DNA from: a virus
DNA: 64,000 nt
UHGV virus genome: UHGV-0298424
Strand: one strand, 5' to 3'
In this document: positions 1 through 64,000 of the stretch, one piece after another
Layout of the letters: the number at the start of each line of letters is the position of its first letter
Position numbering within the stretch: the first letter of the stretch is position 1
Program-made: the position numbers and the translations under genes
Notes under the pieces: generated by a model
Seen by the model: only the letters and a program-made list of their open reading frames with translations
What the model was told of the DNA's origin: nothing
The model's database searches: none

Positions 1-20
1 AGAAAAAAATAAGAAAGTTA

Positions 21-44
21 ACCTACCTCCTTTCGGAGGTAGGT
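21..44. terminator. intrinsic terminator hairpin
   Basis: ACCTACCTCC-TTTC-GGAGGTAGGT with A-run upstream and T-run downstream. Confidence 0.5.
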
Positions 45-52
45 GCTTTTGT

Positions 53-883
53 TTATTTCGCCAAGTCTGCTTCTTTTACAAAGATACCGTCGGCGTTCAG
101 GTAACCTTTACGGTCTTTGATTTCATGCCAGGCTAAAGAGAAGCAATGGCGAATATCCAATTTATAATACAAGGCGATACGAGCAAGATGGGCTAAACCC
201 AGGCTAACGAAATCGAAACCATGATCTTTACCTTCCATAAAGGTTGTGGCAAAACTTTCAATAGCGTGAAGGTATTGTTGATGTGGGTATCCAGCGTTGT
301 TTAAATTTTCTTCAACTTCAGCTACATCTTCCACGTCTAAGCGTAGACCAGACTCAATGCAGTCTTCTGCCATTGTAGGAAGGTCAGAATACCTATTCCC
401 TAATTCGATGATATTTACCAGAACCACCAACGCATCACCGATACCGTCCATGATTAGCTCAGGTTTGTTTTTACTGATACCAGCGGCGATTTCACCAAAT
501 TCTTCAAAGAACTTCGTGATTTGTGTTTCTAGTTTACCGTTATCTAGGATGCCGCGTTCTTTGGACCAACCAAGAACATTGGCCACGCACTCCTTCACAG
601 AGAAGAGAGAAACGCGAACGGGCGACATTACCATATTAACGAACACTGCTCTTTTGGTATCGAGATTTAGTTCGCAGTCGTTAACATCCAAAAGAGAATC
701 GCCGCGTGATATTCTACCTTGAACACGAACCTTACCATTGAGAGTATTCATCGCCATACCCCAGATGGTTTCGAATTCGAAATCCCCACCTTCAGCTTTA
801 ATAGCAGGATTAACTTGATACAGCATGTCGTCGTTGATACGAATAACTTTGAATGGAATTTGAATAGTGAAAGTTTCGCCCAT
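53..883 (-). CDS. putative all-alpha NTP pyrophosphohydrolase (MazG / dimeric dUTPase-like)
   Basis: 276-aa ORF; EEFGE and DGIGDALVVLVNI acidic-helix motifs resemble MazG/HisE-type signatures; terminator hairpin at 21-44 just past the stop. Confidence 0.4.
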   Translation of the reverse strand: MGETFTIQIPFKVIRINDDMLYQVNPAIKAEGGDFEFETIWGMAMNTLNGKVRVQGRISRGDSLLDVNDCELNLDTKRAVFVNMVMSPVRVSLFSVKECVANVLGWSKERGILDNGKLETQITKFFEEFGEIAAGISKNKPELIMDGIGDALVVLVNIIELGNRYSDLPTMAEDCIESGLRLDVEDVAEVEENLNNAGYPHQQYLHAIESFATTFMEGKDHGFDFVSLGLAHLARIALYYKLDIRHCFSLAWHEIKDRKGYLNADGIFVKEADLAK

Positions 884-924
884 TTTAAAAACTCCGTTAG
901 ATTAAACAAAAAGAATAAGGATTA

Positions 925-945
925 GGGGTGCTACATAAGCACCCC
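925..945 (-). terminator. intrinsic terminator hairpin
   Basis: GGGGTGCT-ACAT-AAGCACCCC; T-rich tract follows on the minus strand. Confidence 0.45.
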
Positions 946-1139
946 GTGAACTGTTAAATTTTGCAAGCCCCGCCTGAGCAGTTATCGTCTTCCGTGGTTG
1001 GGTCAGCACCCTTATCTACGGTAGCTTCCGGGTCTAAGCCAGGGATTGCAAATTCGTCAGTTTCTTTAACGGTTTCTACTTTAACTTCTTCAGTCATTTT
1101 AGTTCCCAAATTTCTTACAAAGGTGTTAGCAGTTTTGAT

Positions 1140-1322
1140 TTAACGATGGCGAGTGTGAGACAGAAGCAGGCCCATCCGTAATGGAACTGACGCAGTCATT
1201 GCCTTTTTATACTGCACAGTGCGTACTTTCGATTTACCAGGTCCCTTACGTACGCGGTTGTAGCCAATAAAATATAGAGTACCTGTAAAGAATCTGAGGT
1301 TATGAAAATATGGCTTCTTCAT
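1140..1322 (-). CDS. small basic protein, KGP-motif family member 1
   Basis: 60-aa ORF with RKGPGKSKV motif shared with two neighbouring small ORFs. Confidence 0.35.
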   Translation of the reverse strand: MKKPYFHNLRFFTGTLYFIGYNRVRKGPGKSKVRTVQYKKAMTASVPLRMGLLLSHTRHR

Positions 1323-1504
1323 TGTTCCTCCTTCTCGAATGGGTTAGATTCAAGGAACTTGGAATAATCAAATTGAATTACTTGGAAACGTTTACGTCCT
1401 TTACGTGGCCCTTTGCGGCAACGTGTAACAATGGTACGAAATTTTCCCGGTTCGAAATATATCACTGTGGCATTAATAACACAATCTAACGTATCAACCC
1501 CCAT
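1319..1504 (-). CDS. small basic protein, KGP-motif family member 2
   Basis: 61-aa ORF; RKGPRKGRKRFQVIQFDY motif; 4-nt overlap with the downstream ORF. Confidence 0.35.
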   Translation of the reverse strand: MGVDTLDCVINATVIYFEPGKFRTIVTRCRKGPRKGRKRFQVIQFDYSKFLESNPFEKEEQ

Positions 1505-1512
1505 AGGTTGCC

Positions 1513-1902
1513 TTAATCGGTGTGCATAGTGAGATAATTGCTTTCAAAATCGAAGGTTTCGATTAGTTTTTGCAGTTCTTCCAATGCGTGCTGTTTCCAG
1601 TCGTCTCGTGGCGTAGGCTGATCCAATTCTTCAATATATTGTTTAAAGGTGGTAAGTTGTTCTTTACTGATTGCGAATTCACTACTACCGCATACCGTCG
1701 TTATATTGAATTCGGATTTAAGTTTGTTAAACGCATTCCAACAAAACGACAGCCTTTCTGTCCACACCAAGTTACCCTGATCGAATATTTCTCCGAGTAT
1801 GTCGTCAACATGATCGACGTAATATTGGTGCTCCCAAGCCTGTCGCACGGATTCTTTTACAGCGGATTTTGAGTATGAATAAACGTAGATATCGATTGAC
1901 AT
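1513..1902 (-). CDS. hypothetical protein
   Basis: 129-aa ORF co-directional with neighbours. Confidence 0.4.
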   Translation of the reverse strand: MSIDIYVYSYSKSAVKESVRQAWEHQYYVDHVDDILGEIFDQGNLVWTERLSFCWNAFNKLKSEFNITTVCGSSEFAISKEQLTTFKQYIEELDQPTPRDDWKQHALEELQKLIETFDFESNYLTMHTD

Positions 1903-1930
1903 AATGAATTTACTCCCTGAGTTAATTTAA

Positions 1931-2182
1931 TCAGTAAGGTCGGATTATAACCTTTTCGAAGTATTTATAAATAAATACCTTCTTGTTTTGATGTTTTCTT
2001 GGACCTTTCTTGATACGAGAGATCAAAATACGATCGATGTAACATTCTTTTATAACGCGTCTTCTAGGAATGTAACAGGGAACCGCCTCTAATTCTTCCA
2101 TAGAACTAACTGGATTATCTTTAGAATCCAGGTCGATTAAATCTTCTACTGCGATGTTATGGCTAACATGAGTTTTGGTCAT
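1931..2182 (-). CDS. small basic protein, KGP-motif family member 3
   Basis: 83-aa ORF; KKGPRKHQNKKVFIYKYF motif. Confidence 0.35.
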   Translation of the reverse strand: MTKTHVSHNIAVEDLIDLDSKDNPVSSMEELEAVPCYIPRRRVIKECYIDRILISRIKKGPRKHQNKKVFIYKYFEKVIIRPY

Positions 2183-2241
2183 TTCAATGTTCCCTTTTTA
2201 GTTAGGTAGTGGTTCAGATATAGATTGCATGTGAAACAACT

Positions 2242-2538
2242 TTACTGAAAATCACGTTTAGCCTTGCTAATGATTTGAGATATTCGGCTTGGCGTCACTC
2301 CGTGTATTTCGGCCAATTTCTTGTTACTTAGGCCACCCAATTTACCAACAAGAATATTCAATACACGTAAGTCTTTTAACGTTGCCGAAATCTTCTCTAA
2401 GATTTCGATATCAGCTTGATCAAACTTACCTTTAGTCTGTAATGCTATCCCAGCACGCTCAGTAACAGTTTTTAGCTCAGCTAATCGACTAATGCCGAAA
2501 GAAGTTAACTCCACGTACGATTTCTCATTAATCATCAT
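2242..2538 (-). CDS. helix-turn-helix protein (sigma-70 region 4-like)
   Basis: 98-aa ORF; C-terminal LSNKKLAEIHGVTPSRISQIISKA resembles region 4.2 / LuxR-type HTH. Confidence 0.4.
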   Translation of the reverse strand: MMINEKSYVELTSFGISRLAELKTVTERAGIALQTKGKFDQADIEILEKISATLKDLRVLNILVGKLGGLSNKKLAEIHGVTPSRISQIISKAKRDFQ

Positions 2539-2545
2539 GTACCCC

Positions 2546-3586
2546 TTAGACAGCTATGGGAGCTTTAATTGTGTCGTGCGATTGATAACCAACTAATTCG
2601 AAGTCTTCGTATTTGTAATCGAAGATGGAATCAGGTTTACGTTTGATAACCAGTTTAGGTAGCGGGTAAGGTTCGCGAGTAAGTTGTAGTTTTGCCTGCT
2701 CCAGATGGTTAGAGTAAAGATGAACGTCTACACCACTATAAACCAACTCGTCTGGAACCATGTTCAACTGCTGTGCAATCATGTGAGTTAACAACGCGTA
2801 CGAAGCGACGTTAAATGGCGCGCCAAGTAGGTAATCGTTGCTCCGCATCATGTAAAAACATGAAAGTTTACGGCGTGGAATACCTTCACGATCTAAAGTT
2901 TCATGAAGTCGCTCTTCATCATCAATATCTTCGTGATTAATAAGCGGTGCGCTCGCAAATTTTTCCGGCTCGTTTACTTCGTACCAATCCAGTCGCTCAA
3001 GCAGTGTCATTTCTGTAGTGTAGAATTGGAAATAGTTGTGGCATGGGTTAAGTGCCATATCGTCCAGGTCACCTACATTCCAGGCACTAACAATAATACG
3101 ACGGGAGTCAGGGTCTTCACGAAGTTGCTGGATAACTTTGCTGATCTGGTCGTGAGATTTGCGATAAATAACGATACTTTCTTCAGGATCGTCCTTTGCT
3201 ATAGTCCCAACGTAGCGATATCCTCGTTTTCTCAACACGTCTTTACTACGCTCGTCCCAAAGATAAACCATCTTGGTATCCATCCATTCCCGCCACTGGT
3301 GTCCGTAGACAGGGCCTAATTCCCCTTCTTCATTCGCCCATGAATCCCAAATTTTTACCCCGTTCTCTTGCAGGTACTTCACGTTAGTGTCGCCATTTAA
3401 GAACCACAGCAGTTCATGAATGATACTTTTCAGGTGAACCTTTTTCGTAGTAACTAATGGGAAACCTTCTTTTAGGTCGAAACGTAGTTGGCGACCAAAT
3501 ACAGAAAGTGTCCCTACGCCTGTACGGTCTTTCTTGACAACACCGTTATCTAGAATGTCTTGCATTAACGCTAAATACTGTTTCAT
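2546..3586 (-). CDS. thyA: thymidylate synthase (ThyA family, with two in-frame insertions)
   Basis: 346 aa; near-collinear with E. coli ThyA from memory ([57 protein letters not shown]-terminal KAPIAV); about 30-aa and 40-aa insertions. Confidence 0.8.
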
Positions 3587-3900
3587 TTGTTATTCTCCAT
3601 ACGTTTCGTTAAAATGTCTAAATTACGTTGCGCTTGCTCAGGACTAAAAATAATGTTTTCCTGGCTATACGTTACATGGAAATGTTTTTTGTTAACAATC
3701 TCAACCTTAAGGCCACGAACTTCGAATTGCCGTTTAGCCTCTTCAACCTTTTTTGGTGAGATTCTAAGAAGACCTGGAAATAGTTCGTCTGCAGGAACGT
3801 AGTATTTGATTTCCTTAGTTTCGGGAATTAATTCGATCCTATCTAAACTGACGCTTATGATTTCGTCAATCTTTTTCTTTATATTGTCGTTCACAGTCAT
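3583..3900 (-). CDS. hypothetical protein
   Basis: 105-aa ORF; 4-nt overlap with the thyA start. Confidence 0.4.
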
Positions 3901-4208
3901 CAGATTTTGTCCTTTTCGAGTTCAGTTAAAATTTCAAACAGGTCTGCGTTGGACTGCAGTACGATTTCACTGCCTTCTGCTACAACAGTAATTAAAGGCT
4001 TCTTACCACGTAGCAAGAACTCCCAACGCATTGTTCTTACGTGGCTGTCGAGTAACTGTTTTAATTTGTGGTTAACTTCAACTTCCAATTTGCCCAGTAA
4101 CTGTGGTGTAATGCTTTCACCTGAGTTTTTGTTATAAAGTGTACGCACTAAAGAACGTAAAGAATAGCCAATGCACTGCGAAATTGCCCAACCCGAATAG
4201 TTTTCCAT
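3900..4208 (-). CDS. hypothetical protein
   Basis: 102-aa ORF in operon-like array. Confidence 0.4.
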   Translation of the reverse strand: MENYSGWAISQCIGYSLRSLVRTLYNKNSGESITPQLLGKLEVEVNHKLKQLLDSHVRTMRWEFLLRGKKPLITVVAEGSEIVLQSNADLFEILTELEKDKI

Positions 4209-4209
4209 G

Positions 4210-4755
4210 TTAATCCTTCAAAATGTCTTTAAGTTTTAGTTTTGTATAGAACGGAGAACTACTTAGTTCTTCTGTCCAACTTATACGTCCGTTCTGTAGA
4301 ACCCGGTCGAAGATTAGGCCGTTCATCTTTACAATTCTGGCCAATTGATAAAAGAGTGTCGCGAGATGTAGACGACGCTCCATTTGTGCGCGAGCGGTAC
4401 AACTTCGTACCGCTTTGATAGCAAGTACCGCTTCTGGCATCAACGTAACCGCGATTGACTCAGGATGTTCGTTTTTCCATTTCTTAATGGCTAGTAGTCG
4501 GTGTAGTGATTTTTCAAGGGGACGTAAATCCCCGTTATTCATCACGTAAACTAGAGCAGCAATATCCCACAAGGCGTTACCCACCGCTTTAGCAACAAAC
4601 AACCCGTCGTGTGATGTCGTGGATTCACAGACTTTGCCAATACTTCCATAAACACGTGCAGTCCATGCGTCTGTCTGTTCGCCGGGTTTTATACCCGCGT
4701 TATCCAGAAAGTGTTTAAACGCATTAACGTGATCAGTTAACTGTATTTGTTTCAT
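4210..4755 (-). CDS. hypothetical protein
   Basis: 181-aa ORF. Confidence 0.4.
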   Translation of the reverse strand: MKQIQLTDHVNAFKHFLDNAGIKPGEQTDAWTARVYGSIGKVCESTTSHDGLFVAKAVGNALWDIAALVYVMNNGDLRPLEKSLHRLLAIKKWKNEHPESIAVTLMPEAVLAIKAVRSCTARAQMERRLHLATLFYQLARIVKMNGLIFDRVLQNGRISWTEELSSSPFYTKLKLKDILKD

Positions 4756-4769
4756 TTCCGATACCCGAT

Positions 4770-5234
4770 TTAGTCACGAGACTTTATTTTAAGGTACGCA
4801 ACCGCAGCTCCCACGATTGCAATACCGGCGCCCCAACCTATCTTTTCTATTACACTCATATCGTCCCATCTTTTCTCTTCGTTACGTCGTTTGGCCTCGT
4901 CTGCCCGTTCTCTCCACATCGCTTCGCGTTCCAGACAGCTGGGATTTATTTCCTCTTCACAACGACGTTTCCGCTCTTCTTCCCTAACCAGTTCTTCTAA
5001 ATAGAGCCTCGTTTCTTCCACAGCTTGTTCATAGACGTCTATGCGTTCGGGAAGAATTCTCCTGTGAGCGGCTTTGTTGCGAACGGAAGCAATCATGTGG
5101 AGTTTCCGTTCGTATTTTGGTTCGAGAAGATGAGCTATGCTTTTGGTCTTCCCATGAAGCCCATGACCGGTACCGCCGAGTTTTTCCACAAGTTCTTCTA
5201 CAGAAATTGCAAGATCGAGAATATATCCACGCAT
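4770..5234 (-). CDS. hypothetical protein with C-terminal transmembrane helix
   Basis: start moved to ATG at 5234 with GGAGA SD; Glu/Arg-rich helix then GWGAGIAIVGAAVAYL hydrophobic tail. Confidence 0.4.
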   Translation of the reverse strand: MRGYILDLAISVEELVEKLGGTGHGLHGKTKSIAHLLEPKYERKLHMIASVRNKAAHRRILPERIDVYEQAVEETRLYLEELVREEERKRRCEEEINPSCLEREAMWRERADEAKRRNEEKRWDDMSVIEKIGWGAGIAIVGAAVAYLKIKSRD

Positions 5235-5294
5235 AATTGTTTCTCCGCTTAAACGCAGTCTTGGGAGACATAAGTCTGTTCCCAACTGTAAAAA

Positions 5295-5663
5295 TCATTT
5301 CAACAAAACAAGATGAATTTGGTATTCGTCATCAGCAGGAGAAGAATAATCGCCAGCTTCAGGTAACGTTATATCTCCCAGTAGAGCGTGGAAGGGTAAT
5401 CCACGAGCAGCCTCAACTATTCGTACAAGCGGAAAACCTGTTCTTTTAATCCAATTGTAATCAACAAACATAACACCACCAGGACTTCCCGAACCTTCCC
5501 ACACACGAATTTCCACAGTCTTTCCCGAAAAGTTGGCAAGTACGGTGCGTAGTCCTAATCGCACATAACTGGGAAAGGGTACTTCAATAACTTGTTTTGG
5601 TAAAACAAATTCAGGGAATTTAAAACCGAAACCTTTGGGTGTACTAAAAAACTGAGCTTGCAT
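5295..5663 (-). CDS. hypothetical protein
   Basis: 122-aa ORF. Confidence 0.4.
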   Translation of the reverse strand: MQAQFFSTPKGFGFKFPEFVLPKQVIEVPFPSYVRLGLRTVLANFSGKTVEIRVWEGSGSPGGVMFVDYNWIKRTGFPLVRIVEAARGLPFHALLGDITLPEAGDYSSPADDEYQIHLVLLK

Positions 5664-5694
5664 GATAATTCTCCTTTAGGGTAAAAAATGAAAA

Positions 5695-5722
5695 TACCCT
5701 ACTCCTGTCTAGGAGTAGGGTA
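5695..5722 (-). terminator. intrinsic terminator hairpin
   Basis: TACCCTACTCCT-loop-AGGAGTAGGGTA followed by T-run on minus strand. Confidence 0.55.
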
Positions 5723-5726
5723 GGTA

Positions 5727-6386
5727 TTACATACGGGTAACTGAATCCCAGTAATCGCGAAGATATTCTTGATCTTCAGGATCTTTCGGTGTAGCCGGAA
5801 TGTGGCCGTCAAACTCAAACGGAATTACAGACAGAACATCCGCAATCTCGTAACGCTCGACTTCCAGTTCAACTTTCACCCAGTCACCGACGCTGGTACT
5901 ACTACGCATCTCGGTGAGGAGATCGTTAAAGTCAGCCGAAACTTCAATTGCAGGGTGTCCGGTGGTGATAGTGAAAATATCAATATCCCAATGCTTAGCG
6001 CCTTTATCGGCTAATTCACCCGGTTCTAAGTGGATACGTTTCACCAGGTGAGCCAAATAACCGTCCTTGTAAAAAGAGAGTGCAGAACTAATACCGATAT
6101 CCGAATTCTCTTCAACCTTTCCGTCCAGGAATTTACGCTTAAGCGTTAGCTGTGCTGTACCGTCTTCTTTAATACGGATACGACGACGCCCACCTTCTAT
6201 CGGCATGAGAATGTCCATGAACATCTTAGTGGACTGTGCGTGTAGCCAATCCCATCCCGCTTGCGTGGGTTTTACCCAAACGCAATATTCCTTTTCCACT
6301 TCGCGTTTAATGGATTCGCCTGCAACGCGAATAACCTCTTCTTCCTGCGCTTTTTCCAATTGCGCAAGGGTATCGAATAATCCCAT
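5727..6386 (-). CDS. hypothetical protein
   Basis: 219-aa ORF; terminator hairpin 5695-5722 after stop. Confidence 0.45.
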   Translation of the reverse strand: MGLFDTLAQLEKAQEEEVIRVAGESIKREVEKEYCVWVKPTQAGWDWLHAQSTKMFMDILMPIEGGRRRIRIKEDGTAQLTLKRKFLDGKVEENSDIGISSALSFYKDGYLAHLVKRIHLEPGELADKGAKHWDIDIFTITTGHPAIEVSADFNDLLTEMRSSTSVGDWVKVELEVERYEIADVLSVIPFEFDGHIPATPKDPEDQEYLRDYWDSVTRM

Positions 6387-7207
6387 TAGATTAATCCCAT
6401 ACTTTCACTGACGCTCGTAATGTCGAACGTTGTGTCGTTAAAGTCGATGTTTTCTACAATAGAAACCACCAGATTAGGAAGCCATTCTGAATGGGGTGGT
6501 GTAATAACCCGGCCGTTCATAACGTAGTAATGCAAGAACGGTAGTCCCATCGAATGGCAGTACGATAACACATTACCTAAGCAACTTCCGTCAAACTTCA
6601 AGAGTCGGAGCTTACGCAGTAATGCGTTTTGAAATGCACCGCTTGCGTAATTGCTAAACTCGCCAGGTCGATAATCCGTGCCCCCGTAGATACTCGCCTT
6701 TAATCGCCGACCGCGTTGTATACATTCAGCCCCAGTCAGGGTTCGTAATAAACGAATGTCTGGATATTCAGTTTCCAAACGACCCAAAGCGTTTATTCCG
6801 TAGCCCTTGTAGAACAGATAGTCTACGATCCTTAAATAATGATAGTAACCTTCCAACGTTAAAAACTGACCGTGAATTGTGTCGAATTTAGCACCGTTAG
6901 GTTGCGCGTAGAAGTTACTGATCATTTTCCCTACGGTAGTACGACCGTTAGAGTAAAGGTTAAGGTGGTTGATACCGTCGGTAAAAGGGAGTTTTTCGGG
7001 TAACGCACAAACGTAGCCTAAACGACGAAGGTATAGGACATAAACAAAGCGCTCATCAGGAGTAAGCACAATGTTTGACGCGTTAACGTATGTATTAGGA
7101 TTATTTCGGCCAGGTTGATAACCCAGCGTTAAAGCCAATGCTTGATTGTCTTCGCTCTGACTTTTGATCTTCTTTAATACGGAACGCAGTAATTGTGGTT
7201 CGGACAT
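6386..7207 (-). CDS. hypothetical protein
   Basis: start at ATG 7207 preceded by AAGAGG; track ORF extends to 7228. Confidence 0.45.
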   Translation of the reverse strand: MSEPQLLRSVLKKIKSQSEDNQALALTLGYQPGRNNPNTYVNASNIVLTPDERFVYVLYLRRLGYVCALPEKLPFTDGINHLNLYSNGRTTVGKMISNFYAQPNGAKFDTIHGQFLTLEGYYHYLRIVDYLFYKGYGINALGRLETEYPDIRLLRTLTGAECIQRGRRLKASIYGGTDYRPGEFSNYASGAFQNALLRKLRLLKFDGSCLGNVLSYCHSMGLPFLHYYVMNGRVITPPHSEWLPNLVVSIVENIDFNDTTFDITSVSESMGLI

Positions 7208-7217
7208 AACCGGCCTC

Positions 7218-8492
7218 TTAAATTGCAAAATAGTCTTCCACGATTTTATCGGTAGACTGGTAACTTACACTGCCTGCAGCAATCACGTAATTACGTTTCT
7301 CAGTGGTCAGTAGTGCCTGAATCGCATTTACGCCCGCGTAGGTGTAAAGTTTAAGTTCAGTCATCTCCGGCGTGATGTTCTTCGCTTTGTCCCACTTTGC
7401 ATCTAATCCTTTAAATAGCGTTAATATGCGAGTACCATACGTTTTGAAACTGACACCAGGTTCAACCCGAAGGTTAGCCATGAGGTTTTGGATAACGGTG
7501 GCTGCGATCTGAGTCCCTTGTCCCGGTTGCAGTTTATCCAGATAGTATTCCGTTGAATCCAGATTACCTGTCGCTGCCGCCTGAATCATCAGCTCGCCGT
7601 ACAGTACCTCTTTTGCTTGTGCGTCGGTAATCGCTTGAAGCATCGGCTCAATTTTAGCCGGTAAACCATAACTGTTCAGTTTGGTAGAGAGGCCATAAAT
7701 CAGCGCCGAAGAGGTATTAATGTCTAACGCGGAGAAACTGTTGCTGCCTTTAAAGCTGTTAATCAGGTTATCGATGGCTAAGAAGTCGTCTAAGTCTTTG
7801 TAGCTGTCGAAAGTATGTTGTACGTCATCAACGATCGAGGTGATTTGATAACGCATACTGTTGACTTCAGACATAAACCCGTTGACTTCTTGACTAACTT
7901 CCGAGGGGAGTTTAGCCAGTTGTCCAGCAATGTTCATCGTCCCTTCGAGACGTTTTTTCACCGAGTTAAAGTCAGTACCGATACCGGATAAAACGGAGTC
8001 GTTTAAGCTGCCGATACTATCCCACCCTTTACCTAACAGCTTCCCCATCCCACCTGGACTTAGGTAGTCTAGCGCTTTTAGGCCATCTTCATCCTTTTTC
8101 TTAAAGGGTTCAGAAACGTCACGCTTTTGTGGGTCGAGGACAGGAAGCGTTTCTTTGGTATTAGATGCAAAACCGGGAACCTTTTGTCCTGGCGACACCC
8201 CGGAGGCTGAACTCCCCGCAGTCTTAGTTCCCCCAACACTGGCGGTATCGCTACCGCCAAAAAGGTTACCAATTTTGCTGGTCAGCTCGTTGCCGCCGCT
8301 AATGAGTTTGTTGAAAGTTTCACCAGCGCGGTCTGATAGTCGGCTGACGCTATCGACCGTGTTCTTAATACCACGCTCCGCATTTTCCACTGTTGTTTGT
8401 ACGCGGTTTGTGGCGCTCTTTGCCGTATTAACGGAATTATCGATTGCCGACTGACCTTTATTTATCTGACTGGTTATTTGGTCGATTTTCAT
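7218..8492 (-). CDS. hypothetical protein with Gly/Ser/Thr-rich segment (possible virion protein)
   Basis: start at ATG 8492 with GGAGA SD; N-terminal helical region then low-complexity G/S/T stretch. Confidence 0.45.
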   Translation of the reverse strand: MKIDQITSQINKGQSAIDNSVNTAKSATNRVQTTVENAERGIKNTVDSVSRLSDRAGETFNKLISGGNELTSKIGNLFGGSDTASVGGTKTAGSSASGVSPGQKVPGFASNTKETLPVLDPQKRDVSEPFKKKDEDGLKALDYLSPGGMGKLLGKGWDSIGSLNDSVLSGIGTDFNSVKKRLEGTMNIAGQLAKLPSEVSQEVNGFMSEVNSMRYQITSIVDDVQHTFDSYKDLDDFLAIDNLINSFKGSNSFSALDINTSSALIYGLSTKLNSYGLPAKIEPMLQAITDAQAKEVLYGELMIQAAATGNLDSTEYYLDKLQPGQGTQIAATVIQNLMANLRVEPGVSFKTYGTRILTLFKGLDAKWDKAKNITPEMTELKLYTYAGVNAIQALLTTEKRNYVIAAGSVSYQSTDKIVEDYFAI

Positions 8493-9303
8493 TCTGGTCT
8501 CCAATTTGGTATTCGTCAAGGTTTACCGTGACCTGAACTTCGTAGATCTTATTGTCTTTCTGACGCCTTAAGGTCAAAAGGATTTCGAAACTACGAACAT
8601 CAATTGCCTTGAGTACCCTCATAAACCATTTCCAGGAAAACTTCTTTTTTAACCTTAGATTGTGCTGCATATTGTGCCGCAAATCATTTCGTTTCGACGG
8701 CGTCTGCTCACAGTTAGCGGGATCGTTAACGAAGTTTGTGGAAAGACGGTACCACCAATCCGCATTCATTTTCATGTTTGCGAAGATAGTCCAAGTTAAC
8801 CGAGATAACGGATGTACCATCATCTTTGCGGTCTCACCACAGTTCTGGAAATAACGGTTCAGTTGCGCCGTTGCAGACTCCTTAGGTCGTTCGTCGTTAT
8901 CTTCGAACAAATCCCGAGCGAGATCTTCACGCACGCGTGTGGTAACTTCAGATACGGTTTTTGTTTTGAAGTGTCCTCGGTAAGTGGTTACACAAATCCG
9001 CAGTGTTTCCACTCCGGTAATCACCAACCCTTCTGTAAAACCTCGCCAGGTAAGATCGACAGGTAGTGCAGGGATGTTACCTGAACTCAGCTTCGTGGAG
9101 ATACGTTGTATTCGATCGTCCATCGTTGCTTTTGAACGTGTTTTAAATTCTGGAGACAGAATATGTTTGGCGACGGCGAGTTTGTAATCCGAAGGCTTCC
9201 ATCCGATCAATTCTTTATAATTCCAATAAAGCGTTTGAAGTGGTCCGCCAGCACGTTCGTCTTCAGCGTCCACGACCACACTTACTTTTTTGCTATCCAT
9301 CAC
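8458..9303 (-). CDS. hypothetical protein
   Basis: 281-aa ORF. Confidence 0.45.
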   Translation of the reverse strand: MMDSKKVSVVVDAEDERAGGPLQTLYWNYKELIGWKPSDYKLAVAKHILSPEFKTRSKATMDDRIQRISTKLSSGNIPALPVDLTWRGFTEGLVITGVETLRICVTTYRGHFKTKTVSEVTTRVREDLARDLFEDNDERPKESATAQLNRYFQNCGETAKMMVHPLSRLTWTIFANMKMNADWWYRLSTNFVNDPANCEQTPSKRNDLRHNMQHNLRLKKKFSWKWFMRVLKAIDVRSFEILLTLRRQKDNKIYEVQVTVNLDEYQIGDQNENRPNNQSDK

Positions 9304-9333
9304 ATCACCTTGTTACAAGGGGTTACTGGTTTG

Positions 9334-9882
9334 TTAAATAGGGCGTTCTAAAAGGTAGTGTTCGATCAGTGTTTCCAACTCCCGGAATAAATGCGCTGTT
9401 TGGTTTACCAACGCTTTGTCTTCGTCGGACTCCGGTTTAAGGAACGTCGATTCATAAGGTTGAATTAGCGCGAGTAATTTACCCAATTTATAAGCGGCAA
9501 CCTCAGGACTGGACGTCCCAAAATAAGTGTCTAGCCATCGGTATTCTGCCAAGTCGTTTCGTTTATTTAAAGCATCGGGCAATGGTAGCCATTCAATTGA
9601 ACTCCTGTTAATTGCTCGTTGGTATTCGTTAATGAGAAATGCTAAACGTTGATAAAGAATGTCAATGTTATTAACGCGCAATTCGAGGAAACCGCGAAGG
9701 CTGGGGCGAAAGGGTTCTTCATTTATGTTTAAAGGCAATGTAAGCAATTGTAAGCCGGTAAAGACTCTGACATAGGGGTTGTGGGTGTTCTTATGGAACT
9801 CCTGCTTCAAAGACTCTCTGAGGGCTTTTAAACGGTTATTCTCTAACCGTTGTTTAAAACGAGTTATTATTCCTGTTAACAT
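9334..9882 (-). CDS. hypothetical protein
   Basis: 182-aa ORF. Confidence 0.4.
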   Translation of the reverse strand: MLTGIITRFKQRLENNRLKALRESLKQEFHKNTHNPYVRVFTGLQLLTLPLNINEEPFRPSLRGFLELRVNNIDILYQRLAFLINEYQRAINRSSIEWLPLPDALNKRNDLAEYRWLDTYFGTSSPEVAAYKLGKLLALIQPYESTFLKPESDEDKALVNQTAHLFRELETLIEHYLLERPI

Positions 9883-9953
9883 AATTCACTCCTAAAGAAT
9901 GTCTCACGTAGATAATATCTGTCTGACTTCTTTTTGAAATTGAGGTAGTAAGA

Positions 9954-10418
9954 ATGGCTGACGAAGAAGTGAAATATCAGGCGTTTGATGGAGATGTGGA
10001 CGACGAAGAATCGCTTCTCCGCCAAACGCAACAAGCCCGTGTACGGATTGTGAACCTCATCTTAGACGATCCACAAGCACACAAAGACTTGAAAACGGTA
10101 GACCGTCTAGGGTCTTTGCTTAACGACGTTGATAAACAAATCATTTCCAAACGTCGTGTCGCCGCTGCACAGAAAAACAGCGAAGCTAACCAAGATTTGG
10201 CGAATGCACTTAATAGCATCCTCATGCAACGTGGTAATATCAAAATACGACGTCATGATGAGGAAATCGAAGAAACCCAGGGCTACCAGCCCCCCGTTCC
10301 TGCTATTCCCAATGTTGAGGTAACAGAAGGGGAGCTGGCACCAGTAGGTGAACAAATCGATGTTAAGTCCATTATGATGGCGGCGTTTGCACGTCCTGAA
10401 CAGGACGAGCAAGACTAA
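9954..10418 (+). CDS. hypothetical acidic protein
   Basis: 154-aa ORF with GAGG SD; isolated plus-strand gene, highly acidic. Confidence 0.4.
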   Translation: MADEEVKYQAFDGDVDDEESLLRQTQQARVRIVNLILDDPQAHKDLKTVDRLGSLLNDVDKQIISKRRVAAAQKNSEANQDLANALNSILMQRGNIKIRRHDEEIEETQGYQPPVPAIPNVEVTEGELAPVGEQIDVKSIMMAAFARPEQDEQD

Positions 10419-11094
10419 ATAAAGCAGCATCCCGTGGGTCGACACCGACCCACTCTGCCATAAACCGGATATGTTCCTTAAACGGGTTAACGCCGTCTTG
10501 TTTGATTTGTTCAACCAACACGCCGGTCAATTCTGGTGTGAGCATGGCAGGGTGTGTGATGGTAAAGCTTGGAATCGGTTTTTTCAAGTGCGAAGCGTTA
10601 AGCTTAATCCACTCGAACCAATCGTACATTATCCAGCAATCCCACGCCAATGATAATCTCCCCGGTGTGAGGTCTTCTAACGACCAAGACACCAATTCGA
10701 CTTGTACGTTATTGTAATACATCCGAAACAGATTCAAAAAGGCTTGAAGTTCTTCGCCTGTTAAATCCGTATAAGGCCATGTATTGATGGTCAGAGTAGG
10801 TTTTTCAATTGGCGAATGCATTTCGATTTCAAGCATCATACACTCGAATTCGTTTTTCATCGTTGCCAATAATTCAGTAGGCTGCGCATTAATCAAAGCG
10901 CGCTTATCCCGCTTCCGCCACTCTTCATCCCATTTTTCAAACCCGAGTACACCCGCCCATGCTTCTGTATAGCGACGCCGATAAACATCGTAGTCTAGTA
11001 AGGCTAAGCTTTCAGGCTTAATGGCTTTTACCCAACCTAAACGCGTATCAAATAACGTATCAATATCGATTAAGAAACGTCGAGATAATCTCAT
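10372..11094 (-). CDS. hypothetical protein
   Basis: 240-aa ORF, convergent with the preceding gene. Confidence 0.4.
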   Translation of the reverse strand: MRLSRRFLIDIDTLFDTRLGWVKAIKPESLALLDYDVYRRRYTEAWAGVLGFEKWDEEWRKRDKRALINAQPTELLATMKNEFECMMLEIEMHSPIEKPTLTINTWPYTDLTGEELQAFLNLFRMYYNNVQVELVSWSLEDLTPGRLSLAWDCWIMYDWFEWIKLNASHLKKPIPSFTITHPAMLTPELTGVLVEQIKQDGVNPFKEHIRFMAEWVGVDPRDAALFSLARPVQDVQTPPS

Positions 11095-11759
11095 GACGGA
11101 TGGCCTATGTTGTTACCGATATGCATCGCTTTGAGGTACGCTGACCACGTCCGTGTTGCTTTAGAACTCGTTCGCTCAGCTCCAGGCAAATCGATACGTC
11201 CTTTACCGGTTTGGCGCAGCGACTGATAGAAAGCACGTTGTAGTGCGTCGTTACCACCACGCGCCCACAAGAACTCTTTCAGTGTCCAGTCGTGACCATC
11301 GGAATACATGATGTATGCTTCTGGGAAGGAGACCCCGGATGCTTTGGAAGGACCGACAACTTGACCGGAGAGTTTATCGCGAACTTTGTCGTTCTTCGCA
11401 ACCGCCATTTTCTTCTCTTGCATCTGCGTCTGACGACGGACAGGCAAGCGTAAGACCAAGTGAGGGTAACGAGTACGGTGATAAACACCTGTTTTTGGTT
11501 CTGTTAGCCACAACCGTTGCTCCAGGTTTACCCCTAGGATTTTGCACACCTCGATATTGCGCAGGTGGTCAATTTCGACTTTACTTCCCACCGGGTTGTA
11601 AATAGGTAAACCGTTACGAAGTCGGTTAAACTGTTCGTCGGTCATTCGTGCGAAGGCTTTCTTCGCGGCTTCGGCATTAATGCCAGAAGGGTCTACCAAC
11701 TTTAAGATTTGTAAGGCGTAGGCTTCCGCCTTTTTACGCCGCGCTGGTTCGAGTTTCAT
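11091..11759 (-). CDS. hypothetical protein
   Basis: 222-aa ORF; 4-nt overlap with downstream gene. Confidence 0.4.
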   Translation of the reverse strand: MKLEPARRKKAEAYALQILKLVDPSGINAEAAKKAFARMTDEQFNRLRNGLPIYNPVGSKVEIDHLRNIEVCKILGVNLEQRLWLTEPKTGVYHRTRYPHLVLRLPVRRQTQMQEKKMAVAKNDKVRDKLSGQVVGPSKASGVSFPEAYIMYSDGHDWTLKEFLWARGGNDALQRAFYQSLRQTGKGRIDLPGAERTSSKATRTWSAYLKAMHIGNNIGHPS

Positions 11760-12033
11760 TGTCTACCGCCTTACGTAAATTGGATAACGTTTCTGCTTCA
11801 AGCAGGTCAATCCAGTAGCTGATAGCTTCCGTGTTTTCAGGAAGTTCGGAACGTACTGGCGCATACCCGTAACGTACTAATAGATTCGAGTAATACTCAG
11901 CGACCTTTAAACAAAAGGATTCCAGATCGGGAAACGGAAGAGTGAAGGCTTCACGAAATTCGGCCGCTGTTTCTAAATTAACACTTGCCAATCCTTCACT
12001 TAAGCGTTCCACAATCTCCGTTTGATAACGCAT
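11734..12033 (-). CDS. hypothetical protein
   Basis: 99-aa ORF; AGGAG-like SD upstream of ATG at 12033. Confidence 0.4.
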   Translation of the reverse strand: MRYQTEIVERLSEGLASVNLETAAEFREAFTLPFPDLESFCLKVAEYYSNLLVRYGYAPVRSELPENTEAISYWIDLLEAETLSNLRKAVDNETRTSAA

Positions 12034-12048
12034 GATGACTCCTTAGGT

Positions 12049-12070
12049 CGGGTAGGGTTTACCCTACCCG
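12049..12070 (+). terminator. hairpin with plus-strand terminator geometry
   Basis: CGGGTAGGGT-TT-ACCCTACCCG then T-rich tract on the plus strand only; lies between two minus genes. Confidence 0.3.
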
Positions 12071-12077
12071 ATCCTAT

Positions 12078-13574
12078 TTATTTCTTTTTCGTCAGGAACT
12101 TCGGTTCTAGTCCATCGACAGCCATACCCAGAATAGTACGTGCAGTCAGTGTACGTTTACCACCTTTGGTTTCCTGGTCTTTAAACATCCAGTATTCTAC
12201 CGTGTTATCCAGAATTTCATTCCAGTCCCACTTCTCGTCAATCAGTTTGTAAATCTCACCCATGCTGAGATGATACTTCATTTCAAGACGGTGGTAGTTG
12301 TTTTGCATATACGCGATTGCCGCCGTGATTTCTAAAGCGCGACGTAAGCGTGCGTTATCAGAAATCATATCACGGATTGTCGTACGTTGGAATTTCACAC
12401 CAGGTAAAATGTCCAGTTCTTTGATAGAACCGCCACTACCGCTTGACGTAAAACCAAAGTCTGACTTCTTCAGCGTGTCACTTAAATAGTGCCACAGGCT
12501 CAGGTGATATAACAGACCCATTTCCTGAGAGAAGATCATCTGGAATTTCACACCGGTGTGACCACCCTTCGCACGATACTGAGTAAAGGTGATAATCTTC
12601 AAGTCGTTTACCGAAGCATTCATCGCTTTAGAACGTGACGTCGGATAAAGTTCTTCGTTAACACCGGTCTGTGCGTTATAGCTCTGGTCTTTCTTCAACT
12701 CCCCTGATTTCGTCGCGACGATAAAAGAGTTTGTTAAAAAGCTAAGCTGACGGCGAGGAATACCTGCGAATTTTAAATCGTCGTTGGCATCGTCAAGAAT
12801 TTTCGCATTTGCTTTTTGTGCCTGACGACCACCTGCCATCGCTTTCCCAGAGTCATCGGCCATCTGTGCCACGAAACCCATATAGAAACCACCGCGTGCA
12901 AACGCAGACGGCCAGCGGCTCATCATGTTCGATTTTTGCAGTGCATCGTGGGCGTTCAGGATGTTCTGATCAGAATCACCGATATCTGTTTTTGCGTGTT
13001 TGTCTTCCAGCGAACTGGAATGCCACTCTGACAAAGAGTCGATAGAATAAAGCCAGGGGTCCAGGATTTCTTTTAACTTCCGACGAACCGGATCGGGGAA
13101 CGGCGTTACACGGGTTTTACCAGACATATACTGCTTGAAGCGTTTTTCAACTTCGTCACGAATATAATCACTGTAATACTGTTCCCCAGGCATTACATCA
13201 GAACCGACCAGGTTATAACGACCTTCGTGGATGAGTTCCAATACGGACGTTCCGTCGTCGATACCGTTGGCGTTCATGGCAGAGATGTACCCAGTTTCTA
13301 AACGATCGAGGGCGGCGGACACTTCTGTATCGTACTTAGAACCCCACTCTGCTTTATAACGTTGCAGGATTTGGAAGATACAGAAATCTAACAAAGTGGA
13401 TTTAAAGGTGTTACCGCGACCTGCGAAACCCATGATGTGGGCAAAACCACCGTTAAGGTAGTACAAACCATCTTCACCTTTTTCGTAGTTACCTAAGGCA
13501 TGATCCATGATGGTGTAAACGTTAAAACGTGGACGAATTACTTCACCGATAACTTGCTTAGTTGGGCCTGCCAT
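12078..13574 (-). CDS. hypothetical protein (498 aa)
   Basis: long ORF; GRGNTFKST is only a weak P-loop-like match; function not recognised. Confidence 0.45.
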   Translation of the reverse strand: MAGPTKQVIGEVIRPRFNVYTIMDHALGNYEKGEDGLYYLNGGFAHIMGFAGRGNTFKSTLLDFCIFQILQRYKAEWGSKYDTEVSAALDRLETGYISAMNANGIDDGTSVLELIHEGRYNLVGSDVMPGEQYYSDYIRDEVEKRFKQYMSGKTRVTPFPDPVRRKLKEILDPWLYSIDSLSEWHSSSLEDKHAKTDIGDSDQNILNAHDALQKSNMMSRWPSAFARGGFYMGFVAQMADDSGKAMAGGRQAQKANAKILDDANDDLKFAGIPRRQLSFLTNSFIVATKSGELKKDQSYNAQTGVNEELYPTSRSKAMNASVNDLKIITFTQYRAKGGHTGVKFQMIFSQEMGLLYHLSLWHYLSDTLKKSDFGFTSSGSGGSIKELDILPGVKFQRTTIRDMISDNARLRRALEITAAIAYMQNNYHRLEMKYHLSMGEIYKLIDEKWDWNEILDNTVEYWMFKDQETKGGKRTLTARTILGMAVDGLEPKFLTKKK

Positions 13575-13589
13575 TTAGCGCTCCGATAA

Positions 13590-13889
13590 TTAACGATTCT
13601 TGGTCGGAAGAAGAAGACGGCGGTTGTGCCAGAATTCAAAGTAGGTCTCTACCCACTCAGTAACTTCTTCCGCATTTTCAGGATAAGGGTTTTCAATAGA
13701 CTCGAAACGGCGTTTGTTACGCTCGTCAATTTCCAGTTCCATAACACGTTTACCGCTCGGGCACGACGTTACGCTCAAGACTTTTCCAACTTGAATAGGC
13801 TTACCGTTCTGACCTTTTTTAACAGGGCTCAGATAAATTTCCGGTTCTAAACGCGGTGTGGTGTTTCGAGTCAGTAATTTGATTTTCAT
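13590..13889 (-). CDS. hypothetical protein
   Basis: 99-aa ORF. Confidence 0.4.
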   Translation of the reverse strand: MKIKLLTRNTTPRLEPEIYLSPVKKGQNGKPIQVGKVLSVTSCPSGKRVMELEIDERNKRRFESIENPYPENAEEVTEWVETYFEFWHNRRLLLPTKNR

Positions 13890-13987
13890 CGAGCTTTACC
13901 TTTATGGAATTGTCTCGGTCATAAGGTTTGGGTGAACTGTAAAAAGACTTTACTATGTAACCCTGACTTATAATCCGAGGTTTTAGA

Positions 13988-14743
13988 ATGAATGTAAATC
14001 CACTTGCAGCGTTATCTAGCTTCGCCGCTAAAGCGTCTGCAATCTTACCGAAAGGCTTTAGTGGCCCTCAACAAGAGATTGCATTAACCACTTATGACGA
14101 GATGTCGGACGTTTCCAAGTGGATGCAACAAGAAAAATTCCTTCACTTTGCGGGAATGTTGGTTATCGTTCCACCTGGGTTTAATACCTACGTGATGGAT
14201 CATTTGAACCGCTTAGAATCCGTATGGAGTTCACTGCAAAACATTTATACGGGTATTCTGTTCCCGGTCGATAAACAACTTTCGGCCCTTACACATGATG
14301 TGGGTGTACTGTCATTACCGATTGGTTTCCGTTACAAAAATGTTAATATACCTTTACGTAACGTTAACCCGAAAGATCTGGTTAACTTGTTAGCGAAATC
14401 GTACACTAACAACGTTATTGACCAGCGACCAATCGAGAAGACGTATCACAGCGCGTCCGAAATTGATGTTGCGTTCAATCGTGCTAAGGCACTGAACGTT
14501 GAAATCACAAAACGTCTACGGACAAACATCGACAAGTCAATCGAGTCTATTCGCACTACGTCAGAAATCTTGTCAGAACAAAACATTCATCCGAATGTAG
14601 CAAAAGAACTGACGATGATGTTAGATTTTGCTTCCGATTGGGTGGAGCTGTTTGGTTTGTTCATGAAACAGGTTAACGAATTAATCGAATGCCTGAACGT
14701 TACTGCCGAACGCTTAAAAGCGCTTAAGGCAAACAAAAAATAA
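13988..14743 (+). CDS. hypothetical protein
   Basis: 251-aa plus-strand ORF ending at bidirectional terminator 14756-14781. Confidence 0.4.
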   Translation: MNVNPLAALSSFAAKASAILPKGFSGPQQEIALTTYDEMSDVSKWMQQEKFLHFAGMLVIVPPGFNTYVMDHLNRLESVWSSLQNIYTGILFPVDKQLSALTHDVGVLSLPIGFRYKNVNIPLRNVNPKDLVNLLAKSYTNNVIDQRPIEKTYHSASEIDVAFNRAKALNVEITKRLRTNIDKSIESIRTTSEILSEQNIHPNVAKELTMMLDFASDWVELFGLFMKQVNELIECLNVTAERLKALKANKK

Positions 14744-14755
14744 AAAAGTAAAGCT

Positions 14756-14781
14756 ACCCCTAGACCACACGGTCTAGGGGT
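14756..14781. terminator. bidirectional terminator between convergent genes
   Basis: ACCCCTAGACC-ACAC-GGTCTAGGGGT flanked by A-run and T-run. Confidence 0.55.
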
Positions 14782-14788
14782 AAACTAT

Positions 14789-15688
14789 TTATTTCCCACG
14801 ATAAAATCCAGAGATGTAGCTTGGCGCTATCCATCGCCATTCGCGCCAACGCATTTCTGACATTTTACCACACCATACACGCTTCCAATGAGCACGACGG
14901 ATATGTGCTGCGCAATAAATCGCCAAACAAACCTCGTGTCCCTCCTTGCGTTGTTGTTCTATATCTTCCCATTGTACCGGACTTACGTCTAAAACGACCG
15001 CTTCACTACGTGGGCGAATCTCTGTATCAGGAACATAACGAATGGTCCTCCCGCGAAATTCTTTCTTCTCACGTTCAGTTCGTTTAATTCGCGATGAAAG
15101 ATATAGTCCGATATAGACGGCGTCGAGTAGTCGTTGATTCTCCTTAACCGAAGTAAGGAGCGGCTTTAACTCCACGAAATCATCATTACTTTTATCGATC
15201 GTGTAAATCTCAAACTCCATGTATACCGACTCGTCATGTTCTTCGCATGACATCACAAAGAGAACTTCTTCACCTTCGTAAAGACGTCTTCCGATAAATA
15301 ACGTGATTGGACATTCGTCGAGATTTACGGTAACCGAGAAAGTAAATGAAGGGATGGTTTCTATCCAGAAGTACGGGATATTTTTTAGTCTCTCAGTTTT
15401 TGCTAAGAGCGCCATCAGTTCTTCATCCGAGATGATTTCAACAGCAGCGTATTGCCATCCTAGTCCCAGGGACTGCTTAATCAGTCTGGGAATCTGTTCG
15501 GTAACGCCATATTCACGATAGGTCGGATCTTTAACTGGCATAAACGTTACGGGTATTTGTCGTTTATGCTCGTTAATGAACCGAATAAAACGGCACTGAT
15601 CTAATCCGTGAATTGTTTGGTGTGCTTTTTCTATCTGTTCGCTCATGCGTCTTAGCGCTTTCCCGTAAAGTCTATTATTCGTTGTCAT
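14789..15688 (-). CDS. hypothetical protein, AHIRRAHW-motif family member A
   Basis: start at ATG 15688 with AGGAG SD; C-terminal AAHIRRAHWKRVW basic/Trp motif shared with upstream paralog. Confidence 0.45.
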   Translation of the reverse strand: MTTNNRLYGKALRRMSEQIEKAHQTIHGLDQCRFIRFINEHKRQIPVTFMPVKDPTYREYGVTEQIPRLIKQSLGLGWQYAAVEIISDEELMALLAKTERLKNIPYFWIETIPSFTFSVTVNLDECPITLFIGRRLYEGEEVLFVMSCEEHDESVYMEFEIYTIDKSNDDFVELKPLLTSVKENQRLLDAVYIGLYLSSRIKRTEREKKEFRGRTIRYVPDTEIRPRSEAVVLDVSPVQWEDIEQQRKEGHEVCLAIYCAAHIRRAHWKRVWCGKMSEMRWREWRWIAPSYISGFYRGK

Positions 15689-15713
15689 TTTAATGCTCCT
15701 AAACACTTTTAGC

Positions 15714-16640
15714 TTAATTGTGGGGTACGTAGCCACGGACAAATGTAGGTGGAATCCAACAAAGTTTTCTTTTTCTTTCCCCATCTCTTGGACCGACCCA
15801 ATATCTGCGCCAGTGCGCGCGACGAATATGTGCGGCCTTGGCGTGTTTGATACCTTCCATGGTTTTCAAGTCGGTGTTAAATCCCTTTAGATATTTCACT
15901 TGTTCTGGTGTGATGTCTATTTTAACGTCACGTTCACGAGGTTTGATTTCGTGACTTATGCTACCATTCTTTTTGATTTCTTTGAACTTAATGTCATTGA
16001 AAGACCCTCTGAGATTGGGCGGGATTAGCGTACAGAGAAATATCAACGATATGGCGGTTTTGGCCAGTGATAACCATAACGTCTTCTCTTGTTCGGTCTG
16101 TACGCCAGTTGTATAATCGATTTCAACAAGCCCGTTTCCAACACTACATATCTCTAACGAGCAGGTGGCGATTGTGGTAACGCCTTCTGTTAACCCGTAA
16201 TCAGTATTTGTAGCAATTATAATAAACCTTCTATTCCCATTTTTTCGATAACCGAGAAAGAAAGTCTCATCTTCTTTACCTACATCGATTGCTACAGTCC
16301 AAGTAGGTATAAAGTCTAACCACTCTTCAGGGAATTTACTGGGCATCTCAGTCTCGAAAACAAGTTCTCTAAGTGCTCGATCGGATATTAAGGAAGCACC
16401 ACCGTATAGCCATCCAATTGCCAATGTTTGAGCGTGAAGAGAACGGAGATCTTTGAGACCTAACTCAGCGTCGTAGGGTATAAAGGCATTAGTTAAATGC
16501 TTACGATTCTTTTTTATCCATTTCGAGACGGGATTTTCTTTTGTTTGATTTTCTTCCATGACATTTTCTAGATGCTGACTCCCCATTTGTCTAAGGCAGT
16601 CTTTAACACCTTTTACTTTTTTACTTTTGTACAAATACAC
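15714..16640 (-). CDS. hypothetical protein, AHIRRAHW-motif family member B
   Basis: 308 aa; C-terminal KAAHIRRAHWRRYWVGP motif and similar central architecture. Confidence 0.45.
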   Translation of the reverse strand: MYLYKSKKVKGVKDCLRQMGSQHLENVMEENQTKENPVSKWIKKNRKHLTNAFIPYDAELGLKDLRSLHAQTLAIGWLYGGASLISDRALRELVFETEMPSKFPEEWLDFIPTWTVAIDVGKEDETFFLGYRKNGNRRFIIIATNTDYGLTEGVTTIATCSLEICSVGNGLVEIDYTTGVQTEQEKTLWLSLAKTAISLIFLCTLIPPNLRGSFNDIKFKEIKKNGSISHEIKPRERDVKIDITPEQVKYLKGFNTDLKTMEGIKHAKAAHIRRAHWRRYWVGPRDGERKRKLCWIPPTFVRGYVPHN

Positions 16641-16699
16641 GGTATATTCTCCTAAAATGGTTAAAAATAAAGTTACCCTAGCCGAAGCTAGGGTGTCTA

Positions 16700-17188
16700 T
16701 TAGTCGATTTTGACGTAGTCGGGATAGTTAGCTTTTAACCACTCCCATAGCTGTAAGGAAAGTAGGTTTTCACTACGTTCGATGATTTCCATGATATCTG
16801 CCACGTAAGACCCACCAATCCAAATTCGTCTATAAAAATTTTCCCATTCCGGTTCTGTATAGGGAACAATCGGTGTAGGAAATTTCTCTAAATTGTACGC
16901 ATCGGTAACTTTTCTTAAGAACTGATACCGGCAATCGCGAAGGCGTTGTCGAACGTCTGTTTCTGTTATGTGGTCGTTTGATGGATTGAAGAAATCAAAC
17001 AGGTTAGCTGTGTATGCTATTATGCTCTGGCAACTGAAGTAGGCCGCAGCGTAATCTGCCATCCAAGGAGTGGAAGCAACCATTGGGGCCAACTTTTCTT
17101 CTATTTCTTTTCTTACACGCGCACCGTGATTGAGAAATTCATGCACAATATCACTTTTACTAAGATTGATAATATCATTTACGTTCAT
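16700..17188 (-). CDS. hypothetical protein
   Basis: 162-aa ORF. Confidence 0.4.
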   Translation of the reverse strand: MNVNDIINLSKSDIVHEFLNHGARVRKEIEEKLAPMVASTPWMADYAAAYFSCQSIIAYTANLFDFFNPSNDHITETDVRQRLRDCRYQFLRKVTDAYNLEKFPTPIVPYTEPEWENFYRRIWIGGSYVADIMEIIERSENLLSLQLWEWLKANYPDYVKID

Positions 17189-17189
17189 T

Positions 17190-17714
17190 TTACTGTCCTA
17201 AAATTGGGGTGAGTCTGTCTGCGGTGTTTAACAATGCTTTTGTAATTTCGTGGTTGGTCTCTTTTAGGATGGCGCAGCAGAGAGTGGTATAAACCTCGAT
17301 TGCTAAACCGATTTCTTGTTCAGTCAGACACGGTTCGGTGCCGCCAATCCCGTAACGCTGCGCTGCATACTCAATTTCAAGTTTCAAACGTTTTCGTAGT
17401 GCCTCGTCATCAGTTAAACGCGCGCACGCCCGATCGAAACGTCTATTGTAAGCCTCGATCTTGTGGACAATTTCGCGTCGCAGTTGGTCGACCTTTACGT
17501 TATCATCAAGAGTGATGGTGACGTTGTCAACTAAACAGTAATGCACCGCGTGTCGTAAGTTGTGTAATGTGGCGGCAGTAACGACCCGCTCCTGATGGTC
17601 GCTAAAGCCGTGGGCACCACAGAGCTTGCGTGCAACCGCGCCAGAGATTTTCTCCTCTAACGCTATCGGCGTGGCAATGGTTGTTTTCTTACGAAGCTGA
17701 ATTAAAATATCCAC
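17190..17714 (-). CDS. hypothetical protein
   Basis: 174-aa ORF. Confidence 0.4.
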   Translation of the reverse strand: MDILIQLRKKTTIATPIALEEKISGAVARKLCGAHGFSDHQERVVTAATLHNLRHAVHYCLVDNVTITLDDNVKVDQLRREIVHKIEAYNRRFDRACARLTDDEALRKRLKLEIEYAAQRYGIGGTEPCLTEQEIGLAIEVYTTLCCAILKETNHEITKALLNTADRLTPILGQ

Positions 17715-17716
17715 GG

Positions 17717-18259
17717 TTATACTCCTTTAGGTTGTCCGTATTTTGACGATAGGTAGATGAGTTCAGCATGGCAGATTTTCTCAACTAACCCGAGTGTCTC
17801 AAGGAAAATATCCCGGATACGGGACATCGTTTCGTTGGTAAGAATATCGCTCCAACATGTTGTGTCTATTATATCCGTCGTTGAAGATTGGCGCTGCAAT
17901 ATTGCGACATACACTTCGTCGAGGCTATCTGGTGCATTATTCTGTAAGTAATGGGCGGCATGTAGAAAGGCTTTCTCAAGAATCAGCTGAATATCCGTAT
18001 CGGGATCAGTTACCCGTACTAAATGCGGGTATGTCATAGCCGAACTGATTTTTATCACTAACTGCTCAACGAGGTTATTCACCATCGCTTCTGAATCCAG
18101 GATAGTAATATCAGCTCCATCGTGTTCTTCAGAAATCTTATTCTCATGCACTGCTATCGCATCGTGTAATTCAAACGCAACGCGACTTCGCATCTCACTT
18201 AACACTTTGTTTAATTTGTCCCGTGACTCGCTGAGTGAGAAATCGATAAGTATTTTCAT
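17717..18259 (-). CDS. hypothetical protein
   Basis: 180-aa ORF. Confidence 0.4.
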   Translation of the reverse strand: MKILIDFSLSESRDKLNKVLSEMRSRVAFELHDAIAVHENKISEEHDGADITILDSEAMVNNLVEQLVIKISSAMTYPHLVRVTDPDTDIQLILEKAFLHAAHYLQNNAPDSLDEVYVAILQRQSSTTDIIDTTCWSDILTNETMSRIRDIFLETLGLVEKICHAELIYLSSKYGQPKGV

Positions 18260-19002
18260 TATACGTACTCCTGATAAATTGGCCGACCCCGATCTTCTCG
18301 AATCTGGCAGTATGTTACAACAATACCGTTAGGGATTTGTGCGCCGCTGTCTTCAAGGTAAATAACGCCCGTAGCTTCACAGAGATAAAACGACCACAAT
18401 CGTGAGATACCAAGCCGTGCGTTCTCGTAGTGACTGAATGGCCAGAAACCACAGTGAATCTCATCATAGTCTCCCCGTTCTATCCCGTAAGCAATCATTT
18501 CTTTTTCCCACAACGTACATTCAGCGTCGTAAGTCGAAAACCAGAAACCAACGAGATTCTTTGTCCGCTTAACGTTCATTAAGTCGTTATAAATGGGAAA
18601 GAGTGCTTTATTGAAATTTTCTAACATCTCTGGAGAGAATAGAAAATTCATGTAGTATTCTAGCCATTGATAAACGGCTTCCCAGACATCTTCAGAAGAG
18701 AAATGTTCGAATACGGCGTCATCGCAATCGTAGTTATCGAAGATCCCTGAGAGATCTATTTCGACGACGCCGCGAAGGTCAAAGTTTCTGTTGGTATTGA
18801 CAGCGTCAATAACCTCAGCGATGAGACGAGTAAAGACGATTGTGCAGGCGGTTTGTGCGGTATAAAAGAATTCTCCTTGTACGGTTGACCACTTCGGGTC
18901 CTTCAAATGTTCATTGAAGTATTGTGGCCAAATTTTATAAAAGATTCCCTCGAACAACGAGGGATTGATACGTTGTAATTGAGGGACATAAACTTTTAGC
19001 AT
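18259..19002 (-). CDS. hypothetical protein
   Basis: 247-aa ORF. Confidence 0.4.
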   Translation of the reverse strand: MLKVYVPQLQRINPSLFEGIFYKIWPQYFNEHLKDPKWSTVQGEFFYTAQTACTIVFTRLIAEVIDAVNTNRNFDLRGVVEIDLSGIFDNYDCDDAVFEHFSSEDVWEAVYQWLEYYMNFLFSPEMLENFNKALFPIYNDLMNVKRTKNLVGFWFSTYDAECTLWEKEMIAYGIERGDYDEIHCGFWPFSHYENARLGISRLWSFYLCEATGVIYLEDSGAQIPNGIVVTYCQIREDRGRPIYQEYV

Positions 19003-19038
19003 TCTAATAACTCCAATGGTGTTACACCTGGATAATAT

Positions 19039-19707
19039 CTATCTAAGAATATTTTTAATGAAAAAAGGATCGGCTGTAAACTCCTTCACTTGTGAGTCAT
19101 AACCCGAATGTATTTGATCGCTACTGAGCAAATACTGGTCTAGGTCGTGCGGAAGAATCCAAGAATCACCTTGCTTAAAAATACCATAATCTGCTGTTCC
19201 TGCGGAAAAAATGATTTCCTCTGGAAACGAATAGACACGGCGTAAGGCAAGATCGGATGGCTTTAACACGATTAATCGAACGGGATGTTGACTGACTGCC
19301 TCTTTAATAAACTGTTCACGATTAAACCAAATTATTTTTTCGGGGTAAGTTTCGAATTCAGCCCATGCCCGCGTGATAACTAATTTGGAAATCTTTCTCA
19401 ATTCTTCAGAACGCTCTGCGTAGCCGATGCACTCCTTGCGTACTTCATGATTTTCTATCGATGTTGTGAATTTTTGGAATAGGTGTTGTTGGAAAAAGCC
19501 GTTCTCCGGGATATCACAACCCGCGTTGTATAGTGCAATGATCTCCCACAACAACGAAAGAGAAAACACAAATGCTAACTTTTCCACAACTTCCCAATCT
19601 TCGGAGTAAGGGGCTTTAAAGCCCCAATACTGCCGTGCGTTATACATAAAGTGAGTTTGTAAAAACCGAGGGGCTTTTGACAAGACCTCACTATAAACGA
19701 TCAGCAT
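19039..19707 (-). CDS. hypothetical protein
   Basis: 222-aa ORF. Confidence 0.4.
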   Translation of the reverse strand: MLIVYSEVLSKAPRFLQTHFMYNARQYWGFKAPYSEDWEVVEKLAFVFSLSLLWEIIALYNAGCDIPENGFFQQHLFQKFTTSIENHEVRKECIGYAERSEELRKISKLVITRAWAEFETYPEKIIWFNREQFIKEAVSQHPVRLIVLKPSDLALRRVYSFPEEIIFSAGTADYGIFKQGDSWILPHDLDQYLLSSDQIHSGYDSQVKEFTADPFFIKNILR

Positions 19708-21221
19708 TCAAGCTCCTTATCCGTCAATATTCGTTTGTTTGAATAATAGCCGCACCACAAACCATGATATTTTTCCCCGATATAAACCAACGCGTATTCG
19801 ATATACTGCCGTTCTGGACGACGTACAGCCACGTAAAACCGCCCTTCCGGTTCTTTGATACGGTTGATTTCCGTACGCGTCGGTATGTCGATACCTCGAG
19901 TAAGGATAGCTTTAACCTTGTTTTTACTACCAGGGATCTTGATGGTTACGTCAAAACCTTTATCTACGTTACGATAAATGTCTTTCTTCGGCTTACCTTT
20001 CTCATCGTAAAGTACGTCAGTAATGTCATTCAACACTACTGAGTTTTTCCCTTCCATGGCATCGCGTAACCAACCTGCAAGCTCATCACGAATCGCAATA
20101 CAACGATAAGATAATAGCGCAGGACGAAGAATTCGTGTAATCGAAAGATCTTCAAACATCCACAGGTTTTTGTCTTCACTAAAATGCATCCGATCGATAG
20201 GAATGCCGTTAGCAGCGGCTTCTGCGAACTTCTTGCGCTTTACGAATAAGTTAAAAACAACGGCGATTGGATCAAATTGACGTAAACGGGGCACCCCTTC
20301 CCACGCTTTCGCAGAATGGGTATTTACCAACTCGTATACGTTATCCCACGGTTCTTTGGTAAACATTACGCAGAATTGTGCATCTGGAATGTACTTACCA
20401 ACGAAGACGATATCATCCTTCTGTTTTGCGTGGTTTCCACCGAACATGTAATAAAGTTTATTACCGTTAACTGTAACAGTGGGGTGAGGCTCGTTCACCA
20501 TCGGGTAACAGAACTTCGTAACACAGATATCGGGAAAAGTGGACAAATTGACACCCTCACCAACAACTTCCGGTTGCTGTTCTTCCTCAGGCAGTTCGTC
20601 TTTTGACCAATACGGTGTATAGTCTAACCCCTCCCCTCGGGCAGAGATAATTGAGCCTTTCCGCGCTAACTCGTCTGCGCGTTCGTTTCCATAACGTCCA
20701 GAGTGGCCTTTAATTTTAAGGACACGAACACCTTTCCCTTCTTTCTTTAAGCGCTGTTTAACCACCCACATCCGTTGGATTAATTCCAGATTCGCAATAG
20801 GTGTACCGTCCGCACGACGCCAACCACGTGCTGCCCAACCATCAATCCAGTCGTTATACGTGTTGACAACGTAAGATGCGTCGATATAGATAACGTAGTT
20901 TTTGGCAACGAAGGGGGCGTGTTCGAAGACGGTCAGGAAAGCCACGAGTTCTGCAACGTCGGAGTGTGACATTTTTGGTACAGGAACAACTCCGTCAATA
21001 AACTCCACGGTTTCTGGTAAAGGCGGAAGTTTTTCATCTTTGTTTATCTGGCGGTATCCTGACGTCGTAATCCCCTCGGGAATAGTGGGATGGCGGTAAA
21101 CCCGACCATCCTCAATCGCTTCACGATTAAATAAGTATCCATGAATCCCCGCCCCTGTACCGAGCGGGGAAGTCAAATGGCTACCGTCCGTGTAAATTAC
21201 TGCAACATCAACGTTCTTCAT
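19701..21221 (-). CDS. ribonuclease H domain protein with about 320-aa C-terminal extension
   Basis: N-terminus IYTDGS, ELVA, IDASYV, KGHSG..NERADELAR matches RNase HI catalytic motifs; C-terminal half not recognised. Confidence 0.65.
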   Translation of the reverse strand: MKNVDVAVIYTDGSHLTSPLGTGAGIHGYLFNREAIEDGRVYRHPTIPEGITTSGYRQINKDEKLPPLPETVEFIDGVVPVPKMSHSDVAELVAFLTVFEHAPFVAKNYVIYIDASYVVNTYNDWIDGWAARGWRRADGTPIANLELIQRMWVVKQRLKKEGKGVRVLKIKGHSGRYGNERADELARKGSIISARGEGLDYTPYWSKDELPEEEQQPEVVGEGVNLSTFPDICVTKFCYPMVNEPHPTVTVNGNKLYYMFGGNHAKQKDDIVFVGKYIPDAQFCVMFTKEPWDNVYELVNTHSAKAWEGVPRLRQFDPIAVVFNLFVKRKKFAEAAANGIPIDRMHFSEDKNLWMFEDLSITRILRPALLSYRCIAIRDELAGWLRDAMEGKNSVVLNDITDVLYDEKGKPKKDIYRNVDKGFDVTIKIPGSKNKVKAILTRGIDIPTRTEINRIKEPEGRFYVAVRRPERQYIEYALVYIGEKYHGLWCGYYSNKRILTDKELEC

Positions 21222-21223
21222 TC

Positions 21224-21958
21224 TTAATCCCTGGTTAATTGATCACGAATCTGCGGCGCAACATACTCGCCAGTTTTCAGTTCTTCGTGACAGGCTTTGG
21301 CGCGTTCAAACCCGTATTGGCGGGTGACCAAAGCGAGGTGATAAATACGTGCCGTGGTGTAGGCTTCTTTTGCTGCATCCCACATTGCGTGGTGCTCAAA
21401 AGCGGGCTTACCGCGTGTCCAATAAACTTGCTCTACCGTTAAGTCGGGTTCGAAACCAAACGCAAAAGCTAAACGCTCTGCGGTACGATCGCTATCCAAC
21501 GCACTAAATTTACGGAACTTCCCTGGCGGAATATCGCATTGTGCGAAAGCGTTTATGAAAATCGGCGCATCGAAGTCGGGACCGCGCATGGTAATAACAA
21601 ACTCATGTTTTGCGGTGATCTCCCCGAGCCATTTTTGCATCGCCCACAGAGCATCAGGCAATGCTGTTGTTCCACCCCATGCTTCCGCATAGGCTTCACG
21701 AGACGGCGCGTATTCAGGTTCGCCTTTACCTTCCCACCATCCAACCGTTTGTGGGTCTTCGTGGAAAATAGCTTTTGCTTTAGGGTCATTAGGATCGATA
21801 CGGATGTATGAGGAACCAACCATTTTCAAGGTAGGGACGTCAAACGCCACTAAACCTGCACTCAACAGATAAGCGTCGGGACGTAACGATTTGGTTTCTG
21901 CATCGGCACCAATAACCAACGTCGGTGTGTACGGGGTGATAATTTTTGGGTAGGTCAT
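21224..21958 (-). CDS. putative 3'-5' exonuclease (DEDDh-like)
   Basis: VIGADAET (D-x-E) near N-terminus and HHAMWDAAKEAY (H-x-A-x-x-D-A) near C-terminus. Confidence 0.5.
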   Translation of the reverse strand: MTYPKIITPYTPTLVIGADAETKSLRPDAYLLSAGLVAFDVPTLKMVGSSYIRIDPNDPKAKAIFHEDPQTVGWWEGKGEPEYAPSREAYAEAWGGTTALPDALWAMQKWLGEITAKHEFVITMRGPDFDAPIFINAFAQCDIPPGKFRKFSALDSDRTAERLAFAFGFEPDLTVEQVYWTRGKPAFEHHAMWDAAKEAYTTARIYHLALVTRQYGFERAKACHEELKTGEYVAPQIRDQLTRD

Positions 21959-22012
21959 GTTGAATTCTCCTGTTAGTCTACATTAAAATAGTCGTAAACG
22001 TTAAAAAGAAAG

Positions 22013-22042
22013 GCCCTCCTGTACCTCGAAGGGTACAGGAGG
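22013..22042 (-). terminator. intrinsic terminator hairpin
   Basis: CCCTCCTGTACC-TCGAA-GGGTACAGGAGGG; T-run on minus strand. Confidence 0.5.
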
Positions 22043-22047
22043 GAGTG

Positions 22048-22506
22048 TCAGTACAAACACGATGTCAAGTATTGGTTATACGAATCGAGCAGTGCCTGAC
22101 GGTCGGAACGGTAATTCCACAACAAATTATTGAGTTTACGCGATAAATCACGGCTAATCTCCTGGGCCGTTAAAGAGCTCTCATCAAGAAACATGCGCTC
22201 AGGTACAACGTGTAATTTCGGTAACTCATAGCGTTCACAAAGTGGAGCCAACATTGGTGGACTCCAGCCACGTTTAGCGGCTTGCTGGTTTAAATTTCGT
22301 GTGTAGACATAAACGTAATAAGCATAGGTGTTGACATCTGCAACATACTCACGCATTGCATTCTTGTCAATTTTCCAATTCACCATTATTGGCGGTTCAG
22401 GAGGAAGTTCCAGTGGTCTATAAGCTGGACGTTTAACTTCGTCACCGTAGCTATTACTCACCAACCCCACGAACACTACCATGATGAATAATAGCATTTT
22501 CATCAA
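22048..22506 (-). CDS. secreted hypothetical protein
   Basis: N-terminal signal peptide MMKMLLFIMVVFVGLVSNSYG; no lipobox Cys. Confidence 0.45.
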   Translation of the reverse strand: MMKMLLFIMVVFVGLVSNSYGDEVKRPAYRPLELPPEPPIMVNWKIDKNAMREYVADVNTYAYYVYVYTRNLNQQAAKRGWSPPMLAPLCERYELPKLHVVPERMFLDESSLTAQEISRDLSRKLNNLLWNYRSDRQALLDSYNQYLTSCLY

Positions 22507-23010
22507 TCACTCCTTAGAAGACGATAGCGTCTTTATGATCTCCTGTCGAAAACTGTTCGCGTTTAAATTACCAACAGGTCTCGCCGAAGCCTCTTTACGT
22601 TGTTCTGGTGTTGAAGCCGGATTAACAGGAGTTTCTGGTTTTGCCGAGGACAGATCCTTCGTCGTACCGCTCGCTTTCGATGAATTAAACGTGCTTTCAT
22701 ATGGCGGTTTCTGGCCGAGGCAAACGAAGAGTCTGTCGTATAACTTATCATTATCTTCTTTTAGTTTATCTCGATCTTGTTTCATCTCTTGGTAAGACTG
22801 TGACATATAAGTGTCATGAGACTGCACTGCAACGAGCGCGTGAAACTGTTGTACATAGGCGTAGGAGACGAAGCCAGAATACGACAACAAGATCGTGATG
22901 ATTAAAGTCATTATCTTGCTTGCTCTTGATACGTTTTCTCCTTCTCCTGGTTTAAATGCTTCCATTAACATCTGAAGGAAGAACGGAAGCACTTTAAAAA
23001 ATGAACCCAT
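22507..23010 (-). CDS. membrane-anchored coiled-coil protein
   Basis: hydrophobic helix TLIITILLSYSGFVSYAYV then charged helical region and Pro/Thr-rich tail. Confidence 0.4.
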   Translation of the reverse strand: MGSFFKVLPFFLQMLMEAFKPGEGENVSRASKIMTLIITILLSYSGFVSYAYVQQFHALVAVQSHDTYMSQSYQEMKQDRDKLKEDNDKLYDRLFVCLGQKPPYESTFNSSKASGTTKDLSSAKPETPVNPASTPEQRKEASARPVGNLNANSFRQEIIKTLSSSKE

Positions 23011-23035
23011 TGCTCACCTCGGAGTATTTTTAATT

Positions 23036-24409
23036 ATGTTAGACTTACAAGGTTTTATTCAGATACCGGCACTGTTTGACAATCAGGACGGCGTCACCGC
23101 TCCGGTGGGCGAGCTGTCGGATTTGACACTCTCGTACGCGAAGAGTAAACAGACGTTTACCAAAACCAATTTGCAAGTTCAATTGGTGACTTTTACGTCT
23201 AAACGAGAAAAACAGACGGTTGTTGTACCAGCCGAATTTTCTGATCATATTCTAACCGTTTCTCAATGGATATACCAGCAAGCCATCTTGGGGAATCTGA
23301 GAAATGACGAACTTGAATTCCAGCGCCTGTTACTAGGACAATTCCAATCAACCATTTCTGGCGTTCAGTCCGGTGCGATGATCCAGACGAACAGTAACTG
23401 GTTCCCACGCTGGGTGAGCTGGAAATATGAAGCAACAGCAGATCAAGTACAAGATGACACTGATGTAGATAATCAGATCATTGTTTGGTTCTCGGATGAA
23501 GACTTCGATCAAGATTACACAGGGTTCGAAATCGAAGTGCAGATGCCGATTTCACCAATCGACACATTTTTGTCGACCAAGTCAGTCGTTGAAAAGGCGA
23601 TGGAAGGGTTTAACCTCACCGAACACCATAAGAAAATCAATGAGTTAATGGCAGGATTTCCTTACACCGCTATCCAAACCAACTACTATACTTGGCACGA
23701 TAAAGAAAACTACGAGTCCACCCTAGTTGTCCCAATGTCGGTCATTATTTACGGCCGCGCGGGAAAAAACCCAACGAAAATAAAGCAAGCGTTGCGTGAA
23801 CATATTCTCGCTAATTCTAGCTTTACTGTCCCAGTCGGGGTAAAGGTATTTCCTGAAATTTTCACTACCACGAAATTTACAATTGTTCCTGGATGGAAAA
23901 TTCGTGGAATACCTAATGAGGAAGACGTAGCGGCGCTTTATTCCCCTATCCTTCCATATGATTTCTGGGTCAAAGCTATCAGTCGGTTTGGAGAATGGGC
24001 AGACCTGACGGTAGCAGAAAGAAATACTAAAACGATCAGTAAGCCTACGACAGATGTAACTGACTTACCAACCGTTTATAAATCATTAAACTGTGTTGTA
24101 ATCAGTGGGCCGGAAAATGATACGCGGAAAGCGACCTTACACGAAACTATCCCGGATTATGCGTTAATTGCGACGACTAACCCTGATATTGCACGTATGT
24201 CGAAAACAACGACCGAATGGTTGGCGTTATTCTTCCAGGCACTTATTGCTGCGGAAGAATACCACCCGTATCAAACCAGCTTAGACATTGTAAAACTGGT
24301 CGATGAGGCAGACCCTGATAACTATTTCTGGGTATTTGAGTACGATAATGTGGAATATCGAATCCTGTCTCGGAAAGCGAAATGGTACAGCGAGTTAGAC
24401 AAGGAGTAA
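23036..24409 (+). CDS. hypothetical protein (457 aa)
   Basis: plus-strand ORF followed 4 nt later by a second plus ORF; the pair ends at bidirectional terminator 25044-25069. Confidence 0.5.
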   Translation: MLDLQGFIQIPALFDNQDGVTAPVGELSDLTLSYAKSKQTFTKTNLQVQLVTFTSKREKQTVVVPAEFSDHILTVSQWIYQQAILGNLRNDELEFQRLLLGQFQSTISGVQSGAMIQTNSNWFPRWVSWKYEATADQVQDDTDVDNQIIVWFSDEDFDQDYTGFEIEVQMPISPIDTFLSTKSVVEKAMEGFNLTEHHKKINELMAGFPYTAIQTNYYTWHDKENYESTLVVPMSVIIYGRAGKNPTKIKQALREHILANSSFTVPVGVKVFPEIFTTTKFTIVPGWKIRGIPNEEDVAALYSPILPYDFWVKAISRFGEWADLTVAERNTKTISKPTTDVTDLPTVYKSLNCVVISGPENDTRKATLHETIPDYALIATTNPDIARMSKTTTEWLALFFQALIAAEEYHPYQTSLDIVKLVDEADPDNYFWVFEYDNVEYRILSRKAKWYSELDKE

Positions 24410-24412
24410 TGA

Positions 24413-25036
24413 ATGGCTACGCGTTTACCACTACAGGTACCAGTCAACACCACGGGTCTGTTTAAAGTAAAAACACCATTTACTTTAGCCGAGACAGTCA
24501 TTTATACGGTAGAGGCATCGCGTACCTTCCCAGATTTAGTACGTCAGAATATCGACGTTTATAATTCGTATTACCAGCCAGCAGGGCTAGGGCGTGAAGA
24601 ATATTTAGCAGATGCGAATGTTAGTGCGTCGATTTTGACATTTAAATCTCGTGATGGTCAAGTTGTATACATACCTGACACCTACCTGGAATCGTACCCA
24701 GGTTTATCCGGGATCACGTATCAACGAAATGTGTTAGTGGTAGATTTGGCACTAGTACCGGATTACGTGAAAGTGTCGTCTATAACAAAAGACGTTTCAG
24801 ATATTCTCACGCATACTCTGGGGATTGAACCGAAAGTTGAAATTACAACTCTCGAGTATGAGGGGAAGGTAACGGAGGAACAACACTTGCAGATGGAAGC
24901 GGCACGAAAAAATAAAATTCGTGAGTCTATTCCGTTGGGCGAGAAAGTTGCTGCGTTGACAGAAGAAAACAAAAAATTAAAAGAGTTAAACAACCAAATG
25001 TTAGAGATTCTTAAAGCTAACGGGTTAGTTAACTAA
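24413..25036 (+). CDS. hypothetical protein with C-terminal coiled coil
   Basis: 207-aa ORF; C-terminal KVAALTEENKKLKELNNQMLEILKANG heptad-like segment. Confidence 0.5.
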   Translation: MATRLPLQVPVNTTGLFKVKTPFTLAETVIYTVEASRTFPDLVRQNIDVYNSYYQPAGLGREEYLADANVSASILTFKSRDGQVVYIPDTYLESYPGLSGITYQRNVLVVDLALVPDYVKVSSITKDVSDILTHTLGIEPKVEITTLEYEGKVTEEQHLQMEAARKNKIRESIPLGEKVAALTEENKKLKELNNQMLEILKANGLVN

Positions 25037-25043
25037 AAAAGAT

Positions 25044-25069
25044 TACCCTACTCCTTCGGGAGTAGGGTA
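25044..25069. terminator. bidirectional terminator
   Basis: TACCCTACTCC-TTCG-GGAGTAGGGTA between AAAAAA and TTTTATTTT; convergent genes on both sides. Confidence 0.6.
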
Positions 25070-25078
25070 GCTTTTATT

Positions 25079-25627
25079 TTAAATGTCGACTTCTAGTTTA
25101 CGGTAATCGATGACGCCTTGAGCAATCATAGCAGCAACATCGTTCCAAGTACGAAAAATGAAGTAAACGGTATCCCCGTTTAAATAGATATTGGATTCTT
25201 TATCCGGGAAATCATCTTCGCTAAGGTAATAGTAGGGCCTGTCGAATGGGAAGTCGCGTTCATCAGAGGAGCCAAGTACCGCATAACGATTGCCACAATC
25301 AAACAGAATCTTCCAACCAGACATTTCACTATTAATGTCAATACGATCGGCGATTTCAACGGTAATAGGGGAATGATCAAGAAAACTGATTGTAATATCA
25401 CCGTTATAACGCTTGAATCGCCAAATATCTGTAGGTACGATTTCAGACGCCGCTATAAGGGAATAAAGTTGTGTTGAGGTGATCTTTTTGTAAACGTTAG
25501 TTCCATCTCCAAAATGGTTATATAAGAAATTAGCCAGGAAATTTATATCCTTTAAACGTGTGCGGAAAACAGAACCACGGCGAATACCGTAAGCCAGATG
25601 AGTTAAATATTCAGACGATGGAAACAT
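25079..25627 (-). CDS. hypothetical protein, paralog pair member A
   Basis: 182 aa; N-terminus similar to 25689..26633 product. Confidence 0.45.
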   Translation of the reverse strand: MFPSSEYLTHLAYGIRRGSVFRTRLKDINFLANFLYNHFGDGTNVYKKITSTQLYSLIAASEIVPTDIWRFKRYNGDITISFLDHSPITVEIADRIDINSEMSGWKILFDCGNRYAVLGSSDERDFPFDRPYYYLSEDDFPDKESNIYLNGDTVYFIFRTWNDVAAMIAQGVIDYRKLEVDI

Positions 25628-25658
25628 TTTAATACTCCTAAGATGGAAAAAGAATTAA

Positions 25659-25680
25659 CCCTACTCCCGGAGGAGTAGGG
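25659..25680 (-). terminator. intrinsic terminator hairpin
   Basis: CCCTACTCC-CGGA-GGAGTAGGG; T-run on minus strand. Confidence 0.5.
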
Positions 25681-25688
25681 GTCTTAGA

Positions 25689-26633
25689 TTATTTTTTGGT
25701 TTGGCCCAGCTTTTCAAGAACCAGTTCACGAATGTACTTTTGAGTACGTTTCTTCGGTGGTAAAGCCATAAGTGTGTCAACAATTTCCTGGCCACCGATA
25801 ACCTTGCTGACGAGTTGTTGAACTTGGAAGAGTTCTGCTTCTTCGTCGCTAATTTCGTTAGCTTGGTCTTTCTGACACAATGCTTCTACCAGGTCAGCTA
25901 CGGATATTTCATTTTCGTCACCAGGGAAATCCAGGTTTAACGATTCGAAAACATCGCGTTTAACGAGCACAGATTTCAGATCGTCGTAGTTTTCACAGAC
26001 GGCGACTTCTGTGCCAGGTACCGCCGGTTCATTGTACGCAGCAAACAAATCTTCCATTACTTTCTGATTGTGCTCTACTTTCAAAGCGTGGAAAGTTTTG
26101 GAGGCGCTGGTTAAAACGTAACCAATTTGCGGCCAGCTGCTCAGAATGAAGCAAACCGTGTTTCCAGTTAGACCGATATTGCCCTGACGTGCGTCAAAAA
26201 AGATTTCTTCGGTGCGAGAAATCTGTCCAAGTTCGAAATAGGTTTCTTTTTTGGCCGCGACGACTTCATACTGATTCTTACCCTGCTCTACAACAACTAA
26301 CCAGTTACCAAGAATTTCGTGTTGGTAGTTTGATACGGAAAGTGACTCGTTGCCCGCGTGCGGCTTAATGTCAATGGACGCCCGACGCATACCCATTGAG
26401 AAGTTGAACTTAACCCCGTCATGATACGCTGAGGCGTAGTCGATCGGGATAATTTCCGAGACACGTTCGATATCCATAATTGTTTCCTGCGTAACACATG
26501 CAGGATCGGTACCAATTAGATAATTATACAGAAAGTCGGCTGTAACATCTACTGATTTCCGGAAGATTGGGAAATTATGGCTGCGACGGAAAATGTTAGC
26601 CAGTGTGTAAATTACTTCAGATGGAAAAGTCAT
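25689..26633 (-). CDS. hypothetical protein, paralog pair member B
   Basis: 314 aa; shared N-terminal region plus acidic C-terminal extension. Confidence 0.45.
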   Translation of the reverse strand: MTFPSEVIYTLANIFRRSHNFPIFRKSVDVTADFLYNYLIGTDPACVTQETIMDIERVSEIIPIDYASAYHDGVKFNFSMGMRRASIDIKPHAGNESLSVSNYQHEILGNWLVVVEQGKNQYEVVAAKKETYFELGQISRTEEIFFDARQGNIGLTGNTVCFILSSWPQIGYVLTSASKTFHALKVEHNQKVMEDLFAAYNEPAVPGTEVAVCENYDDLKSVLVKRDVFESLNLDFPGDENEISVADLVEALCQKDQANEISDEEAELFQVQQLVSKVIGGQEIVDTLMALPPKKRTQKYIRELVLEKLGQTKK

Positions 26634-26686
26634 TTTAATAGTCCTCTTTTAGGTTTGTTCAAATCAACTAAGGGTTATGTAAAAAG

Positions 26687-27166
26687 TTAAAACAGTGGTA
26701 AGTTACGCCATTGACCTACCGAGTAAAAAGCTTTTGGATGTTTGCGGATATACGCTTTCGCTTCTTCTGGCAACCAACGATCGCCTACCAGTTTTTGTTG
26801 CGCAACAATTACCGCCAACAGTAAATACGGGTTTTTCGCACCGGGGAACTTTGCATTGGTTTCTAGCGCAATATCTAACATTGACGACCAGCCCAGTAAT
26901 TTACGTTGCGCCGGTAAACGTCCTTCAATAAACATTAGCCAGTCCATGATTTGTCTGGGTTTATACGGACACGTATAATTCGCCCAACTCACCATGGCGA
27001 ACTTAATAGCCTTCGCAATAACCCATACAGGAACTGCCACGAAAAGACAGAAAATGGTCAACTGTGAGGCAGGTGCATCGATAAAAGTAACCGCTACAAG
27101 AACCATACACAGTTCAAGCACCACAAACCAAAAACGTGTTGGATAACGCCAAATGAATTTTATCAT
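26687..27166 (-). CDS. putative membrane protein
   Basis: 159 aa; two N-terminal hydrophobic helices; AAGGAA SD. Confidence 0.45.
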   Translation of the reverse strand: MIKFIWRYPTRFWFVVLELCMVLVAVTFIDAPASQLTIFCLFVAVPVWVIAKAIKFAMVSWANYTCPYKPRQIMDWLMFIEGRLPAQRKLLGWSSMLDIALETNAKFPGAKNPYLLLAVIVAQQKLVGDRWLPEEAKAYIRKHPKAFYSVGQWRNLPLF

Positions 27167-27198
27167 ATCTCTGTTCCTTTAGGGAATGAAAATAAAAT

Positions 27199-27228
27199 TA
27201 CCCCTTACTCCGTAAAGGGTAAGGGGTA
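27199..27228 (-). terminator. intrinsic terminator hairpin
   Basis: TACCCCTTAC-loop-GTAAGGGGTA; T-rich after stem on minus strand. Confidence 0.45.
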
Positions 27229-27232
27229 GAGA

Positions 27233-27742
27233 TTAGAAGAACGGCTGATTTGGAATGACAGCGTACTCTAAAATGAACATGTGCTCTGGGGCGTCTTCTT
27301 TACGCCAGACTTTGTGTGTTAACACAAGTTTTTCCAGAATCGTTAGAAAACTACGCTGGCAGTATGTGTTTTCGCCAAGTAGCAGTTTCTGAAGTTCTAC
27401 AGTAGCGTCCATATACGCCTGTTTAAAGACTAGGCTACGGTTATACTGTCCGGTAAAATTCCAAAGCAAGACTTTCCCTTCTTCGGTTTCTTTTACCGTT
27501 GGACGTAAACCACAAATCCACAGCAAGGCAAGGTTGACGTTCCAGTCAAACTCTAAACCTTCCTCTTCGTCATCACCGAATGCTGTAGGTAAAGCATCGT
27601 AAAATTCGTGTTTCTCTGCGAATTCTTCATCCGATTTAATCTCGTCTTCGATGCTGCTTCGGACGATACCGTAAATGTCTTTCGCGGTTAGTTGTGCGGC
27701 TTTTGTAATGCCTTTATACCAATCGGTTACAACGATGCTCAA
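27233..27742 (-). CDS. hypothetical protein
   Basis: 169-aa ORF overlapping the upstream gene by 4 nt. Confidence 0.4.
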   Translation of the reverse strand: MSIVVTDWYKGITKAAQLTAKDIYGIVRSSIEDEIKSDEEFAEKHEFYDALPTAFGDDEEEGLEFDWNVNLALLWICGLRPTVKETEEGKVLLWNFTGQYNRSLVFKQAYMDATVELQKLLLGENTYCQRSFLTILEKLVLTHKVWRKEDAPEHMFILEYAVIPNQPFF

Positions 27743-28464
27743 AGGGTAACTCCTCTATTGATTGGAAAACTCGTGTTTATCGTATCCCAAATTTTACTAA
27801 CTTCCGCCAATTGAATCTGACGTGATGTTTTCTTCGCAAACGCAAGCTGACGTGGGGCCGAGCCCACAACAACAGGCACATCGATTTTCGCGCTATAGAA
27901 CGCGGCATCTTTCATAAAGCCTGCCATTTCTCGTTGTGCTGCTCGAGATTTGCTTTTGATTCGCGTGTGAGCGCCACTTTCACCCCAGTGGTAAGCTAAC
28001 GCAACTTCAGCCATGGTGGGCTTGCGTTTGAGTCGTTTGGTTAACCCCTTCTCAAGATGTTTAACATACGCGGTAGCCAGCAAAACAGCGTTACGCGGAT
28101 TATACAAATCGGCGTTCTGACTAAGACCTAATTCTTTTCCATAAAGCTTTAGCAGACTACGCTTGGTACTTGGAAGCATCTGTACCAGGCTGTGTGCCCG
28201 TGAGCTTTTGTTGTAAGCCTTGGGATCAAAACGTGATTCGCGATAAATCAGCGTAATCATCAGCTTAGGATCAACGCCTTGCTTTCGTGAGATTTCCACA
28301 ATTAACGGACTGACTTTTTCGAACCGATGTTGGATTTGTGTAAACTCACGCTGATGTTTAGTTTGTGGCGTTGACGTTGACGCCTGTGCGTTAAACGCGA
28401 AAAGTGTTACCAGTAAAAGAAAGAAGATACGAAACATTTTGTTTCTCCAGTTGGATTTATACAT
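27739..28464 (-). CDS. secreted lytic transglycosylase (SLT domain)
   Basis: signal peptide; ESRFDPKAYNKSSRAHSLVQM resembles the SLT E-S...GLMQ catalytic motif, followed by AYVKHL. Confidence 0.55.
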   Translation of the reverse strand: MYKSNWRNKMFRIFFLLLVTLFAFNAQASTSTPQTKHQREFTQIQHRFEKVSPLIVEISRKQGVDPKLMITLIYRESRFDPKAYNKSSRAHSLVQMLPSTKRSLLKLYGKELGLSQNADLYNPRNAVLLATAYVKHLEKGLTKRLKRKPTMAEVALAYHWGESGAHTRIKSKSRAAQREMAGFMKDAAFYSAKIDVPVVVGSAPRQLAFAKKTSRQIQLAEVSKIWDTINTSFPINRGVTL

Positions 28465-28537
28465 TTCCGTATTCCGTAAGACGAAATGACGGCGCGGACA
28501 GCTAATACTCCTTTGTTGTGTGCCCTAATGATAATAT

Positions 28538-29098
28538 CTATTTAAAAGAGTTTGGAATTAATGACTCTGCTTCTCGGTACAGCTTATCGGGTAAGTATAA
28601 CGTGTAGTGTTGCCTCCTCGGTTCAAGTTTTTTGTAAAGCCACAAGAAGATTTCTTGCCTTTCCCAGGAATCTAACCACCCATTTGCCATTCCCAGTGGA
28701 GGGATAGCAACGCTGGTATCCAGTTCCTCAACACAATCTGCTAATGCGGTAATGCCCGCAGTAACATAAGAAACCTTGGACTTTAAACGCCAATGTGTTT
28801 TCGTGGGGAGCAAGATGCACTTTTCATCAGGGTAAACGTAAACACTTCCAATCTTGATTTCGTCTTCGCGACACCGCTTACGGTAATCTTGATAAAGGTT
28901 GGGGTAGCGTTCACGGCACGCCAGTGCAATACCGCGACCCATTGCTCCTACACAGTTAATGGTAACGACTTTATAGTCTTCGGGCGCATTAAAAAGATCG
29001 TTACCAATTTTAGATTCTTTACGTACCGTTAACATAACGAATCGGCCATAGTTGATGTGTAGTATTAAAACGTGTACCGCCGATTGATAGCTCGACAA
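28538..29098 (-). CDS. macrodomain protein (TARG1/OARD1-like ADP-ribose hydrolase family)
   Basis: GNDLFNAPEDYKVVTINCVGAMGRGIALACRERYP and AIPPLGMANGWLDSW resemble recalled TARG1 signatures; true start may be ATG at 29035. Confidence 0.5.
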   Translation of the reverse strand: MSSYQSAVHVLILHINYGRFVMLTVRKESKIGNDLFNAPEDYKVVTINCVGAMGRGIALACRERYPNLYQDYRKRCREDEIKIGSVYVYPDEKCILLPTKTHWRLKSKVSYVTAGITALADCVEELDTSVAIPPLGMANGWLDSWERQEIFLWLYKKLEPRRQHYTLYLPDKLYREAESLIPNSFK

Positions 29099-29122
29099 GT
29101 ATAGCGATATATGTTTTACCCA

Positions 29123-29491
29123 TTAGCGATTTTTTGTAATCCATTGTTTGACCGCCGTTTCTAAACCTTCGTGTTGTAAGCCCAGGCGTTGCATAGTCAG
29201 TGCCAAGTTGAGCGTGTGGACAACCTGTTCACGGAACTGATGATCGTTCATGCGGTCCCAGACCTTCTCTACTGAAATATTGTGTTTCCACAGCAAATAA
29301 GCTTCGCGACACGATGCACGACGAACCAAGCTGGGTTTAACAAAAGGTAGCTCGATTTCAGGTAAGTAACCTAAAAGCTTAACTAGCTCTGTTACCTGCG
29401 TCTTACCAAAGTCGTCGCACTGATAACAAATTTGTAGAATGTCAATTTCATTCAACGGTATGCCGTAAATTGATGGGTTCACTGTGAACAT
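29123..29491 (-). CDS. hypothetical protein
   Basis: 122-aa ORF. Confidence 0.4.
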   Translation of the reverse strand: MFTVNPSIYGIPLNEIDILQICYQCDDFGKTQVTELVKLLGYLPEIELPFVKPSLVRRASCREAYLLWKHNISVEKVWDRMNDHQFREQVVHTLNLALTMQRLGLQHEGLETAVKQWITKNR

Positions 29492-29693
29492 TCGTATTCT
29501 CCTCAGGCTCGAAATATGGTTCGGGTGGCAACGTCCCTAAAGCCCCTTGGATACAAGCCGTCAATGAAGGTTTGCCGAAACAGACCTTACCTATTGTCCC
29601 TACATTGGGATGTTGTAAGAACGCTTTTGCACGTTCGTATTCTTTCCAACAAATACTCGTATCCAAACCACCCACTCCGTACGATTTTAACAT
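29448..29693 (-). CDS. hypothetical Cys-containing small protein
   Basis: start at ATG 29693 with AGGAGA SD; avoids overlap with the GNAT gene. Confidence 0.35.
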   Translation of the reverse strand: MLKSYGVGGLDTSICWKEYERAKAFLQHPNVGTIGKVCFGKPSLTACIQGALGTLPPEPYFEPEENTNVHSEPINLRHTVE

Positions 29694-29760
29694 AATTAGC
29701 TCTCCTGACGTAAATTTCTCACACTCATAGTGAGGTACGCCAAGAGAGCTTTTATTGTTT

Positions 29761-30204
29761 TTAGAATGTTTTGCTAAAATCGACCCACTCACGATCGTGT
29801 GAGTAAACCGCCTGATAGCCGCGTCGGATGAAATACTCTTTTGCTTCTTTACATTTCGCATACATGCCAGTAACAATTTCACCGAAAACTTCATCAGCGG
29901 CAATTGCTTTGAAAATCTCTTTCATTACACCCCGCTGACGATAGTCTGGGAGCACGTATACCGAACGTATCTTAAGTGAACCGTTACGATTCCGATAACT
30001 ACAGTATCCTACCGCGACATCATCCTGATACACCAGAACTATGCAGTTACCTTCGATCAGTTGCCGAGCTTTTAATTTCGGTACCGACGTTTTTATTTTT
30101 AGTAATGTAGCCTGGTGGTCCAAGTAACGGTAGTGTAGTTTGAGTAAATCGGCAGCTTGTCGTTCGCCGACTTTAGAAGATGCGTTCAACAAATAAATTT
30201 CCAT
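29761..30204 (-). CDS. GNAT-family N-acetyltransferase
   Basis: about 147 aa; YRQRGVMKEIFKAI resembles GNAT motif A; ATG at 30204. Confidence 0.45.
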   Translation of the reverse strand: MEIYLLNASSKVGERQAADLLKLHYRYLDHQATLLKIKTSVPKLKARQLIEGNCIVLVYQDDVAVGYCSYRNRNGSLKIRSVYVLPDYRQRGVMKEIFKAIAADEVFGEIVTGMYAKCKEAKEYFIRRGYQAVYSHDREWVDFSKTF

Positions 30205-30235
30205 TTGCAAACCTTAGAGACGCAAAAAAGTAAAA

Positions 30236-30364
30236 TTAAAACCAACGCGCGATGACGAATGCCGCTGCGGCTAATATGGCCGTGGTGATTATCAACCCAC
30301 CCCATGAAAGTTCCGCATCGTATAATGCGGATATCGCTACATTCGTAGTGTTTATCGAGGTCAT
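30236..30364 (-). CDS. small single-pass membrane protein (42 aa)
   Basis: not in the 60-aa track; ATG at 30364 with AGGAG SD; own translation MTSINTTNVAISALYDAELSWGGLIITTAILAAAAFVIARWF. Confidence 0.4.
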   Translation of the reverse strand: MTSINTTNVAISALYDAELSWGGLIITTAILAAAAFVIARWF

Positions 30365-30380
30365 TTTCTGCTCCTAGTAA

Positions 30381-30400
30381 TACCCTCACGCCGGAGGGTA
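30381..30400 (+). terminator. hairpin with plus-strand terminator geometry
   Basis: TACCCTC-ACGCC-GGAGGGTA followed by TTTTCCGGATTATTT on plus strand, inside the minus-gene block. Confidence 0.3.
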
Positions 30401-30531
30401 TTTTCCGGATTATTTGGGTGTTTAGTCTTCAAACGCCCATCTGTGTTGTTTAACCAGCAAGTTTAAACCTTTACCGATTAACCACATCGCACCAAGTGTT
30501 AACAGAACCCCTTCAACCATATTCCCTTCTC

Positions 30532-30717
30532 CTAATTCCGCCATTCGCATTCACGTTGACGCCAAATTGAACCCCATGATAGTTTAATCAGATAAGATGA
30601 AACTACCCATAAAATCATCACCACGCAAAACATGACATAAAGAACCGCTAGAATGGACATGAAACCAAACCCCGCCGCGTCCATAAAACGACGGAACCAA
30701 TCAGTTTGCATAAACAA
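30532..30717 (-). CDS. small membrane protein
   Basis: 61-aa ORF with hydrophobic helix FGFMSILAVLYVMFCVVMILWVV; overlaps the Rad50-like stop. Confidence 0.4.
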   Translation of the reverse strand: MFMQTDWFRRFMDAAGFGFMSILAVLYVMFCVVMILWVVSSYLIKLSWGSIWRQRECEWRN

Positions 30718-33205
30718 TTTTTACTCCTTCGTTATACACCGCAGGCAATGTCACTCCTTCCGGTTCGATGACACAGTACGATGCTTCATTAAGTTTAGAA
30801 TGGACCTCAGCTTCGTGGGAAACTACCAAGAGTTGTGAAAATTCTCCCGAGTTTGCTAACGTTTTAATAAAGCCGACCAGGTTATTACGGTGTTCCTCGT
30901 CCATGCCTTCCGAAGGCTCATCCAAAAGCAACGGAAACTGATGCAACTTCAGCGCTTTGTACGCAGTCAGTCTGAACATCAGATTAAATATAGCACGCTG
31001 TGCCTTAGACCCTTTACGCACGTCAGGAACAGGCTCAGGGTGCGTTTTTAGCTGGACAGGAAAAGTATAATCCAAATCACCGTCAGTGAGATCACAGGGC
31101 ATAACACGCATGGGGTACGTCCAGACCTGTTCGATATAACGCGTCATTAACTCTGTGATTCTAACGATAGCGTTGTAAAAATACTTTCTAAGTACACCCT
31201 TTTCTGGCGAGAAGGCTTGAATCATCAGTTTGTTATTGAACTGTTGGGCTTGTAAGTCTGTAAGTTCGCGCTCCAAACTGTTGAGCTGATTCAATTCATT
31301 TTCCATCTGACGATAACGTTCGCGTGCAGTTGTAAAAGCATCCAGCTTCCCTTCCCGCACTCGTAAGAGTTCCTCGACGACCGTATTTGTCAACGTAACC
31401 TTAACATCACTCTCTAACCGTTCGAATAACGCACTGAAATCATCTACAGCACGTTTAACATTCACTAGATAGGTAAGTGTCGTGTTAGCCAGTTCGTGCT
31501 CTCTACGACGCATTGAGAGCATCTCTGTGGCTTTACCTAACCGTGACTGTTGGAAGGCGATCTTTTGTTGTAAAGCACCATCGACGTTACCAACGGCCGC
31601 CACGGCATCCTGCCATTCTTTTTCCGCTTTCACTAACCGTTGTCGGGTTTCATGGTACTCAATAGCAGAGTACAACTCACCGTCAAACGCTGCGCATAGA
31701 CTCCCGAACTGCTCGCGAGACTCTGTGAAAACGTTACGTTCTTGCAAACGCTTAAAGAACATACTCAATACAGGGTCCTTTGAATACGTCAGTACAATCT
31801 CACGAACCTGCCGCATATAAGTTACATCAGATTCTAATTCAACACGATCGCGTAATAAGGTCTCTAGCTGTGTTTGAAGTTCCGTCCGTTGCTGCTGTTG
31901 ACCACGAATCGATGACTCGAGTTCAGGTAAAGAACGCGTAACACCTGGCCGAAACTTAAACCGACACTGCGGACAATCCACTTCTGCTGTTTCTAAGTAG
32001 TGGTTACGTTCGTGATTTAAATTCTGTAAAACGTTCTCCACTCGCTGGAGTCTATCCCGTAATCCTGCGGTTTTTTGATCCATCACCAGAAGGCGTTCTT
32101 CCAAAACATTGAGTTTCTCGGTTGAATGAATAGCGTCCAGTGTTGTTCCCAACCGTTGTCCCCAAACACGCGCATCGGTAGCCGCACGAAGTTGGTCTAA
32201 ACTGACGTTATCGTTAAATAAACCCGGAAAGAGATGCTCGGTGTCCCATTTGGTAAGTAACTCACGTAAACGTGCCAGTGTATTCTTGAGACCTTCGTGG
32301 TTCCGCATCAGGTAGTCTTGTCGTGTTGACTCATCCATCAATAACGACAAGTCTTTATTCAACATCGATACCTCTGTTTCGGTAGAAACGACGGCTTCGC
32401 GGGCTGTCGCTTCATTTTGTCGGGCGGCCAGTATCTGTTCATCAGTAGGCAACCCACCACGATGTTGTAATATTGCGTCGATGGTTGGACCCAAGCCGTT
32501 TAATAAGGCTTGGATTGTTTCGATCGTGACGGCACGATTTAATCCTGGCAACTGTTCGATTTCTCGGTTCAGTTCACGTAAATCCGATTCCAAACCTTTT
32601 AATCTCGTTGCTAATTGTTGTCGTTCTTCCTCGTTCTCAATAACGCGCGTCCGTAATTCGGCAATCTTACGACTGGTGATTTCAATACCCCCATTTAAGG
32701 CGGTAAGGTTTTTACGCAAACGTTGATAAAACCCTAACGCGTATGTAAGATCAGAGGTACTTAAACGGTAAAACCATTTACGGCGTAATTCGGTTCCCGC
32801 ATCGGTTAACAAAACCTCACCATTTAATAGTTCTTTAATTTCTTTCGTAATACCCGTGATTTCTTCAACACGGGAGTTGTAGACCTTCGCATTACCTTGC
32901 TCGACGATCTTTGCTCCCGTGGTCAGATTTTCAATATCGCAAACCAAAGAGTTACCTTTACGGGCAACTTTGAATCGATACCGTTGATCACCAACTAAAC
33001 AGTAGTTCGTGTAAGAACCGCCGTCTCTGAATTCAGTTTTAGCCGGTGCTAAGGGTAAGAATACAGACAGTAGACTGGTTTTCCCGCAACCGTTCCCACC
33101 CAGGATAATTGTTGTTGGAGACTGGATAGTGAAATCGAAAGTTTCAATTTCATGTAATCCCATCCCCGTAAAACCTTTGAGTATAATGCGTTCAACTTTT
33201 AGCAT
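30701..33205 (-). CDS. Rad50/SbcC-like SMC-family ATPase with zinc hook
   Basis: start at ATG 33205 after GGAGGTGGG; N-terminal Walker A GGNGCGKTS, long coiled coils, central CPQC hook, C-terminal LLLDEPSEGMDEEH signature/Walker B. Confidence 0.65.
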   Translation of the reverse strand: MLKVERIILKGFTGMGLHEIETFDFTIQSPTTIILGGNGCGKTSLLSVFLPLAPAKTEFRDGGSYTNYCLVGDQRYRFKVARKGNSLVCDIENLTTGAKIVEQGNAKVYNSRVEEITGITKEIKELLNGEVLLTDAGTELRRKWFYRLSTSDLTYALGFYQRLRKNLTALNGGIEITSRKIAELRTRVIENEEERQQLATRLKGLESDLRELNREIEQLPGLNRAVTIETIQALLNGLGPTIDAILQHRGGLPTDEQILAARQNEATAREAVVSTETEVSMLNKDLSLLMDESTRQDYLMRNHEGLKNTLARLRELLTKWDTEHLFPGLFNDNVSLDQLRAATDARVWGQRLGTTLDAIHSTEKLNVLEERLLVMDQKTAGLRDRLQRVENVLQNLNHERNHYLETAEVDCPQCRFKFRPGVTRSLPELESSIRGQQQQRTELQTQLETLLRDRVELESDVTYMRQVREIVLTYSKDPVLSMFFKRLQERNVFTESREQFGSLCAAFDGELYSAIEYHETRQRLVKAEKEWQDAVAAVGNVDGALQQKIAFQQSRLGKATEMLSMRRREHELANTTLTYLVNVKRAVDDFSALFERLESDVKVTLTNTVVEELLRVREGKLDAFTTARERYRQMENELNQLNSLERELTDLQAQQFNNKLMIQAFSPEKGVLRKYFYNAIVRITELMTRYIEQVWTYPMRVMPCDLTDGDLDYTFPVQLKTHPEPVPDVRKGSKAQRAIFNLMFRLTAYKALKLHQFPLLLDEPSEGMDEEHRNNLVGFIKTLANSGEFSQLLVVSHEAEVHSKLNEASYCVIEPEGVTLPAVYNEGVKIVYAN

Positions 33206-33258
33206 ACCCACCTCCATAAAGACGGAGTGTGGTGTAAAAAGAAAAAAAAACAGAGAAA

Positions 33259-33280
33259 GGGAGAACCCGAAGGTTCTCCC
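33259..33280 (-). terminator. intrinsic terminator hairpin
   Basis: GGGAGAACC-CGAA-GGTTCTCCC with 9-A run upstream (T-run on minus RNA). Confidence 0.55.
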
Positions 33281-33285
33281 AAACG

Positions 33286-33894
33286 TTATTTGGTATACGG
33301 CTGATAACCCATTGAAGTCCAATAATCGATATTCTTCGCGTTTTCTACCCAAACCTGTCCCGCCTTTGTGGCTAAGACTTCCATTGTCAGTGCACAGATC
33401 AGGTTTGTTACCGGAATGCAATTTCCTGGCGTAACGTCGTCCAGATAAACCGGGTATAAAAACGGTGATTTAATGGATTGGTACGGATAAGAATAGTGAT
33501 TGCCGACCTTCCACCCTTCCTCTACAGGACAGAGATTAAACGTACGTGTTTCTGGAACTGCGTTTTCAGAGATCCAGTTAACAACATCGGCTTTAATTCG
33601 GTCGTGGTCGATATAGTAGAACACGACACGTTGTGGGATACTTGTGGTACCAGCCGGGTCTAAAGCCTCCAACGCCTTGAAAGGCGTCGTTAACAATGTT
33701 GAACTGTTCTCAAGTGCGTAAACCAATTTTTCGTAAGCAGTCGGCGTTTTACGTTTAAAATACTCCCGTAAGCGTGGATACGCCAGGAAGCCCTCTACTT
33801 CCTCTTCCATTAAGTCGATGAATAAAGGCGTATGCGAATAACGCTCTGCATTTTGCATCGCTTCAAGAAAACGAACTAATGTAATTTCGTTCAT
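33286..33894 (-). CDS. hypothetical protein
   Basis: 202-aa ORF upstream of the Rad50-like gene; no metallophosphatase motifs seen. Confidence 0.4.
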   Translation of the reverse strand: MNEITLVRFLEAMQNAERYSHTPLFIDLMEEEVEGFLAYPRLREYFKRKTPTAYEKLVYALENSSTLLTTPFKALEALDPAGTTSIPQRVVFYYIDHDRIKADVVNWISENAVPETRTFNLCPVEEGWKVGNHYSYPYQSIKSPFLYPVYLDDVTPGNCIPVTNLICALTMEVLATKAGQVWVENAKNIDYWTSMGYQPYTK

Positions 33895-33924
33895 CTGGTC
33901 TTTCCTTTTAGATCAAAAAAAGAA

Positions 33925-33941
33925 GCCCCGAATAAACGGGG
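33925..33941 (-). terminator. intrinsic terminator hairpin
   Basis: GCCCCG-loop-GGGGC; T-run on minus strand. Confidence 0.4.
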
Positions 33942-33950
33942 CCGGGCTAA

Positions 33951-34427
33951 TTATAGCCCTAAGTGCGTGAGTGATAAAATAGGCTGTGTTTCACCTTTAA
34001 TCGTCGCGAAGGAACGATACATTTCTGCGTTACTTGAAAAAACTTCGTTAGCAACGATACATTCACCCGTCTCTAAAGAAAGGAGATAAATGTAGTCGCT
34101 CCATACGCTTTGTACCAATACCCATTCGAGCGCGGTGTCATTTTCGCGTGTTGTCCGCAGGTGGTGAAAGTAAGGCCGGATTGCGTCGACCGCTGCATTA
34201 AAACGGCGATGATAAATTCGGGTTAAATCAAATGTCCAGATTGTTTCCAGGTCAACTGGGTGTAATGTGCGCACAGTGTCGATAATCGTCGACTGATCGT
34301 TAAGGCGTGCGGCTTCAGCGATGCGCAGCAGTTTCCAGGCCACCGTTAAGTTGTGACGAATTTGTTCAGGTTTAGCCGACAGGTCATGATGAAATTGCGC
34401 AGCTTGATAGACGTTAGATAATTGCAT
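33951..34427 (-). CDS. hypothetical protein
   Basis: 158-aa ORF. Confidence 0.4.
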   Translation of the reverse strand: MQLSNVYQAAQFHHDLSAKPEQIRHNLTVAWKLLRIAEAARLNDQSTIIDTVRTLHPVDLETIWTFDLTRIYHRRFNAAVDAIRPYFHHLRTTRENDTALEWVLVQSVWSDYIYLLSLETGECIVANEVFSSNAEMYRSFATIKGETQPILSLTHLGL

Positions 34428-34464
34428 TTTAATACTCCTTTAGGTAAAACATGTCGTAAAAAAG

Positions 34465-34485
34465 GACCCCGGACATTCCGGGGTC
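34465..34485 (-). terminator. intrinsic terminator hairpin
   Basis: GACCCCGGA-CAT-TCCGGGGTC; T-run on minus strand. Confidence 0.5.
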
Positions 34486-34495
34486 AAGACTACAC

Positions 34496-34885
34496 TCAAT
34501 GATCTAATTCGATAGCGCCAGCCATCTTGCCCCGTTCTTCGATAACGATCAGATAACGGTCGCGAGATTTGCTTTTAGCGAGAGTTAAGACAACAGTAGG
34601 GTCGCACGTTTTCGTGGTGATAGGAAGAACCTCTCTTGCAACGGAATCGAGTAGAAAGTAATAACCTGCGGGACACATTGTGCCACCATCAGCTTTTACC
34701 AGAATATAGCGCCCGTCTGCGCCGACTTCTTGGCAGATTGTTTCACCGACTTCACAAACTTCAAACCCCGGGGGATTATACTGATAATCGGTATTGTTGT
34801 TTGAGGTTAGCAGTAAATCATTAACCTGGGTAGATGCCGCTACACTCAGGGAGAAGAAGAATGCTAAAGCGCAGATGAGACGCAT
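34496..34885 (-). CDS. small secreted protein 1
   Basis: signal peptide MRLICALAFFFSLSVAAS; 6 Cys in mature part. Confidence 0.45.
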   Translation of the reverse strand: MRLICALAFFFSLSVAASTQVNDLLLTSNNNTDYQYNPPGFEVCEVGETICQEVGADGRYILVKADGGTMCPAGYYFLLDSVAREVLPITTKTCDPTVVLTLAKSKSRDRYLIVIEERGKMAGAIELDH

Positions 34886-34895
34886 GAGTTACTCC

Positions 34896-35306
34896 TTAAA
34901 TTTTAAGTTTATCCATAGCTACAACGATAGGTTTTTCCGAAGTGTCTAATATCCCTACCATCGGTACACCATTTTTGATTTCGAAGAACGGTTTGTTATT
35001 GCCAGAGCACAAACGTTTGTCGTTGTATTCGAGACGTTGTGCCTTCCACGTTTCGAGGTTGAGTACGGACATAGGGCTGTCGTAGCACCAGGCCCCACCC
35101 TGCTCAACGATGAACACGTATCTGCTACCTTTGTATTTAAACAGGCTCTTCGCCTGACAGTACAGGCCGTCAATTTCTGTACAGTAGAAATCGTCGGCAC
35201 TATTGACGTACTTAATTCCAGCTGGCAACTGTGTTATTTTTGCTGATACGTTAACAGAGAACAGAATAGCAATTGCAATGAGAAGAGTGTTGATGATAGT
35301 TTTCAT
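34896..35306 (-). CDS. small secreted protein 2
   Basis: signal peptide MKTIINTLLIAIAILFSVNVSA. Confidence 0.45.
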   Translation of the reverse strand: MKTIINTLLIAIAILFSVNVSAKITQLPAGIKYVNSADDFYCTEIDGLYCQAKSLFKYKGSRYVFIVEQGGAWCYDSPMSVLNLETWKAQRLEYNDKRLCSGNNKPFFEIKNGVPMVGILDTSEKPIVVAMDKLKI

Positions 35307-35316
35307 GATAAACTCC

Positions 35317-35802
35317 TTAGTATTTAGATTGTTCTACGTACTTCTTAACCAGATAACCGAATTCAGCAACGCCGATTTCGCCGAACCAAACCAGATAACC
35401 GGGGTCGATGTTGTAGTAATAACCGACGAGTTTCTTGGTGTGTGGGTTGTATAGCGTTACGATATATTCCCAGCCACAAGCGTTAGCTTTACAACCACCA
35501 CTTTCAATCCAGATTTTGTTGTTGATATTTACCGGATACATGTTACCGCCAGGGCCATCCATGTAACCTTTAGAGCCGAACATTCCATCCAGTCCCACCG
35601 GATCTAGTGTTTTATCAACAACACCTTTAAATGACTTATCGGTATCGTACAAGTCGTTGATGTTTGGACACGCATTTGGCTGACCTTCCCGAGCGTTCCC
35701 ATCGCAGGTAAGCAATTCGTCTACGGAGGCCGCATCTACAGTAGGTGTGGCACCGATAAACAAGAAAACCAGAAAGAACATCAGTGTATGTAAACGTTTC
35801 AT
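35317..35802 (-). CDS. small secreted protein 3
   Basis: signal peptide MKRLHTLMFFLVFLFIGATPTVDA. Confidence 0.45.
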   Translation of the reverse strand: MKRLHTLMFFLVFLFIGATPTVDAASVDELLTCDGNAREGQPNACPNINDLYDTDKSFKGVVDKTLDPVGLDGMFGSKGYMDGPGGNMYPVNINNKIWIESGGCKANACGWEYIVTLYNPHTKKLVGYYYNIDPGYLVWFGEIGVAEFGYLVKKYVEQSKY

Positions 35803-35820
35803 TGTGACTACTCCTTTAGA

Positions 35821-36213
35821 TTATTCAGCAGGACGATTTAAAGTAACACGGCCAATTAATTCGGCGTTATGAAAGAAGTCCACAGCGGTATAGTTACCAA
35901 CTGATAACGGATGTATGCTAACCGACATGACTTTTGGTTGTTCACAGGCGATATCGGTCAAACGTTGGTAGACTTGTGCACGGGTGTCAGCAATGAGTAA
36001 TCCTGTACATGTTTCACCACGTACTAAACGATAAACTTGCAGTTTACCGAAACTGCGCATTAACGTAGGTGTCTCATCCGGGTTGATAATCGGTGAGTCA
36101 GGAGCGGGTTCGTAATGGTTGACATCCGAACCGCCGAAAGCGTAAGTGCCAGTAATGCCGATTGCACAGAAAACAATGATAGTATAAAGTATAGTTCTAA
36201 TATTCATTTTCAC
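35821..36213 (-). CDS. small secreted protein 4
   Basis: signal peptide MKMNIRTILYTIIVFCAIGITGTYA. Confidence 0.45.
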   Translation of the reverse strand: MKMNIRTILYTIIVFCAIGITGTYAFGGSDVNHYEPAPDSPIINPDETPTLMRSFGKLQVYRLVRGETCTGLLIADTRAQVYQRLTDIACEQPKVMSVSIHPLSVGNYTAVDFFHNAELIGRVTLNRPAE

Positions 36214-36235
36214 GCACTCTAAAAAAGATTAATAC

Positions 36236-36697
36236 TTATTTGTTAGGACGGGTGTGTCCACAGTTCTGGAAGAAAGTTTCAGATAGACGTTCGCCTTCTA
36301 CGGTAAAGTTAGCGGCGTCATTACCATTGATACTCACGCTGAAATTTTTGGCATTACCGATAGCATTAACGAAAGCAACCCAAGCGAGTTCTGCTTTGTC
36401 ACTACCATCCACGGTAGGGATGTTATAGGTTTTGCCGTTTACGACAATATCCATCGTGTTATCTTCAGCGTTAGTTGCACCTACAGGTTCCCCGTAATAC
36501 CAAACCATGCGACCGTAAAATTTGCGATTCGCGGTTTCAGTGTCACAGTTGATAGACAGTCCGTTTCCGGTGGTGTCTTCGATTTCGTAAACTGCCTGAC
36601 CAGGGTTCTGTATTTGTTCCCAGCTGTTGATAGCGGCGTGTGCAGTATTGAATCCGAAAGTTAAAATGGTTACTAAGAACGCGATAAAAGTTTTCAT
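36236..36697 (-). CDS. small secreted protein 5
   Basis: start at ATG 36697 with AAGGAG SD gives signal peptide MKTFIAFLVTILTFGFNTAHA. Confidence 0.45.
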   Translation of the reverse strand: MKTFIAFLVTILTFGFNTAHAAINSWEQIQNPGQAVYEIEDTTGNGLSINCDTETANRKFYGRMVWYYGEPVGATNAEDNTMDIVVNGKTYNIPTVDGSDKAELAWVAFVNAIGNAKNFSVSINGNDAANFTVEGERLSETFFQNCGHTRPNK

Positions 36698-36743
36698 TGA
36701 AATGCTCCTTCGGGTTATGGGAAAGTTCCCACAAATCATGAAA

Positions 36744-37166
36744 TTAAATGAGAAAGTGGGCAACTCTTTTAATCTGTCTATAACTATCATCGATACCTCT
36801 TATTATTTCCAGACGTTCTTCTGAAGAAAGGCATTGGTTAATGTCTTCGTCAAGATTGAACAATGTCATGAGTTTTGCAATCGAAACTGCCAGGTTGTCC
36901 GATAGCTCGTTGTTTTTACGCCATTCTTCGTTACGGAAAATACAGATAAGGTCTTTCACCTGGTTTTCAGCGAGCGGTTTGGCTAACTGTGCGTCGCGCT
37001 GTTCGAGAAGGTATGCTTCGTTGGTAAGTAATTGTTTCAGGTCTTCTGGGTAAAGGGCAGCGCGAGTAACGATCAGTAATACAACAAACGGGTCTTTGAA
37101 CAATTCGTTTTTCATCTTTAGTTCTCCTAAAATGGTTTCGTTAAGTGAGAGTAACTGAACTCTCAC
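36744..37166 (-). CDS. hypothetical protein
   Basis: 140-aa ORF; conserved 21-bp motif and hairpin immediately upstream. Confidence 0.4.
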   Translation of the reverse strand: MRVQLLSLNETILGELKMKNELFKDPFVVLLIVTRAALYPEDLKQLLTNEAYLLEQRDAQLAKPLAENQVKDLICIFRNEEWRKNNELSDNLAVSIAKLMTLFNLDEDINQCLSSEERLEIIRGIDDSYRQIKRVAHFLI

Positions 37167-37190
37167 CTAAGTAATATATATCTGAAATTA
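37141..37190 (+). promoter_or_regulatory. hairpin plus conserved TAAGTAATATATATCTGAAAT motif (copy 1)
   Basis: GTGAGAGT...ACTCTCAC stem followed by the motif; near-identical element at 41520-41590. Confidence 0.35.
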
Positions 37191-37219
37191 TTTTTAATGT
37201 TGACGAACAAAAAATAAAA

Positions 37220-37239
37220 GGTGGGGGTAAACCCCCACC
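37220..37239 (-). terminator. intrinsic terminator hairpin
   Basis: GGTGGGGGT-AAA-CCCCCACC preceded by AAAAAATAAAA. Confidence 0.55.
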
Positions 37240-37243
37240 GACG

Positions 37244-37822
37244 TTATACATCGAACCGATACTGCCGGGAGTTAATGAGGAACTCAGTATTCAGCTCAAT
37301 CCATTCGAGTAAATCCCCCAACGGTAATCGGTTTGGGTTTTCTAACTCGATAGATGCAACCGGATAAGAGTTTACTAATTCCGTAATCGCCTCAATGCCC
37401 TCTTGCGTTCCATCGTCTTCTAAGGTGATTGTAAACGGCATATCGGTACGTTCCGCATTAGGATTGTACAAACTGACTTTCGTTGCTTGCACAAACGCAG
37501 TCAGGTCGTCTCGCATAATGCGAATATCTGGCGCTAGAACTACCCAGAGATGTTGCCCTGGCTGGAGTTTACGTTTTGCGTAGTTTACGAAAGGACTTGC
37601 CGTCAAGTTATCTAAACCACAACAGATGTTACGTAAACGAATTCCGCGCGGATCTTTGTAATCCACGTCGAAAATCCCCACAGGTTCATTCGCTGCCCGC
37701 TTTATCAGAAAGGCTAATACCGTGTCCGCTCTTTCTGGTAAGGAAAGCTCTATTCCCTCAAGCTCCCCATCGACGAGATTTTCTAACCAAACGTCTTTTC
37801 GCATTTCTATTAATCGGTACAC
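37244..37822 (-). CDS. hypothetical protein
   Basis: 192-aa ORF; terminator 37220-37239 after stop. Confidence 0.4.
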   Translation of the reverse strand: MYRLIEMRKDVWLENLVDGELEGIELSLPERADTVLAFLIKRAANEPVGIFDVDYKDPRGIRLRNICCGLDNLTASPFVNYAKRKLQPGQHLWVVLAPDIRIMRDDLTAFVQATKVSLYNPNAERTDMPFTITLEDDGTQEGIEAITELVNSYPVASIELENPNRLPLGDLLEWIELNTEFLINSRQYRFDV

Positions 37823-37834
37823 GGTTCCACCTCA

Positions 37835-38608
37835 CTAATAATTAAGTTTTACATCGGCAATAAACAGCAACTGTTTACCGTGTTGCTGCACTTCTTTCCA
37901 ACCTAGTTTCATAGCAGCGTCAACAACATCTATCATGCTGTAACGAGACATCAACGCGGTTGATTTTGTTCCTGACATTAAGTAAAGCGGCTCGTTGGGG
38001 CAACGGTCGCGTGCATCAGGAAGTTCCCGAGAGACTGCTGAGCCTTCGGGTACGGTAACAACATGAATCACGGTAAATGGTCTTTTGTGGGTTAAATAAA
38101 TACGAAACCCAACGTGTTCAGACTCATGAAAGACTTTCTTTACAACCACATCTTTTAGTGTCGTCTGAACATCAATCCCAGGTAATATCGTGGATTCGCG
38201 AGAAACAAAACAACGACTATTTTCAACCATGGAGAAATAATTACGTATCGGTAAACTGGCGTTATGATCGCGCAGTTTTTTGCTCAGTAGATCGAAGTTC
38301 AGTTCTTTAACTTTCTCTAGCCATTCTTTGGCTTGTTGTATGTAATAACTACCAACGGTGCGATAAGTCAATACCTTGCCTGTGCTTACTTTCCAAAGTT
38401 TAACGCTTAGTGAATTCGGCTTATAGCGACGATACTCACCCCGCGTATAGTTGATGCGCTCGTAACGCTCTACATCGTCAACGGGCGCAGATTCGATCGA
38501 TTGTAATTGCAACGTACGATCTAATCTATCGGCGAATAGTAGTGATGTTAGCGGACCTTCGATCAAATACGGTTCGGTTTTAAAGATATCATCTAGATGG
38601 ATTTTCAT
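37835..38608 (-). CDS. hypothetical protein, QLLF-tail paralog family member 1
   Basis: N-terminus MKIHLDDIF and C-terminus GWKEVQQHGKQLLFIADV shared with three adjacent genes. Confidence 0.45.
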   Translation of the reverse strand: MKIHLDDIFKTEPYLIEGPLTSLLFADRLDRTLQLQSIESAPVDDVERYERINYTRGEYRRYKPNSLSVKLWKVSTGKVLTYRTVGSYYIQQAKEWLEKVKELNFDLLSKKLRDHNASLPIRNYFSMVENSRCFVSRESTILPGIDVQTTLKDVVVKKVFHESEHVGFRIYLTHKRPFTVIHVVTVPEGSAVSRELPDARDRCPNEPLYLMSGTKSTALMSRYSMIDVVDAAMKLGWKEVQQHGKQLLFIADVKLNY

Positions 38609-38630
38609 TTCTATTTCCTTCTTAACAAAA

Positions 38631-38649
38631 GCCGCGACTAAAGCGCGGC
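38631..38649 (-). terminator. intrinsic terminator hairpin
   Basis: GCCGCG-ACTAAAG-CGCGGC; T-rich tract on minus strand. Confidence 0.4.
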
Positions 38650-38675
38650 AGTTAGAGAAAGTCTATTTTTACTTA

Positions 38676-39827
38676 TTAGAGGTCAGCAACAAACAACAGC
38701 TGGCAGCCGTACTTTTGTACGTCCGCCCAACCGTAGTCTTTTCCGATTATAGGTAGATGTAAAAAATCCAGCTTCTCGTCTTTCGCTTTTAGTTTCGCCA
38801 TTAACGTATTGGACTCCTCAGCACTGAGCAGTAATGCGGGCTCTTTTTCAGTACGTCCTTCTGCGGTTGGGAAGAAATTGTAATAGCTGCGAGTAGGTAA
38901 ATCGACAGAAAAACTACGATTGCCTATTCTGGCGATGAACGCAACTCCTTCACAGTTAGCATCTACACTACACGACCATCCCGCCTCCGTTAAAAGGTCT
39001 TTTAACAGACACCACACTTTAAGTTGGTTCTTAGAAACTGTACGGTAAATAGCAAGATGTTCAGGAAGTAAATGTACGCCCATAACCACGTTTTCAGATT
39101 TCTCGTCAAGCAACTCTGGATGCTGTATCGGGAACAATAATTCAGTGATACCCACGTTATCAATTTTGTTAACAAAATCAGTTAATTCATCTTTTAAGGT
39201 ACACACGGATTTTTCTCCTTTGTCTTCAATAATCAGGTGGGGTTCGCCGCTAATTAAAATGTGGTAAACGAGATCGTCAGTAGAACGGTAAGTGAGCTTG
39301 ATTGCTTTATCACTTAATATTTCGTAGCGGAAGAAACTTTCGTACCAACTTGAGCCGAAATCGTTTTGTGTGAGTTCCTGCTCAACTTTGATGGTTTTTG
39401 CTTCAAAGCCGATTAACTCGCTTAATAACGCGAGTTCTTGTTTAGTTAAAATAGTTACACCGTGAAAGGGCACTTGTTCAAGCTGAAAACATAACTTAGT
39501 GACTTCACCATTTGGGAAGACCTTAAACATAATCTTCCGGTTGCTACTCTTTTCCCTAACAACAAGTTTACGGTAATTTAGTCCACAATTTGTGTAAGAC
39601 GTGAACTGGTAACCTTCAATTTCTTCATCGAAAGTACAGACATCGACAGGCGCGATAATCTCATTGTATTCACTAAGTACACAGCAGCCCAATTTATAAC
39701 CAAACAACGTATGTTGTAAAAAATAGTCGAGGGTTAAGCTTGGTAGTGGCCAAGCCCGATTATAGCATCTGTCCATCAGTTCTTTTAGGTACTTGGCATG
39801 TCTTGGTTTAGAAATAATATTTCGCAT
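38676..39827 (-). CDS. hypothetical protein, QLLF-tail paralog family member 2
   Basis: 383 aa; C-terminus FFPT...GWADVQKYGCQLLFVADL; appears to contain an internal duplication of the domain. Confidence 0.45.
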   Translation of the reverse strand: MRNIISKPRHAKYLKELMDRCYNRAWPLPSLTLDYFLQHTLFGYKLGCCVLSEYNEIIAPVDVCTFDEEIEGYQFTSYTNCGLNYRKLVVREKSSNRKIMFKVFPNGEVTKLCFQLEQVPFHGVTILTKQELALLSELIGFEAKTIKVEQELTQNDFGSSWYESFFRYEILSDKAIKLTYRSTDDLVYHILISGEPHLIIEDKGEKSVCTLKDELTDFVNKIDNVGITELLFPIQHPELLDEKSENVVMGVHLLPEHLAIYRTVSKNQLKVWCLLKDLLTEAGWSCSVDANCEGVAFIARIGNRSFSVDLPTRSYYNFFPTAEGRTEKEPALLLSAEESNTLMAKLKAKDEKLDFLHLPIIGKDYGWADVQKYGCQLLFVADL

Positions 39828-39859
39828 TTTTACTCTCCTTTAGGGGGTTTTTTCGTTAC

Positions 39860-40414
39860 TTAAGCAGGGCAAGCTAAGAACAACAACTGCTGACCGATTT
39901 TACGTACGGTATACCAACCGTGGGCTTTAGCGACCGCGATCAACGTTTCCCAGTCATCAACATCACATTGCTCGTTCCGAAGTTTTGTAAAGAGTGCTTC
40001 GGCTTCGTCTTGGTTTAATAACTTACCTGGATTATCAGGGGTGGTGCCAGAAGGGGTTGGAAAGAAATCGTATTGACGCGCTAAGAGAAAATCAACCAGA
40101 TACTTGGTGTTCTCTTTATAAACCAGCGTGGAAGTCTTCCCTTCGTGGAAGAAGCTGCCTGTTTTCCAAACGCTATCTTTCAGTAAGCTCTGAAGGTAAT
40201 CTGTAAAGCCCGTTCTAAATGGGATATGCGTTTTACGCGTGATGTTGCGACGCAGCGGGGTTTCCTCTACAGCTTGTACACTTACCCCTACTATCATCGC
40301 ACCTGGCTGGATAATGGTATTGGTCAGTACGGTATAAGGACGGACAAAGAAATGTTCGCCTACGCCTTTTTCAAGGGTTTGGATAATTTCATTTTTCAGT
40401 TCAGTTTGAAACAT
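39860..40414 (-). CDS. hypothetical protein, QLLF-tail paralog family member 3
   Basis: 184 aa; C-terminus FFPTPSG...HGWYTVRKIGQQLLFLA. Confidence 0.45.
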   Translation of the reverse strand: MFQTELKNEIIQTLEKGVGEHFFVRPYTVLTNTIIQPGAMIVGVSVQAVEETPLRRNITRKTHIPFRTGFTDYLQSLLKDSVWKTGSFFHEGKTSTLVYKENTKYLVDFLLARQYDFFPTPSGTTPDNPGKLLNQDEAEALFTKLRNEQCDVDDWETLIAVAKAHGWYTVRKIGQQLLFLACPA

Positions 40415-40445
40415 GGTATATTCTCCTTTTTTTCGGTTTTCTTAA

Positions 40446-41183
40446 TTACGCGGTTTTAATTAACAGCAGATAGTCCTTCGTAATCTCAGCACAACTCCAC
40501 CCTCTCATCGTGGCGATTTTACGAAGATCAATTTTCTCGTGATATTTCAATAAGGGATCGTCTGAGTTAATCTCAACCAGGTGGGTGGCTTTAGAAATCG
40601 TTTCCACATCTGGGATCTGTTTTGCTAAGTCGGATGCAATCAGTTCAATAACGCGGTAACCCTTTAACACAGAAACATAGATGCGCAAACCATATAGCGT
40701 GCCCTCGTCTTCTAATGGACAAAGATCGATGCCGGGTCCAAGCAGTGATAACTCGACGTTATCGGGAAGGTTTTCTGCATTTCGGAGTAACCCTATCCCA
40801 TTTCTAAACAGAGGGAAGTAAGAGAATAGTGGTGGTAAAGCCCAACCGTTCCCAATAAGCACATCATCGATACTAGTAGGCGTGTTCGCAAGAAGACGAA
40901 TGTGGTCAGCCACAACTTCAAGTTCGGCATCACTGATCAACTTATAGATTAACATGACACTGGTTTCGGTATTAATAACGAAGAAGACGCGGTTGGCGTA
41001 ACTGCCTATCACGTATTCGTCAATCATACAGTCGATAACGTCAGTGTCTGGATAATCTTCAGGTTTAATTGTTCCAGCATCGATTAACTTAGCAGGTTGC
41101 GATTGTTTTAATAGTTCGTTAACAACAGTAGAAGAAAGTTCTAAACTGGTGTTAGTAAAGATATCGTCTAATAATTCTCTCAT
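40446..41183 (-). CDS. hypothetical protein, QLLF-tail paralog family member 4
   Basis: N-terminus MRELLDDIF, C-terminus RGWSCAEITKDYLLLIKTA; first gene of the minus block. Confidence 0.45.
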   Translation of the reverse strand: MRELLDDIFTNTSLELSSTVVNELLKQSQPAKLIDAGTIKPEDYPDTDVIDCMIDEYVIGSYANRVFFVINTETSVMLIYKLISDAELEVVADHIRLLANTPTSIDDVLIGNGWALPPLFSYFPLFRNGIGLLRNAENLPDNVELSLLGPGIDLCPLEDEGTLYGLRIYVSVLKGYRVIELIASDLAKQIPDVETISKATHLVEINSDDPLLKYHEKIDLRKIATMRGWSCAEITKDYLLLIKTA

Positions 41184-41279
41184 GATTTACTCGCTAATCT
41201 TAATAAAGGGAAGTCTATTATTATGGATTGTAAAAGAGGTATAAGGAAGTCACTACGTTCCTCTGGGAAGAGTATGTCG

Positions 41280-41340
41280 GTATACTACGTATACCTCCGC
41301 TATTTATATCCGTATACATAATGCCCCCTACCCCCTACCG
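41280..41340. promoter_or_regulatory. cluster of GTATAC palindromes and CCCCTACC direct repeats
   Basis: three GTATAC hexamers within 40 bp (41280-41317) followed by CCCCCTACCCCCTACC; lies in the 420-bp divergent intergenic region. Confidence 0.3.
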
Positions 41341-41519
41341 GTATCCCGAGTAGCAGAATAAAGGGACAGACTGTAAAATTTTAGTACCTGTTATCGGAAG
41401 GTACTAAATGGAGTGTAGTCTTTAAGCCGTTTGTGCAGCTCATTGAGACTTTCTTTTTTTAGTAGACATGATCTGTCTCCCCAAATGGTTTAATCAATCC
41501 GTTTCGAATGAAACGTGTC

Positions 41520-41590
41520 CGTAGGGACTGAAGTGCCAGTTCAGTCCCTATTCACTTAAGTAATATATATCTGAAATCAATTCCGATCTA
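41520..41590 (+). promoter_or_regulatory. hairpin plus conserved TAAGTAATATATATCTGAAAT motif (copy 2)
   Basis: AGGGACTGAA-loop-TTCAGTCCCT stem followed by the motif, about 15 nt upstream of the first plus-strand structural gene. Confidence 0.4.
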
Positions 41591-41602
41591 AGGAACGTCC
41601 CG

Positions 41603-42568
41603 ATGGAGAAATCCAGTGTTGATTTTTTCTCAATTGGTATCGTCGCGGAAGACAAACCCCGTGGTACAGATCGGGTAAAAGTGATACCAATTGAAACTAA
41701 TTTTGCTAACCCTACCGTGGTGCAATCTGTTTCTTCAGCAACTGAAAAGACACATGAAACATCTGGTGCAACAGATAACCTAACCATTAAGACGGGTAAC
41801 ACGATAACAGCAAAGTGGTGGAAGTTTAACTCCAACCGAATTAATTCCCCTGACGTTAAACGAGAAGATTACGTTATCTTGTTACGTTTGGGGAAAACCG
41901 ATATTTATTTTTGGATTGATCTGAACTTCGCTAACGTTAAGCGATTAGAGGATGCGGTTTACGCGTGGTCTGCTGACCCTGAAAACCAGATGGCGGATGA
42001 CCTGTCCAATGCGTATGTGTTGAATATCTCGACGATTGACAAACATATCACGCTAAGAACAAGTATGGTGAACGGTGAGAAAGCGGCGTGGTTATTTCAG
42101 TTTGATAATGCAAATGGCACGTGGCAGTGTGTTGACCACAAAGGGAATAAGTATTACATTAACTCGGTGGAAGACGATTTAGGTTTTGAGAATGCGATGC
42201 TCTCAAAAGTGAACATCAACAAAGAAGATGCGTTCATTTATTCAAAGCGTTCTATTAACCTGGAAACGAAAACGATTAATGAAAAATGCGAAGTTCGCAA
42301 TACGGAAGCAGCGAAATCCGTTACGTTTAAAACACAAACCTGGTTAACGGAAGCAGGGAGTTCGACAACATTTAAAACGCCGAACTTTAAACAAGAAGGG
42401 AAGGAAGCGATGTTCACCGGTAATCTGGAAGTCGCTAAGAACTTCAAATACGGTGGTACGGGCAAAGGCGTCGGTGTCTTTACGGTTAAAGATGCCGTTA
42501 TTTCTGGTATTACCTTTAGCGTTCACATTCACCAAGGTAAACATGGCCCGACATCACCTCCGCAATAA
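41603..42568 (+). CDS. hypothetical protein (possible baseplate/tail component)
   Basis: 321-aa ORF, first of the plus-strand structural block; AAGGAA SD. Confidence 0.45.
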   Translation: MEKSSVDFFSIGIVAEDKPRGTDRVKVIPIETNFANPTVVQSVSSATEKTHETSGATDNLTIKTGNTITAKWWKFNSNRINSPDVKREDYVILLRLGKTDIYFWIDLNFANVKRLEDAVYAWSADPENQMADDLSNAYVLNISTIDKHITLRTSMVNGEKAAWLFQFDNANGTWQCVDHKGNKYYINSVEDDLGFENAMLSKVNINKEDAFIYSKRSINLETKTINEKCEVRNTEAAKSVTFKTQTWLTEAGSSTTFKTPNFKQEGKEAMFTGNLEVAKNFKYGGTGKGVGVFTVKDAVISGITFSVHIHQGKHGPTSPPQ

Positions 42569-42774
42569 TTCCCCTTTTTCTTACGTTGTTTTTATATATT
42601 GTGACCTGACGTTGGTAAAACTTTTTATCAACACTTTTCTTAAACCCATCGTTTAGTTAAGCAGGCCACTTTTTTCGCGCACTCTACTCCTCCCTACGGG
42701 GAGGAGCTATCTTATGCTTCGGTTGTAATACACGTCGGTCTTAGACCACTAACCTTTTGAAATGGAGAGCTGTT

Positions 42775-42984
42775 ATGTCTATTAAAGAGTTCTCTTCTGC
42801 TGAGCATATTCCAGAAGAGTTTAAGAAAATCGGTAACGTTAGCGCTTTCGGCGATACCGTTGATCATGTAACTGGTAAACTGGCTGCTGAAGCCGAAAAA
42901 ATTGGCGGCGACGCATTCAAAGTTATAGGTATTTCCGGCAACAACAAACTGCACGGTAACGCGATTGTCTACAAAAAAGACTAA
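42775..42984 (+). CDS. DUF1471 (YdgH/BhsA/McbA-like) domain protein
   Basis: ATG 42775 after GGAGAG; KIGNVSAFGDT...LAAEAEKIGGDAFKVIGISGNNKLHGNAIVYKK resembles the enterobacterial DUF1471 fold; no signal peptide. Confidence 0.5.
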   Translation: MSIKEFSSAEHIPEEFKKIGNVSAFGDTVDHVTGKLAAEAEKIGGDAFKVIGISGNNKLHGNAIVYKKD

Positions 42985-43003
42985 GCGAAAAAAAAACGTG
43001 CTA

Positions 43004-43028
43004 CTCCTACCCTCTTAGAGGGTAGGAG
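43004..43028. terminator. bidirectional terminator
   Basis: CTCCTACCCTC-TTAG-GAGGGTAGGAG flanked by A9 and T7 runs; between convergent genes. Confidence 0.6.
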
Positions 43029-43034
43029 GTTACT

Positions 43035-44297
43035 TTATTTTTTTCGTGCCCTAAAGCGATGCATTTCTAAATACACTTTTTCCCAGGGACCGAATGGACC
43101 AACGATTGCTTGAGCGTCGTTAATCTTCTTCTGATTATACCACCGGGCTTCACGAAAGACGTAGTTTTGACTGTCGAATTCGGTAGTGTTAAATACCCAC
43201 TCACCTTCCTCCCACGTAGGCCAATAACCTACCGTCTTACCAAATCGATTATTTAAGTACCCTAATGGTTTTTCAGAATCAGGATCGTTGGGGTCCTTGA
43301 GATAACAACGTCCCCAAACGGCGTTATGCGAAACGCCCACAACTTCTTCTTCTAAATACGGATTATCTACCGTAAAGATAAAAGAGGATTCGTGCAGTAA
43401 AAGCGCTTTCAGTGTTTCAGGGTTACGAATACGTTGAACGTTGGTAGGCGATGATAAATCCCCTACACCAATGCTATCCCAGTCGTAATAACGGCGGGTT
43501 TCCAGAACGGTCCGTGCAAGATCAAAATTCGGTAAAGAAATCATGATCGCGCGGTCAGAGAAATAACCGTCCGGGGGTAACCAACGTAACAATCCGCCTA
43601 TGACGAAACCCACGGTTTTCCCCGTAATAGACTCAGGCAGCGATATCATTAACGTGGAGTAATAGTCGCGTGTAGTGTCGAGCTTGTTTAGCGTAAGGTT
43701 GGCGATTGGGTAAGTTTTAACATTCCCTAGCTGACCAAAAACCATACAGCCAATATCTGGCGTACATGCTCTCCGTACAATTTTACCGGCCCCAGGCAAC
43801 CGCACACCTACGGTATCCGTCTGGTGCGGTACCCATTGACCGTTAATGTTGTACAGCACACTATTACGGTATTTGTCTTTCCACTTGTCCTCACAAACGA
43901 CGACAACGTCATCAGCATCGTCTAGGCTGAAATCTTGACTGTGGTGGTACCCTGGTGGACACAGATATGTTTCGACAGGTACATCGGCATTAATTGATTG
44001 GTAGTGTGCCCAACTGAATTCCAGTTTCGGCAATCCAGCCTTTAGAGTGGGAATGACGTTTCCGGCCTTTTCGTTTAACCAATCTTGTAAAGTGTCTGTT
44101 CGGTTTTGTAGTTCGGCAAGATGGTATTGACTGACTAACGTATAGTCTTTACCAAGTGCACTTAAACCGATCTCAAAGGTGTGGTAGTCTGAACACAACG
44201 TAGTTAAAGGTTGCGTGACATCGATGGCTCCCCAGGTACGGGACTCTCGAGAGAAGCCAAAAGCGCTGTCGGGTCGCACTTGATAAGCAGTAGTCAC
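43035..44297 (-). CDS. hypothetical protein (420 aa)
   Basis: only minus-strand gene inside the structural block; bidirectional terminator 43004-43028 at its 3' end. Confidence 0.45.
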   Translation of the reverse strand: MTTAYQVRPDSAFGFSRESRTWGAIDVTQPLTTLCSDYHTFEIGLSALGKDYTLVSQYHLAELQNRTDTLQDWLNEKAGNVIPTLKAGLPKLEFSWAHYQSINADVPVETYLCPPGYHHSQDFSLDDADDVVVVCEDKWKDKYRNSVLYNINGQWVPHQTDTVGVRLPGAGKIVRRACTPDIGCMVFGQLGNVKTYPIANLTLNKLDTTRDYYSTLMISLPESITGKTVGFVIGGLLRWLPPDGYFSDRAIMISLPNFDLARTVLETRRYYDWDSIGVGDLSSPTNVQRIRNPETLKALLLHESSFIFTVDNPYLEEEVVGVSHNAVWGRCYLKDPNDPDSEKPLGYLNNRFGKTVGYWPTWEEGEWVFNTTEFDSQNYVFREARWYNQKKINDAQAIVGPFGPWEKVYLEMHRFRARKK

Positions 44298-44366
44298 AGC
44301 TCTTTTTCCTCTATAGATTCAAGTCATAGTATGAACTTCGACGCCCACGGACTATAGGAGTAGATA

Positions 44367-47300
44367 ATGGCTGTCGTCTTAGACCCACACTTCAAAAAAC
44401 CGGGGAATAAAATAACCGGTGAAGCGGTCGCCGTCATTGGTACGAAATACCGAATGTTGGTACCTGCCCACGCCCCTTTTTTCACCACATCCCTGGTGGT
44501 CAAGAGCGGCGGCAAAATACTGACCTTAGGCGACGATTACGTTATTACACACCCGTACGAGACTGGTATGTTGCGCACAGCCTATCTCATTCACGGGATG
44601 ATTTGGATTGTTAATGACAAATACAAATCGAACTTTACTGTAGATTACCATGCTGTTGGTTGTGGCCAGGCTACTCAGCAGCAGATTACCGCAGAGCGCG
44701 AGCTTAATAAAGGTAAATACCCCTCCGCGTGTCAGTGGGACACCGTTATCGGAGACGTTTACTTTCCACCGGTCGATATCCAGTTCGATTGGGAGAATTG
44801 GAAAGGTGAACTGGAGCTAATGCAGGCCATTGCTGGGGTAGGCGATTCGTTAGGGGAAGTCGTGAGTCGTCTTAACCCAATCGCACGCAATACACTGGAT
44901 TTGGAATATCGTGCTAATAGCAAGGTTATCACTTCCGAGCAGTATGCTGCGTACGATAATAAAGGCGGTTTCACCTACAACACAGCTCGCCACCGTTATA
45001 GCCTGAGTTATAAAGCGACAACCTTTAACAACTATTCCCTGTCGGTGAAACACAGAATTCCTGCTATTCTGCCAGACATGACAAAGTTGAATCCGAACGA
45101 ACAGATCGATTGGATGCTCTGTTATGCCAACGGCGGTGCAAGTATTCTACGGTTACAGCTAAAACAGCGCAAAATCTCACTGGTCTTAACTGTCGCTATT
45201 GGCAGTGGTTCAACAAACTACGATTATACTTTAATCAACGGTTTAACTGACGATGAGTTAAAAAACGATATCGATTTTAGTGTAACCCGACAACCCGGAA
45301 ACGGCGTTTACGTAATCGTAGTAAAAACAAATAAACAGACCATGGATTATACGTTCAACGTCGATACGCCGCCTGATGAGTTCTCGGCAGGGTATTCGAA
45401 AACGGATGTAGCCAAATGGTTGAAGTCTAAAACGAACATTAACCTGAACTGGTATGCGGCTGAAAACGATTATGTTCAAATTCGTTCTTTACCCGGCGCG
45501 CCGGAGCCTGACGTCGATAACGATGTTTACCAGTTAATAGTTAAGTATCATCAGTTGGTTGAGCAGCTGTATCGTAATGCGCCTGCGCACGAACACGTTA
45601 CACGTAAGGACAACCCACACACAGATACGTGGGGTCCGATCCGTGCGTTAGAGTTGAACGGTATTGCGTCGGATGCAGCATTAGCTTACGGAAAAACGAA
45701 GCCGCAGTTAACGGATTATGTTAATGCTAAGTATCCAACACAAGCGACGCTGACAGCACAAAAGAAACTATTGCGCACGTCAGCTACGAAAACGGCTAAC
45801 GGAACTATTGGAACGCTGCCCGGTTTTACTTCGTTCACGACGGAAGTTGACCCGGTGTCAATGTCGAAATACGTGAGTCCTCGTTTTAGCGAAAGCTACG
45901 TTAGTAATGGTCACAGGTATCACGGTGCGCTTCGTTACACAGGAACGAAGAGTGGATTCGCCACTTCTTTTAATGCGGTACCTGCTAACCTGCAAGATAT
46001 TGACTTTATTGTTACCGGACGTAAAACAGCGTCTGGTAATGAAGCTGTCGGTACGGTTAGCCTACGTTTCTATCAGAAACCTGGTACTAACTCTGGAAAA
46101 TTTATCCAGCTTACAGGTGAAATTTCTGCGGGTAAAGTCGGCGTTAAGTTGGAACTGAACGGTTTTTCGAATCCCACACCGGAAGTTCAGTATCTTTCCC
46201 AAGCTCCTAATCCAGCAATACCGGATGGGGATTTTACGCTGCGTTTTCAACTGAAACGCACAGGGAACGTGTTTGATGTCGTTATTACCATAAACGGCAA
46301 GACATACAGTGCACGTGTTAACTTCACTAACATGGACGCTGCACTAGAAGCATTGGAGAATAGCCACCACTTTAAATCATTGATCAGTAATGTTGCTGAC
46401 AATGTCACTATTAGCTCGGGGAATAAAGGTAACACGGTTACCATTAAGAAAGCGCCCGACGTCGTTGACGGGACCAGTTTAGGTGCCCAGTTTGTCGTTG
46501 ACCCGAAATCCATTAAGTTTATTGGACAAGGTTCAACCGAGGTTAATGCGGGGAATAACCCTGTAACGTTTCAAGCAGGTACTAACCAACTTATATTGTA
46601 TCCTGATGATCGTGGGTTACAGTGGCGTGGTAAGAAACTCTTAGACCCCACTACCGTGGCTCCGTATCTGCCAGGCAATACCGCGGGCGGTACGGGATTA
46701 TTCTACGGTACATCTACAACCACGGTAGAACTTACCGGTAGCGGGATAAAAGCATCGCCGTTCGTAGCGACTTTTATTCTCCCTACCGCGACCGATACAA
46801 CAGCCCTGGCAGCTTGGCAGTTGACCGATGAGTTTGGTACCGCTGAAAACCTTGCAGCAACGCCAGCACTGATTGAAAAACTCGATGCGGAGTTCACCGG
46901 TAAATTAGTTGCGGTTAAATCGTACATTAACGACATGCAACTTACCAGCTCGGTCACTATCGACAAAATTACCTTTGGTTTAGGTAACGTTGCGAATACA
47001 CCCGATGTCAATTTACCGATTTCTACAGCACAACGTGCGGAGTTAGATAAATACTCGCCTAAAGTTCACCAACACCCGTTTACCGCTTTTGGTACTGGGA
47101 ACGCAACCACAGCGAAACGTGGTCTGATTAAATTTGGTCTGGATGTGGATGATGCGACTTTAGCACTCGATGGGAGTGTGGTAATGGCGCAGACTTCCCA
47201 GATTGAAAAATTGGAAAATGCTGTCGGTGGCGTTGACTCGGGTGCTCGCGTTGACATTATTCGTTTCGGCAAGTCTGGTGACGACTTAATTAACGTTACG

Positions 47301-48689
47301 GTTAAAGACAAAATTCTGGCTATGCTCCCCGCTTCAACGTACTTTGTTGGTGGTGAGACGTATGACGTACCGTTAATGTCGGTTAACGTCACTGAACGTT
47401 TCCCGAATCCGAAAACGTTGATCTACGCAGGAATTTTTGTTGATATTGTTGACAACAAAGCGAAGTATGTTATCCACGACAGCTACAATCAGGCTGAAAC
47501 GGATACCATGACGCGCGTGGGAAGACTCGTTGTCAATGAGCTTTCCGAAGTGGACGTAGTGGAATTGCGTAACGTGACACGATTAGGCGAATTCCACGAG
47601 CTGAAAGACCACATCGCTAATGACAACGCACACATTCAACGTTCTGCTTCGCGCGCAGTATTGGGGTTAAGTGATTTAACAGTAGGTGCACCTTGCTGGG
47701 CTTCTGGACTCCAGGCAGTAGTGCGTGGTGAAGCAGATTGGCGTTATGTTGTTCGTGGACAGTATAAAGCATTAGACGGGGTGAAATACGACCAGATCGC
47801 ATCAAAGTGGATTTTCGATGCGAAAGGGGTAAGTGACAACGTTCACGGGTTTATTCACAACTTATTCCCGACTTTCAAAAACGCAGGAATGCGGGTAAGT
47901 TGGGAAACAGAAAGCAACGCAAAAACCGGAACAGTGTTAGAAACTGTTTTAGGTTGTTGGAAGAACACCGACGGCGAGTTTATGCGGTTGTCATTACTTA
48001 TCACTCGCGGTTATCGTTTAACTGACAGTAACGGTGAATATTGTTACGCAGGGTTCGGTTTGAACTTCGGTAGCGGGAAATCGGTAGTGGTAGGTTTCAC
48101 ACCAACGAAGCGTGTTACGCCTGCACCGTGGAGTTCATTACGACCTGACGTAACGTTTACCCACACCCGTGGTGCAAACAACGCAATAACGTTTAATGCA
48201 TCGCTGACTTTAGCTGGCACTGTGTATACTATCGTGGTGTTTTTATCCGCGACAGATAAATACGTAAGCTGTACGGCGGCAGGGGGAACTACGCAGAAAA
48301 TCCCATTAGCCGACCGTTTAACCGGGTTCAATATCGAACCTATCGTTAATGATCCGTATACCCCTATTTACTACGGTTTAGGGGGACTTTATGAGGATGA
48401 GGTTCGTGCCAACATCCGCTCTACAGCAGACAGCGCAACTGCGAACAAAGTCTACGGTACGTTGTTGGACTATGTTAGCAACTATTCCTCATTAAATCGA
48501 GTACGCGTCATGGAATTGTCCGGTGTCAGCTCAGACCCCGAAACGCTTAATGCGTTAGTGGCAACTGAATTTAATAACAACCTGGCAGATTACGCTGCGT
48601 TACCGATACCTCCTTATCTTAACAAGGAGCGCGTAATGTCGTTTATCGACACCGACAATAAAGTGCAGGCGGTAATCATTCGCGATTAA
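44367..48689 (+). CDS. tail fibre protein (1440 aa)
   Basis: TAGGAG SD; N-terminal P-x-x-PFF...G-DY-x-x domain shared with the next three genes; KITFGLGNVANTPDVNLPIS fibre-type repeat. Confidence 0.65.
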   Translation: MAVVLDPHFKKPGNKITGEAVAVIGTKYRMLVPAHAPFFTTSLVVKSGGKILTLGDDYVITHPYETGMLRTAYLIHGMIWIVNDKYKSNFTVDYHAVGCGQATQQQITAERELNKGKYPSACQWDTVIGDVYFPPVDIQFDWENWKGELELMQAIAGVGDSLGEVVSRLNPIARNTLDLEYRANSKVITSEQYAAYDNKGGFTYNTARHRYSLSYKATTFNNYSLSVKHRIPAILPDMTKLNPNEQIDWMLCYANGGASILRLQLKQRKISLVLTVAIGSGSTNYDYTLINGLTDDELKNDIDFSVTRQPGNGVYVIVVKTNKQTMDYTFNVDTPPDEFSAGYSKTDVAKWLKSKTNINLNWYAAENDYVQIRSLPGAPEPDVDNDVYQLIVKYHQLVEQLYRNAPAHEHVTRKDNPHTDTWGPIRALELNGIASDAALAYGKTKPQLTDYVNAKYPTQATLTAQKKLLRTSATKTANGTIGTLPGFTSFTTEVDPVSMSKYVSPRFSESYVSNGHRYHGALRYTGTKSGFATSFNAVPANLQDIDFIVTGRKTASGNEAVGTVSLRFYQKPGTNSGKFIQLTGEISAGKVGVKLELNGFSNPTPEVQYLSQAPNPAIPDGDFTLRFQLKRTGNVFDVVITINGKTYSARVNFTNMDAALEALENSHHFKSLISNVADNVTISSGNKGNTVTIKKAPDVVDGTSLGAQFVVDPKSIKFIGQGSTEVNAGNNPVTFQAGTNQLILYPDDRGLQWRGKKLLDPTTVAPYLPGNTAGGTGLFYGTSTTTVELTGSGIKASPFVATFILPTATDTTALAAWQLTDEFGTAENLAATPALIEKLDAEFTGKLVAVKSYINDMQLTSSVTIDKITFGLGNVANTPDVNLPISTAQRAELDKYSPKVHQHPFTAFGTGNATTAKRGLIKFGLDVDDATLALDGSVVMAQTSQIEKLENAVGGVDSGARVDIIRFGKSGDDLINVTVKDKILAMLPASTYFVGGETYDVPLMSVNVTERFPNPKTLIYAGIFVDIVDNKAKYVIHDSYNQAETDTMTRVGRLVVNELSEVDVVELRNVTRLGEFHELKDHIANDNAHIQRSASRAVLGLSDLTVGAPCWASGLQAVVRGEADWRYVVRGQYKALDGVKYDQIASKWIFDAKGVSDNVHGFIHNLFPTFKNAGMRVSWETESNAKTGTVLETVLGCWKNTDGEFMRLSLLITRGYRLTDSNGEYCYAGFGLNFGSGKSVVVGFTPTKRVTPAPWSSLRPDVTFTHTRGANNAITFNASLTLAGTVYTIVVFLSATDKYVSCTAAGGTTQKIPLADRLTGFNIEPIVNDPYTPIYYGLGGLYEDEVRANIRSTADSATANKVYGTLLDYVSNYSSLNRVRVMELSGVSSDPETLNALVATEFNNNLADYAALPIPPYLNKERVMSFIDTDNKVQAVIIRD

Positions 48690-48702
48690 GGAGAATTTTT
48701 TG

Positions 48703-51700
48703 ATGAAAGCGTATCCTTACGATCCTCGGGGGACGAAAACCGAGAATCACTTCTTAGAGGAGCGTATCATCGGGTCAGAAAACAACAACGATCGGGTGGT
48801 GATTTTAGACCATCGCCCGTTCTTTGAAGATTTAGTCGTCAGACAACCAGGTTCAACCACCCCACTGAGTCGTGGGGTGGACTACGAACTGCAATATCAG
48901 CTGACGGAACTGGATGACTCGGTAGCAGCCAACGTGTATTGTGGGGTACACCTTATCAACCCTTCCATCAAAGGCATCGTAACCTTTGAAGGACAAATGC
49001 TCGGCGGTACGTTCTACGACCCGTTTGTTGATATTCTCGATGAGCTGGTGAAATATTTGAATAACCCAGTCAGCGCTGACTGGTTGTTATTAGAAGGCAG
49101 ACCGTCGTTATACCCGGCTACGCCTGCGGCAACGTCTTGGGCGGATTTGCTAAACAAAAAATATTTAGCGTCGGCAGTCCACGATGTTGAATTGAAAACC
49201 GATGACGCTAACCAGTTAATTAAAGATAAATTAGCCGAAGTTAAAGCGTTAGTCGCCGCGCTGGGTAAAGAAATCGAGACATTTAACTACCCGGCACACA
49301 TCGCGGAAACCAACCCGCACCAAACCACTTCTGCACAGATTAACGCACATCCTGTTAACTTGAAAACACCCGACACCTTTATGGCGTACGGGTTAAAGTT
49401 GAAAGCATTGACGGATGAGCTGAAAGCGTTTCGTTTACCACAGTCAGTTATTGACACGTATATCTCCCACTGGATTTCTTCAGAAGTACGGGGTGTGTTT
49501 AACTGTACGGTGTCAGGAAACCGTGCACAGTTCCGCTCAAAAAACGGTGAGTCAGAAATCATTTTTGCGAATGATGGCTTTACGTTAAAATCCAACGGTT
49601 CTGTAGTGTTAGCGGTAGGGCATCTGGAAGGAACGGGTGCAGGACGTTACATTAACTGGCGTGCTGGTAAAAACATCCTACGTATCGAGTCAACAGGCGA
49701 TGCTTTAGGGATGAACAAACTCACCCTAAACGGTAACCCGTTACTGACCACCACAGCATTGATGGAATACCAACAAGATCCTGATGCTGGCGGGAGCGGT
49801 GGCGGTGACCCCGACGACTCAAAGGTGTACATCGAAGGCCGTAATGGGATTAGCTTCACCGGTAAAGGCTCTCGGACCGATCCTATCGTGGGTACTATCG
49901 ACCCGACGAAAGCGACAACCACTGAAAAAGGTGTTGTTAAGCTTAAAACTGGTAAAGGTACAGAAATCGTTGGGGTTGCAGCAACTCCGGCTTCGTTAGC
50001 GCCATATGCGACCGACCTATCGGGGTATGTGGCTAAAACGACCATGATTAACGGTAAGCCAATGAATGACGGCTCCAGGACAATCACGAAAGCTGACCTG
50101 GGGTTAGGGCAAGCGGATAATACCGCAGATCTTGACAAACCGTTGTCAACCAAGTTAACTGAGGCGGTTAGCGGTCTAGCAGATGTGGGCCATCATCACG
50201 ATTGGTCGGAGTTAGGTATTTATAAAGCTTCTCAATCTGTTTACGGTATTGGTCGTTATGCAACTAACCAGAACGGTTTGGTTGAAAACCGTGCAGTGGT
50301 ACCGAACATCCTAAAAGAGCTTTCGGCACGTTTAAGTGTGGTCGCTGCGGCAATTGCAAATGCGAAAGAAGGAACAGTCACGGATTTCGCTGCTGTAAAA
50401 GGCGCAGACTGGCGATTTAATAGCCAGGGTACGGCAATCTCCGTTCAGGATTTGAAATATTTCTATTTGCTGGACGGCATGAAAGGTGACAGTACCGTTA
50501 CCGGTGCGATTGACCTGCAAACCACTCCGATGTTTAACTGGTTCTCACCGAACAACCAACTTGAGCTGACTTGGCCTACGGGTAAGGTGAGTAAAGGTAC
50601 CGGGATTAGTTGGGATGGAATTGTTGATCCCCCAACAATGGGGTTTCAGTCAGTTCCGGTAGGTAAAAGCGCCACCCAGATGGGCGTTCAGTCCGTTGTA
50701 TCGGTACTGGCTAAAACGCGCGTCAAAGCTCGTCAGAAAAGGCTGTTTGTTTATGCCGCTGGCGGTGGGACAATAACCGTTTATGTAAATGGTGTTGTAG
50801 GCGCTACTGGTGCGTCGCCATTGTTAATGAACTATGGAACGTCTCCAGATGTTGAAAACTACACAATTGCTGTTAAAGCAGAGTGTAGTGACACGGCTAA
50901 ATCTGCAGCGGTACAGTTCGAAGTTTACGATGGTGACTACCCCGTTTATTTCAGTGGTCCTGAAACGCGTGTAGAGCTTCTCCAGGAGTTTGTCACAACG
51001 CATGTAGGTATTCGTCATTATTTGTACGTTAACATGCTCACAGGCTCTCTGTATTCGCGTGCTGAACCAGTTCAAGGATTTGAGGTCGATCCAGAACGCG
51101 GATATATCGGTTATGTTGATATCGTTCCTGGTCAGTCTTACGCGAATAAAACCGTGGGATTTGAAACCACGTTTGATTTCGGGAAAAGTGCGGAAGTTAG
51201 CGAGCATAATAGTATTCGTAAGGCACACGGTCTCAACGCTGCGGACTGGTCACTGACGGATAACCCACGGTTGCCGTTATTAAACCGTGCTATTGCCGAA
51301 CCAAGAGCGTGTATCTTTAGGAAACCGTTAGCAACCGCTACAGGGGATGTTTTCCATCTTGTCAGTCGTGGTCTTTATACTTACGCACACAACCAAAACG
51401 TGAAGTCGAGTCTTCAATACGTTGTGATACCTGAAGGTGCTACGCCGTATTGTTGGTTTACACCATTTAACCCGAAAGAAAACAACGCACCGACATTCGA
51501 AGGCTCGTTTGCGTTCGATGTTGACGATGTTGGTGGAACGCAAGCCCTTGCTGCTGCGCCGGATTTGGTTCTATGCACGTCAACGCAAGGTAGCAGCGTT
51601 AAACGTCGCTATCTGCGCATTGACCTAACTACCAAAACCTGTAAGTTGGGGATTGGTTCCCGTTCAGATTCTGCTGTTACGGATATTCCGTTAGTGATGG

Positions 51701-52884
51701 AGGAGTCTGGGGAAACGGCAGTGGCCGCAACGTTTAAGGATGTGTTGTTCAACGGTGAGGAAACCAACGCGGCGACGCTCGACTTGATAGGTTGGGGTGC
51801 CAGCCGAGATAAAATTTCTGCAAACCATGCACCTCGTGGCATGATTCGCTATCGTTACAACGTAAACAGTCGGGTATTACGTTTAGCACTGACGTTCTCA
51901 CAGTTCGGAACGACAACAGTTAAACATCGACAGCTGGAGATTCAATTCCCGTTCGATTTAGTGGATTATTTCACTGGCGACGGTGTGGGATTGTCGTTTA
52001 AAGAACTGTCTGCGAAATGCCGTGTAACGATTAGTCACGCGCTGATTGATCCGGCTACGAGTAACGTCGACATTGATAAGTACCATTACTTACGTTCGTT
52101 GTTCGAATCGTATCTGGATTCGTCCGTTGGGTATTTGGCTGATACCAAAGACGTTGATTTTAGTCAGACTGTGATTGACCCCGCGACTTATGAGATTAGT
52201 CAGAAATACCGCGTTACAGAAAGCATCGCGCTGCCAACCGGCCAGGGAAGTGTTGCTGTTTCACATGACGGTCAGTTGCCTGCGCAGTTCTTTGACCGTA
52301 AGCTGTCTCGTGGTGCCTTGATGGCCAAGAAAGGTGAACTCAACGCTTCCTGGAATAATGAGTGGAGCACGACTAAAGCTGCTGCGAGTCGTTATCGCCA
52401 TAAACTCATTCTACGCTTTGCACAAGGTGCTGATAAACAGCAGTATCGCGTTGCAAAAGTGGCCGGGACGGTGAAGTCTAACTGGCCGGGTAAAGTGATT
52501 ATCGGTGATGCCGGGAAGGACCCGTATGTATCGGCTATTGATAGCGTATCTTTTGCGCTTTCGACCGCCTCTGATACAGGTAAAGCGATTACTCTTACGC
52601 CAAAGGACTTACGTGTAGGTCAGGACATTTATATTGTCTTAGAACCGCCCGGCAATAATCCGGAAGGTTATGAACTTAACTTTACCTGTTCGTTAGATGT
52701 CACTGACGAGAAAGGTGTCCGTCAAGATCAACTCAATGCACAGAGTTTCGAACTCCGTAGCGGCGAAAGTCAGTTCTTAATGGAGAAACGCAACCCGTAC
52801 CATATCACGAGTAAAGCGTGGAAGTGGATTTTGGCTGTACTGAAACGTGAACTTAACGGGAAGCAGTTAGGGGATCGTACTTAG
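48703..52884 (+). CDS. tail fibre protein (about 1393 aa)
   Basis: ATG 48703 after AAGGAGA; shared N-terminal domain; KATTTEKGVVKL and TITKADLGLGQADNTADLDKPLS fibre-shaft motifs; tandem terminator hairpins after stop. Confidence 0.7.
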   Translation: MKAYPYDPRGTKTENHFLEERIIGSENNNDRVVILDHRPFFEDLVVRQPGSTTPLSRGVDYELQYQLTELDDSVAANVYCGVHLINPSIKGIVTFEGQMLGGTFYDPFVDILDELVKYLNNPVSADWLLLEGRPSLYPATPAATSWADLLNKKYLASAVHDVELKTDDANQLIKDKLAEVKALVAALGKEIETFNYPAHIAETNPHQTTSAQINAHPVNLKTPDTFMAYGLKLKALTDELKAFRLPQSVIDTYISHWISSEVRGVFNCTVSGNRAQFRSKNGESEIIFANDGFTLKSNGSVVLAVGHLEGTGAGRYINWRAGKNILRIESTGDALGMNKLTLNGNPLLTTTALMEYQQDPDAGGSGGGDPDDSKVYIEGRNGISFTGKGSRTDPIVGTIDPTKATTTEKGVVKLKTGKGTEIVGVAATPASLAPYATDLSGYVAKTTMINGKPMNDGSRTITKADLGLGQADNTADLDKPLSTKLTEAVSGLADVGHHHDWSELGIYKASQSVYGIGRYATNQNGLVENRAVVPNILKELSARLSVVAAAIANAKEGTVTDFAAVKGADWRFNSQGTAISVQDLKYFYLLDGMKGDSTVTGAIDLQTTPMFNWFSPNNQLELTWPTGKVSKGTGISWDGIVDPPTMGFQSVPVGKSATQMGVQSVVSVLAKTRVKARQKRLFVYAAGGGTITVYVNGVVGATGASPLLMNYGTSPDVENYTIAVKAECSDTAKSAAVQFEVYDGDYPVYFSGPETRVELLQEFVTTHVGIRHYLYVNMLTGSLYSRAEPVQGFEVDPERGYIGYVDIVPGQSYANKTVGFETTFDFGKSAEVSEHNSIRKAHGLNAADWSLTDNPRLPLLNRAIAEPRACIFRKPLATATGDVFHLVSRGLYTYAHNQNVKSSLQYVVIPEGATPYCWFTPFNPKENNAPTFEGSFAFDVDDVGGTQALAAAPDLVLCTSTQGSSVKRRYLRIDLTTKTCKLGIGSRSDSAVTDIPLVMEESGETAVAATFKDVLFNGEETNAATLDLIGWGASRDKISANHAPRGMIRYRYNVNSRVLRLALTFSQFGTTTVKHRQLEIQFPFDLVDYFTGDGVGLSFKELSAKCRVTISHALIDPATSNVDIDKYHYLRSLFESYLDSSVGYLADTKDVDFSQTVIDPATYEISQKYRVTESIALPTGQGSVAVSHDGQLPAQFFDRKLSRGALMAKKGELNASWNNEWSTTKAAASRYRHKLILRFAQGADKQQYRVAKVAGTVKSNWPGKVIIGDAGKDPYVSAIDSVSFALSTASDTGKAITLTPKDLRVGQDIYIVLEPPGNNPEGYELNFTCSLDVTDEKGVRQDQLNAQSFELRSGESQFLMEKRNPYHITSKAWKWILAVLKRELNGKQLGDRT

Positions 52885-52946
52885 GACAGACTGCCTGCGG
52901 GCAGTTGTCTGTCCGTAGGTAACCCCTCCCTGTAATGGGGAGGGGT
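52884..52946 (+). terminator. tandem hairpins after the 1393-aa fibre gene
   Basis: GGACAGACTGCC...GGCAGTTGTCTGTCC then ACCCCTCCC-TGTAAT-GGGGAGGGGT followed by ATTTTATTT. Confidence 0.5.
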
Positions 52947-52978
52947 ATCCATTTTATTTAAAAGTAGGAGTCTTTACG

Positions 52979-55900
52979 ATGCCGAGAGAAGACGCGGCGC
53001 AGTTTAACGGTACGCTAAGCACAGCGACGTACCCTAACCGATTTAACGTGGTCATTCCGCCTGAAGGACCTTTTTATCGTATCGGATTAAAACTCACAGT
53101 AGCCGACGATACCGCGCCTAACGGACGTCGTACTCTGATTGAGGGGTTGGACTACTATTTAGGCTATTACTTTAAAGAACTCGCAGAAGCTGAACAAGAT
53201 CAGATTTATGGCGGGTTTATGTTGCTTACTGCAACAGAAATCGAATATGAGATTTTAGGGGTAGCACGGCAGTATCGTGTACCGCAATCTGAAATCGGGA
53301 AGTTCTTAGTTCGTACTGACCTGAAAGACCCGCGTAACGTGGACTGGTCGGAGTTAATGGCGTACGCGCCGGTTATTCAACCAATCGACCCCCCTGCTAA
53401 CTTAGAAGAAGCTATTCTGAGGGACGAGGTCGTTAAAGCGTTGAACGATATCCGTAAGAAAATCGTTCAGCGTTCAACAGAGTTAGATGCGGCCTTCACC
53501 GAAGTCACTAACCTGATTTACGAGAACGGTAAAAAGATTTTCGATGAAGAACTATACCAACACCACCTTAATCCTAACGCTCACCAGTATACGACCAATG
53601 ACGTTGGGGCCCTTCCGGTTTTAGGACGTGCTGTTGACGCTACAAAAGCGTTTGGGTTGACAATTGACCAACTGGCTACGCTGATGGGTTCGGCGGGCAT
53701 TGAGCAATCAGACGTTGAACAGCTAATGGGTGAAGCCCTCGGTACCGTTTACGGTCGTTGGGGCACCACGAACGGTAACGAACTAACGTTTAAAACACCG
53801 GGTGGACACATCATCAGCATCCGTGGTGATAAGTGGTTAATTACCTCCCCGCAACCGTTAGTGATTAAAGCAGACCAAGACAACAACGAATCCGGTTTGG
53901 CGGTTGAGTTTAGTGCGGGACTGAATACGCTTTGGGTACACTCTGGGTCAGAACAGGATGTATTAGCACCGGTCTATAACTCTGTGTATCTCGTTACACC
54001 AGAAATGGTGAACATGTACCTGACGTCTGTAACGTTACTTGAAGCGAATGCCTATTTCAAACCGTCAGACACCGTAAAACCGTACGGTACAGCGAAGCAG
54101 TCTAACCCACTAACGTTGAACGCGAATATTCCCACAGCAACCGAGTCGGTTTATGGGGTGTTTTCGATTACGAATATCGCAACCTCTGTAGCGCTAGGCA
54201 CTGCTATTTCCCAAAAGGCTGTGACCGAGTTAAAAAACCGGTTGGACTTGTACGTTGACGACGACTACACGGTTAACGGTAAAGGGTTTGTTAAGACAGG
54301 CGACAACATGGTGTTAACCTTAACGAAGGCCGATTTCGGTATCGATAAGATGAATAACACCACACCCATCGCTAAACCGGTAACAAAAGCATTAGCGAAC
54401 GTGCTGAAAAATAAAAGTTTGAAGGTACACACGCACACTACCGCTGATTTGGATAATGTCCCGATTGGTAGCGCAACAGTTGACGGTATCTTACAGCTGT
54501 GGGATGCGATTGATACCACGAATGATAAAGCCGTCACATCACGCCAAGGGTGGCTGTTCGCAAAAGAGATTAAGAAGGTCTCTGATAAACTGAATACCCT
54601 CTTGCCCGCATGGACAACGGCCGGGAGCAAATATACCAACAATTCGATATTGCCGATCTTGTCGATGGGTAATTACGAAGGTTATGGTAAAAACATGGAT
54701 GCGCTCCAGATGGTTATAGGGGTACAACAAGGTAAGCTTTATGCTTTAATTAGCTCTAAATCCGCCCTTCCGGGAACTGAGGGTATTTATTACGCTGTTG
54801 CTGGGTTAAAAAACGACAAAAGTCTCGGTGAAATTTACAAAACAACTTTCCGTTATAAGCCGAAAGGGTTAGAGACGAATTATCCGGGGGTGGAACTAAA
54901 AGAAATTACCGTTACTGGTACCGAAGCATTTATAGCGAAGGGCAGCGACGATAATTATTATTTAGTTAAACTGAACGGTTCAATGGATTACACCAAACAT
55001 ACCGATGTCAGGTTGGTAACTTTCTCAGAATTTGTTTCAGAAACAACATGGGAATTTGTGCCGAATATGTTCATGGATCGTGTGGTCATAGCCGATAACG
55101 GCGTCTATGTTTTGCGTACGATGCTAATGGCCGATCTGAAAAACAATACTCTGGTGGACTACATTAAGGATACCCCACAACCCATGTTCCGTGTTGGCTT
55201 ATTGCGGCTTAATAAAACCGATCGGTTTGAACAGGTTGATTTAAGGTCTACACGAAAAATCGGTAAGTGTGCCGATTTGGTTGAACCTGGCGCGTTCGAT
55301 GTAGATAATCCGAATACGAAGCGTCTTGCCTACTTCACTGCGGAAGGCAAAGCGTTGTGGACAGTGAACTTACAATTAACTAGAGGGTCGTCAAGATGGA
55401 TAACGCCCGTTGTTAAGGACGGTCACTTGTTAACCGTCGGCGTGTCTGGTGTTTGTCTTGGTTTTTCTTCAACGAAAGGTACCACATTCGGGCCATGGAA
55501 TGGTGCTTATCGTCTTGACCTATTAACCGGGGAGGTTGGGTTAGAGACAACTAACGTCTTCCCAATCAAAATCGATACTACAGGTTGTTACTTAAAAGAC
55601 GGAACAAAAATAGAGCTGAAATGGAAATGGGCTACTCGAAGTTCTGGCTATATGGCCGACAATAGAATCTGTGTCGGTGATATGGTTTATTCTTGCTGCT
55701 GTTCGACAGAAAAACAACTCGCACCATCTCTCCATTACCAGAAACTCCCAGAAGGAGTTAGTTATCTGGACTATGTTAAGTTGAGTGTGGGGTATGAGGG
55801 GCAATCTACGTTTGAAAATCGGATAAACCCTGTGGTGGGTTCGGTGTGGAAACCGTCTATGACCTTCCCATTGTTCTTCCCAGGAACAAACAAAGTATGG

Positions 55901-58165
55901 CTTAAACATCAAAAATCGGCTTATTTCATTGAAGCCGAATATGATAAAAATACGACCTATGGTTATCCTGGATACGGTGGTTTTGGACCAACATCCCGCC
56001 GTGTTGAAAAAACAGCGAACGAATACGGCATATTGACAAATATACCGCTGGTTGTTACGCCAGAAATACCGAACGGCCTACTAGAAGGGGCTTATTTTAT
56101 CGGTGCCGAAAGTAAACCGTGTACAGTTGTTTACGGTACCACTACGGTGGGTAGTGATCGGTTGTCTATCGATGCGGCAGAATGGGCGAAGCTGACTAAT
56201 ATTGTTCAGTCCAGCCAGTTCTCCGGGGCATCTAACGGCAACGCCTATGAGCGGATTAGCGTAGCTAAGACCAAAAAGAACAACTACAGTTTGTCCTTTT
56301 GGGTGCTTGGTCAAACGATGTCTGGTGGTCCGCTTTGTATCGCGATAGTGAGTCTTATCTATAAAGACACTGACGGGGTAAATAAGTTTGCTTTTTACTT
56401 CTTTCAGGTAAAACCGACTATAACCAACGGGGTCATAAGGTTCGTTAGTTCGGAAGCGAGAATGATGACGTTCAGGGAAAAAGTGGCCAGTAACGCCATT
56501 AATCTCTCACCCACAGCTTTTAATGGTGAACTTAAACAACGCTCCGGTCAAGTTTTCCTTTATTCGCAAGACGGACAAAAGTTCAGATTCTCAATACATA
56601 ACCTGGTTGGTGGGAATCTTGTAGGATCAGAGATTTCTTTTGCTTTTGGGATAAACTTGACTAAAAAAGGCGAATGGTTTACCGGCGAAATTCATCGGGC
56701 GTGGGGCTATACGTATACGCTGAATAATACATCTGAAGTCTATATACCCGATCTCTCGGGCATCGCGCTATTGACTTGTAACTCGGAAGATTTAAACGAG
56801 TTGTATCTCGGCGGCGAACAGTATAGAATCTCTGATTTGTTTAACAAAAAATATACTGTTATCGATAAGATTATTATTGGCGGCGTACAAACACAGAGCG
56901 GTTGGAATTTCTATCTGACGGAGGAAACCGAGTTAAGTTTTGGAAATAAAAGATATACCGTTCCAAGATGGTCCGTTGATTTAAGCGATGAATTCCCGAC
57001 TAATCACGCTAACCAGACGTTCTACGTTTATGCTGAAGTGGTCGGTTCTACTGCCCAATACCGCATCGGTTTAGAGCAGTTAGCTGATACCTCGTCGAGA
57101 CTGTTTGTTGGGACAGTAACCACTGATTCGAACCGTATTACGGATATCAGTATCGATAAAGTAAAACGGTTAGGTCGTGTAAAAGAGCTGGAAAATCATG
57201 CCTCGATTGTTGATCAACACGATGTGGCGCAGGCATTCGACAGGAAAACTGGCCCACTATTAACGCTGGTTAATAAACCCGTTAAAGTCGTTACAGCATC
57301 TGCGAGCAAGGGTGCTGGGTATGTCGATGGTCAGAAATGGAATACGTTGTCCGGGATTACAACACGTTCCAGGTTGCCGGTACAGGAAACCTATTCAGGT
57401 TATAAAAGTATCAGCAGGGTGGCGTATGAGAACTGCGCTGACCAGTTCTGGCAGAAAGCGGTTGCTGCGAACGTTGCAGCGGCTACTGCTTCTGAGAACA
57501 AACAAGCAGCAACCGCGAACATGAAGTGGTTGGGCGCGTATACGAAACCGACTACTGGCGAGTATGCATATCTGGCATTGAGTCTGCGTGTTAAAGTACC
57601 TGGCGATCCTGGTACTGCTAATCGTAGACTGAAAATCAGGCTTGCGGCCCCGACAGGTATAACTCAAGTTCGTTACGGGCTAAATCAGTCTGGCGGTACG
57701 ATGACTGAACAGACAGTAACGCTAACTGCTAACAGTTACCTGGAAAAAGAACACGCGGGATTTAAGCCAGCCGCCGAAGTCCGCCTTCATGCTACGTTTG
57801 TCATTCCAAAAAATGAATACGATAGTTACCGGACCAAATTTGGTGCTGTTCAGCTGATTGACGTTGAGACGAACACTGTCATTAAACAGACAGATATCGA
57901 CACACCGTTTATCGTGTACACCGCCACAGAGCAAGCGGCACAATCTGGTTTGGTGTATAAAGCGGTTAAGAGTCAGTTTCGTCAACTCCCGGCTCAACCT
58001 GTCGTCATTGTAACTGATGGACAGACAGGGACTACACCACCGGTGAAAACCGCGTTTTCTGACGGGACATTAACGGTCTACGTGGCAACCACGTACGATG
58101 CGGTTAACCCAGCACAAACTCGCGATATCGATAAGCTCCAGTTCAATCTTATGTTTACATCTTAA
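52979..58165 (+). CDS. tail fibre protein (1728 aa)
   Basis: shared N-terminal domain (PPEGPFYRIGL...GLDYYLGYYF); LTLTKADFGIDKMNNTTPIAKPVT motif; very long ORF. Confidence 0.65.
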   Translation: MPREDAAQFNGTLSTATYPNRFNVVIPPEGPFYRIGLKLTVADDTAPNGRRTLIEGLDYYLGYYFKELAEAEQDQIYGGFMLLTATEIEYEILGVARQYRVPQSEIGKFLVRTDLKDPRNVDWSELMAYAPVIQPIDPPANLEEAILRDEVVKALNDIRKKIVQRSTELDAAFTEVTNLIYENGKKIFDEELYQHHLNPNAHQYTTNDVGALPVLGRAVDATKAFGLTIDQLATLMGSAGIEQSDVEQLMGEALGTVYGRWGTTNGNELTFKTPGGHIISIRGDKWLITSPQPLVIKADQDNNESGLAVEFSAGLNTLWVHSGSEQDVLAPVYNSVYLVTPEMVNMYLTSVTLLEANAYFKPSDTVKPYGTAKQSNPLTLNANIPTATESVYGVFSITNIATSVALGTAISQKAVTELKNRLDLYVDDDYTVNGKGFVKTGDNMVLTLTKADFGIDKMNNTTPIAKPVTKALANVLKNKSLKVHTHTTADLDNVPIGSATVDGILQLWDAIDTTNDKAVTSRQGWLFAKEIKKVSDKLNTLLPAWTTAGSKYTNNSILPILSMGNYEGYGKNMDALQMVIGVQQGKLYALISSKSALPGTEGIYYAVAGLKNDKSLGEIYKTTFRYKPKGLETNYPGVELKEITVTGTEAFIAKGSDDNYYLVKLNGSMDYTKHTDVRLVTFSEFVSETTWEFVPNMFMDRVVIADNGVYVLRTMLMADLKNNTLVDYIKDTPQPMFRVGLLRLNKTDRFEQVDLRSTRKIGKCADLVEPGAFDVDNPNTKRLAYFTAEGKALWTVNLQLTRGSSRWITPVVKDGHLLTVGVSGVCLGFSSTKGTTFGPWNGAYRLDLLTGEVGLETTNVFPIKIDTTGCYLKDGTKIELKWKWATRSSGYMADNRICVGDMVYSCCCSTEKQLAPSLHYQKLPEGVSYLDYVKLSVGYEGQSTFENRINPVVGSVWKPSMTFPLFFPGTNKVWLKHQKSAYFIEAEYDKNTTYGYPGYGGFGPTSRRVEKTANEYGILTNIPLVVTPEIPNGLLEGAYFIGAESKPCTVVYGTTTVGSDRLSIDAAEWAKLTNIVQSSQFSGASNGNAYERISVAKTKKNNYSLSFWVLGQTMSGGPLCIAIVSLIYKDTDGVNKFAFYFFQVKPTITNGVIRFVSSEARMMTFREKVASNAINLSPTAFNGELKQRSGQVFLYSQDGQKFRFSIHNLVGGNLVGSEISFAFGINLTKKGEWFTGEIHRAWGYTYTLNNTSEVYIPDLSGIALLTCNSEDLNELYLGGEQYRISDLFNKKYTVIDKIIIGGVQTQSGWNFYLTEETELSFGNKRYTVPRWSVDLSDEFPTNHANQTFYVYAEVVGSTAQYRIGLEQLADTSSRLFVGTVTTDSNRITDISIDKVKRLGRVKELENHASIVDQHDVAQAFDRKTGPLLTLVNKPVKVVTASASKGAGYVDGQKWNTLSGITTRSRLPVQETYSGYKSISRVAYENCADQFWQKAVAANVAAATASENKQAATANMKWLGAYTKPTTGEYAYLALSLRVKVPGDPGTANRRLKIRLAAPTGITQVRYGLNQSGGTMTEQTVTLTANSYLEKEHAGFKPAAEVRLHATFVIPKNEYDSYRTKFGAVQLIDVETNTVIKQTDIDTPFIVYTATEQAAQSGLVYKAVKSQFRQLPAQPVVIVTDGQTGTTPPVKTAFSDGTLTVYVATTYDAVNPAQTRDIDKLQFNLMFTS

Positions 58166-58205
58166 CGCCACGAGACAAGGACGTCTCGGATTAAGGAGAG
58201 TGGCC

Positions 58206-59405
58206 ATGGCCTCCATTGTATACCAATACCCTTTAGATTTAACGGGAACCCTAACCTCTAACGCCGTGGAGCGTCAGATTACGTTAGGTACAGGCAAAGT
58301 TAACCGTGCGTTTGCTTTCCCTGATGGTCCGTTTTATGCCGATACGTTCCGCTTGCGGGTTGCCAATCGACCTGGAGCGACATATGAGCGTGGAACGGAC
58401 TATGAACTGATTTTTGCACACCCGGCTTATGAGAAATTGACGAAGAACCGGGAAGTGGTAATGGCGGTTGTTGTAACGAACACCGCGATTCCGACCGATA
58501 TCACGGTATCGGCGCAAGTAGTTGGTGGTCCGCAGTCTGCAAATGTGACCGCGATTGAGCAAGCGATTGCCGAGTTGAAACTCGATAATCGAACTGTTGG
58601 CTTTAAAGACTTGCGAAATGTGCCGGACACGTTTCCTTCAGCACCAACGTATAAAGACGTCGGTGATATTTACGGCTTCGAATATATCATTACAGTGCTC
58701 GCTGGCATTAAAGATGCGATAACTGCGGGTGATGCTGTACAGCTTGAGAACATCAAAGCGATTCTCGAAAGCCTGAAAAACGATTTCCTGGACGCGCTGA
58801 ACGCGCACATTAACTCCACTGGTAACGTCCACCATCTGGATATTCATCAGGTTAACGGGTTAACAGAAACGGAAATCCGCGCTTTAATTCGCAGTGTTCA
58901 GACAGCCATTGATGCAACGATTGCCGATATCAATGCATTGAAGAAAGCGGACGTAGCGTTAGGAAAACGTATTGATGCCGTTGTCAAATCTCTGGAAGCG
59001 TGGAACGACCAACTTAACGTCGTTGCACAAAACTACCAGAAAATGGCACTGGCAATGGCGAACCTAAACTCGTTAGTGTTACAGTTACAGAAAAATATCA
59101 ACGATCTGAGCACCAAACTCAACCAAGCGATTCAACGTATTGCTGCGTTAGAGCAACGGGGTAATGAGACTGATCAGAAAATTGATAAACTGCAACAAAA
59201 CCTGGATGCGCTTAAACAACAGGTTGCGAATAACACGAACGCTATTAGTCAGGCGAATCAGAACCTACAAAACCACATTGCGGCGGATAATCCACACACA
59301 GGTTACCTGCACAAGAAATACGGTGGCGTGGTTCAGGCTTCAGTACACGTTAACGCTAACTTGACGTCCCGTGATGACGTTCAGGCAGAAGCAGGTACGA
59401 AATAA
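58206..59405 (+). CDS. coiled-coil fibre protein (fibritin-like)
   Basis: ATG 58206 after AAGGAGAG; N-terminal domain FPDGPFYADTFRL...GTDYELIF homologous to the three giant fibres; long heptad-repeat region. Confidence 0.6.
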   Translation: MASIVYQYPLDLTGTLTSNAVERQITLGTGKVNRAFAFPDGPFYADTFRLRVANRPGATYERGTDYELIFAHPAYEKLTKNREVVMAVVVTNTAIPTDITVSAQVVGGPQSANVTAIEQAIAELKLDNRTVGFKDLRNVPDTFPSAPTYKDVGDIYGFEYIITVLAGIKDAITAGDAVQLENIKAILESLKNDFLDALNAHINSTGNVHHLDIHQVNGLTETEIRALIRSVQTAIDATIADINALKKADVALGKRIDAVVKSLEAWNDQLNVVAQNYQKMALAMANLNSLVLQLQKNINDLSTKLNQAIQRIAALEQRGNETDQKIDKLQQNLDALKQQVANNTNAISQANQNLQNHIAADNPHTGYLHKKYGGVVQASVHVNANLTSRDDVQAEAGTK

Positions 59406-59414
59406 TTTAATTAC

Positions 59415-59460
59415 AGGAGGAACTATGTTTATGGACGTAGTCCTCCATTCTTTTTTATTT
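59415..59460 (+). terminator. hairpin plus T-run between fibre gene and Cys-rich gene A
   Basis: AGGAGGA...TCCTCC stem then TTTTTTATTTT; also contains a 12-codon mini-ORF after AGGAGG. Confidence 0.3.
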
Positions 59461-59472
59461 TAAGGATACGTG

Positions 59473-59865
59473 ATGGCGATCAGTGTTAAAAATGTGCGTG
59501 ACCGAATCACCAACGTAGAGAACCAAATGGCAACTGGCCCACGTGTTGATCCGCAAGTTGCGTCGAAAGCACATAACGCTGCTGATTCATTTTCAGGTTG
59601 GACACCCGGTCGATTAGATTGTGGAGGTAGCTGTAGCTGGACATGCTCAAACGGTTGTACGCATGGTTGTACGAGTTGTTCAGGTACATGTACATCGGTG
59701 TGCGTAGGAAGCTGTTCCTCTGCGTGTGGTAATCAATGCAGTGGTTGTAGCGGAACGTGTTCGGGTGGTTGTTCAGGATGTAGTGGGACTTGTAGTGGGG
59801 GATGTGCTGGACGTTGTTCCTCGGGGTGTAGCGGTTCTTGTGCAGGTGGTTGTTCTAACCCATAA
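59473..59865 (+). CDS. Cys-rich precursor-like protein A
   Basis: about 130 aa; leader-like N-terminus then DCGGSCSWTCS and about 30 Cys in C-S/T-G-x-C repeats; AAGGA SD. Confidence 0.6.
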   Translation: MAISVKNVRDRITNVENQMATGPRVDPQVASKAHNAADSFSGWTPGRLDCGGSCSWTCSNGCTHGCTSCSGTCTSVCVGSCSSACGNQCSGCSGTCSGGCSGCSGTCSGGCAGRCSSGCSGSCAGGCSNP

Positions 59866-59884
59866 AAAATAAGGATCAATTCGA

Positions 59885-60799
59885 ATGGAAGAACTTACTA
59901 GACCGACGGTATCCGATAAGCTCTACAGTAATCCGAGAACGTTAAACGTGATTACAACATCCAAATGTAATCTGGACTGTAGCTTCTGCGGCGGAGCCTA
60001 TTACATGCATAGAGAGGATACAACCGCAGAAGTACAAAAGGAAAGTATTATCGAGGCGCTGGAAAATAACCCGACTATCACAAATATCCAATGGTCAGGG
60101 GGCGAACCATTACTTGCCACGCGTAAAATTGATACCCTTATAGAAGAGATAAGGGAGAAGTATCCTCGTTGCGAACATTACCTGTATACCAACGGTTTAA
60201 AAATGCGTAAATCGCATCTACCGTTGTTAAAGGGTTTTGATAGTATCTTTTTTAGCATGGATGGATTCAAAGAATCAGAGCGTCCGTTCATGCGGATTAT
60301 CGAAGAAAAACAATACGAGGTTTTGGAGACAATTTACGAATTGAAAAATATTCGTACTTGGGCGGTTTTGACACGCGAGCGTATTGGGGATAAACGTTGG
60401 TACGAAGATATAATTGCGTTACATAACCACATTTACCATTATGGTTTTTGTGAGATGTCGCTGGTTTTGGACAAAAACATGCCAAAACCGTTATCTCCCG
60501 ATCACGTTATGAACTTTATTTACGGGTATTTTAGAATTCAGGAGAATATAGAAAGACTGAATTCGTCCAATCGAAGCGAATGTGCGTTTACGCTAAATGC
60601 GTTATTTGATGAACCCTGTAACACATGTAGTCGTTGTTTTCGCATTGAGTCTGACGGTGCCCAGAACCAAGTAAAGAACGTTGAAATCGTAACGCAACAC
60701 GGCTGTAGTGACTTGGCCAGAAAGGTTGGATTAGATGCTTACGACTATATACGTCGTGTGGTAGGGGCTAAGAATAGAGTCTCAGAAAAACTACGATAA
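59885..60799 (+). CDS. radical SAM enzyme 1 (SPASM/twitch-like)
   Basis: 304 aa; CNLDCSFC (Cx3Cx2C) at residues 28-35, SGGEPLL SAM motif, C-terminal Cys cluster EC...CNTCSRC...GC. Confidence 0.7.
   Translation: MEELTRPTVSDKLYSNPRTLNVITTSKCNLDCSFCGGAYYMHREDTTAEVQKESIIEALENNPTITNIQWSGGEPLLATRKIDTLIEEIREKYPRCEHYLYTNGLKMRKSHLPLLKGFDSIFFSMDGFKESERPFMRIIEEKQYEVLETIYELKNIRTWAVLTRERIGDKRWYEDIIALHNHIYHYGFCEMSLVLDKNMPKPLSPDHVMNFIYGYFRIQENIERLNSSNRSECAFTLNALFDEPCNTCSRCFRIESDGAQNQVKNVEIVTQHGCSDLARKVGLDAYDYIRRVVGAKNRVSEKLR
59957..60556 (+). repeat. three identical nucleotide blocks shared with radical SAM 2
   Basis: 54 nt (59957-60010 = 62919-62972), 41 nt (60191-60231 = 63153-63193) and about 84 nt (60473-60556 = 63436-63519) identical inside otherwise diverged paralogs. 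Confidence 0.6.
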
Positions 60800-60857
60800 T
60801 TTTACAGAAAGCGAATTATAATGTGTCCTAGGGGGCACTAAACCAGTAGGTATTAAA

Positions 60858-61256
60858 ATGGCGATTGGTTTATCTTCTTTAAAGGCCCGGCTAGATAACA
60901 TAGACTCTACTGCATTAAAAAATACAGGTGCGGTGCAGAACTATATTCGTGGTAAAGCCACTAATAATAGCGATCTGTTTGGAGGACAGCCGAGAAATCA
61001 CTATGACTGTGGAGGTAGCTGTAGCTGGACGTGCTCAAGTTGTTCGGGCGGCTGTACCGGCAACGCCTCCGGCGGCTGCGGTTCTTCCTGTTCAGCGAAC
61101 TGTGTTTCAGGATGTAGTACAGGTTGCACAGGTTGTAGCAGTACCTGCTCAGGAGGGTGCACAGGTAATTGCTCGGGCGGTTGTTCAAGTAGTTGCACCG
61201 GAACATGTTCAGGTTCATGTCGAGGCGGATGTCAGCAATCGTGTACTGGAAGATAA
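60858..61256 (+). CDS. Cys-rich precursor-like protein B
   Basis: 132 aa; same architecture as A with 23-nt identical stretch at the DCGGSCSWTCS codons. Confidence 0.6.
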   Translation: MAIGLSSLKARLDNIDSTALKNTGAVQNYIRGKATNNSDLFGGQPRNHYDCGGSCSWTCSSCSGGCTGNASGGCGSSCSANCVSGCSTGCTGCSSTCSGGCTGNCSGGCSSSCTGTCSGSCRGGCQQSCTGR

Positions 61257-61259
61257 GAA

Positions 61260-61463
61260 ATGATAAGTCTTAAAAACATACGCGACAGATTAGTAACGGC
61301 GGAGGGATATATCACCACCGCTAATGCAAACAACTATATTGCAAACCAAGGAACGGTTTCCTCAACCAACAATCTCGCAGGATTACCTTTAAGTCATTAT
61401 AATTGTAATGGCGGATGTAGTTGGTCGTGCAGCGGTAGCTGTAGTAAGGGGGCGGGGGGGTAA
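61260..61463 (+). CDS. Cys-rich precursor-like protein C (short core, ends in G7 run)
   Basis: 67 aa; starts 3 nt after the B stop; leader ISLKNIRDRL..., core NCNGGCSWSCSGSCSKGAGG; stop directly after the poly-G tract. Confidence 0.5.
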   Translation: MISLKNIRDRLVTAEGYITTANANNYIANQGTVSSTNNLAGLPLSHYNCNGGCSWSCSGSCSKGAGG

Positions 61464-61924
61464 GTAAGCCCTCTAGCGGTGGTTCTACGCCAACCCCTTC
61501 AAGACCAACCTACGACAACAAAGCCGTTGTTTATGTTGAGTCTAAGCTACACGCTAAAGATACTGTTCGTATCAATTTCTCTACTGGGGCTGTCTTTATT
61601 CAATGCGTAACGTTAACCGGTAGAGAGAAACCGATAAGGGTCTTTAAATCGTTACTGTCTGGAAAGTCCTACGCCTACCCTCAAGTTGCAATGGGTAATG
61701 GTATCACTGTTAATTTTACAGACGCGGCTAGTTTTAAGATAGACTCTATCGGTAATGCATCTTCTGCTTCTATCTCATTAGAAGTATTAAGTAATTCCGG
61801 CGGAAGCATGGCGATTAAGCAGCAACCGAGTAAATCAAACGGCTTTACTGCAGAATTTGAAGTTACCGGCAGGCAATGGCGTGGCGGGTTCTATACCTTG
61901 AACGTCAGATTGACCGTAAAATAA
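61448..61924 (+). CDS. possible C-terminal extension of protein C via -1 frameshift
   Basis: -1 frame open for about 158 codons from inside the G-run to 61924 with no ATG/GTG/TTG before 61691. Confidence 0.3.
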   Translation, partial: GGGGVSKPSSGGSTPTPSRPTYDNKAVVYVESKLHAKDTVRINFSTGAVFIQCVTLTGREKPIRVFKSLLSGKSYAYPQVAMGNGITVNFTDAASFKIDSIGNASSASISLEVLSNSGGSMAIKQQPSKSNGFTAEFEVTGRQWRGGFYTLNVRLTVK

Positions 61925-61936
61925 TTGGAGTAATCA

Positions 61937-62824
61937 ATGAAAAACGATTTGCATTTAGCCTATAAAACAATTTTCAACCACCCACTTCATATTTCTTCCC
62001 CCGATTCAATACGCGCTCATTTGGAAGATAAAGTTCGTTTGTTAACCCAGTTACCTGGCGAATGGCCCAAAGTGCGTGGTCGTTTTTTTACCGATCGCAA
62101 TAACTATTCAGTAGAAAACACTTTTAAAATACGCGATCTGACAGCAGAAAGCGTAGTGGTGTTTACCGGTGATTCAGATTTACGCGGTAAATTGGTTGAC
62201 GGTAAATATTTCTTTAGTGACGGTATTCTGAATAATTCTGTAGATTTGGAATTGTTCTTTACGCCATTTAAAGAGTTGAATGCGAAGCCTGTAGCACGAC
62301 GTTGGTGGTCTCCAGACTATCTTGGTTCATTCCCGTACTTTTATGCCCTGGTTCCTGTAGAAACAAAAAACTATGTTGATACTGAACCGTATATTGAAAT
62401 AGAAGGTTACGAGGAACTTGGCATCAACTGTTTAGCAGATCTGATGGCGTACAGTTACAAATTTATGTGGGATCGTGAACGTTCAGTATGGGTTGCCCTT
62501 ACAGATGAACATGAAATCACAAAACGTATTCGTAAACCATGGATGCAGCATTTAATTCAAACACGTATTGGTGAACATCCGTCATCGGAAGCAGATTTAG
62601 CGAAACTTGTTAGTTTCTTAATGACGAAAGTCACGTTAACTGATGAAGAAAAAGCGGCAGTGTCGGCGGTATTGGAACGTAACGTAACGTTAGCGGATCT
62701 AGAACGTTTAAACGTGCGTTATAAAGACCTTAATCGTATTATTGAGGCTTACAATTCACCGTTTGTATTAAAACCTGGAGTTAACGCTTACGACGATCCT
62801 TTGTTATCCATTGGCTATATTTAA
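61937..62824 (+). CDS. hypothetical protein in the radical SAM cluster
   Basis: 295-aa ORF with GGAG SD between the precursors and radical SAM 2. Confidence 0.5.
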   Translation: MKNDLHLAYKTIFNHPLHISSPDSIRAHLEDKVRLLTQLPGEWPKVRGRFFTDRNNYSVENTFKIRDLTAESVVVFTGDSDLRGKLVDGKYFFSDGILNNSVDLELFFTPFKELNAKPVARRWWSPDYLGSFPYFYALVPVETKNYVDTEPYIEIEGYEELGINCLADLMAYSYKFMWDRERSVWVALTDEHEITKRIRKPWMQHLIQTRIGEHPSSEADLAKLVSFLMTKVTLTDEEKAAVSAVLERNVTLADLERLNVRYKDLNRIIEAYNSPFVLKPGVNAYDDPLLSIGYI

Positions 62825-62831
62825 AAAATAG

Positions 62832-63770
62832 ATGGACTCACCTGCAATGACAACCTACGTAGAGCCAAGGTTATCGAATCGTTTATACAATAAACCCACC
62901 GTATTGTCCGTAGTTGCTACATCCAAATGTAATCTGGACTGTAGCTTCTGCGGCGGAGCCTATTACATGCATCGTGAAGATTCTCCGCGAGAGTTTCAAC
63001 GTGAACGAATTTTGAAAGCGTTGGCGTCTAACCCAACCATTACTGAAATTCAGTGGACTGGCGGTGAACCGCTACTGGCAACTCGAAAGATTGAGGCGTT
63101 TGTCGACGAATTAAAAACGATCCGTCCTGAACTCAAACACCAGATGTTCACGAACGGTTTAAAAATGCGTAAATCGCATCTACCGTTGTTAAAACAATTC
63201 GATGCTATATATGTTAGCATCGATGGGTTTAATCTTTCTGAACGGCCTTTTAAGCGCTTTATTGATGATAATTGTCATGAAGCGTTAGAAGTAATTTACA
63301 GCTTGAATAATGTTAACACTTGGGCTGTTGTTACGAGGGAGAATTTATCCAATAAAAGATGGCATGAAGATATCATTCAATTACATACTGCTATCTATCA
63401 TTACGGTTTTCGTTCCATGTCCTTATTACTAGATAAAAACATGCCAAAACCGTTATCTCCCGATCACGTTATGAACTTTATTTACGGGTATTTTAGAATT
63501 CAGGAGAATATAGAAAGATTAAACGTTCTAAATTCTAGAGACTGCGGTTTTATTGTAAACAGATTCTTCGATCATGCTTGTAATGTCTGTAGCGAAAGTC
63601 TCAGGATAGACGCGGACGGGGAAGAAAACCAACTTAAAAATGTACCAATAACTACAAAAGCAGGGTGTAACCAACTAGCCTCCTCAATAGGTGTAGAAGC
63701 TTACGAGTACATTCGTCGTGTAGTGATGGCAGAGCGTAATAGAGGGGCGGAAAATGAGTCAAGAAAATAG
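62832..63770 (+). CDS. radical SAM enzyme 2 (paralog of enzyme 1)
   Basis: 312 aa; CNLDCSFCGGAYYMHRED, TGGEPLL, C-terminal Cys cluster; three nucleotide blocks identical to enzyme 1. Confidence 0.7.
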   Translation: MDSPAMTTYVEPRLSNRLYNKPTVLSVVATSKCNLDCSFCGGAYYMHREDSPREFQRERILKALASNPTITEIQWTGGEPLLATRKIEAFVDELKTIRPELKHQMFTNGLKMRKSHLPLLKQFDAIYVSIDGFNLSERPFKRFIDDNCHEALEVIYSLNNVNTWAVVTRENLSNKRWHEDIIQLHTAIYHYGFRSMSLLLDKNMPKPLSPDHVMNFIYGYFRIQENIERLNVLNSRDCGFIVNRFFDHACNVCSESLRIDADGEENQLKNVPITTKAGCNQLASSIGVEAYEYIRRVVMAERNRGAENESRK

Positions 63771-64000
63771 TTATCCTAAACAACTGACTTATCAAATTGT
63801 TACAAATTTATCGTGTAACTTGGACTGTGAGTATTGTTACGAACGTAAGTATCCCCGTAATAACAAAGCGGCGGATATTGTTGATTTTCTACACGCTTGT
63901 TTTGAACGAGATAAAGATCTGACAAACATCGAGGTCGTTATCGATATCATCGGTGGTGAGCCGTTTATGCAGCCTAAACTATTAAAGGCGGCATTTGAAA
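63754..64000 (+). CDS. radical SAM enzyme 3 (partial, runs off window)
   Basis: ATG 63754 overlaps enzyme 2 stop; own translation MSQENSYPKQLTYQIVTNLSCNLDCEYCYERK...IGGEPFM. Confidence 0.6.
   Translation, partial: MSQENSYPKQLTYQIVTNLSCNLDCEYCYERKYPRNNKAADIVDFLHACFERDKDLTNIEVVIDIIGGEPFMQPKLLKAAFE

What the first reader, a model, noticed from the sequence alone, without database searches (positions are those of the whole stretch)
28538..29098. Phage-encoded TARG1/OARD1-like macrodomain
The ORF carries motifs that resemble, from memory, the TARG1-type macrodomain (GDLF-x-PED...HCV-x-x-MG-x-GIA, and a later P-x-x-G-x-G-x-D-x-W segment). A phage ADP-ribose hydrolase would plausibly reverse ADP-ribosylation by host defence or toxin systems.
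Basis: partly seen in the sequence, partly recalled or inferred. Interest (0 to 1): 0.55.

Follow-up and report, generated by a model that had tools for sequence, protein, structure and literature searches.

The report
Jumbo-phage AdfM anti-DarT macrodomain

Summary
The ORF is real, on the minus strand. The true CDS is most likely 28538..29035 (165 aa, ATG).

It is a macrodomain:
- Pfam Macro scores 27 bits against a cut-off of 22.
- The PADLOC DarG model gives E=2e-37.
- The best solved relatives by sequence and by fold are the DarG antitoxin macrodomains (profile E=1e-47; TM 0.76-0.86; model pLDDT 94.6).
- Human TARG1/OARD1 is the next nearest solved family (E=5e-9).

It carries the DarG catalytic Lys (K79) and the DarG-type Asn (N27). 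It lacks DarG's C-terminal DarT-binding domain and has no darT neighbour.

It is 60% identical to, and syntenic with, Erwinia phage Asesino gp217. It is 36% identical to phiKZ gp104. Both were named AdfM in Cell Rep 2026 (PMC13309987). There, phiKZ AdfM was shown to be imported into the phage nucleus, to remove DarT2 ADP-ribose from DNA thymidine, and to protect against DarTG2.

IMG/VR contigs 94-96% identical to the window also encode a chimallin homologue, so the phage is a chimallivirus.

Verdict: observation confirmed and interpretation largely correct, though DarG/AdfM is more precise than TARG1. This is a new member of a known kind, of low interest.

The parts
28538..29035 (-). adfM-like CDS: 165-aa stand-alone DarG2-type macrodomain (ATG at 29035, stop TAG at 28540..28538).
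   Evidence: ORF. Pfam Macro. PADLOC DarG, E=2e-37, covering positions 7-151 of the 329-position model. PDB DarG hits. AF2 model pLDDT 94.6. Foldseek top hits are DarG. 60% identical to Asesino gp217, a named AdfM, and 36% to phiKZ gp104. Most full-length relatives are 161-166 aa.
29036..29098 (-). In-frame upstream extension from a TTG (21 codons).
   Evidence: Homologues start at the equivalent of M22. The stretch matches no macrodomain profile: matches begin at residue 5-13 of the 165-aa form. It stays open in the near-identical contigs, so translation is not formally excluded.
28955..28957 (-). Codon of N27. It is the equivalent of T. aquaticus DarG N22 and phiKZ AdfM N23, the residue whose mutation reduces de-ADP-ribosylation.
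   Evidence: Aligned. Invariant in 20 family members. N22A and N23A effects are reported in PMC5179494 and PMC13309987.
28799..28804 (-). Codons of T78 and K79 in the motif PTKTHW. K79 is the catalytic lysine (Taq DarG K80, phiKZ K78, TARG1 K84). W82 just downstream is the equivalent of DarG W83.
   Evidence: Alignments. T78 and K79 are invariant. K80A inactivates TaqDarG (PMC5179494).
28670..28693 (-). Codons of G115-M-A-N-G-W-L-D122, the glycine-rich diphosphate-gripping loop (Taq DarG G117-G-N-G-G...). It has the clade-specific changes G to A117 and G to W120.
   Evidence: Alignment. G115 and G119 are invariant, and W120 is shared by the enterobacterial jumbo-phage clade only. The loop's role is described in PMC5179494.
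27739..28464 (-). Downstream neighbour: SLT-type transglycosylase. This is conserved synteny with Asesino gp218 and SPN3US gp198. It is context only, not a functional partner.
   Evidence: Pfam SLT, E=5e-15. PHROG transglycosylase. Synteny.
29761..30210 (-). Upstream GNAT acetyltransferase, the counterpart of Asesino gp212. Context only.
   Evidence: Pfam Acetyltransf_1/7/10. Asesino annotation.
30701..33421 (-). SbcC/SMC-like ATPase, the counterpart of Asesino gp207 and SPN3US gp186. It anchors the synteny of the block that holds adfM.
   Evidence: PHROG 77, E=6.5e-91. Nucleotide similarity to L001 and L004. Annotations.

Best explanation
The gene encodes an AdfM (anti-DarT factor, macrodomain). 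This is an 'orphan antitoxin' that a chimallivirus (nucleus-forming jumbo phage) derived from the N-terminal macrodomain of bacterial DarG2.

Inferred mechanism, by homology:
- The host DarT2 toxin ADP-ribosylates thymidines in single-stranded phage DNA.
- The phage protein binds the ADP-ribose through its glycine-rich loops and N27.
- It uses K79 to cleave the ribose-thymine bond, restoring unmodified DNA.
- This allows replication and, above all, genome packaging to proceed.

In relatives the protein is imported into the phage nucleus, where the DNA is. It has no DarT-binding domain, so it acts only catalytically and not by sequestering the toxin.

Shown here: macrodomain fold, DarG-type active-site residues, orthology and synteny with a named AdfM, and a chimallivirus genome background. 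Inferred, not shown: enzymatic activity, thymidine-ADPr specificity, nuclear import and protection from DarTG2 for this particular protein.
For: Family assignment:
- Pfam Macro is above its cut-off.
- PADLOC DarG gives E=2e-37 over the macrodomain half only.
- NCBIfam antitoxin_DarG gives E=1.7e-36.
- The top PDB sequence hits are 5m3i, 5m31/5m3e and 7omu, all DarG.
- The AF2 model has pLDDT 94.6 and pTM 0.90. Its Foldseek top four hits are all DarG or DarTG, with TMt 0.82-0.86 for the Mtb and Taq DarG macrodomains.

Active site. PMC5179494 lists the TaqDarG ADP-ribose-contacting or mutation-sensitive residues. They map through the alignment as follows:
- Conserved or conservative: T20 to T25, N22 to N27, K29 to R34, V31 to I36, T79 to T78, K80 to K79, H82 to H81, W83 to W82, G117 to G115, N120 to N118, G121 to G119.
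- Changed: N8 to D13, Q34 to A39, G119 to A117.
- N27, T78, K79, G115 and G119 are invariant in 20 family members.

Orthology:
- 60% identity over the full length to Asesino gp217, in the same gene order: SMC-like, GNAT, small ORFs, macro, transglycosylase.
- 36% identity to phiKZ gp104, with N23 and K78 aligned.

Function of the family (PMC13309987):
- phiKZ gp104 removes DarT2 T-ADPr from an oligonucleotide, and N23A reduces this.
- It rescues E. coli from DarT2.
- phiKZ and PhiPA3 AdfM deletion mutants lose 3-6 logs of titre on DarTG2 hosts, and packaging is blocked.
- Asesino, phiKZ and PhiPA3 AdfM-GFP localise to the phage nucleus.
- The DarG macrodomain alone suffices as an antitoxin (PMC5179494).

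Genome background:
- The window is 94-96% identical in DNA to stretches of IMG/VR contigs of 221 and 225 kb.
- Those contigs also encode a homologue of the experimentally verified Asesino chimallin gp39.

The gene is under purifying selection (23 synonymous against 6 non-synonymous codon changes).
Against: - No biochemical or genetic test exists for this protein or for any member of its enterobacterial clade. For Asesino AdfM the paper reports nuclear localisation but no enzymatic or genetic test.
- The diphosphate loop differs from DarG and phiKZ (GMANGW against GxGNGG). Position A117 corresponds to TaqDarG G119, where G119E was inhibitory. Two ADPr-contact side chains differ (D13, A39).
- Neither chimallin nor PicA lies inside the 64-kb window. 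The chimallivirus status rests on near-identical contigs. PicA, which would be needed for import, was not looked for in them.
- The host is unknown. Relatives 89% identical sit in Salmonella enterica assemblies. Whether that host population carries DarTG2 was not tested.
Confidence: 0.8

Rival explanations
1. A TARG1-like protein mono-ADP-ribosylhydrolase. On this reading it removes ADP-ribose from acidic residues of proteins, either to undo host ART toxins that modify phage or host proteins, or to balance the phage's own ADP-ribosyltransferases.
For: TARG1/OARD1 is the second-closest solved family (E=5e-9; Foldseek rank 6, TM about 0.7-0.8). The catalytic Lys is shared. ARTs are common in jumbo phages (PMC7824862 and PMC9503650).
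Against: DarG models score about 40 orders of magnitude better. TARG1's D125 aligns with an invariant Gly. DarG-specific N27 and W82 are present. According to PMC13309987, the closest bacterial relatives, the DarG2 macrodomains, act only on DNA. No ART was seen among the neighbours scanned.
Confidence: 0.07
2. A processor of small ADP-ribose metabolites, as the database labels 'Appr-1-p processing protein' and 'phosphatase' imply. It would degrade ADP-ribose-1''-phosphate, O-acetyl-ADP-ribose or ADPr-derived immune signals.
For: PHROG 335 is labelled 'phosphatase'. GenBank relatives are labelled 'Appr-1-p processing'. Weak PDB hits go to ADP-ribose 1''-phosphate phosphatases (E about 0.02). 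Iyer and colleagues proposed such roles for jumbo-phage Macro domains (PMC7824862).
Against: These labels are inherited domain names, not tests. Similarity to Appr-1''-pase structures is marginal compared with DarG. Nuclear import of the orthologues and the DNA phenotype of the deletion mutants point to a DNA substrate.
Confidence: 0.06
3. A hydrolase for ADP-ribosylated RNA, for example one that counters mRNA- or tRNA-targeting ART defences, rather than for DNA.
For: This rests only on general knowledge that TARG1-class macrodomains can act on nucleic-acid ADP-ribosylation. Nothing specific from the tools supports it.
Against: The family member tested acts on DNA T-ADPr and sits in the nucleus with the DNA. 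RNA-seq in DarTG2 hosts showed no transcript effect.
Confidence: 0.04
4. A chance ORF or decayed pseudogene with no function.
For: No obvious Shine-Dalgarno sequence lies upstream of the ATG.
Against: The model is high-confidence. Catalytic residues are invariant. Substitutions are biased towards synonymous. The gene is conserved at the same position across at least five genera of jumbo phages.
Confidence: 0.01

Closest known systems
AdfM (anti-DarT factor macro) of chimalliviruses: phiKZ gp104, PhiPA3 gp108, Goslar gp83, Asesino gp217 (Morgan et al., Cell Rep 2026, PMC13309987)
   Same: A stand-alone macrodomain of about 160-166 aa in a chimallin-encoding jumbo phage. It is 60% identical to and syntenic with Asesino gp217, and 36% identical to phiKZ gp104. 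The active-site Asn and Lys are conserved (N27, K79).
   Different: It comes from an uncultivated lineage with no DNA-level match among 50,697 deposited phage genomes. Its clade has GMANGW instead of GCANGG in the diphosphate loop. Activity, nuclear import and anti-DarTG2 protection are untested for this clade; only the localisation of Asesino AdfM has been shown.
Bacterial DarG2 antitoxin macrodomain (T. aquaticus 5M31/5M3E, M. tuberculosis 5M3I, Thermosipho DarTG 7OMU)
   Same: The best sequence and fold match (33-36% identity over the aligned region, TMt 0.82-0.86). It shares the catalytic K, the N and the PTK(x)HW motif, and the presumed thymidine-ADPr glycohydrolase chemistry.
   Different: It covers only the first 151 or so positions of DarG models of 329-338 positions. 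It has no C-terminal DarT-binding domain and no adjacent darT gene. It is encoded by a phage and works against the system rather than within it.
Human TARG1/OARD1 (C6orf130; 4J5Q/4J5R/4J5S)
   Same: The same macrodomain subclass and the same catalytic lysine position (K84, equivalent to K79).
   Different: Only about 19-21% identity and a profile E of 5e-9 against 1e-47 for DarG. TARG1 D125 is replaced by an invariant Gly. TARG1 lacks the DarG Asn. The substrate TARG1 is known for is protein Glu-ADPr.
AdfN, the NADAR-domain orphan antitoxin of T4-like phages against DarTG1 (PMC11825919)
   Same: The same strategy: a phage carries the catalytic half of an antitoxin to erase DarT-made DNA ADP-ribosylation.
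   Different: An unrelated fold (NADAR, not macro). It acts on guanine-ADPr made by DarT1, not thymine-ADPr made by DarT2.
Macrodomains of eukaryotic RNA viruses (alphavirus nsP3, coronavirus Mac1)
   Same: Viral macrodomains that reverse host antiviral ADP-ribosylation. They are recovered as distant hits (E=2e-7 and weaker; Foldseek TM about 0.7).
   Different: A MacroD-like subclass with a different catalytic arrangement. The substrates are proteins modified by host PARPs.

Membership tests
Macro domain superfamily (Pfam PF01661) | Scores above the curated Pfam gathering threshold. | tested here: met
   27 bits against a cut-off of 22, E=4.7e-6, residues 25-116.
Macro domain superfamily (Pfam PF01661) | Three-layer alpha/beta/alpha macrodomain fold. 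| tested here: met
   The AF2 model has pLDDT 94.6 and pTM 0.90, with a mixed sheet flanked by helices. 176 PDB matches reach E<=1e-3, and the listed ones are almost all macrodomains.
DarG2-type macrodomain (DNA ADP-ribosyl glycohydrolase) | Closest sequence and structure relatives are DarG macrodomains. | tested here: met
   PADLOC DarG E=2e-37. PDB profile hits 5m3i at 1e-47, 5m31 at 2e-43 and 7omu at 2.5e-31, against TARG1 at 5e-9. Foldseek ranks 1-4 are DarG.
DarG2-type macrodomain (DNA ADP-ribosyl glycohydrolase) | The catalytic lysine (TaqDarG K80) and the substrate-positioning Asn (N22). | tested here: met
   K79 and N27 align with them and are invariant in the family alignment.
DarG2-type macrodomain (DNA ADP-ribosyl glycohydrolase) | Hydrolyses thymidine-linked ADP-ribose on ssDNA. 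| not testable with these tools
   Needs an in vitro assay. It has been shown for phiKZ gp104 (PMC13309987) but not for this protein.
Full DarG antitoxin of a DarTG toxin-antitoxin operon | A C-terminal DarT-binding domain (full length about 330-340 aa). | tested here: not met
   The protein is 165 aa. The match covers only positions 7-151 of 329 (PADLOC) and 7-155 of 338 (NCBIfam). The NCBIfam score of 126 bits is below the equivalog cut-off of 250.
Full DarG antitoxin of a DarTG toxin-antitoxin operon | An adjacent darT toxin gene. | tested here: not met
   The flanking genes are an SLT transglycosylase, a GNAT and ORFs with no Pfam DarT hit. The same phage gene order is seen in Asesino and SPN3US.
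AdfM (chimallivirus anti-DarT factor macro) | Orthology to a named AdfM. | tested here: met
   60% identity over 164 of 165 residues to Asesino gp217 (YP_009290835.1, listed as AdfM in the Figure 1 legend), E=1e-72. The neighbours are conserved. 36% identity to phiKZ gp104.
AdfM (chimallivirus anti-DarT factor macro) | Encoded by a chimallin-encoding (nucleus-forming) phage. | tested here: met
   Chimallin is not in the window itself. However, contigs IMGVR_UViG_3300045988_113438 and 3300029126_000001 carry 98%- and 96%-identical copies of the protein, and their stretches are 94-96% identical in DNA to the window. Both also encode a homologue of Asesino ChmA gp39, at 50% identity to the Seoulvirus ChmA used as first query.
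AdfM (chimallivirus anti-DarT factor macro) | PicA-dependent import into the phage nucleus. | not testable with these tools
   Needs microscopy. It has been shown for the Asesino, phiKZ and PhiPA3 proteins. A PicA homologue was not searched for in the related contigs.
AdfM (chimallivirus anti-DarT factor macro) | Protects the phage from DarTG2. | not testable with these tools
   Needs a phage deletion mutant and DarTG2-expressing hosts.
TARG1/OARD1 family | The catalytic dyad Lys84 and Asp125. | tested here: not met
   The Lys is conserved (K79). TARG1 D125 aligns with the invariant G119, and the protein's D122 aligns with TARG1 Q128 and is variable in the family (R, T or K).
TARG1/OARD1 family | Closest relatives are TARG1 orthologues. 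| tested here: not met
   TARG1 is clearly second to DarG.

The most novel reading that the evidence does not exclude
The enterobacterial 'PhuZ-less' chimallivirus clade of AdfM (SPN3US, Asesino and this phage) may have shifted specificity. It has an altered diphosphate loop (GMANGW, with A117 and W120), changed contact residues (D13, A39) and a conserved C-terminal helix-tail (YLPxxLxxEA...IPNSFK). It might act on a different DarT subtype or sequence context, or on another ADP-ribosylated nucleic acid or protein. Alternatively the tail might be a clade-specific nuclear-import signal. No member of this clade has been assayed enzymatically or genetically.
Probability: 0.1. Interest if true: 0.4.

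Novelty: new member of a known kind. Interest (0 to 1): 0.2.

Why it matters
It adds an uncultivated, probably Salmonella- or Enterobacteriaceae-infecting lineage to the AdfM family. It also shows the gene is kept, under purifying selection, at a fixed genomic position across several genera of nucleus-forming phages. This supports the recent view that the phage nucleus alone does not shield DNA from small DNA-modifying toxins.

In practice, the database labels 'hypothetical protein', 'phosphatase' and 'Appr-1-p processing protein' for this gene in SPN3US-like phages could be updated to AdfM-like. DarTG2 carriage in target strains may also matter when such jumbo phages are considered for therapy or biocontrol.

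It does not open a new question. The mechanism was published in 2026.

Tried and rejected
- Megablast of 27000-31000 against 50,697 phage genomes found no match. The phage is not a deposited one, so identification went through proteins.
- tblastn of twelve phiKZ genes against the window gave no hits. The set comprised ChmA gp54, PicA gp69, gp67 and gp68, five genes annotated as RNA polymerase subunits (gp55, gp71, gp73, gp74, gp80), the helicase gp75, the DNA polymerase gp82 and SbcD gp65. These genes lie elsewhere in the genome, or are too diverged.
- phiKZ and Goslar chimallin tblastn searches did not reach the SPN3US and Asesino clade. The experimentally verified Asesino ChmA gp39 (PMC11724907) was used instead.
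- A single-sequence scan of IMG/VR with gp39 found only close relatives. A four-sequence alignment was needed.
- The TTG start at 29098 was considered and rejected in favour of the ATG at 29035, on homologue lengths. Frame conservation in the near-identical contigs could not discriminate between the two.
- A full DarG antitoxin or DarTG operon was considered and rejected, because there is no C-terminal domain and no darT gene.
- The labels 'phosphatase' and 'Appr-1-p processing' were treated as inherited domain names, not as evidence.
- tRNA and Rfam scans of the window found nothing.

Full report
**Observation**

The ORF listing reports a 186-codon ORF at 28538..29098 on the minus strand, starting at a TTG.
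- G11-NDLFNAPED20.
- N27-CVGAMGRGIA37.
- P112-PLGMANGWLDSW124.

All are numbered from the internal ATG at 29035.

Most full-length relatives in the 5.8-billion-protein collection are 161-166 aa (one is 174 aa). The closest are exactly 165 aa, at 89-99% identity. They begin at the equivalent Met. So do the annotated SPN3US gp196 and Asesino gp217. I therefore take 28538..29035 (165 aa) as the CDS. The 63 bases upstream stay open in the near-identical contigs, so this rests on homologue lengths, not on a frame disruption. Against a 94%-identical contig the CDS shows 23 synonymous and 6 non-synonymous codon changes, which indicates purifying selection.

**What it is**

The protein is a macrodomain:
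- It passes Pfam's Macro threshold, at 27 bits against a cut-off of 22.
- It matches PHROG 335 at E=2e-34.
- It matches the PADLOC DarG model at E=2e-37.
- It matches NCBIfam's antitoxin_DarG at E=1.7e-36.

The last two matches cover only the first 151-155 positions of models 329-338 positions long. The NCBIfam score of 126 bits is far below the equivalog cut-off of 250. So the protein is the macrodomain half of DarG only.

Against the PDB by sequence, the best hits are the M. tuberculosis and T. aquaticus DarG macrodomains and the Thermosipho DarTG fusion:
- With the single sequence, E=1e-26, 3e-21 and 2e-11.
- With a 20-member family profile, E=1e-47, 2e-43 and 2.5e-31.

Human TARG1/OARD1 comes next at E=5e-9. 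Alphavirus nsP3 macrodomains and Appr-1''-p phosphatases follow at about 1e-7 and weaker.

An AlphaFold2 model built on that alignment is confident (mean pLDDT 94.6, pTM 0.90). Foldseek against the PDB again puts DarG first, with 5m3i, 5m3e and 5m31 at TMt 0.82-0.86 and rmsd 1.8-2.5 Å. TARG1 is at rank 6.

**Active site**

Jankevicius et al. (PMC5179494) list the TaqDarG residues that bind ADP-ribose: N8, L9, T20, N22, V31, Q34, T79, G117, G119, N120 and G121. They show that K80A abolishes activity and that N22A, K29E and G119E reduce it. They suggest W83 stacks on the thymine.

I mapped these through the HMMER alignment. The PDB chain index is residue number plus 10. I infer this offset, and it is consistent for all the named residues.
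- Kept or conservatively replaced: L14, T25, N27, R34, I36, T78, K79, H81, W82, G115, N118 and G119.
- Changed: N8 to D13, Q34 to A39, G119 to A117.
- The glycine after G121 is W120 here.

N27, T78, K79, G115 and G119 are invariant in the 20-member alignment. GMANGW is shared by the enterobacterial jumbo-phage clade, whereas phiKZ has GCANGG.

TARG1's second catalytic residue, D125, aligns with the invariant G119.

**Whose gene it is**

The region has no DNA-level match among 50,697 deposited phage genomes. At the protein level it matches 260 phage records, mostly jumbo phages:
- 64% identity to Salmonella phage SPN3US and the SPFM phages (Seoulvirus).
- 60-61% to Erwinia phage Asesino (61% by tblastn, 60% by BLASTP).
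- 50-58% to other Erwinia, Salmonella and Cronobacter jumbo phages.
- 35% to phiKZ gp104, annotated 'macro domain-containing protein'.

Gene order around it is the same as in SPN3US and Asesino: SMC/SbcC-like ATPase, small ORFs, GNAT, small ORFs, macrodomain, SLT transglycosylase. The other large genes of the window are also SPN3US-like, at about 50% identity.

Two IMG/VR contigs, of 220,786 and 225,000 bp, carry copies of the protein that are 98% and 96% identical. Their stretches are 96% and 94% identical in DNA to the window over 18-20 kb.

Chimallin is not in the window. phiKZ and Goslar chimallins are too diverged to reach this clade. Asesino gp39 is the chimallin shown by GFP tagging to form the nuclear shell (PMC11724907). 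It has 65%-identical homologues in the Seoulviruses. A four-sequence alignment of those homologues finds a homologue, 50% identical to the Seoulvirus query, on both of the near-identical IMG/VR contigs. The window therefore comes from a chimallivirus.

**What is known**

[quoted passage not shown] Their alignment includes Asesino gp217 (YP_009290835.1), the protein to which the window ORF is 60% identical over its full length. It also includes phiKZ gp104, which is 36% identical, with N23 and K78 aligned to N27 and K79. They report that:
- AdfM-GFP from Asesino, phiKZ and PhiPA3 localises to the phage nucleus.
- Purified phiKZ AdfM removes ADP-ribose from a DarT2-modified TNTC oligonucleotide, and N23A reduces this.
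- phiKZ AdfM rescues E. coli from DarT2.
- phiKZ and PhiPA3 AdfM mutants lose three to six logs of titre on DarTG2-expressing P. aeruginosa.
- Phage DNA becomes ADP-ribosylated, replication falls four-fold and genome packaging fails.
- The outcome depends on the nuclear concentrations of DarT2 and AdfM.
- About half of chimalliviruses encode AdfM.

Earlier work had shown that a DarG macrodomain alone suffices as an antitoxin (PMC5179494). Macro domains occur in 56% of jumbo phages (PMC9503650). A parallel case, the NADAR-domain orphan antitoxin AdfN of T4-like phages against DarTG1, is also published (PMC11825919).

**How it most likely works**

The following steps are shown here:
- A confidently modelled DarG-type macrodomain.
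- An intact Asn/Lys active site.
- No DarT-binding domain and no darT neighbour.
- Orthology and synteny with a named AdfM.
- A chimallivirus background.

The following are inferred by homology:
- The protein is imported into the phage nucleus.
- There K79 attacks the ribose-thymine bond of DarT2-made ADP-ribosyl-thymidine on single-stranded phage DNA.
- This restores the base and lets replication and packaging proceed.

I put this at about 0.8.

**Rivals**
- A TARG1-like protein de-ADP-ribosylase (0.07).
- A processor of small ADP-ribose metabolites or signals, as the inherited labels 'phosphatase' and 'Appr-1-p processing' suggest (0.06).
- A hydrolase for ADP-ribosylated RNA (0.04).
- A non-functional ORF (0.01).

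They are disfavoured by several observations:
- The preference for DarG over TARG1 or Appr-1''-pases is about 40 orders of magnitude.
- TARG1's Asp is missing.
- DarG's Asn and Trp are present.
- The published phenotypes of the family concern DNA and the nucleus.

The main reservation is that no member of the enterobacterial clade has been assayed for activity or protection, and its diphosphate loop differs from DarG's.

**Verdict**

'TARG1-like macrodomain that reverses defence ADP-ribosylation' becomes, more precisely, 'DarG2-derived AdfM that reverses DarT2 DNA ADP-ribosylation'. The kind is already described and experimentally characterised, and this is a new, uncultivated member of it. 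Interest is low (0.2).

The most novel reading left open is a shift of specificity, or an import signal, in the clade-specific loop and C-terminal tail (probability about 0.1).

Noticed in passing
window 44367..58165 (+): Three consecutive very large genes (1440, 1394 and 1728 aa) are paralogues. Each best matches a different PHROG of 'virion structural protein' (7557, 8078, 7449), but all three cross-match each other's families and phrog_2163. They look like a tandem family of virion proteins, as in SPN3US-like phages (about 52% identical to Seoulvirus homologues).
   Followed up: partly
window 30701..33421 (-): The SbcC/SMC-like ORF as listed (906 aa, TTG start) is probably over-extended at its 5' end. 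The PHROG match starts at residue 70, and the SPN3US and Asesino homologues are 836 aa. The likely start is near 'MLKVERIILKGF', about residue 73.
   Followed up: partly
whole window 1..64000: The phage has no megablast match in the 50,697-genome INPHARED set. It is 94-96% identical to two IMG/VR UViGs of 221 and 225 kb. Proteins 89% identical lie on contigs of up to 226 kb inside Salmonella enterica genome assemblies. This looks like an undescribed genus-level relative of Seoulvirus and Erskinevirus, probably infecting Salmonella or Enterobacteriaceae.
   Followed up: partly
window 12078..13574 (-): A UvsX-like recombinase (PHROG 97, E=1e-55), the likely counterpart of Asesino UvsX (gp238), which the Asesino paper GFP-tagged. 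An RNase H-like 'ribonuclease' lies at 19701..21221. Both belong to the DNA-metabolism set of chimalliviruses.
   Followed up: no
window 29123..30210 (-): The listed ORFs 29123..29491, 29448..29903 and 29761..30210 (GNAT) overlap each other by 44 and 143 bases. The middle ORF's TTG start is probably too far upstream. The two non-GNAT ORFs have no Pfam hit.
   Followed up: no
whole window 1..64000: ARAGORN finds no tRNA or tmRNA gene, and no Rfam family reaches its gathering score on either strand of the 64 kb.
   Followed up: yes

What the first reader, a model, noticed from the sequence alone, without database searches (positions are those of the whole stretch)
30701..33205. Rad50/SbcC-like ATPase with zinc hook but no adjacent Mre11/SbcD
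Walker A, long coiled coils, CPQC hook and C-terminal signature/Walker B identify an SMC/Rad50-family protein. In T4-like phages the gene 46/47 pair is adjacent, but neither neighbour here shows metallophosphatase motifs. Either the nuclease partner is elsewhere, or this is a different SMC-like function.
Basis: partly seen in the sequence, partly recalled or inferred. Interest (0 to 1): 0.4.

Follow-up and report, generated by a model that had tools for sequence, protein, structure and literature searches.

The report
Jumbo-phage SbcC/Rad50 ATPase, nuclease partner distant
This gene encodes the SbcC/Rad50 DNA-end-processing ATPase of a phiKZ-like (nucleus-forming) jumbo phage; its SbcD/Mre11 nuclease partner lies roughly 90-130 kb away in near-identical genomes, an arrangement already published for this phage family, so the finding is real but ordinary.

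Summary
Window 30701-33205 (- strand) is an 834-aa ORF. It has a Walker A motif, two roughly 250-residue helical arms, an invariant CPxC hook at the apex, and a C-terminal signature/Walker B/H-loop head. Neither neighbour is a metallophosphatase.

The protein classifies as Rad50/SbcC. It matches PHROG 'SbcC-like' at 2.9e-90, and its best profile and fold matches among solved structures are Rad50.

The window comes from a Chimalliviridae jumbo phage. The closest isolates are Erwinia phages Asesino and phiEaH2 (about 70% aa identity) and Salmonella phage SPN3US (58%).

- An SbcD/Mre11 homologue occurs in 290 phage records, with almost the same host-genus breakdown as the 290 records that carry the ATPase.
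- In a 220.8-kb IMG/VR contig (97.7% nt identity to the window over 8.5 kb), SbcD lies about 131 kb from SbcC. Two other relatives show about 86-87 kb.
- The window holds no SbcD homologue.

Thomas et al. 2016 (PMC5105663) already described SPN3US gp186 as an essential SbcC subunit and stated that the SbcC and SbcD genes are "drastically separated" in SPN3US, phiKZ and relatives.

Verdict: already known, low interest. Three small membrane-peptide ORFs directly downstream are a minor side observation.

The parts
30701..33205 (-). SbcC/Rad50-like ATPase gene (834 aa plus stop)
   Evidence: ORF. phrog_77 'SbcC-like' 2.9e-90. Pfam SMC_N 2.1e-8, below the gathering score. Best PDB profile hits are all Rad50. 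70% aa identity to Asesino gp207 and 58% to the SPN3US SbcC.
33211..33215 (-). Shine-Dalgarno GGAGG, 5 nt upstream of the ATG at 33205
   Evidence: Read directly from the sequence.
33259..33280 (-). Terminator-like hairpin (GGGAGAACC-TTCG-GGTTCTCCC, then a T-rich tail) between the 202-aa ORF and SbcC. It suggests SbcC is not co-transcribed with its upstream neighbour.
   Evidence: Pattern scan and sequence. It is a consensus match only; its function was not tested.
32795..33205 (-). N-terminal half of the ABC head (residues 1-137), including Walker A GGNGCGKT(S) at 33074-33100
   Evidence: G-x-N-G-x-G-K is invariant in A3 and A5. AF2 secondary structure. Coordinates.
31991..32794 (-). Ascending helical arm (residues 138-405)
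   Evidence: AF2 model with pLDDT 82.8; helices 138-405 with short breaks.
31964..31975 (-). Zinc-hook motif CPQC (residues 411-414) at the apex of the arms
   Evidence: The only CxxC in the protein. C411, P412 and C414 are invariant in 13 homologues at 18-87% identity; C411 and C414 are invariant and P412 nearly invariant in 23 further homologues. It lies between the two arms in the model. Zinc binding was not tested.
31214..31930 (-). Descending helical arm (residues 426-664)
   Evidence: AF2 model.
30704..31213 (-). C-terminal half of the ABC head (residues 665-834). Signature variant SKAQ at 30998-31009, Walker B LLLDE at 30917-30931, H-loop SH at 30815-30820.
   Evidence: Invariant S733, L759, D762, E763, H772, Q791, S796 and H797. 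Aligned to the Rad50 signature, Walker B and H-loop. Coordinates.
30532..30717 (-). Small hydrophobic peptide ORF (61 aa from TTG 30717, or 59 aa from ATG 30711). It overlaps the SbcC stop and is possibly co-transcribed. Whether it belongs to the system is uncertain.
   Evidence: phrog_16515, 2.6e-4. It is conserved at the same position in relatives with 52-99.6% SbcC identity. The SPN3US equivalent, gp187, was noted by Thomas et al..
30422..30520 (-). Second small hydrophobic peptide ORF (32 aa, RBS AGGAGAAGGG). Whether it belongs to the system is uncertain.
   Evidence: It is called as a gene on ENA contigs.
30236..30364 (-). Third small hydrophobic peptide ORF (42 aa, RBS AGGAG). Whether it belongs to the system is uncertain.
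   Evidence: It is conserved in L004, L005 and L010.

Best explanation
The gene encodes the SbcC/Rad50 subunit of the phage's own SbcCD (Mre11-Rad50-type) DNA-end-processing complex. The phage is a phiKZ-like (Chimalliviridae) jumbo phage of the SPN3US/Erskinevirus branch.

Shown here:
- The bipartite ABC-ATPase head, the two roughly 250-residue antiparallel helical arms, and a conserved CPxC hook.
- A best match to Rad50/SbcC.
- Co-occurrence with a divergent SbcD/Mre11-type metallophosphatase encoded far away in the same genomes. The distance is about 131 kb on the nearest contig and about 86-87 kb in two other relatives.

Inferred from E. coli SbcCD, archaeal and eukaryotic Mre11-Rad50 and T4 gp46/gp47:
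- Two SbcC protomers join through the zinc hook.
- ATP binding engages the two heads around DNA and positions the SbcD dimer to cut and resect DNA ends or hairpins.
- This feeds recombination-dependent replication together with the UvsX-like recombinase encoded at 12078-13574 in the same window.

The absence of an adjacent nuclease gene reflects the scattering of functionally linked genes that is typical of this phage family. It does not indicate a different function.
For: Family assignment:
- phrog_77 'SbcC-like subunit', 2.9e-90 over the full length.
- The profile of 13 homologues hits Rad50 chains first, from 2.4e-14.
- The best NCBIfam hits are Rad50 families.
- The best Foldseek hit is C. 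thermophilum Rad50, 8.6e-18.
- Walker A, CPxC, signature serine, Walker B and H-loop are invariant.
- The AF2 model shows the arms and the hook.

Partner:
- SPN3US SbcD lies at 21020-22168 and its SbcC at 168900-171407.
- SbcD homologues occur in 290 phage records, with nearly the same genus breakdown as the 290 SbcC records.
- The SbcD alignment keeps the motifs DxH, GDxxD, SHDH, MHG and [GH]HDH.
- Contig IMGVR_UViG_3300045988_113438 carries SbcC at 150922-153423. That SbcC is 831/834 aa identical to the window's, and the flanking DNA is 97.7% identical over 8.5 kb. The same contig carries SbcD at 19137-20270 (phrog_100, 3.7e-60).

Literature:
- SPN3US gp186 is an SbcC subunit and essential by amber mutation. 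SbcC and SbcD are 'drastically separated' in SPN3US, phiKZ and relatives (PMC5105663).
- SbcC and SbcD are practically universal in jumbo phages (PMC7824862).
- phiKZ orf165 tolerates no transposon insertions (PMC12676376).
Against: - No biochemical or interaction data exist for this protein or any close homologue.
- The SbcD partner was located on near-identical contigs, not on the window's own genome, which I could not retrieve beyond the window.
- The signature motif is non-canonical (SKAQ instead of LSGG[QE]).
- By eye, the position expected for the Q-loop glutamine is Asn. I did not test this rigorously.
- The Pfam SMC_N and NCBIfam Rad50 scores are below the curated cut-offs, so the protein is a divergent member.
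- Foldseek also gives strong hits to Smc5/6, condensin, LmuB, MukB and JetC, so the fold alone does not discriminate.
Confidence: 0.9

Rival explanations
1. The protein is a stand-alone SMC-like protein that organises or condenses phage DNA, for example inside the phage nucleus or during packaging. It acts independently of the SbcD nuclease.
For: The gene is not linked to SbcD in any sampled relative. Foldseek gives strong matches to Smc5/6, condensin and MukB. The arms are longer than those of T4 gp46, as noted in PMC5105663.
Against: It has a CxxC hook and no SMC hinge. The best sequence-profile matches are Rad50, not SMC. I did not search for kleisin or MukEF-like partners. The phyletic co-occurrence with SbcD is essentially complete, 290 versus 290 records.
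Confidence: 0.05
2. The protein is a Lamassu-type (LmuB-like) or other defence or counter-defence SMC-like ATPase carried by the phage.
For: PADLOC LmuB model at 1.1e-18 over almost the full length. Foldseek hits to Lamassu complexes, 3.7e-12.
Against: The match is far weaker than the SbcC-like PHROG match, 2.9e-90. PADLOC contains no SbcC model, so LmuB is simply its nearest SMC-like relative. Neither ORF flanking the gene matches any Pfam or PADLOC family, so no LmuA-type effector is evident there. The gene belongs to the conserved genome of phiKZ-like phages and is essential in SPN3US and phiKZ.
Confidence: 0.02
3. The protein is an RloC-like enzyme: a Rad50-like, hook-bearing ATPase fused to its own nuclease domain, which would need no separate partner.
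For: RloC carries a Rad50-like zinc hook and ATPase (paper cited within PMC7824862).
Against: The protein ends with the ABC head. There is no extra C-terminal domain and no nuclease-family match. The only such hit is a PIN_12 match at E=0.018 inside the coiled coil, which is noise.
Confidence: 0.01

Closest known systems
Salmonella phage SPN3US gp186 (SbcC subunit) and phiKZ ORF165, paired with SPN3US gp27 / phiKZ ORF065 (SbcD)
   Same: The proteins are orthologous: 58% aa identity to SPN3US over the full length, the same 834-836 aa size, and conserved local gene order that includes a small transmembrane ORF directly downstream. The split arrangement is also the same, with SbcD far away in the genome.
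   Different: They differ only in sequence. This phage is a distinct lineage, about 70% aa identical to Erskinevirus and 58% to Seoulvirus. Its DNA has no megablast match in the phage collection.
T4 gp46/gp47 (phage Rad50/Mre11)
   Same: The inferred role is the same: an ATP-dependent DNA-end-processing complex that feeds recombination-dependent replication. Both have a bipartite ABC head and coiled-coil architecture (established knowledge; discussed in PMC5105663).
   Different: The T4 genes are clustered, whereas here they are about 90-130 kb apart. The region between the head halves is about 300 residues longer than in gp46, and BLASTP detects no similarity (PMC5105663).
E. coli SbcCD and archaeal/eukaryotic Mre11-Rad50
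   Same: Walker A, signature motif, Walker B, H-loop, an antiparallel coiled coil with a CxxC zinc hook, and a metallophosphatase partner.
   Different: sbcD and sbcC form one operon in E. coli. This protein is shorter than SbcC (834 vs 1048 aa). Its signature motif is SKAQ rather than LSGG[QE]. Scores against the curated Rad50/SMC models are below their cut-offs.

Membership tests
Rad50/SbcC ATPases (Mre11-Rad50 / SbcCD complex) | N-terminal Walker A (P-loop) of a split ABC head | tested here: met
   GGNGCGKT at residues 36-43. G-x-N-G-x-G-K is invariant in A3 and A5.
Rad50/SbcC ATPases (Mre11-Rad50 / SbcCD complex) | C-terminal ABC signature motif, Walker B, D-loop and H-loop | tested here: met
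   S733-K-A-Q736 aligns with the Rad50 S-G-G-[EQ] motif; the serine is invariant. LLLDE at 759-763, D769, and S796-H797 are conserved. The signature motif is a non-canonical variant.
Rad50/SbcC ATPases (Mre11-Rad50 / SbcCD complex) | Q-loop glutamine | tested here: inconclusive
   By eye, the expected position ('LLNGE', around residue 128) is N, T, S or L in the family, not Q. No reliable structural alignment was made.
Rad50/SbcC ATPases (Mre11-Rad50 / SbcCD complex) | Long antiparallel coiled coil between the head halves | tested here: met
   The AF2 model (pLDDT 82.8) has helices at 138-405 and 426-664.
Rad50/SbcC ATPases (Mre11-Rad50 / SbcCD complex) | CxxC zinc hook at the coiled-coil apex, rather than an SMC hinge domain | tested here: met
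   CPQC at 411-414 is the only CxxC in the protein. Both cysteines are invariant in both alignments and sit between the two arms. Metal binding is not testable here.
Rad50/SbcC ATPases (Mre11-Rad50 / SbcCD complex) | Closest sequence and fold relatives are Rad50/SbcC rather than SMC, RecN, RecF or ABC transporters | tested here: met
   phrog_77, 2.9e-90. PDB profile hits 1-7 are all Rad50. The top NCBIfam hit is Rad50. The top Foldseek hit is Rad50.
Rad50/SbcC ATPases (Mre11-Rad50 / SbcCD complex) | An Mre11/SbcD metallophosphatase partner encoded in the same genome | tested here: met
   The window has none. A partner is present on the 97.7%-identical contig and on two further relatives, and in 290 phage records with almost the same genus breakdown as the 290 SbcC records. 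The window's own complete genome was not available.
Rad50/SbcC ATPases (Mre11-Rad50 / SbcCD complex) | Physical complex with the nuclease and ATP-dependent nuclease activity | not testable with these tools
   This requires biochemistry.
T4-type gp46/gp47 or sbcDC operon organisation | ATPase and nuclease genes adjacent or in one operon | tested here: not met
   The neighbours are not metallophosphatases. SbcD lies about 86-148 kb away in relatives.
SMC / MukB condensin-type proteins | Hinge dimerisation domain at the coiled-coil apex | tested here: not met
   The apex is a roughly 20-residue CxxC loop with no globular hinge.
SMC / MukB condensin-type proteins | Kleisin or accessory subunits encoded in the genome | not tested
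   I did not search the window or related genomes for kleisin or MukEF-like partners.
Lamassu LmuB | Encoded next to an LmuA effector (and LmuC) as a defence operon | tested here: not met
   The two ORFs flanking the gene are a 202-aa protein of unknown function, with no Pfam or PADLOC hit, and small membrane peptides. The LmuB model match, 1.1e-18, is much weaker than the SbcC-like match.

The most novel reading that the evidence does not exclude
In the SPN3US/Erskinevirus branch, the SbcC ATPase may work together with the three small membrane peptides encoded directly downstream. The first of them overlaps the SbcC stop codon. This would tether or regulate end-processing at a membrane or at the phage-nucleus periphery. 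In addition, the non-canonical signature motif (SKAQ) and the apparent loss of the Q-loop glutamine may give the enzyme an altered ATPase cycle. Either would be a lineage-specific twist on the Mre11-Rad50 machine.
Probability: 0.08. Interest if true: 0.35.

Novelty: already known. Interest (0 to 1): 0.1.

Why it matters
It matters little beyond correct annotation. The gene can be named the SbcC/Rad50 subunit of the phage SbcCD complex. The 'missing' nuclease reflects the scattered gene order typical of phiKZ-like jumbo phages, not a new biology. The family is conserved and essential in nucleus-forming phages, yet no SbcCD complex from them has been characterised biochemically. The real open questions are therefore how the complex works, where it acts during infection, and whether the small downstream membrane peptides take part. 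This window adds no new handle on those questions.

Tried and rejected
- Megablast of 30000-34500 against the phage collection gave no match. The relatives were found only at protein level.
- A Pfam scan of 60 window ORFs looked for a hidden metallophosphatase. None appeared among the 25 best-ranked families at E<=0.01. Pfam also detects the genuine SPN3US SbcD only weakly (Metallophos E=0.032), so this scan alone was not decisive. I therefore ran tblastn with the SPN3US SbcD against the window, which gave nothing below E=1.
- The 244-aa 'exonuclease' about 9 kb downstream (21224-21958) is not Mre11-like. It corresponds in position to the gene annotated as exonuclease/endodeoxyribonuclease in SPLA5c and Asesino, and the window ORF set contains one Rv2179c-like 3'-5' exoribonuclease match.
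- I tried to look up the SbcD of the nearest contig by exact sequence, to show that it shares a contig with the window's exact SbcC. The tool turned the request away. The window's own genome could therefore not be checked beyond 64 kb.
- The LmuB (Lamassu), SMC/condensin and RloC readings were rejected; see the rival explanations.
Full report
**1. What is at the coordinates**

Window 30701-33205 on the - strand is an 834-aa ORF. The purely mechanical ORF runs on to a TTG at 33421, but that start would overlap the upstream 202-aa gene.

Three things support the ATG at 33205:
- A GGAGG Shine-Dalgarno sequence lies 5 nt upstream, at 33215-33211.
- The ATG follows a terminator-like hairpin at 33280-33259 (GGGAGAACC-TTCG-GGTTCTCCC, then a T-rich tail).
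- Every homologue starts at the equivalent 'MLKVERI' and is 834-840 aa long.

**2. Motifs and architecture**

| Feature | Residues | Sequence | Conservation |
|---|---|---|---|
| Walker A | 36-43 | GGNGCGKT | G-x-N-G-x-G-K invariant |
| Hook | 411-414 | CPQC, the only CxxC | both Cys invariant |
| Signature | 733-736 | SKAQ (variant) | Ser invariant |
| Walker B | 759-763 | LLLDE | L759, D762, E763 invariant |
| H-loop | 796-797 | SH | invariant |

In an alignment of 13 homologues from phages as distant as phiKZ-type Pseudomonas, Ralstonia, Aeromonas, Vibrio and Serratia phages (18-87% identity), the following are invariant: G-x-N-G-x-G-K, C411-P412-x-C414, S733, L759/D762/E763, H772, Q791 and S796-H797. 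Both cysteines are again invariant in a second set of 23 database homologues. The hook is therefore not a chance CxxC.

An AlphaFold2 model built on those 23 sequences has a mean pLDDT of 82.8. It shows a head made of residues 1-137 and 665-834. Two long, interrupted helical arms span 138-405 and 426-664, and a short loop at 406-425 carries the CPQC.

**3. Family**

- PHROGs gives phrog_77 'SbcC-like subunit of palindrome specific endonuclease' at 2.9e-90 over the whole protein.
- Pfam gives SMC_N at 2.1e-8, below its gathering score.
- The best NCBIfam hits are Rad50 families, also below their cut-offs.
- A profile of the 13 homologues searched against all PDB chains returns Rad50 ATPases as the first seven hits, from 2.4e-14 to 2.5e-10.
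- Foldseek of the model against the PDB puts Chaetomium Rad50 first (8.6e-18). Smc5/6, condensin, Lamassu, MukB and JetC follow.
- PADLOC, which has no SbcC model, gives LmuB at 1.1e-18.

**4. Source organism**

There is no near-identical DNA in the phage collection. tblastn finds the protein in 290 phage records, all of them jumbo phages of Pseudomonas, Erwinia, Salmonella, Vibrio, Serratia, Aeromonas, Klebsiella, Ralstonia and others.

The best matches are Erwinia phages Asesino, Stratton and phiEaH2 (about 70%) and Salmonella phage SPN3US and relatives (about 58%). Their genera, Erskinevirus and Seoulvirus, belong to the family Chimalliviridae, the nucleus-forming phiKZ-like phages.

Gene order around the ATPase matches Asesino and SPLA5c. 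Downstream in those phages, and in the window, lie:
- a GNAT acetyltransferase
- a Macro-domain protein
- a transglycosylase
- a 244-aa ORF in the position of the gene those phages annotate as exonuclease/endodeoxyribonuclease
- an RNase H-domain protein
- a UvsX-like recombinase

The exact 834-aa protein also occurs on many metagenome contigs of up to about 225 kb.

**5. The 'missing' nuclease**

Neither neighbour is a metallophosphatase.
- The 61-aa ORF is a hydrophobic peptide.
- A Pfam scan of 60 window ORFs shows no Metallophos match among the 25 best-ranked families.
- tblastn of the SPN3US SbcD against the window gives nothing below E=1.

The partner exists elsewhere.
- SPN3US encodes an 'SbcD-like subunit' at 21020-22168, against SbcC at 168900-171407.
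- The SbcD protein keeps the phosphoesterase motifs DxH, GDxxD, SHDH, MHG and [GH]HDH, although Pfam detects it only weakly.
- Its homologues occur in 290 phage records, with almost the same host-genus breakdown as the 290 SbcC records.

| IMG/VR contig | Length | SbcC | SbcD | Separation |
|---|---|---|---|---|
| 3300045988_113438 | 220,786 bp | 150922-153423 | 19137-20270 | about 131 kb |
| 3300029126_000001 | 225,000 bp | 53684-56185 | 143113-144246 | about 87 kb |
| 3300045988_078609 | 224,831 bp | about 130.8-133.3 kb | about 43.7-44.8 kb | about 86 kb |

On contig 113438 the SbcC is 831/834 aa identical to the window's, and the flanking DNA is 97.7% identical over 8.5 kb. Its SbcD matches phrog_100 at 3.7e-60. 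If that genome is circularly permuted, the separation the other way round is about 90 kb.

A 64-kb window centred on SbcC therefore cannot contain SbcD. In eight more distant relatives that I inspected, no SbcD is adjacent either.

**6. Already published**

- Thomas et al. 2016 (J Virol; PMC5105663) identified SPN3US gp186 (phiKZ ORF165) as the SbcC subunit and showed by amber mutation that it is essential.
- They assigned gp27 as SbcD. [quoted passage not shown]
- They also noted the longer inter-head region compared with T4 gp46, and the small transmembrane ORF directly downstream.
- Iyer et al. 2021 (PMC7824862) list SbcC and SbcD as practically universal in jumbo phages.
- phiKZ orf165 tolerates no transposon insertions (PMC12676376). 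Both orf165 and the orf065 nuclease are listed among the core-genome genes in the antisense-oligomer screen and show phenotypes there (PMC12571901).

**7. Mechanism**

Shown here are the domain architecture, the conserved catalytic and hook residues, and the co-occurrence with SbcD.

Inferred from E. coli SbcCD, Mre11-Rad50 and T4 gp46/47:
- The ATPase dimerises through the hook.
- ATP drives head engagement on DNA ends or hairpins.
- SbcD then carries out nucleolytic processing.
- The product supplies substrates for UvsX-type recombination-dependent replication.

The upstream terminator-like hairpin and the gene's own ribosome-binding site suggest that SbcC is transcribed separately from the 202-aa gene. 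This is a pattern match only.

**8. Residual oddities**

- The signature motif is SKAQ rather than LSGG[QE].
- By eye, the expected Q-loop position is Asn in this branch. This was not tested rigorously.
- Three small hydrophobic peptide ORFs with good ribosome-binding sites follow SbcC, at 30532-30717, 30422-30520 and 30236-30364. They are conserved across the SPN3US/Erskinevirus branch but not in phiKZ-level relatives.

These support only a low-probability lineage-specific variation.

**9. Verdict**

The arrangement is already described for this phage family, so novelty is 'already known' and interest is low.

Noticed in passing
window 30236-30717 (- strand): Three consecutive small hydrophobic, probably transmembrane, peptide ORFs lie directly after SbcC. 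They are 59-61, 32 and 42 aa long, each has a Shine-Dalgarno sequence, and the first overlaps the SbcC stop codon. They are conserved in relatives with 52-99.6% SbcC identity but absent at phiKZ-level distance. Only the first has been remarked on in the literature (SPN3US gp187).
   Followed up: partly
window 33259-33280, 33924-33943, 34465-34485 (- strand): G+C-rich hairpins followed by T-runs sit in each of three successive intergenic gaps upstream of SbcC. This suggests that these genes are separate transcription units. The region has 10 terminator-like sites, against 4.6 +/- 2.4 in shuffled sequence.
   Followed up: no
window 34496-36790 (- strand): Five consecutive ORFs of 129-184 aa each have a hydrophobic, signal-peptide-like segment at or near the N-terminus. 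I did not search any of them against a family library individually. They look like a cluster of small secreted or periplasmic proteins upstream of the SbcC region.
   Followed up: no
window 14789-15784 and 15714-16640 (- strand): Two adjacent, overlapping ORFs (331 and 308 aa) are paralogues (BLASTP E=7e-20, 23% identity). They share the C-terminal motif AAHIRRAHW+R.W.G...W.P. Their function is unknown.
   Followed up: partly
window 12078-21958 (- strand): A recombination and nucleic-acid-processing neighbourhood lies 9-19 kb downstream of SbcC. It comprises a UvsX-like recombinase (12078-13574), an RNase H-domain protein (19701-21221) and a 244-aa ORF (21224-21958) in the position of the gene annotated as exonuclease/endodeoxyribonuclease in SPLA5c and Asesino. 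The Pfam scan of the window ORFs includes one Rv2179c-like 3'-5' exoribonuclease match, which I attribute to this ORF from its D-x-E motif and the relatives' annotation. It is not Mre11-like.
   Followed up: partly
[not shown]
   Followed up: partly
L034 3340-5973 (IMGVR_UViG_3300045988_113438, about 18.5-21.1 kb): The distant SbcD gene overlaps both the upstream 222-aa gene and the downstream 278-aa gene (an ATGA-type overlap). The order is the same as in SPN3US. The 278-aa protein of unknown function could be a translationally coupled accessory factor of the nuclease.
   Followed up: no
window 27739-30210 (- strand): A GNAT acetyltransferase (29761-30210), a Macro-domain protein (28538-29098) and an SLT lytic transglycosylase (27739-28464) lie just downstream of the SbcC block. 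The order matches Asesino and SPN3US-type phages.
   Followed up: no

What the first reader, a model, noticed from the sequence alone, without database searches (positions are those of the whole stretch)
34496..36697. Five consecutive small signal-peptide proteins
Five adjacent minus-strand genes (about 130-160 aa each) all begin with a classical cleavable signal peptide and none has a lipobox, so the phage appears to send a battery of small proteins to the periplasm. Candidate roles are superinfection exclusion, receptor masking, lysis inhibition or host envelope remodelling.
Basis: partly seen in the sequence, partly recalled or inferred. Interest (0 to 1): 0.5.

Follow-up and report, generated by a model that had tools for sequence, protein, structure and literature searches.

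The report
Jumbo-phage operon of exported small proteins
A giant phage carries a tightly packed, probably early-expressed operon of five small proteins built for export into the host periplasm; one is a distant relative of the bacterial lysozyme inhibitor Ivy, which suggests (untested) that the phage shields the infected cell's wall.

Summary
Five adjacent minus-strand genes (34496-36697) each start with a Sec-type signal sequence: a basic N-terminus, a 12-19 residue hydrophobic core and a V/T/A-x-A cleavage motif. None has a lipobox or a Tat motif. Each mature part has an even number of cysteines.

The window is an SPN3US-like jumbo phage. The core of the cassette (p4, p2, p1) is syntenic with SPN3US gp180, gp182 and gp183, which are absent from the SPN3US virion proteome.

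The five genes plus one upstream ORF lie between two terminators. They sit behind a 30-nt motif matching the phiKZ-type early promoter (TATATTAC), and that motif is conserved upstream of the cluster in relatives.

- p3 is a divergent Ivy-family protein. Its homologues sit in E. coli CP4-like islands, and its C-x4-C loop reads CKANAC rather than CKPHDC.
- p5 belongs to the uncharacterised YfjT family.
- p1 and p2 are paralogues with four invariant cysteines and an all-beta fold with no specific match.
- p4 is unassigned.

My best reading (about 0.45) is an early periplasmic protection and superinfection-exclusion battery that works like T4 Spackle. The rivals are control of the phage's own exported SLT endolysin, and other envelope targets. 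No function has been shown.

The parts
37220..37239 (-). Intrinsic-terminator-like hairpin (GGTGGGGGTTTACCCCCACC + T-run). It ends the upstream gene 37244-37822 and forms the upstream boundary of the unit.
   Evidence: sequence read
37160..37189 (-). Early-promoter-like element AATTTCAGATATATATTACTTAGGTGAGAG, with core TATATATTAC at 37171-37180. It matches the phiKZ / 201phi2-1 early (virion RNA polymerase) promoter consensus.
   Evidence: A second copy lies at 41560-41569(-) upstream of the leftward gene block. The same motif lies upstream of the cluster in SPN3US, Asesino, phiEaH2, SNUABM29, SNUABM9 and Machina. It is 100% identical over 41 nt to Erwinia phage phiEaH2 although the proteins are only about 45-50% identical. 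The consensus comes from PMC7058600 Table 2 and PMC7598289.
37145..37166 (-). Hairpin in the predicted 5' leader (GTGAGAG-ttcagtta-CTCTCAC). Its role is unknown.
   Evidence: Read directly from the sequence and not folded. The second promoter copy is also followed by a hairpin.
36744..37115 (-). orf123, the first gene of the unit. It has no signal sequence, matches phrog_27024 and has no known function.
36236..36697 (-). p5: exported protein of the YfjT family. Signal MKTFIAFLVTILTFGFNTAHA|A; mature part 132 aa with 2 Cys.
   Evidence: Homologues carry PF27224 (YfjT). hhalign against E. coli K-12 YfjT gives probability 97% and E 3e-11. No tblastn hit in 50,697 phage genomes.
35821..36207 (-). 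p4: exported protein, orthologue of SPN3US gp180 (phrog_9424). Signal MNIRTILYTIIVFCAIGITGTYA|F; mature part 105 aa with 2 invariant Cys and a YQR..DI.C.QP motif. A GTG two codons upstream (36213) is an alternative start.
   Evidence: No match in PDB by profile.
35317..35802 (-). p3: exported, divergent Ivy-superfamily protein. Signal MKRLHTLMFFLVFLFIGATPTVDA|A; mature part 137 aa with 4 invariant Cys; disulfide-type loop C104-KANA-C109.
34896..35306 (-). p2: exported protein, orthologue of SPN3US gp182 (phrog_8968) and paralogue of p1. Signal ...NVSA|K; mature part 114 aa with 4 invariant Cys.
34496..34885 (-). p1: exported protein, orthologue of SPN3US gp183 (phrog_5248). Signal ...SVAA|S; mature part 112 aa with 4 invariant Cys and a conserved GG..CPAGYYF hairpin. 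The predicted domain is a 7-strand all-beta fold.
34465..34485 (-). Intrinsic-terminator-like hairpin (GACCCCGGAATGTCCGGGGTC + CTTTTTT) 10 nt after the p1 stop codon. It forms the downstream boundary of the unit.
27739..28464 (-). Not part of the operon. This is a candidate partner or target: an SLT-domain lytic transglycosylase ('putative endolysin' in relatives) that itself has an N-terminal signal-like sequence (MFRIFFLLLVTLFAFNAQA|STS from Met10).
   Evidence: MltC 6e-9, EmtA 7e-8; PF01464 5e-15; conserved in the clade, with alignments starting at residue 10.

Best explanation
The five genes, together with one upstream ORF, form a single transcription unit of an SPN3US-like jumbo phage.

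Inferred steps:
1. The unit is read early in infection from a phiKZ-type virion-RNA-polymerase promoter.
2. The five products are exported by the host Sec system and cut by signal peptidase I. They fold in the periplasm as 11.6-15.2 kDa disulfide-bonded soluble proteins.
3. They are not packaged into virions. This is shown only for the SPN3US orthologues.

p3 is a divergent Ivy-family protein. By analogy with Ivy, it would insert its disulfide-closed loop (CKANAC) into the active-site cleft of a lysozyme-fold peptidoglycan glycosidase and inhibit it.

The most likely purpose of the battery is to protect or alter the envelope of the already infected cell. That would mean blocking wall penetration by the tail-associated muramidases or transglycosylases of superinfecting phages, giving superinfection exclusion and resistance to lysis from without. 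This is how T4 Spackle works.

p1, p2 and p4 are the conserved core. p3 and p5 (or gp181, or a second YfjT copy) are exchangeable accessory binders. The targets of p1, p2, p4 and p5 are unknown.
For: Anatomy:
- Five ORFs lie 10-28 nt apart, most with strong SD sites, between two terminator-like hairpins.

Export:
- Each has a signal-peptide architecture, with no lipobox, no Tat motif and no second hydrophobic segment.
- This architecture is conserved in orthologues.
- The cysteines are invariant and even in number.
- The run of five is unlikely by chance, p about 1e-5 to 5e-5.

Not virion proteins:
- SPN3US Table S4 lists no protein between gp173 and gp193.

Early expression:
- The 30-nt motif with TATATATTAC matches the phiKZ / 201phi2-1 early consensus.
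- It is conserved upstream of the cluster in six relatives.

p3 is Ivy-like:
- Pfam Ivy hits 6 of 10 family members (best E 0.0077).
- NCBIfam Ivy gives E 0.0018.
- hhalign against E. coli Ivy gives E 4e-4 to 7e-4 and aligns CK..(N/H).CG with CKPHDCG.
- The family profile finds 57 representatives. Of the 32 aligned sequences, 28 match Pfam Ivy, and the loop consensus is C-E/K-x-H-N/D-C-G.

Literature:
- The Ivy loop is essential for inhibition (PMC4262234).
- Ivy inhibits lytic transglycosylases in vitro (PMC10139938 and PMC3660660).
- T4 Spackle is an early, periplasmic inhibitor of the tail lysozyme gp5 (PMC7677548).

Consistent with protection against incoming enzymes:
- p3 and p5 have relatives in E. 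coli CP4-type islands, which have no endolysin of their own.
Against: - No functional, transcript or localisation data exist for these proteins. SignalP could not be run.
- The window p3 itself does not reach any curated Ivy threshold. There is no Pfam hit at E <= 1, and NCBIfam gives 18 bits against a cut-off of 180.
- p3 has Asn where Ivy has the loop histidine, so inhibition of lysozyme or transglycosylase may be lost or retargeted.
- The p3 model is only moderate (pLDDT 65; the loop is below 50).
- E. coli Ivy is only a weak transglycosylase inhibitor.
- p3 is absent from SPN3US, Asesino and the Machinavirus phages. An Ivy-based mechanism therefore cannot explain the conserved core p4/p2/p1, for which no function-bearing similarity was found.
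- The early-promoter assignment rests on motif similarity to Pseudomonas phages.
Confidence: 0.45

Rival explanations
1. Lysis-timing control. The periplasmic proteins, p3 above all, bind and hold in check the phage's own Sec-exported SLT endolysin (27739-28464) or the holin until the right moment. This would resemble the T4 RI antiholin, or a dedicated endolysin inhibitor.
For: - The clade's 'putative endolysin' is an SLT transglycosylase with a strongly hydrophobic N-terminal signal-like sequence. It would therefore reach the periplasm before lysis.
- Ivy-type proteins inhibit lytic transglycosylases in vitro.
- T4 RI is a periplasmic regulator with a cleavable signal peptide (PMC8385771, listed).
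Against: - p3 is missing in SPN3US, Asesino and the Machinavirus phages, which keep the same exported SLT.
- p3 homologues sit in E. coli islands that have no endolysin.
- The operon carries an early-type promoter, whereas lysis genes are expected to be late.
- The Spackle precedent argues that early periplasmic inhibitors do not act on the late endolysin.
- The SLT N-terminus could instead be a membrane tether that needs no inhibitor.
Confidence: 0.2
2. Other envelope targets. The proteins mask or remodel receptors, porins, LPS or Tol-Pal/Lpt components, or neutralise periplasmic host factors such as proteases or envelope-stress sensors. This could stop progeny being lost on infected cells or debris, or keep the envelope intact. 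The Ivy-like fold would simply be a reused binding scaffold.
For: - Four of the five proteins have no link to peptidoglycan enzymes.
- p3 has lost the Ivy histidine.
- p5 is in the uncharacterised YfjT family.
- p1/p2 may be distantly related to the YfjS/YafY lipoproteins (hhalign E about 1e-4, probability 44-55%).
- Cassette content varies between close relatives, as expected for host-interface genes.
Against: - No positive evidence points to any particular target.
- There is no similarity to known receptor-masking proteins such as T5 Llp, which is a lipoprotein; none of the window proteins has a lipobox.
- The core p4/p2/p1 is conserved across phages of Salmonella, Escherichia, Erwinia and Proteus, whose receptors differ.
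Confidence: 0.25
3. The N-terminal hydrophobic segments are uncleaved signal anchors. The proteins are then inner-membrane-tethered factors, for example acting on membranes used by the phage during early infection, rather than soluble periplasmic proteins.
For: - p4 has a 19-residue uncharged run.
- Its SPN3US orthologue even carries a lipobox-like LAAC.
- No dedicated predictor or experiment is available.
Against: - All five have short hydrophobic cores followed by helix-breaking residues and small residues at -3/-1. The Machinavirus p4 orthologues have textbook LSFA|D sites.
- Either way the bulk of each protein would face the periplasm, as the conserved cysteine pairs suggest.
Confidence: 0.06
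4. The proteins are virion-internal or structural proteins, and the hydrophobic N-termini are not export signals.
For: The window encodes many virion proteins elsewhere, and jumbo phages package many small proteins.
Against: - The SPN3US orthologues gp180-183 are absent from the 83-protein virion mass-spectrometry list.
- The genes lie in a leftward non-structural block next to the SbcC/SMC gene, behind an early-type promoter.
Confidence: 0.02

Closest known systems
T4 Spackle (gp61.3)
   Same: A small phage-encoded protein that is made early, exported to the periplasm and not part of the virion. It inhibits a peptidoglycan-cleaving enzyme and so produces superinfection exclusion (PMC7677548, PMC7650644). 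This is the functional analogue proposed for p3 and for the cassette as a whole.
   Different: - Spackle is a single all-helical protein that inhibits allosterically.
- p3 is Ivy-like (beta-sheet plus helices, with a loop-insertion type of motif), and p1 is all-beta.
- Here there are five proteins from at least four families.
Ivy, inhibitor of vertebrate lysozyme (E. coli YkfE/Ivy; P. aeruginosa Ivyp1; Pfam PF08816)
   Same: - A periplasmic protein of about 130 residues with a signal peptide.
- A collinear C-K-x-x-x-C-G loop between two strands.
- Transitive profile homology.
   Different: - The window p3 is below all curated thresholds.
- Its loop is CKANAC rather than CKPHDC, so the key His is replaced by Asn. 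The E. coli island homologue P0002 has CKAHAC.
- It has an extra N-terminal Cys pair.
- It is encoded by a phage and by CP4-like islands rather than at the chromosomal ivy locus.
- Its activity is untested.
E. coli K-12 cryptic-prophage module YfjS-YfjT (CP4-57) / YafY-YkfB (CP4-6)
   Same: - p5 is a clear YfjT-family member (hhalign 97%, E 3e-11; PF27224 on close homologues).
- The module consists of adjacent small exported proteins of unknown function in mobile elements.
- p1/p2 show a weak, full-length collinear similarity to YfjS/YafY: PPxF ... C-x-G-YY-L-D ... C ... GK..G.
   Different: - YfjS and YafY are lipoproteins, whereas p1 and p2 have no lipobox and have four cysteines.
- No member of the p1/p2/gp181 family hits Pfam YfjS_YafY, so that link is unproven.
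- YfjT has no known function, so the similarity gives no mechanism.
SPN3US gp180-gp183 and their orthologues in Erskinevirus and Machinavirus phages
   Same: - These are direct orthologues of p4, p2 and p1.
- Gene order is the same, upstream of gp184-gp185-SbcC/SMC.
- The signal sequences and cysteines are the same.
- The same promoter motif lies upstream.
   Different: - All are annotated as hypothetical proteins.
- SPN3US and Erskinevirus have a third p1/p2 paralogue (gp181) in the slot where the window has the Ivy-like p3. Machinavirus phages have nothing in that slot.
- None of them has p5.
T4 RI antiholin
   Same: A small phage protein with a cleavable signal peptide that acts in the periplasm (PMC8385771).
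   Different: - RI binds the holin to delay lysis.
- No sequence similarity was seen in the PHROG or Pfam searches.
- The cassette appears to be early and lies far from the putative lysis genes.

Membership tests
Sec-type (signal peptidase I) secretory proteins | Positively charged n-region, a 7-15+ residue hydrophobic h-region, and a polar c-region with small residues at -3 and -1 | tested here: met
   All five proteins meet this: K/R within residues 2-5; hydrophobic runs of 12-19 residues; VAA, VSA, VDA, TYA and AHA motifs. The feature is conserved in orthologues.
Sec-type (signal peptidase I) secretory proteins | Not a lipoprotein (no lipobox), not a Tat substrate, and no further transmembrane segment | tested here: met
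   Regex and hydropathy scan. Caveat: the SPN3US gp180 orthologue has LAAC.
Sec-type (signal peptidase I) secretory proteins | Positive call by a trained predictor (SignalP) or experimental cleavage and export | not testable with these tools
   No SignalP or DeepTMHMM was available. Only my own heuristic was used, with the invariant even-numbered cysteines as indirect support.
Ivy family (PF08816 / NF007443) | Sequence match above the curated family threshold | tested here: not met
   Window p3 has no Pfam hit at E <= 1. NCBIfam Ivy gives 18.2 bits against a cut-off of 180, E 0.0018. Six of 10 close homologues hit Pfam Ivy only weakly (best E 0.0077).
Ivy family (PF08816 / NF007443) | Homology detectable by profile methods or through intermediate sequences | tested here: met
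   hhalign against E. coli Ivy gives E 4e-4 to 7e-4. The p3-family profile finds 57 representatives. 28 of the 32 aligned sequences match PF08816 at E <= 0.01.
Ivy family (PF08816 / NF007443) | Ivy fold (central antiparallel sheet flanked by helices) | tested here: met
Ivy family (PF08816 / NF007443) | Disulfide-closed inhibitory loop CKPHDC with the central histidine | tested here: not met
   The C-x4-C loop and the Lys are kept and align with CKPHDC. The window has CKANAC, with Asn in place of His and Ala in place of Asp. E. coli island homologues have CKAHAC or CKSNAC, and the distant relatives mostly C(E/K)xH(N/D)C. The importance of the loop comes from PMC4262234.
Ivy family (PF08816 / NF007443) | Inhibition of C-type lysozyme or lytic transglycosylase | not testable with these tools
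   This needs purified protein and turbidity or muropeptide assays.
YfjT family (PF27224) | Sequence membership | tested here: met
   Homologues 75-93% identical to p5 carry a precomputed PF27224 (YfjT) hit. The p5-family profile against E. coli K-12 YfjT gives hhalign probability 97.2% and E 3e-11 over 122 columns. The model is not in the local Pfam copy, so p5 itself could not be scored directly.
YfjS/YafY lipoprotein domain (PF20494) | Pfam match and lipobox | tested here: not met
   None of the 17 p1/p2/gp181 members hits PF20494 even at E <= 10, and there is no lipobox. Only hhalign gives E 1e-4 to 2e-4 at probability 44-55%. This remains an unconfirmed lead.
Known periplasmic lysozyme inhibitors PliC/MliC, PliI, PliG (considered for p1/p2) | Fold or sequence similarity | tested here: not met
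phiKZ-type early (virion RNA polymerase) promoter | AT-rich consensus containing TATATTAC upstream of early operons | tested here: met
   TTTCAGATATATATTACTTAGGTG lies at 37160-37189(-), 45 nt upstream of orf123. A second copy lies at the head of the leftward block. The motif is conserved upstream of the cluster in six relatives.
phiKZ-type early (virion RNA polymerase) promoter | Mapped 5' end or early transcript accumulation | not testable with these tools
   There are no transcript data for this phage. The SPN3US infection proteomics paper was not in the library.
T4 Spackle-like superinfection-exclusion protein | Homology to gp61.3 | tested here: not met
   There is no PHROG or Pfam link, and the folds differ (against the description). 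Any resemblance is functional and hypothetical.

The most novel reading that the evidence does not exclude
The cassette may belong to one exchangeable family of periplasmic 'wall-guard' modules. The other members would be the yfjS-yfjT / yafY-ykfB / Ivy-like modules of CP4-type islands in Enterobacteriaceae.

On this reading, these are small exported binders that block the peptidoglycan-penetration or DNA-entry step of incoming phages. Jumbo phages would use them for superinfection exclusion, and integrative islands would use them as host defence. That would give a first function to the E. coli y-ome genes yfjT/ykfB, and possibly yfjS/yafY.
Probability: 0.2. Interest if true: 0.75.

Novelty: new variant of a known kind. 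Interest (0 to 1): 0.55.

Why it matters
How phiKZ/SPN3US-like jumbo phages deal with the cell envelope after infection is essentially unknown. That includes superinfection exclusion, protection from lysis from without, and control of an exported transglycosylase.

This locus offers a concrete target that is conserved across the clade and probably expressed early:
- Three core exported proteins (SPN3US gp180, gp182 and gp183) are available in a genetically tractable model phage.
- The variable slots have captured an Ivy-type inhibitor and a YfjT-type protein from bacterial mobile islands.

I found no Ivy-like protein in 50,697 phage genomes or in the viral structure library. A phage-borne Ivy relative would therefore be a new route to the Spackle-type strategy.

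The link to CP4-57 and CP4-6 genes would also make long-unexplained E. coli y-genes directly testable as periplasmic anti-phage factors.

Tried and rejected
- **Direct family searches.** Pfam, NCBIfam and PADLOC searches of the five proteins gave nothing except the weak Ivy hit for p3.
- **PHROGs.** Only unknown-function families were found.
- **PDB profile searches.** Nothing meaningful for p1/p2, p4 or p5. The CopC hit covers only the signal peptide, and the ThreeFoil hit is a repeat artefact.
- **Homology among the five.** Only p1, p2 and SPN3US gp181 are related (93-97%). With signal peptides removed, p4 against p1 gives E about 3e-3 at probability about 10%, and the PHROG cross-hit gives E 0.0026. 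I do not accept that as evidence of homology.
- **The YfjS/YafY link for p1/p2.** It is suggestive in hhalign but fails in Pfam, so I keep it only as a lead.
- **Viral structure library.** No match to the p3 model.
- **Tools and papers unavailable.** afdb50 was not available. The SPN3US infection-time proteomics paper is not held. One literature search was too broad to be useful.
- **Faster evolution of the cassette.** It is not clearly so. p1 and p4 are 45-50% identical to SPN3US, like their flanking genes; only p2 is low, at 25-30%.
- **Virion-internal proteins.** Rejected from SPN3US Table S4.
- **Lipoproteins and Tat substrates.** Rejected.
Full report
**1. What is at the coordinates**

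One search shows five consecutive minus-strand ORFs that fill 34496-36697:
- p1, 34496-34885, 129 aa
- p2, 34896-35306, 136 aa
- p3, 35317-35802, 161 aa
- p4, 35821-36207, 128 aa from ATG (a GTG two codons upstream is possible)
- p5, 36236-36697, 153 aa

The p5 reading frame is open up to 36790. However, AAGGAG sits in front of the ATG at 36697, and all homologues start there. AAGGAG also precedes p1, p2 and p3. The genes are 10-28 nt apart.

**2. Are they signal-peptide proteins, and is five in a row more than chance?**

No SignalP was available, so I wrote a simple n/h/c-region scan and applied it to 78 greedy gene calls over the whole window.
- It flags six genes: the five here plus 22048-22503.
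- A seventh, the SLT protein at 27739-28464, qualifies if translation starts at Met10.
- A run of five or more among 78 genes has p of about 1e-5 to 5e-5 under random placement. The heuristic is home-made, and p1 and p2 are paralogues.

Each protein has the following features:
- K/R within the first five residues.
- An uncharged hydrophobic run of 12-19 residues.
- A small-residue -3/-1 motif: VAA|S, VSA|K, VDA|A, TYA|F, AHA|A.
- No lipobox, no twin-arginine motif and no further hydrophobic segment.

Two independent observations support export:
- The signal-like N-termini are kept in every orthologue I extracted from eight related phages.
- The mature parts contain 4, 4, 4, 2 and 2 cysteines, and these are invariant across each family. 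This is what disulfide-bonded periplasmic proteins would show.

**3. Where the window comes from, and conservation of the cluster**

DNA similarity to known phages is limited to a 41-57 nt element. Protein similarity places the window among SPN3US-like jumbo phages: Seoulvirus, Erskinevirus and Machinavirus, with hosts in Salmonella, Escherichia, Erwinia and Proteus.

Synteny is exact. SPN3US gp180, gp182 and gp183 correspond to p4, p2 and p1. They are followed by gp184, gp185 and the SbcC/SMC protein gp186, which is window 30701-33205.

The slot between p4 and p2 is variable:
- SPN3US and Erskinevirus carry gp181, a third paralogue of p1/p2.
- Machinavirus phages carry nothing there.
- The window carries p3.

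p5 is absent from all 50,697 phage genomes, as is p3.

Closer, unpublished relatives exist as Logan/ENA contigs and as contigs of about 220 kb in E. coli and Salmonella assemblies:
- Some carry two YfjT-type genes plus p4, p3, p2 and p1, which makes six exported genes.
- One carries a different mix.

So there is a conserved core (p4, p2, p1) and exchangeable accessory members.

**4. Transcription unit and timing**

On the minus strand the order is as follows:
1. A terminator-like hairpin at 37239-37220, ending the upstream gene.
2. The element AATTTCAGATATATATTACTTAGGTGAGAG (37189-37160).
3. A leader hairpin.
4. orf123 (36744-37115), which has no signal sequence.
5. p5, p4, p3, p2 and p1.
6. 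A strong terminator-like hairpin at 34485-34465.

The element contains TATATTAC, the early-promoter core of phiKZ. It also fits the longer 201phi2-1 consensus ...TTTRARR-BTATATTAC-DWHDGTG (PMC7058600 Table 2). Such motifs are the virion-RNA-polymerase early promoters of these phages (PMC7598289).

Further support for a promoter:
- A second copy sits at 41569-41560 at the head of the leftward gene block, and it is also followed by a hairpin.
- The same motif lies upstream of the exported-protein cluster in SPN3US (directly before gp180), Asesino, phiEaH2, pEa_SNUABM_29, pEa_SNUABM_9 and Machina.
- Its near-perfect conservation at DNA level explains the only megablast hits.

I infer an early operon. 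No transcript data exist.

**5. Not virion proteins**

Table S4 of Thomas et al. 2016 lists the 83 SPN3US proteins detected by mass spectrometry in purified particles. None lies between gp173 and gp193.

**6. What the individual proteins are**

*p3*
- Its closest relatives (57-65% identity) are in E. coli chromosomes, on 864 contigs.
- They lie in CP4-like integrative islands, between a dynamin-like GTPase/YjcZ/patatin group and the DUF932/antirestriction/RadC/CbtA-CbeA genes.
- Evidence for Ivy relationship:
  - Six of ten family members hit Pfam Ivy weakly.
  - NCBIfam Ivy hits the window protein at E 0.0018, far below the cut-off.
  - hhalign against E. coli Ivy gives E 4e-4 to 7e-4 and aligns GCKANACGW with ACKPHDCGS.
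  - A profile of the p3 family against 1.84 billion representatives finds 57 proteins.
  - I aligned 32 sequences: 29 of those hits, the window protein, P0002 and E. coli Ivy. Of these, 28 match Pfam Ivy, and their loop consensus is C-E/K-x-H-N/D-C-G.
- p3 is therefore a divergent member of the Ivy superfamily.
- It lacks the loop histidine: CKANAC in the phage lineage, against CKAHAC in the commonest E. coli island form.
- The CKPHDC loop is essential for lysozyme inhibition. Ivy proteins also inhibit lytic transglycosylases in vitro, though E. coli Ivy does so only weakly.

*p5*
- Close homologues carry PF27224 (YfjT).
- The family profile matches E. coli K-12 YfjT of cryptic prophage CP4-57 at 97% probability.
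- YfjT is uncharacterised.

*p1 and p2*
- They are paralogues of each other and of SPN3US gp181: hhalign 93-97%, or 80-97% with signal peptides removed.
- They have four invariant cysteines and a conserved GG-x-x-C-P-x-G hairpin.
- All 62 database relatives are from this phage clade.
- The AF2 model of p1 has a confident (pLDDT 80-90) seven-strand all-beta domain after a disordered linker.
- A weak, collinear hhalign match to the YfjS/YafY lipoproteins, the neighbours of YfjT/YkfB in CP4-57 and CP4-6, is not confirmed by Pfam.

*p4*
- It has its own PHROG family, two invariant cysteines and no detectable relative of known function.
- Its similarity to p1 is below significance.

**7. Mechanism**

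*Shown by sequence and comparison*
- A compact unit of six genes bounded by two terminators.
- Five products with Sec-type signals and conserved cysteine pairs.
- Orthologues absent from virions.
- One product belonging to the Ivy superfamily.

*Inferred*
- Early transcription by the virion polymerase.
- Export, cleavage and disulfide formation.
- Binding of p3 to a lysozyme-fold glycosidase through its disulfide-closed loop.

*Most likely role (about 0.45)*

The operon is an early periplasmic protection and exclusion battery analogous to T4 Spackle. Spackle is an early, periplasmic, non-virion inhibitor of the tail lysozyme that causes superinfection exclusion. Two points favour this reading:
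- The early-type promoter.
- The presence of p3 and p5 relatives in bacterial islands, which have no endolysin of their own to regulate.

*Main rival (about 0.2)*

The proteins control the phage's own endolysin. The clade's 'putative endolysin' is an SLT transglycosylase with an N-terminal signal-like sequence, so it may reach the periplasm early. However, phages that lack p3 keep the same enzyme.

*Second rival (about 0.25)*

The proteins bind other envelope targets, and the Ivy scaffold has been repurposed. The lost histidine is consistent with that.

The conserved core p4/p2/p1 remains mechanistically unexplained under every model.

**8. Novelty and verdict**

Exported early phage proteins that cause exclusion are a known kind of system (T4 Spackle and Imm). 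The following appear to be new:
- A clade-wide early operon of exported proteins in SPN3US-like jumbo phages.
- A phage-borne Ivy relative. There is none in the phage genome collection or in the viral structure library.
- The sharing of cassette members with the yfjS-yfjT-type modules of CP4 islands.

I rate it a new variant of a known kind, with interest 0.55. The finding is real and testable in SPN3US, but its function is inferred.

Noticed in passing
window 37160-37189(-) and 41545-41575(-): There are two copies of a 26-nt element, ATTTCAGATATATATTACTTA(G/A)GTGA, each followed by a hairpin. The first copy is 100% identical over 41 nt to Erwinia phage phiEaH2, although the proteins are only about 45-50% identical. 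It is probably the early virion-RNA-polymerase promoter of this clade.
   Followed up: partly
window 27739-28464(-), with 27233-27742(-) and 26687-27166(-) downstream: An SLT lytic transglycosylase ('putative endolysin' in relatives) has a strongly hydrophobic N-terminal signal-like sequence. It is followed by a 169-aa protein and a 159-aa membrane protein. This may be a lysis cassette with a Sec-exported or membrane-tethered endolysin.
   Followed up: partly
window 22507-23010(-) and 22048-22503(-): A 167-aa protein has one transmembrane segment, a coiled-coil region and a Pro-rich tail. It is immediately followed by a 151-aa protein with a signal peptide (MKMLLFIMVVFVGLVSNSYG|DE, no lipobox) and a PPEPP stretch. 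The arrangement looks like a spanin pair. Both match only unknown-function PHROGs (8719 and 8165).
   Followed up: no
window 59885-60799(+) and 62847-63770(+); small ORFs 59473-59865, 60858-61256, 61260-61463: Two paralogous radical SAM proteins (PF04055, E 8e-14 and 5e-13) lie in the tail-fibre region. Each is preceded by small proteins with similar N-termini (MAISVKNVRDR..., MAIGLSSLKARL..., MISLKNIRDRL...). This is an unusual pairing for a structural module.
   Followed up: partly
L006-L010 (E. coli chromosomes), locus coordinates 2612-8483: The E. coli homologue of p3 sits in CP4-like islands directly after a dynamin-like GTPase, a YjcZ protein, a patatin-like protein and a 180-aa exported protein. 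It lies before the DUF932/antirestriction/RadC/CbtA-CbeA genes. The neighbourhood looks like a defence island.
   Followed up: no
L003 2784-3185 (SPN3US gp180): The SPN3US orthologue of p4 has LAAC, a lipobox-like motif, inside its signal sequence. The window protein and most other orthologues do not. This family may switch between soluble and lipid-anchored forms.
   Followed up: no
window, whole: The phage lineage is not in the 50,697-genome phage collection; its closest relatives are about 50% identical at protein level. Near-identical genes occur on Logan/ENA contigs and on contigs of about 220 kb inside E. coli, Salmonella and Proteus genome assemblies. This suggests carrier-state or contaminating jumbo phages in isolates.
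   Followed up: partly
window 38676-39827(-) and 37835-38608(-): Two adjacent genes share a C-terminal region of about 70 residues (both hit the C-terminus of phrog_26772; the shared ending is ...GWxxVQxxGxQLLFxADx). They are probably paralogues of unknown function just upstream of the operon.
   Followed up: no
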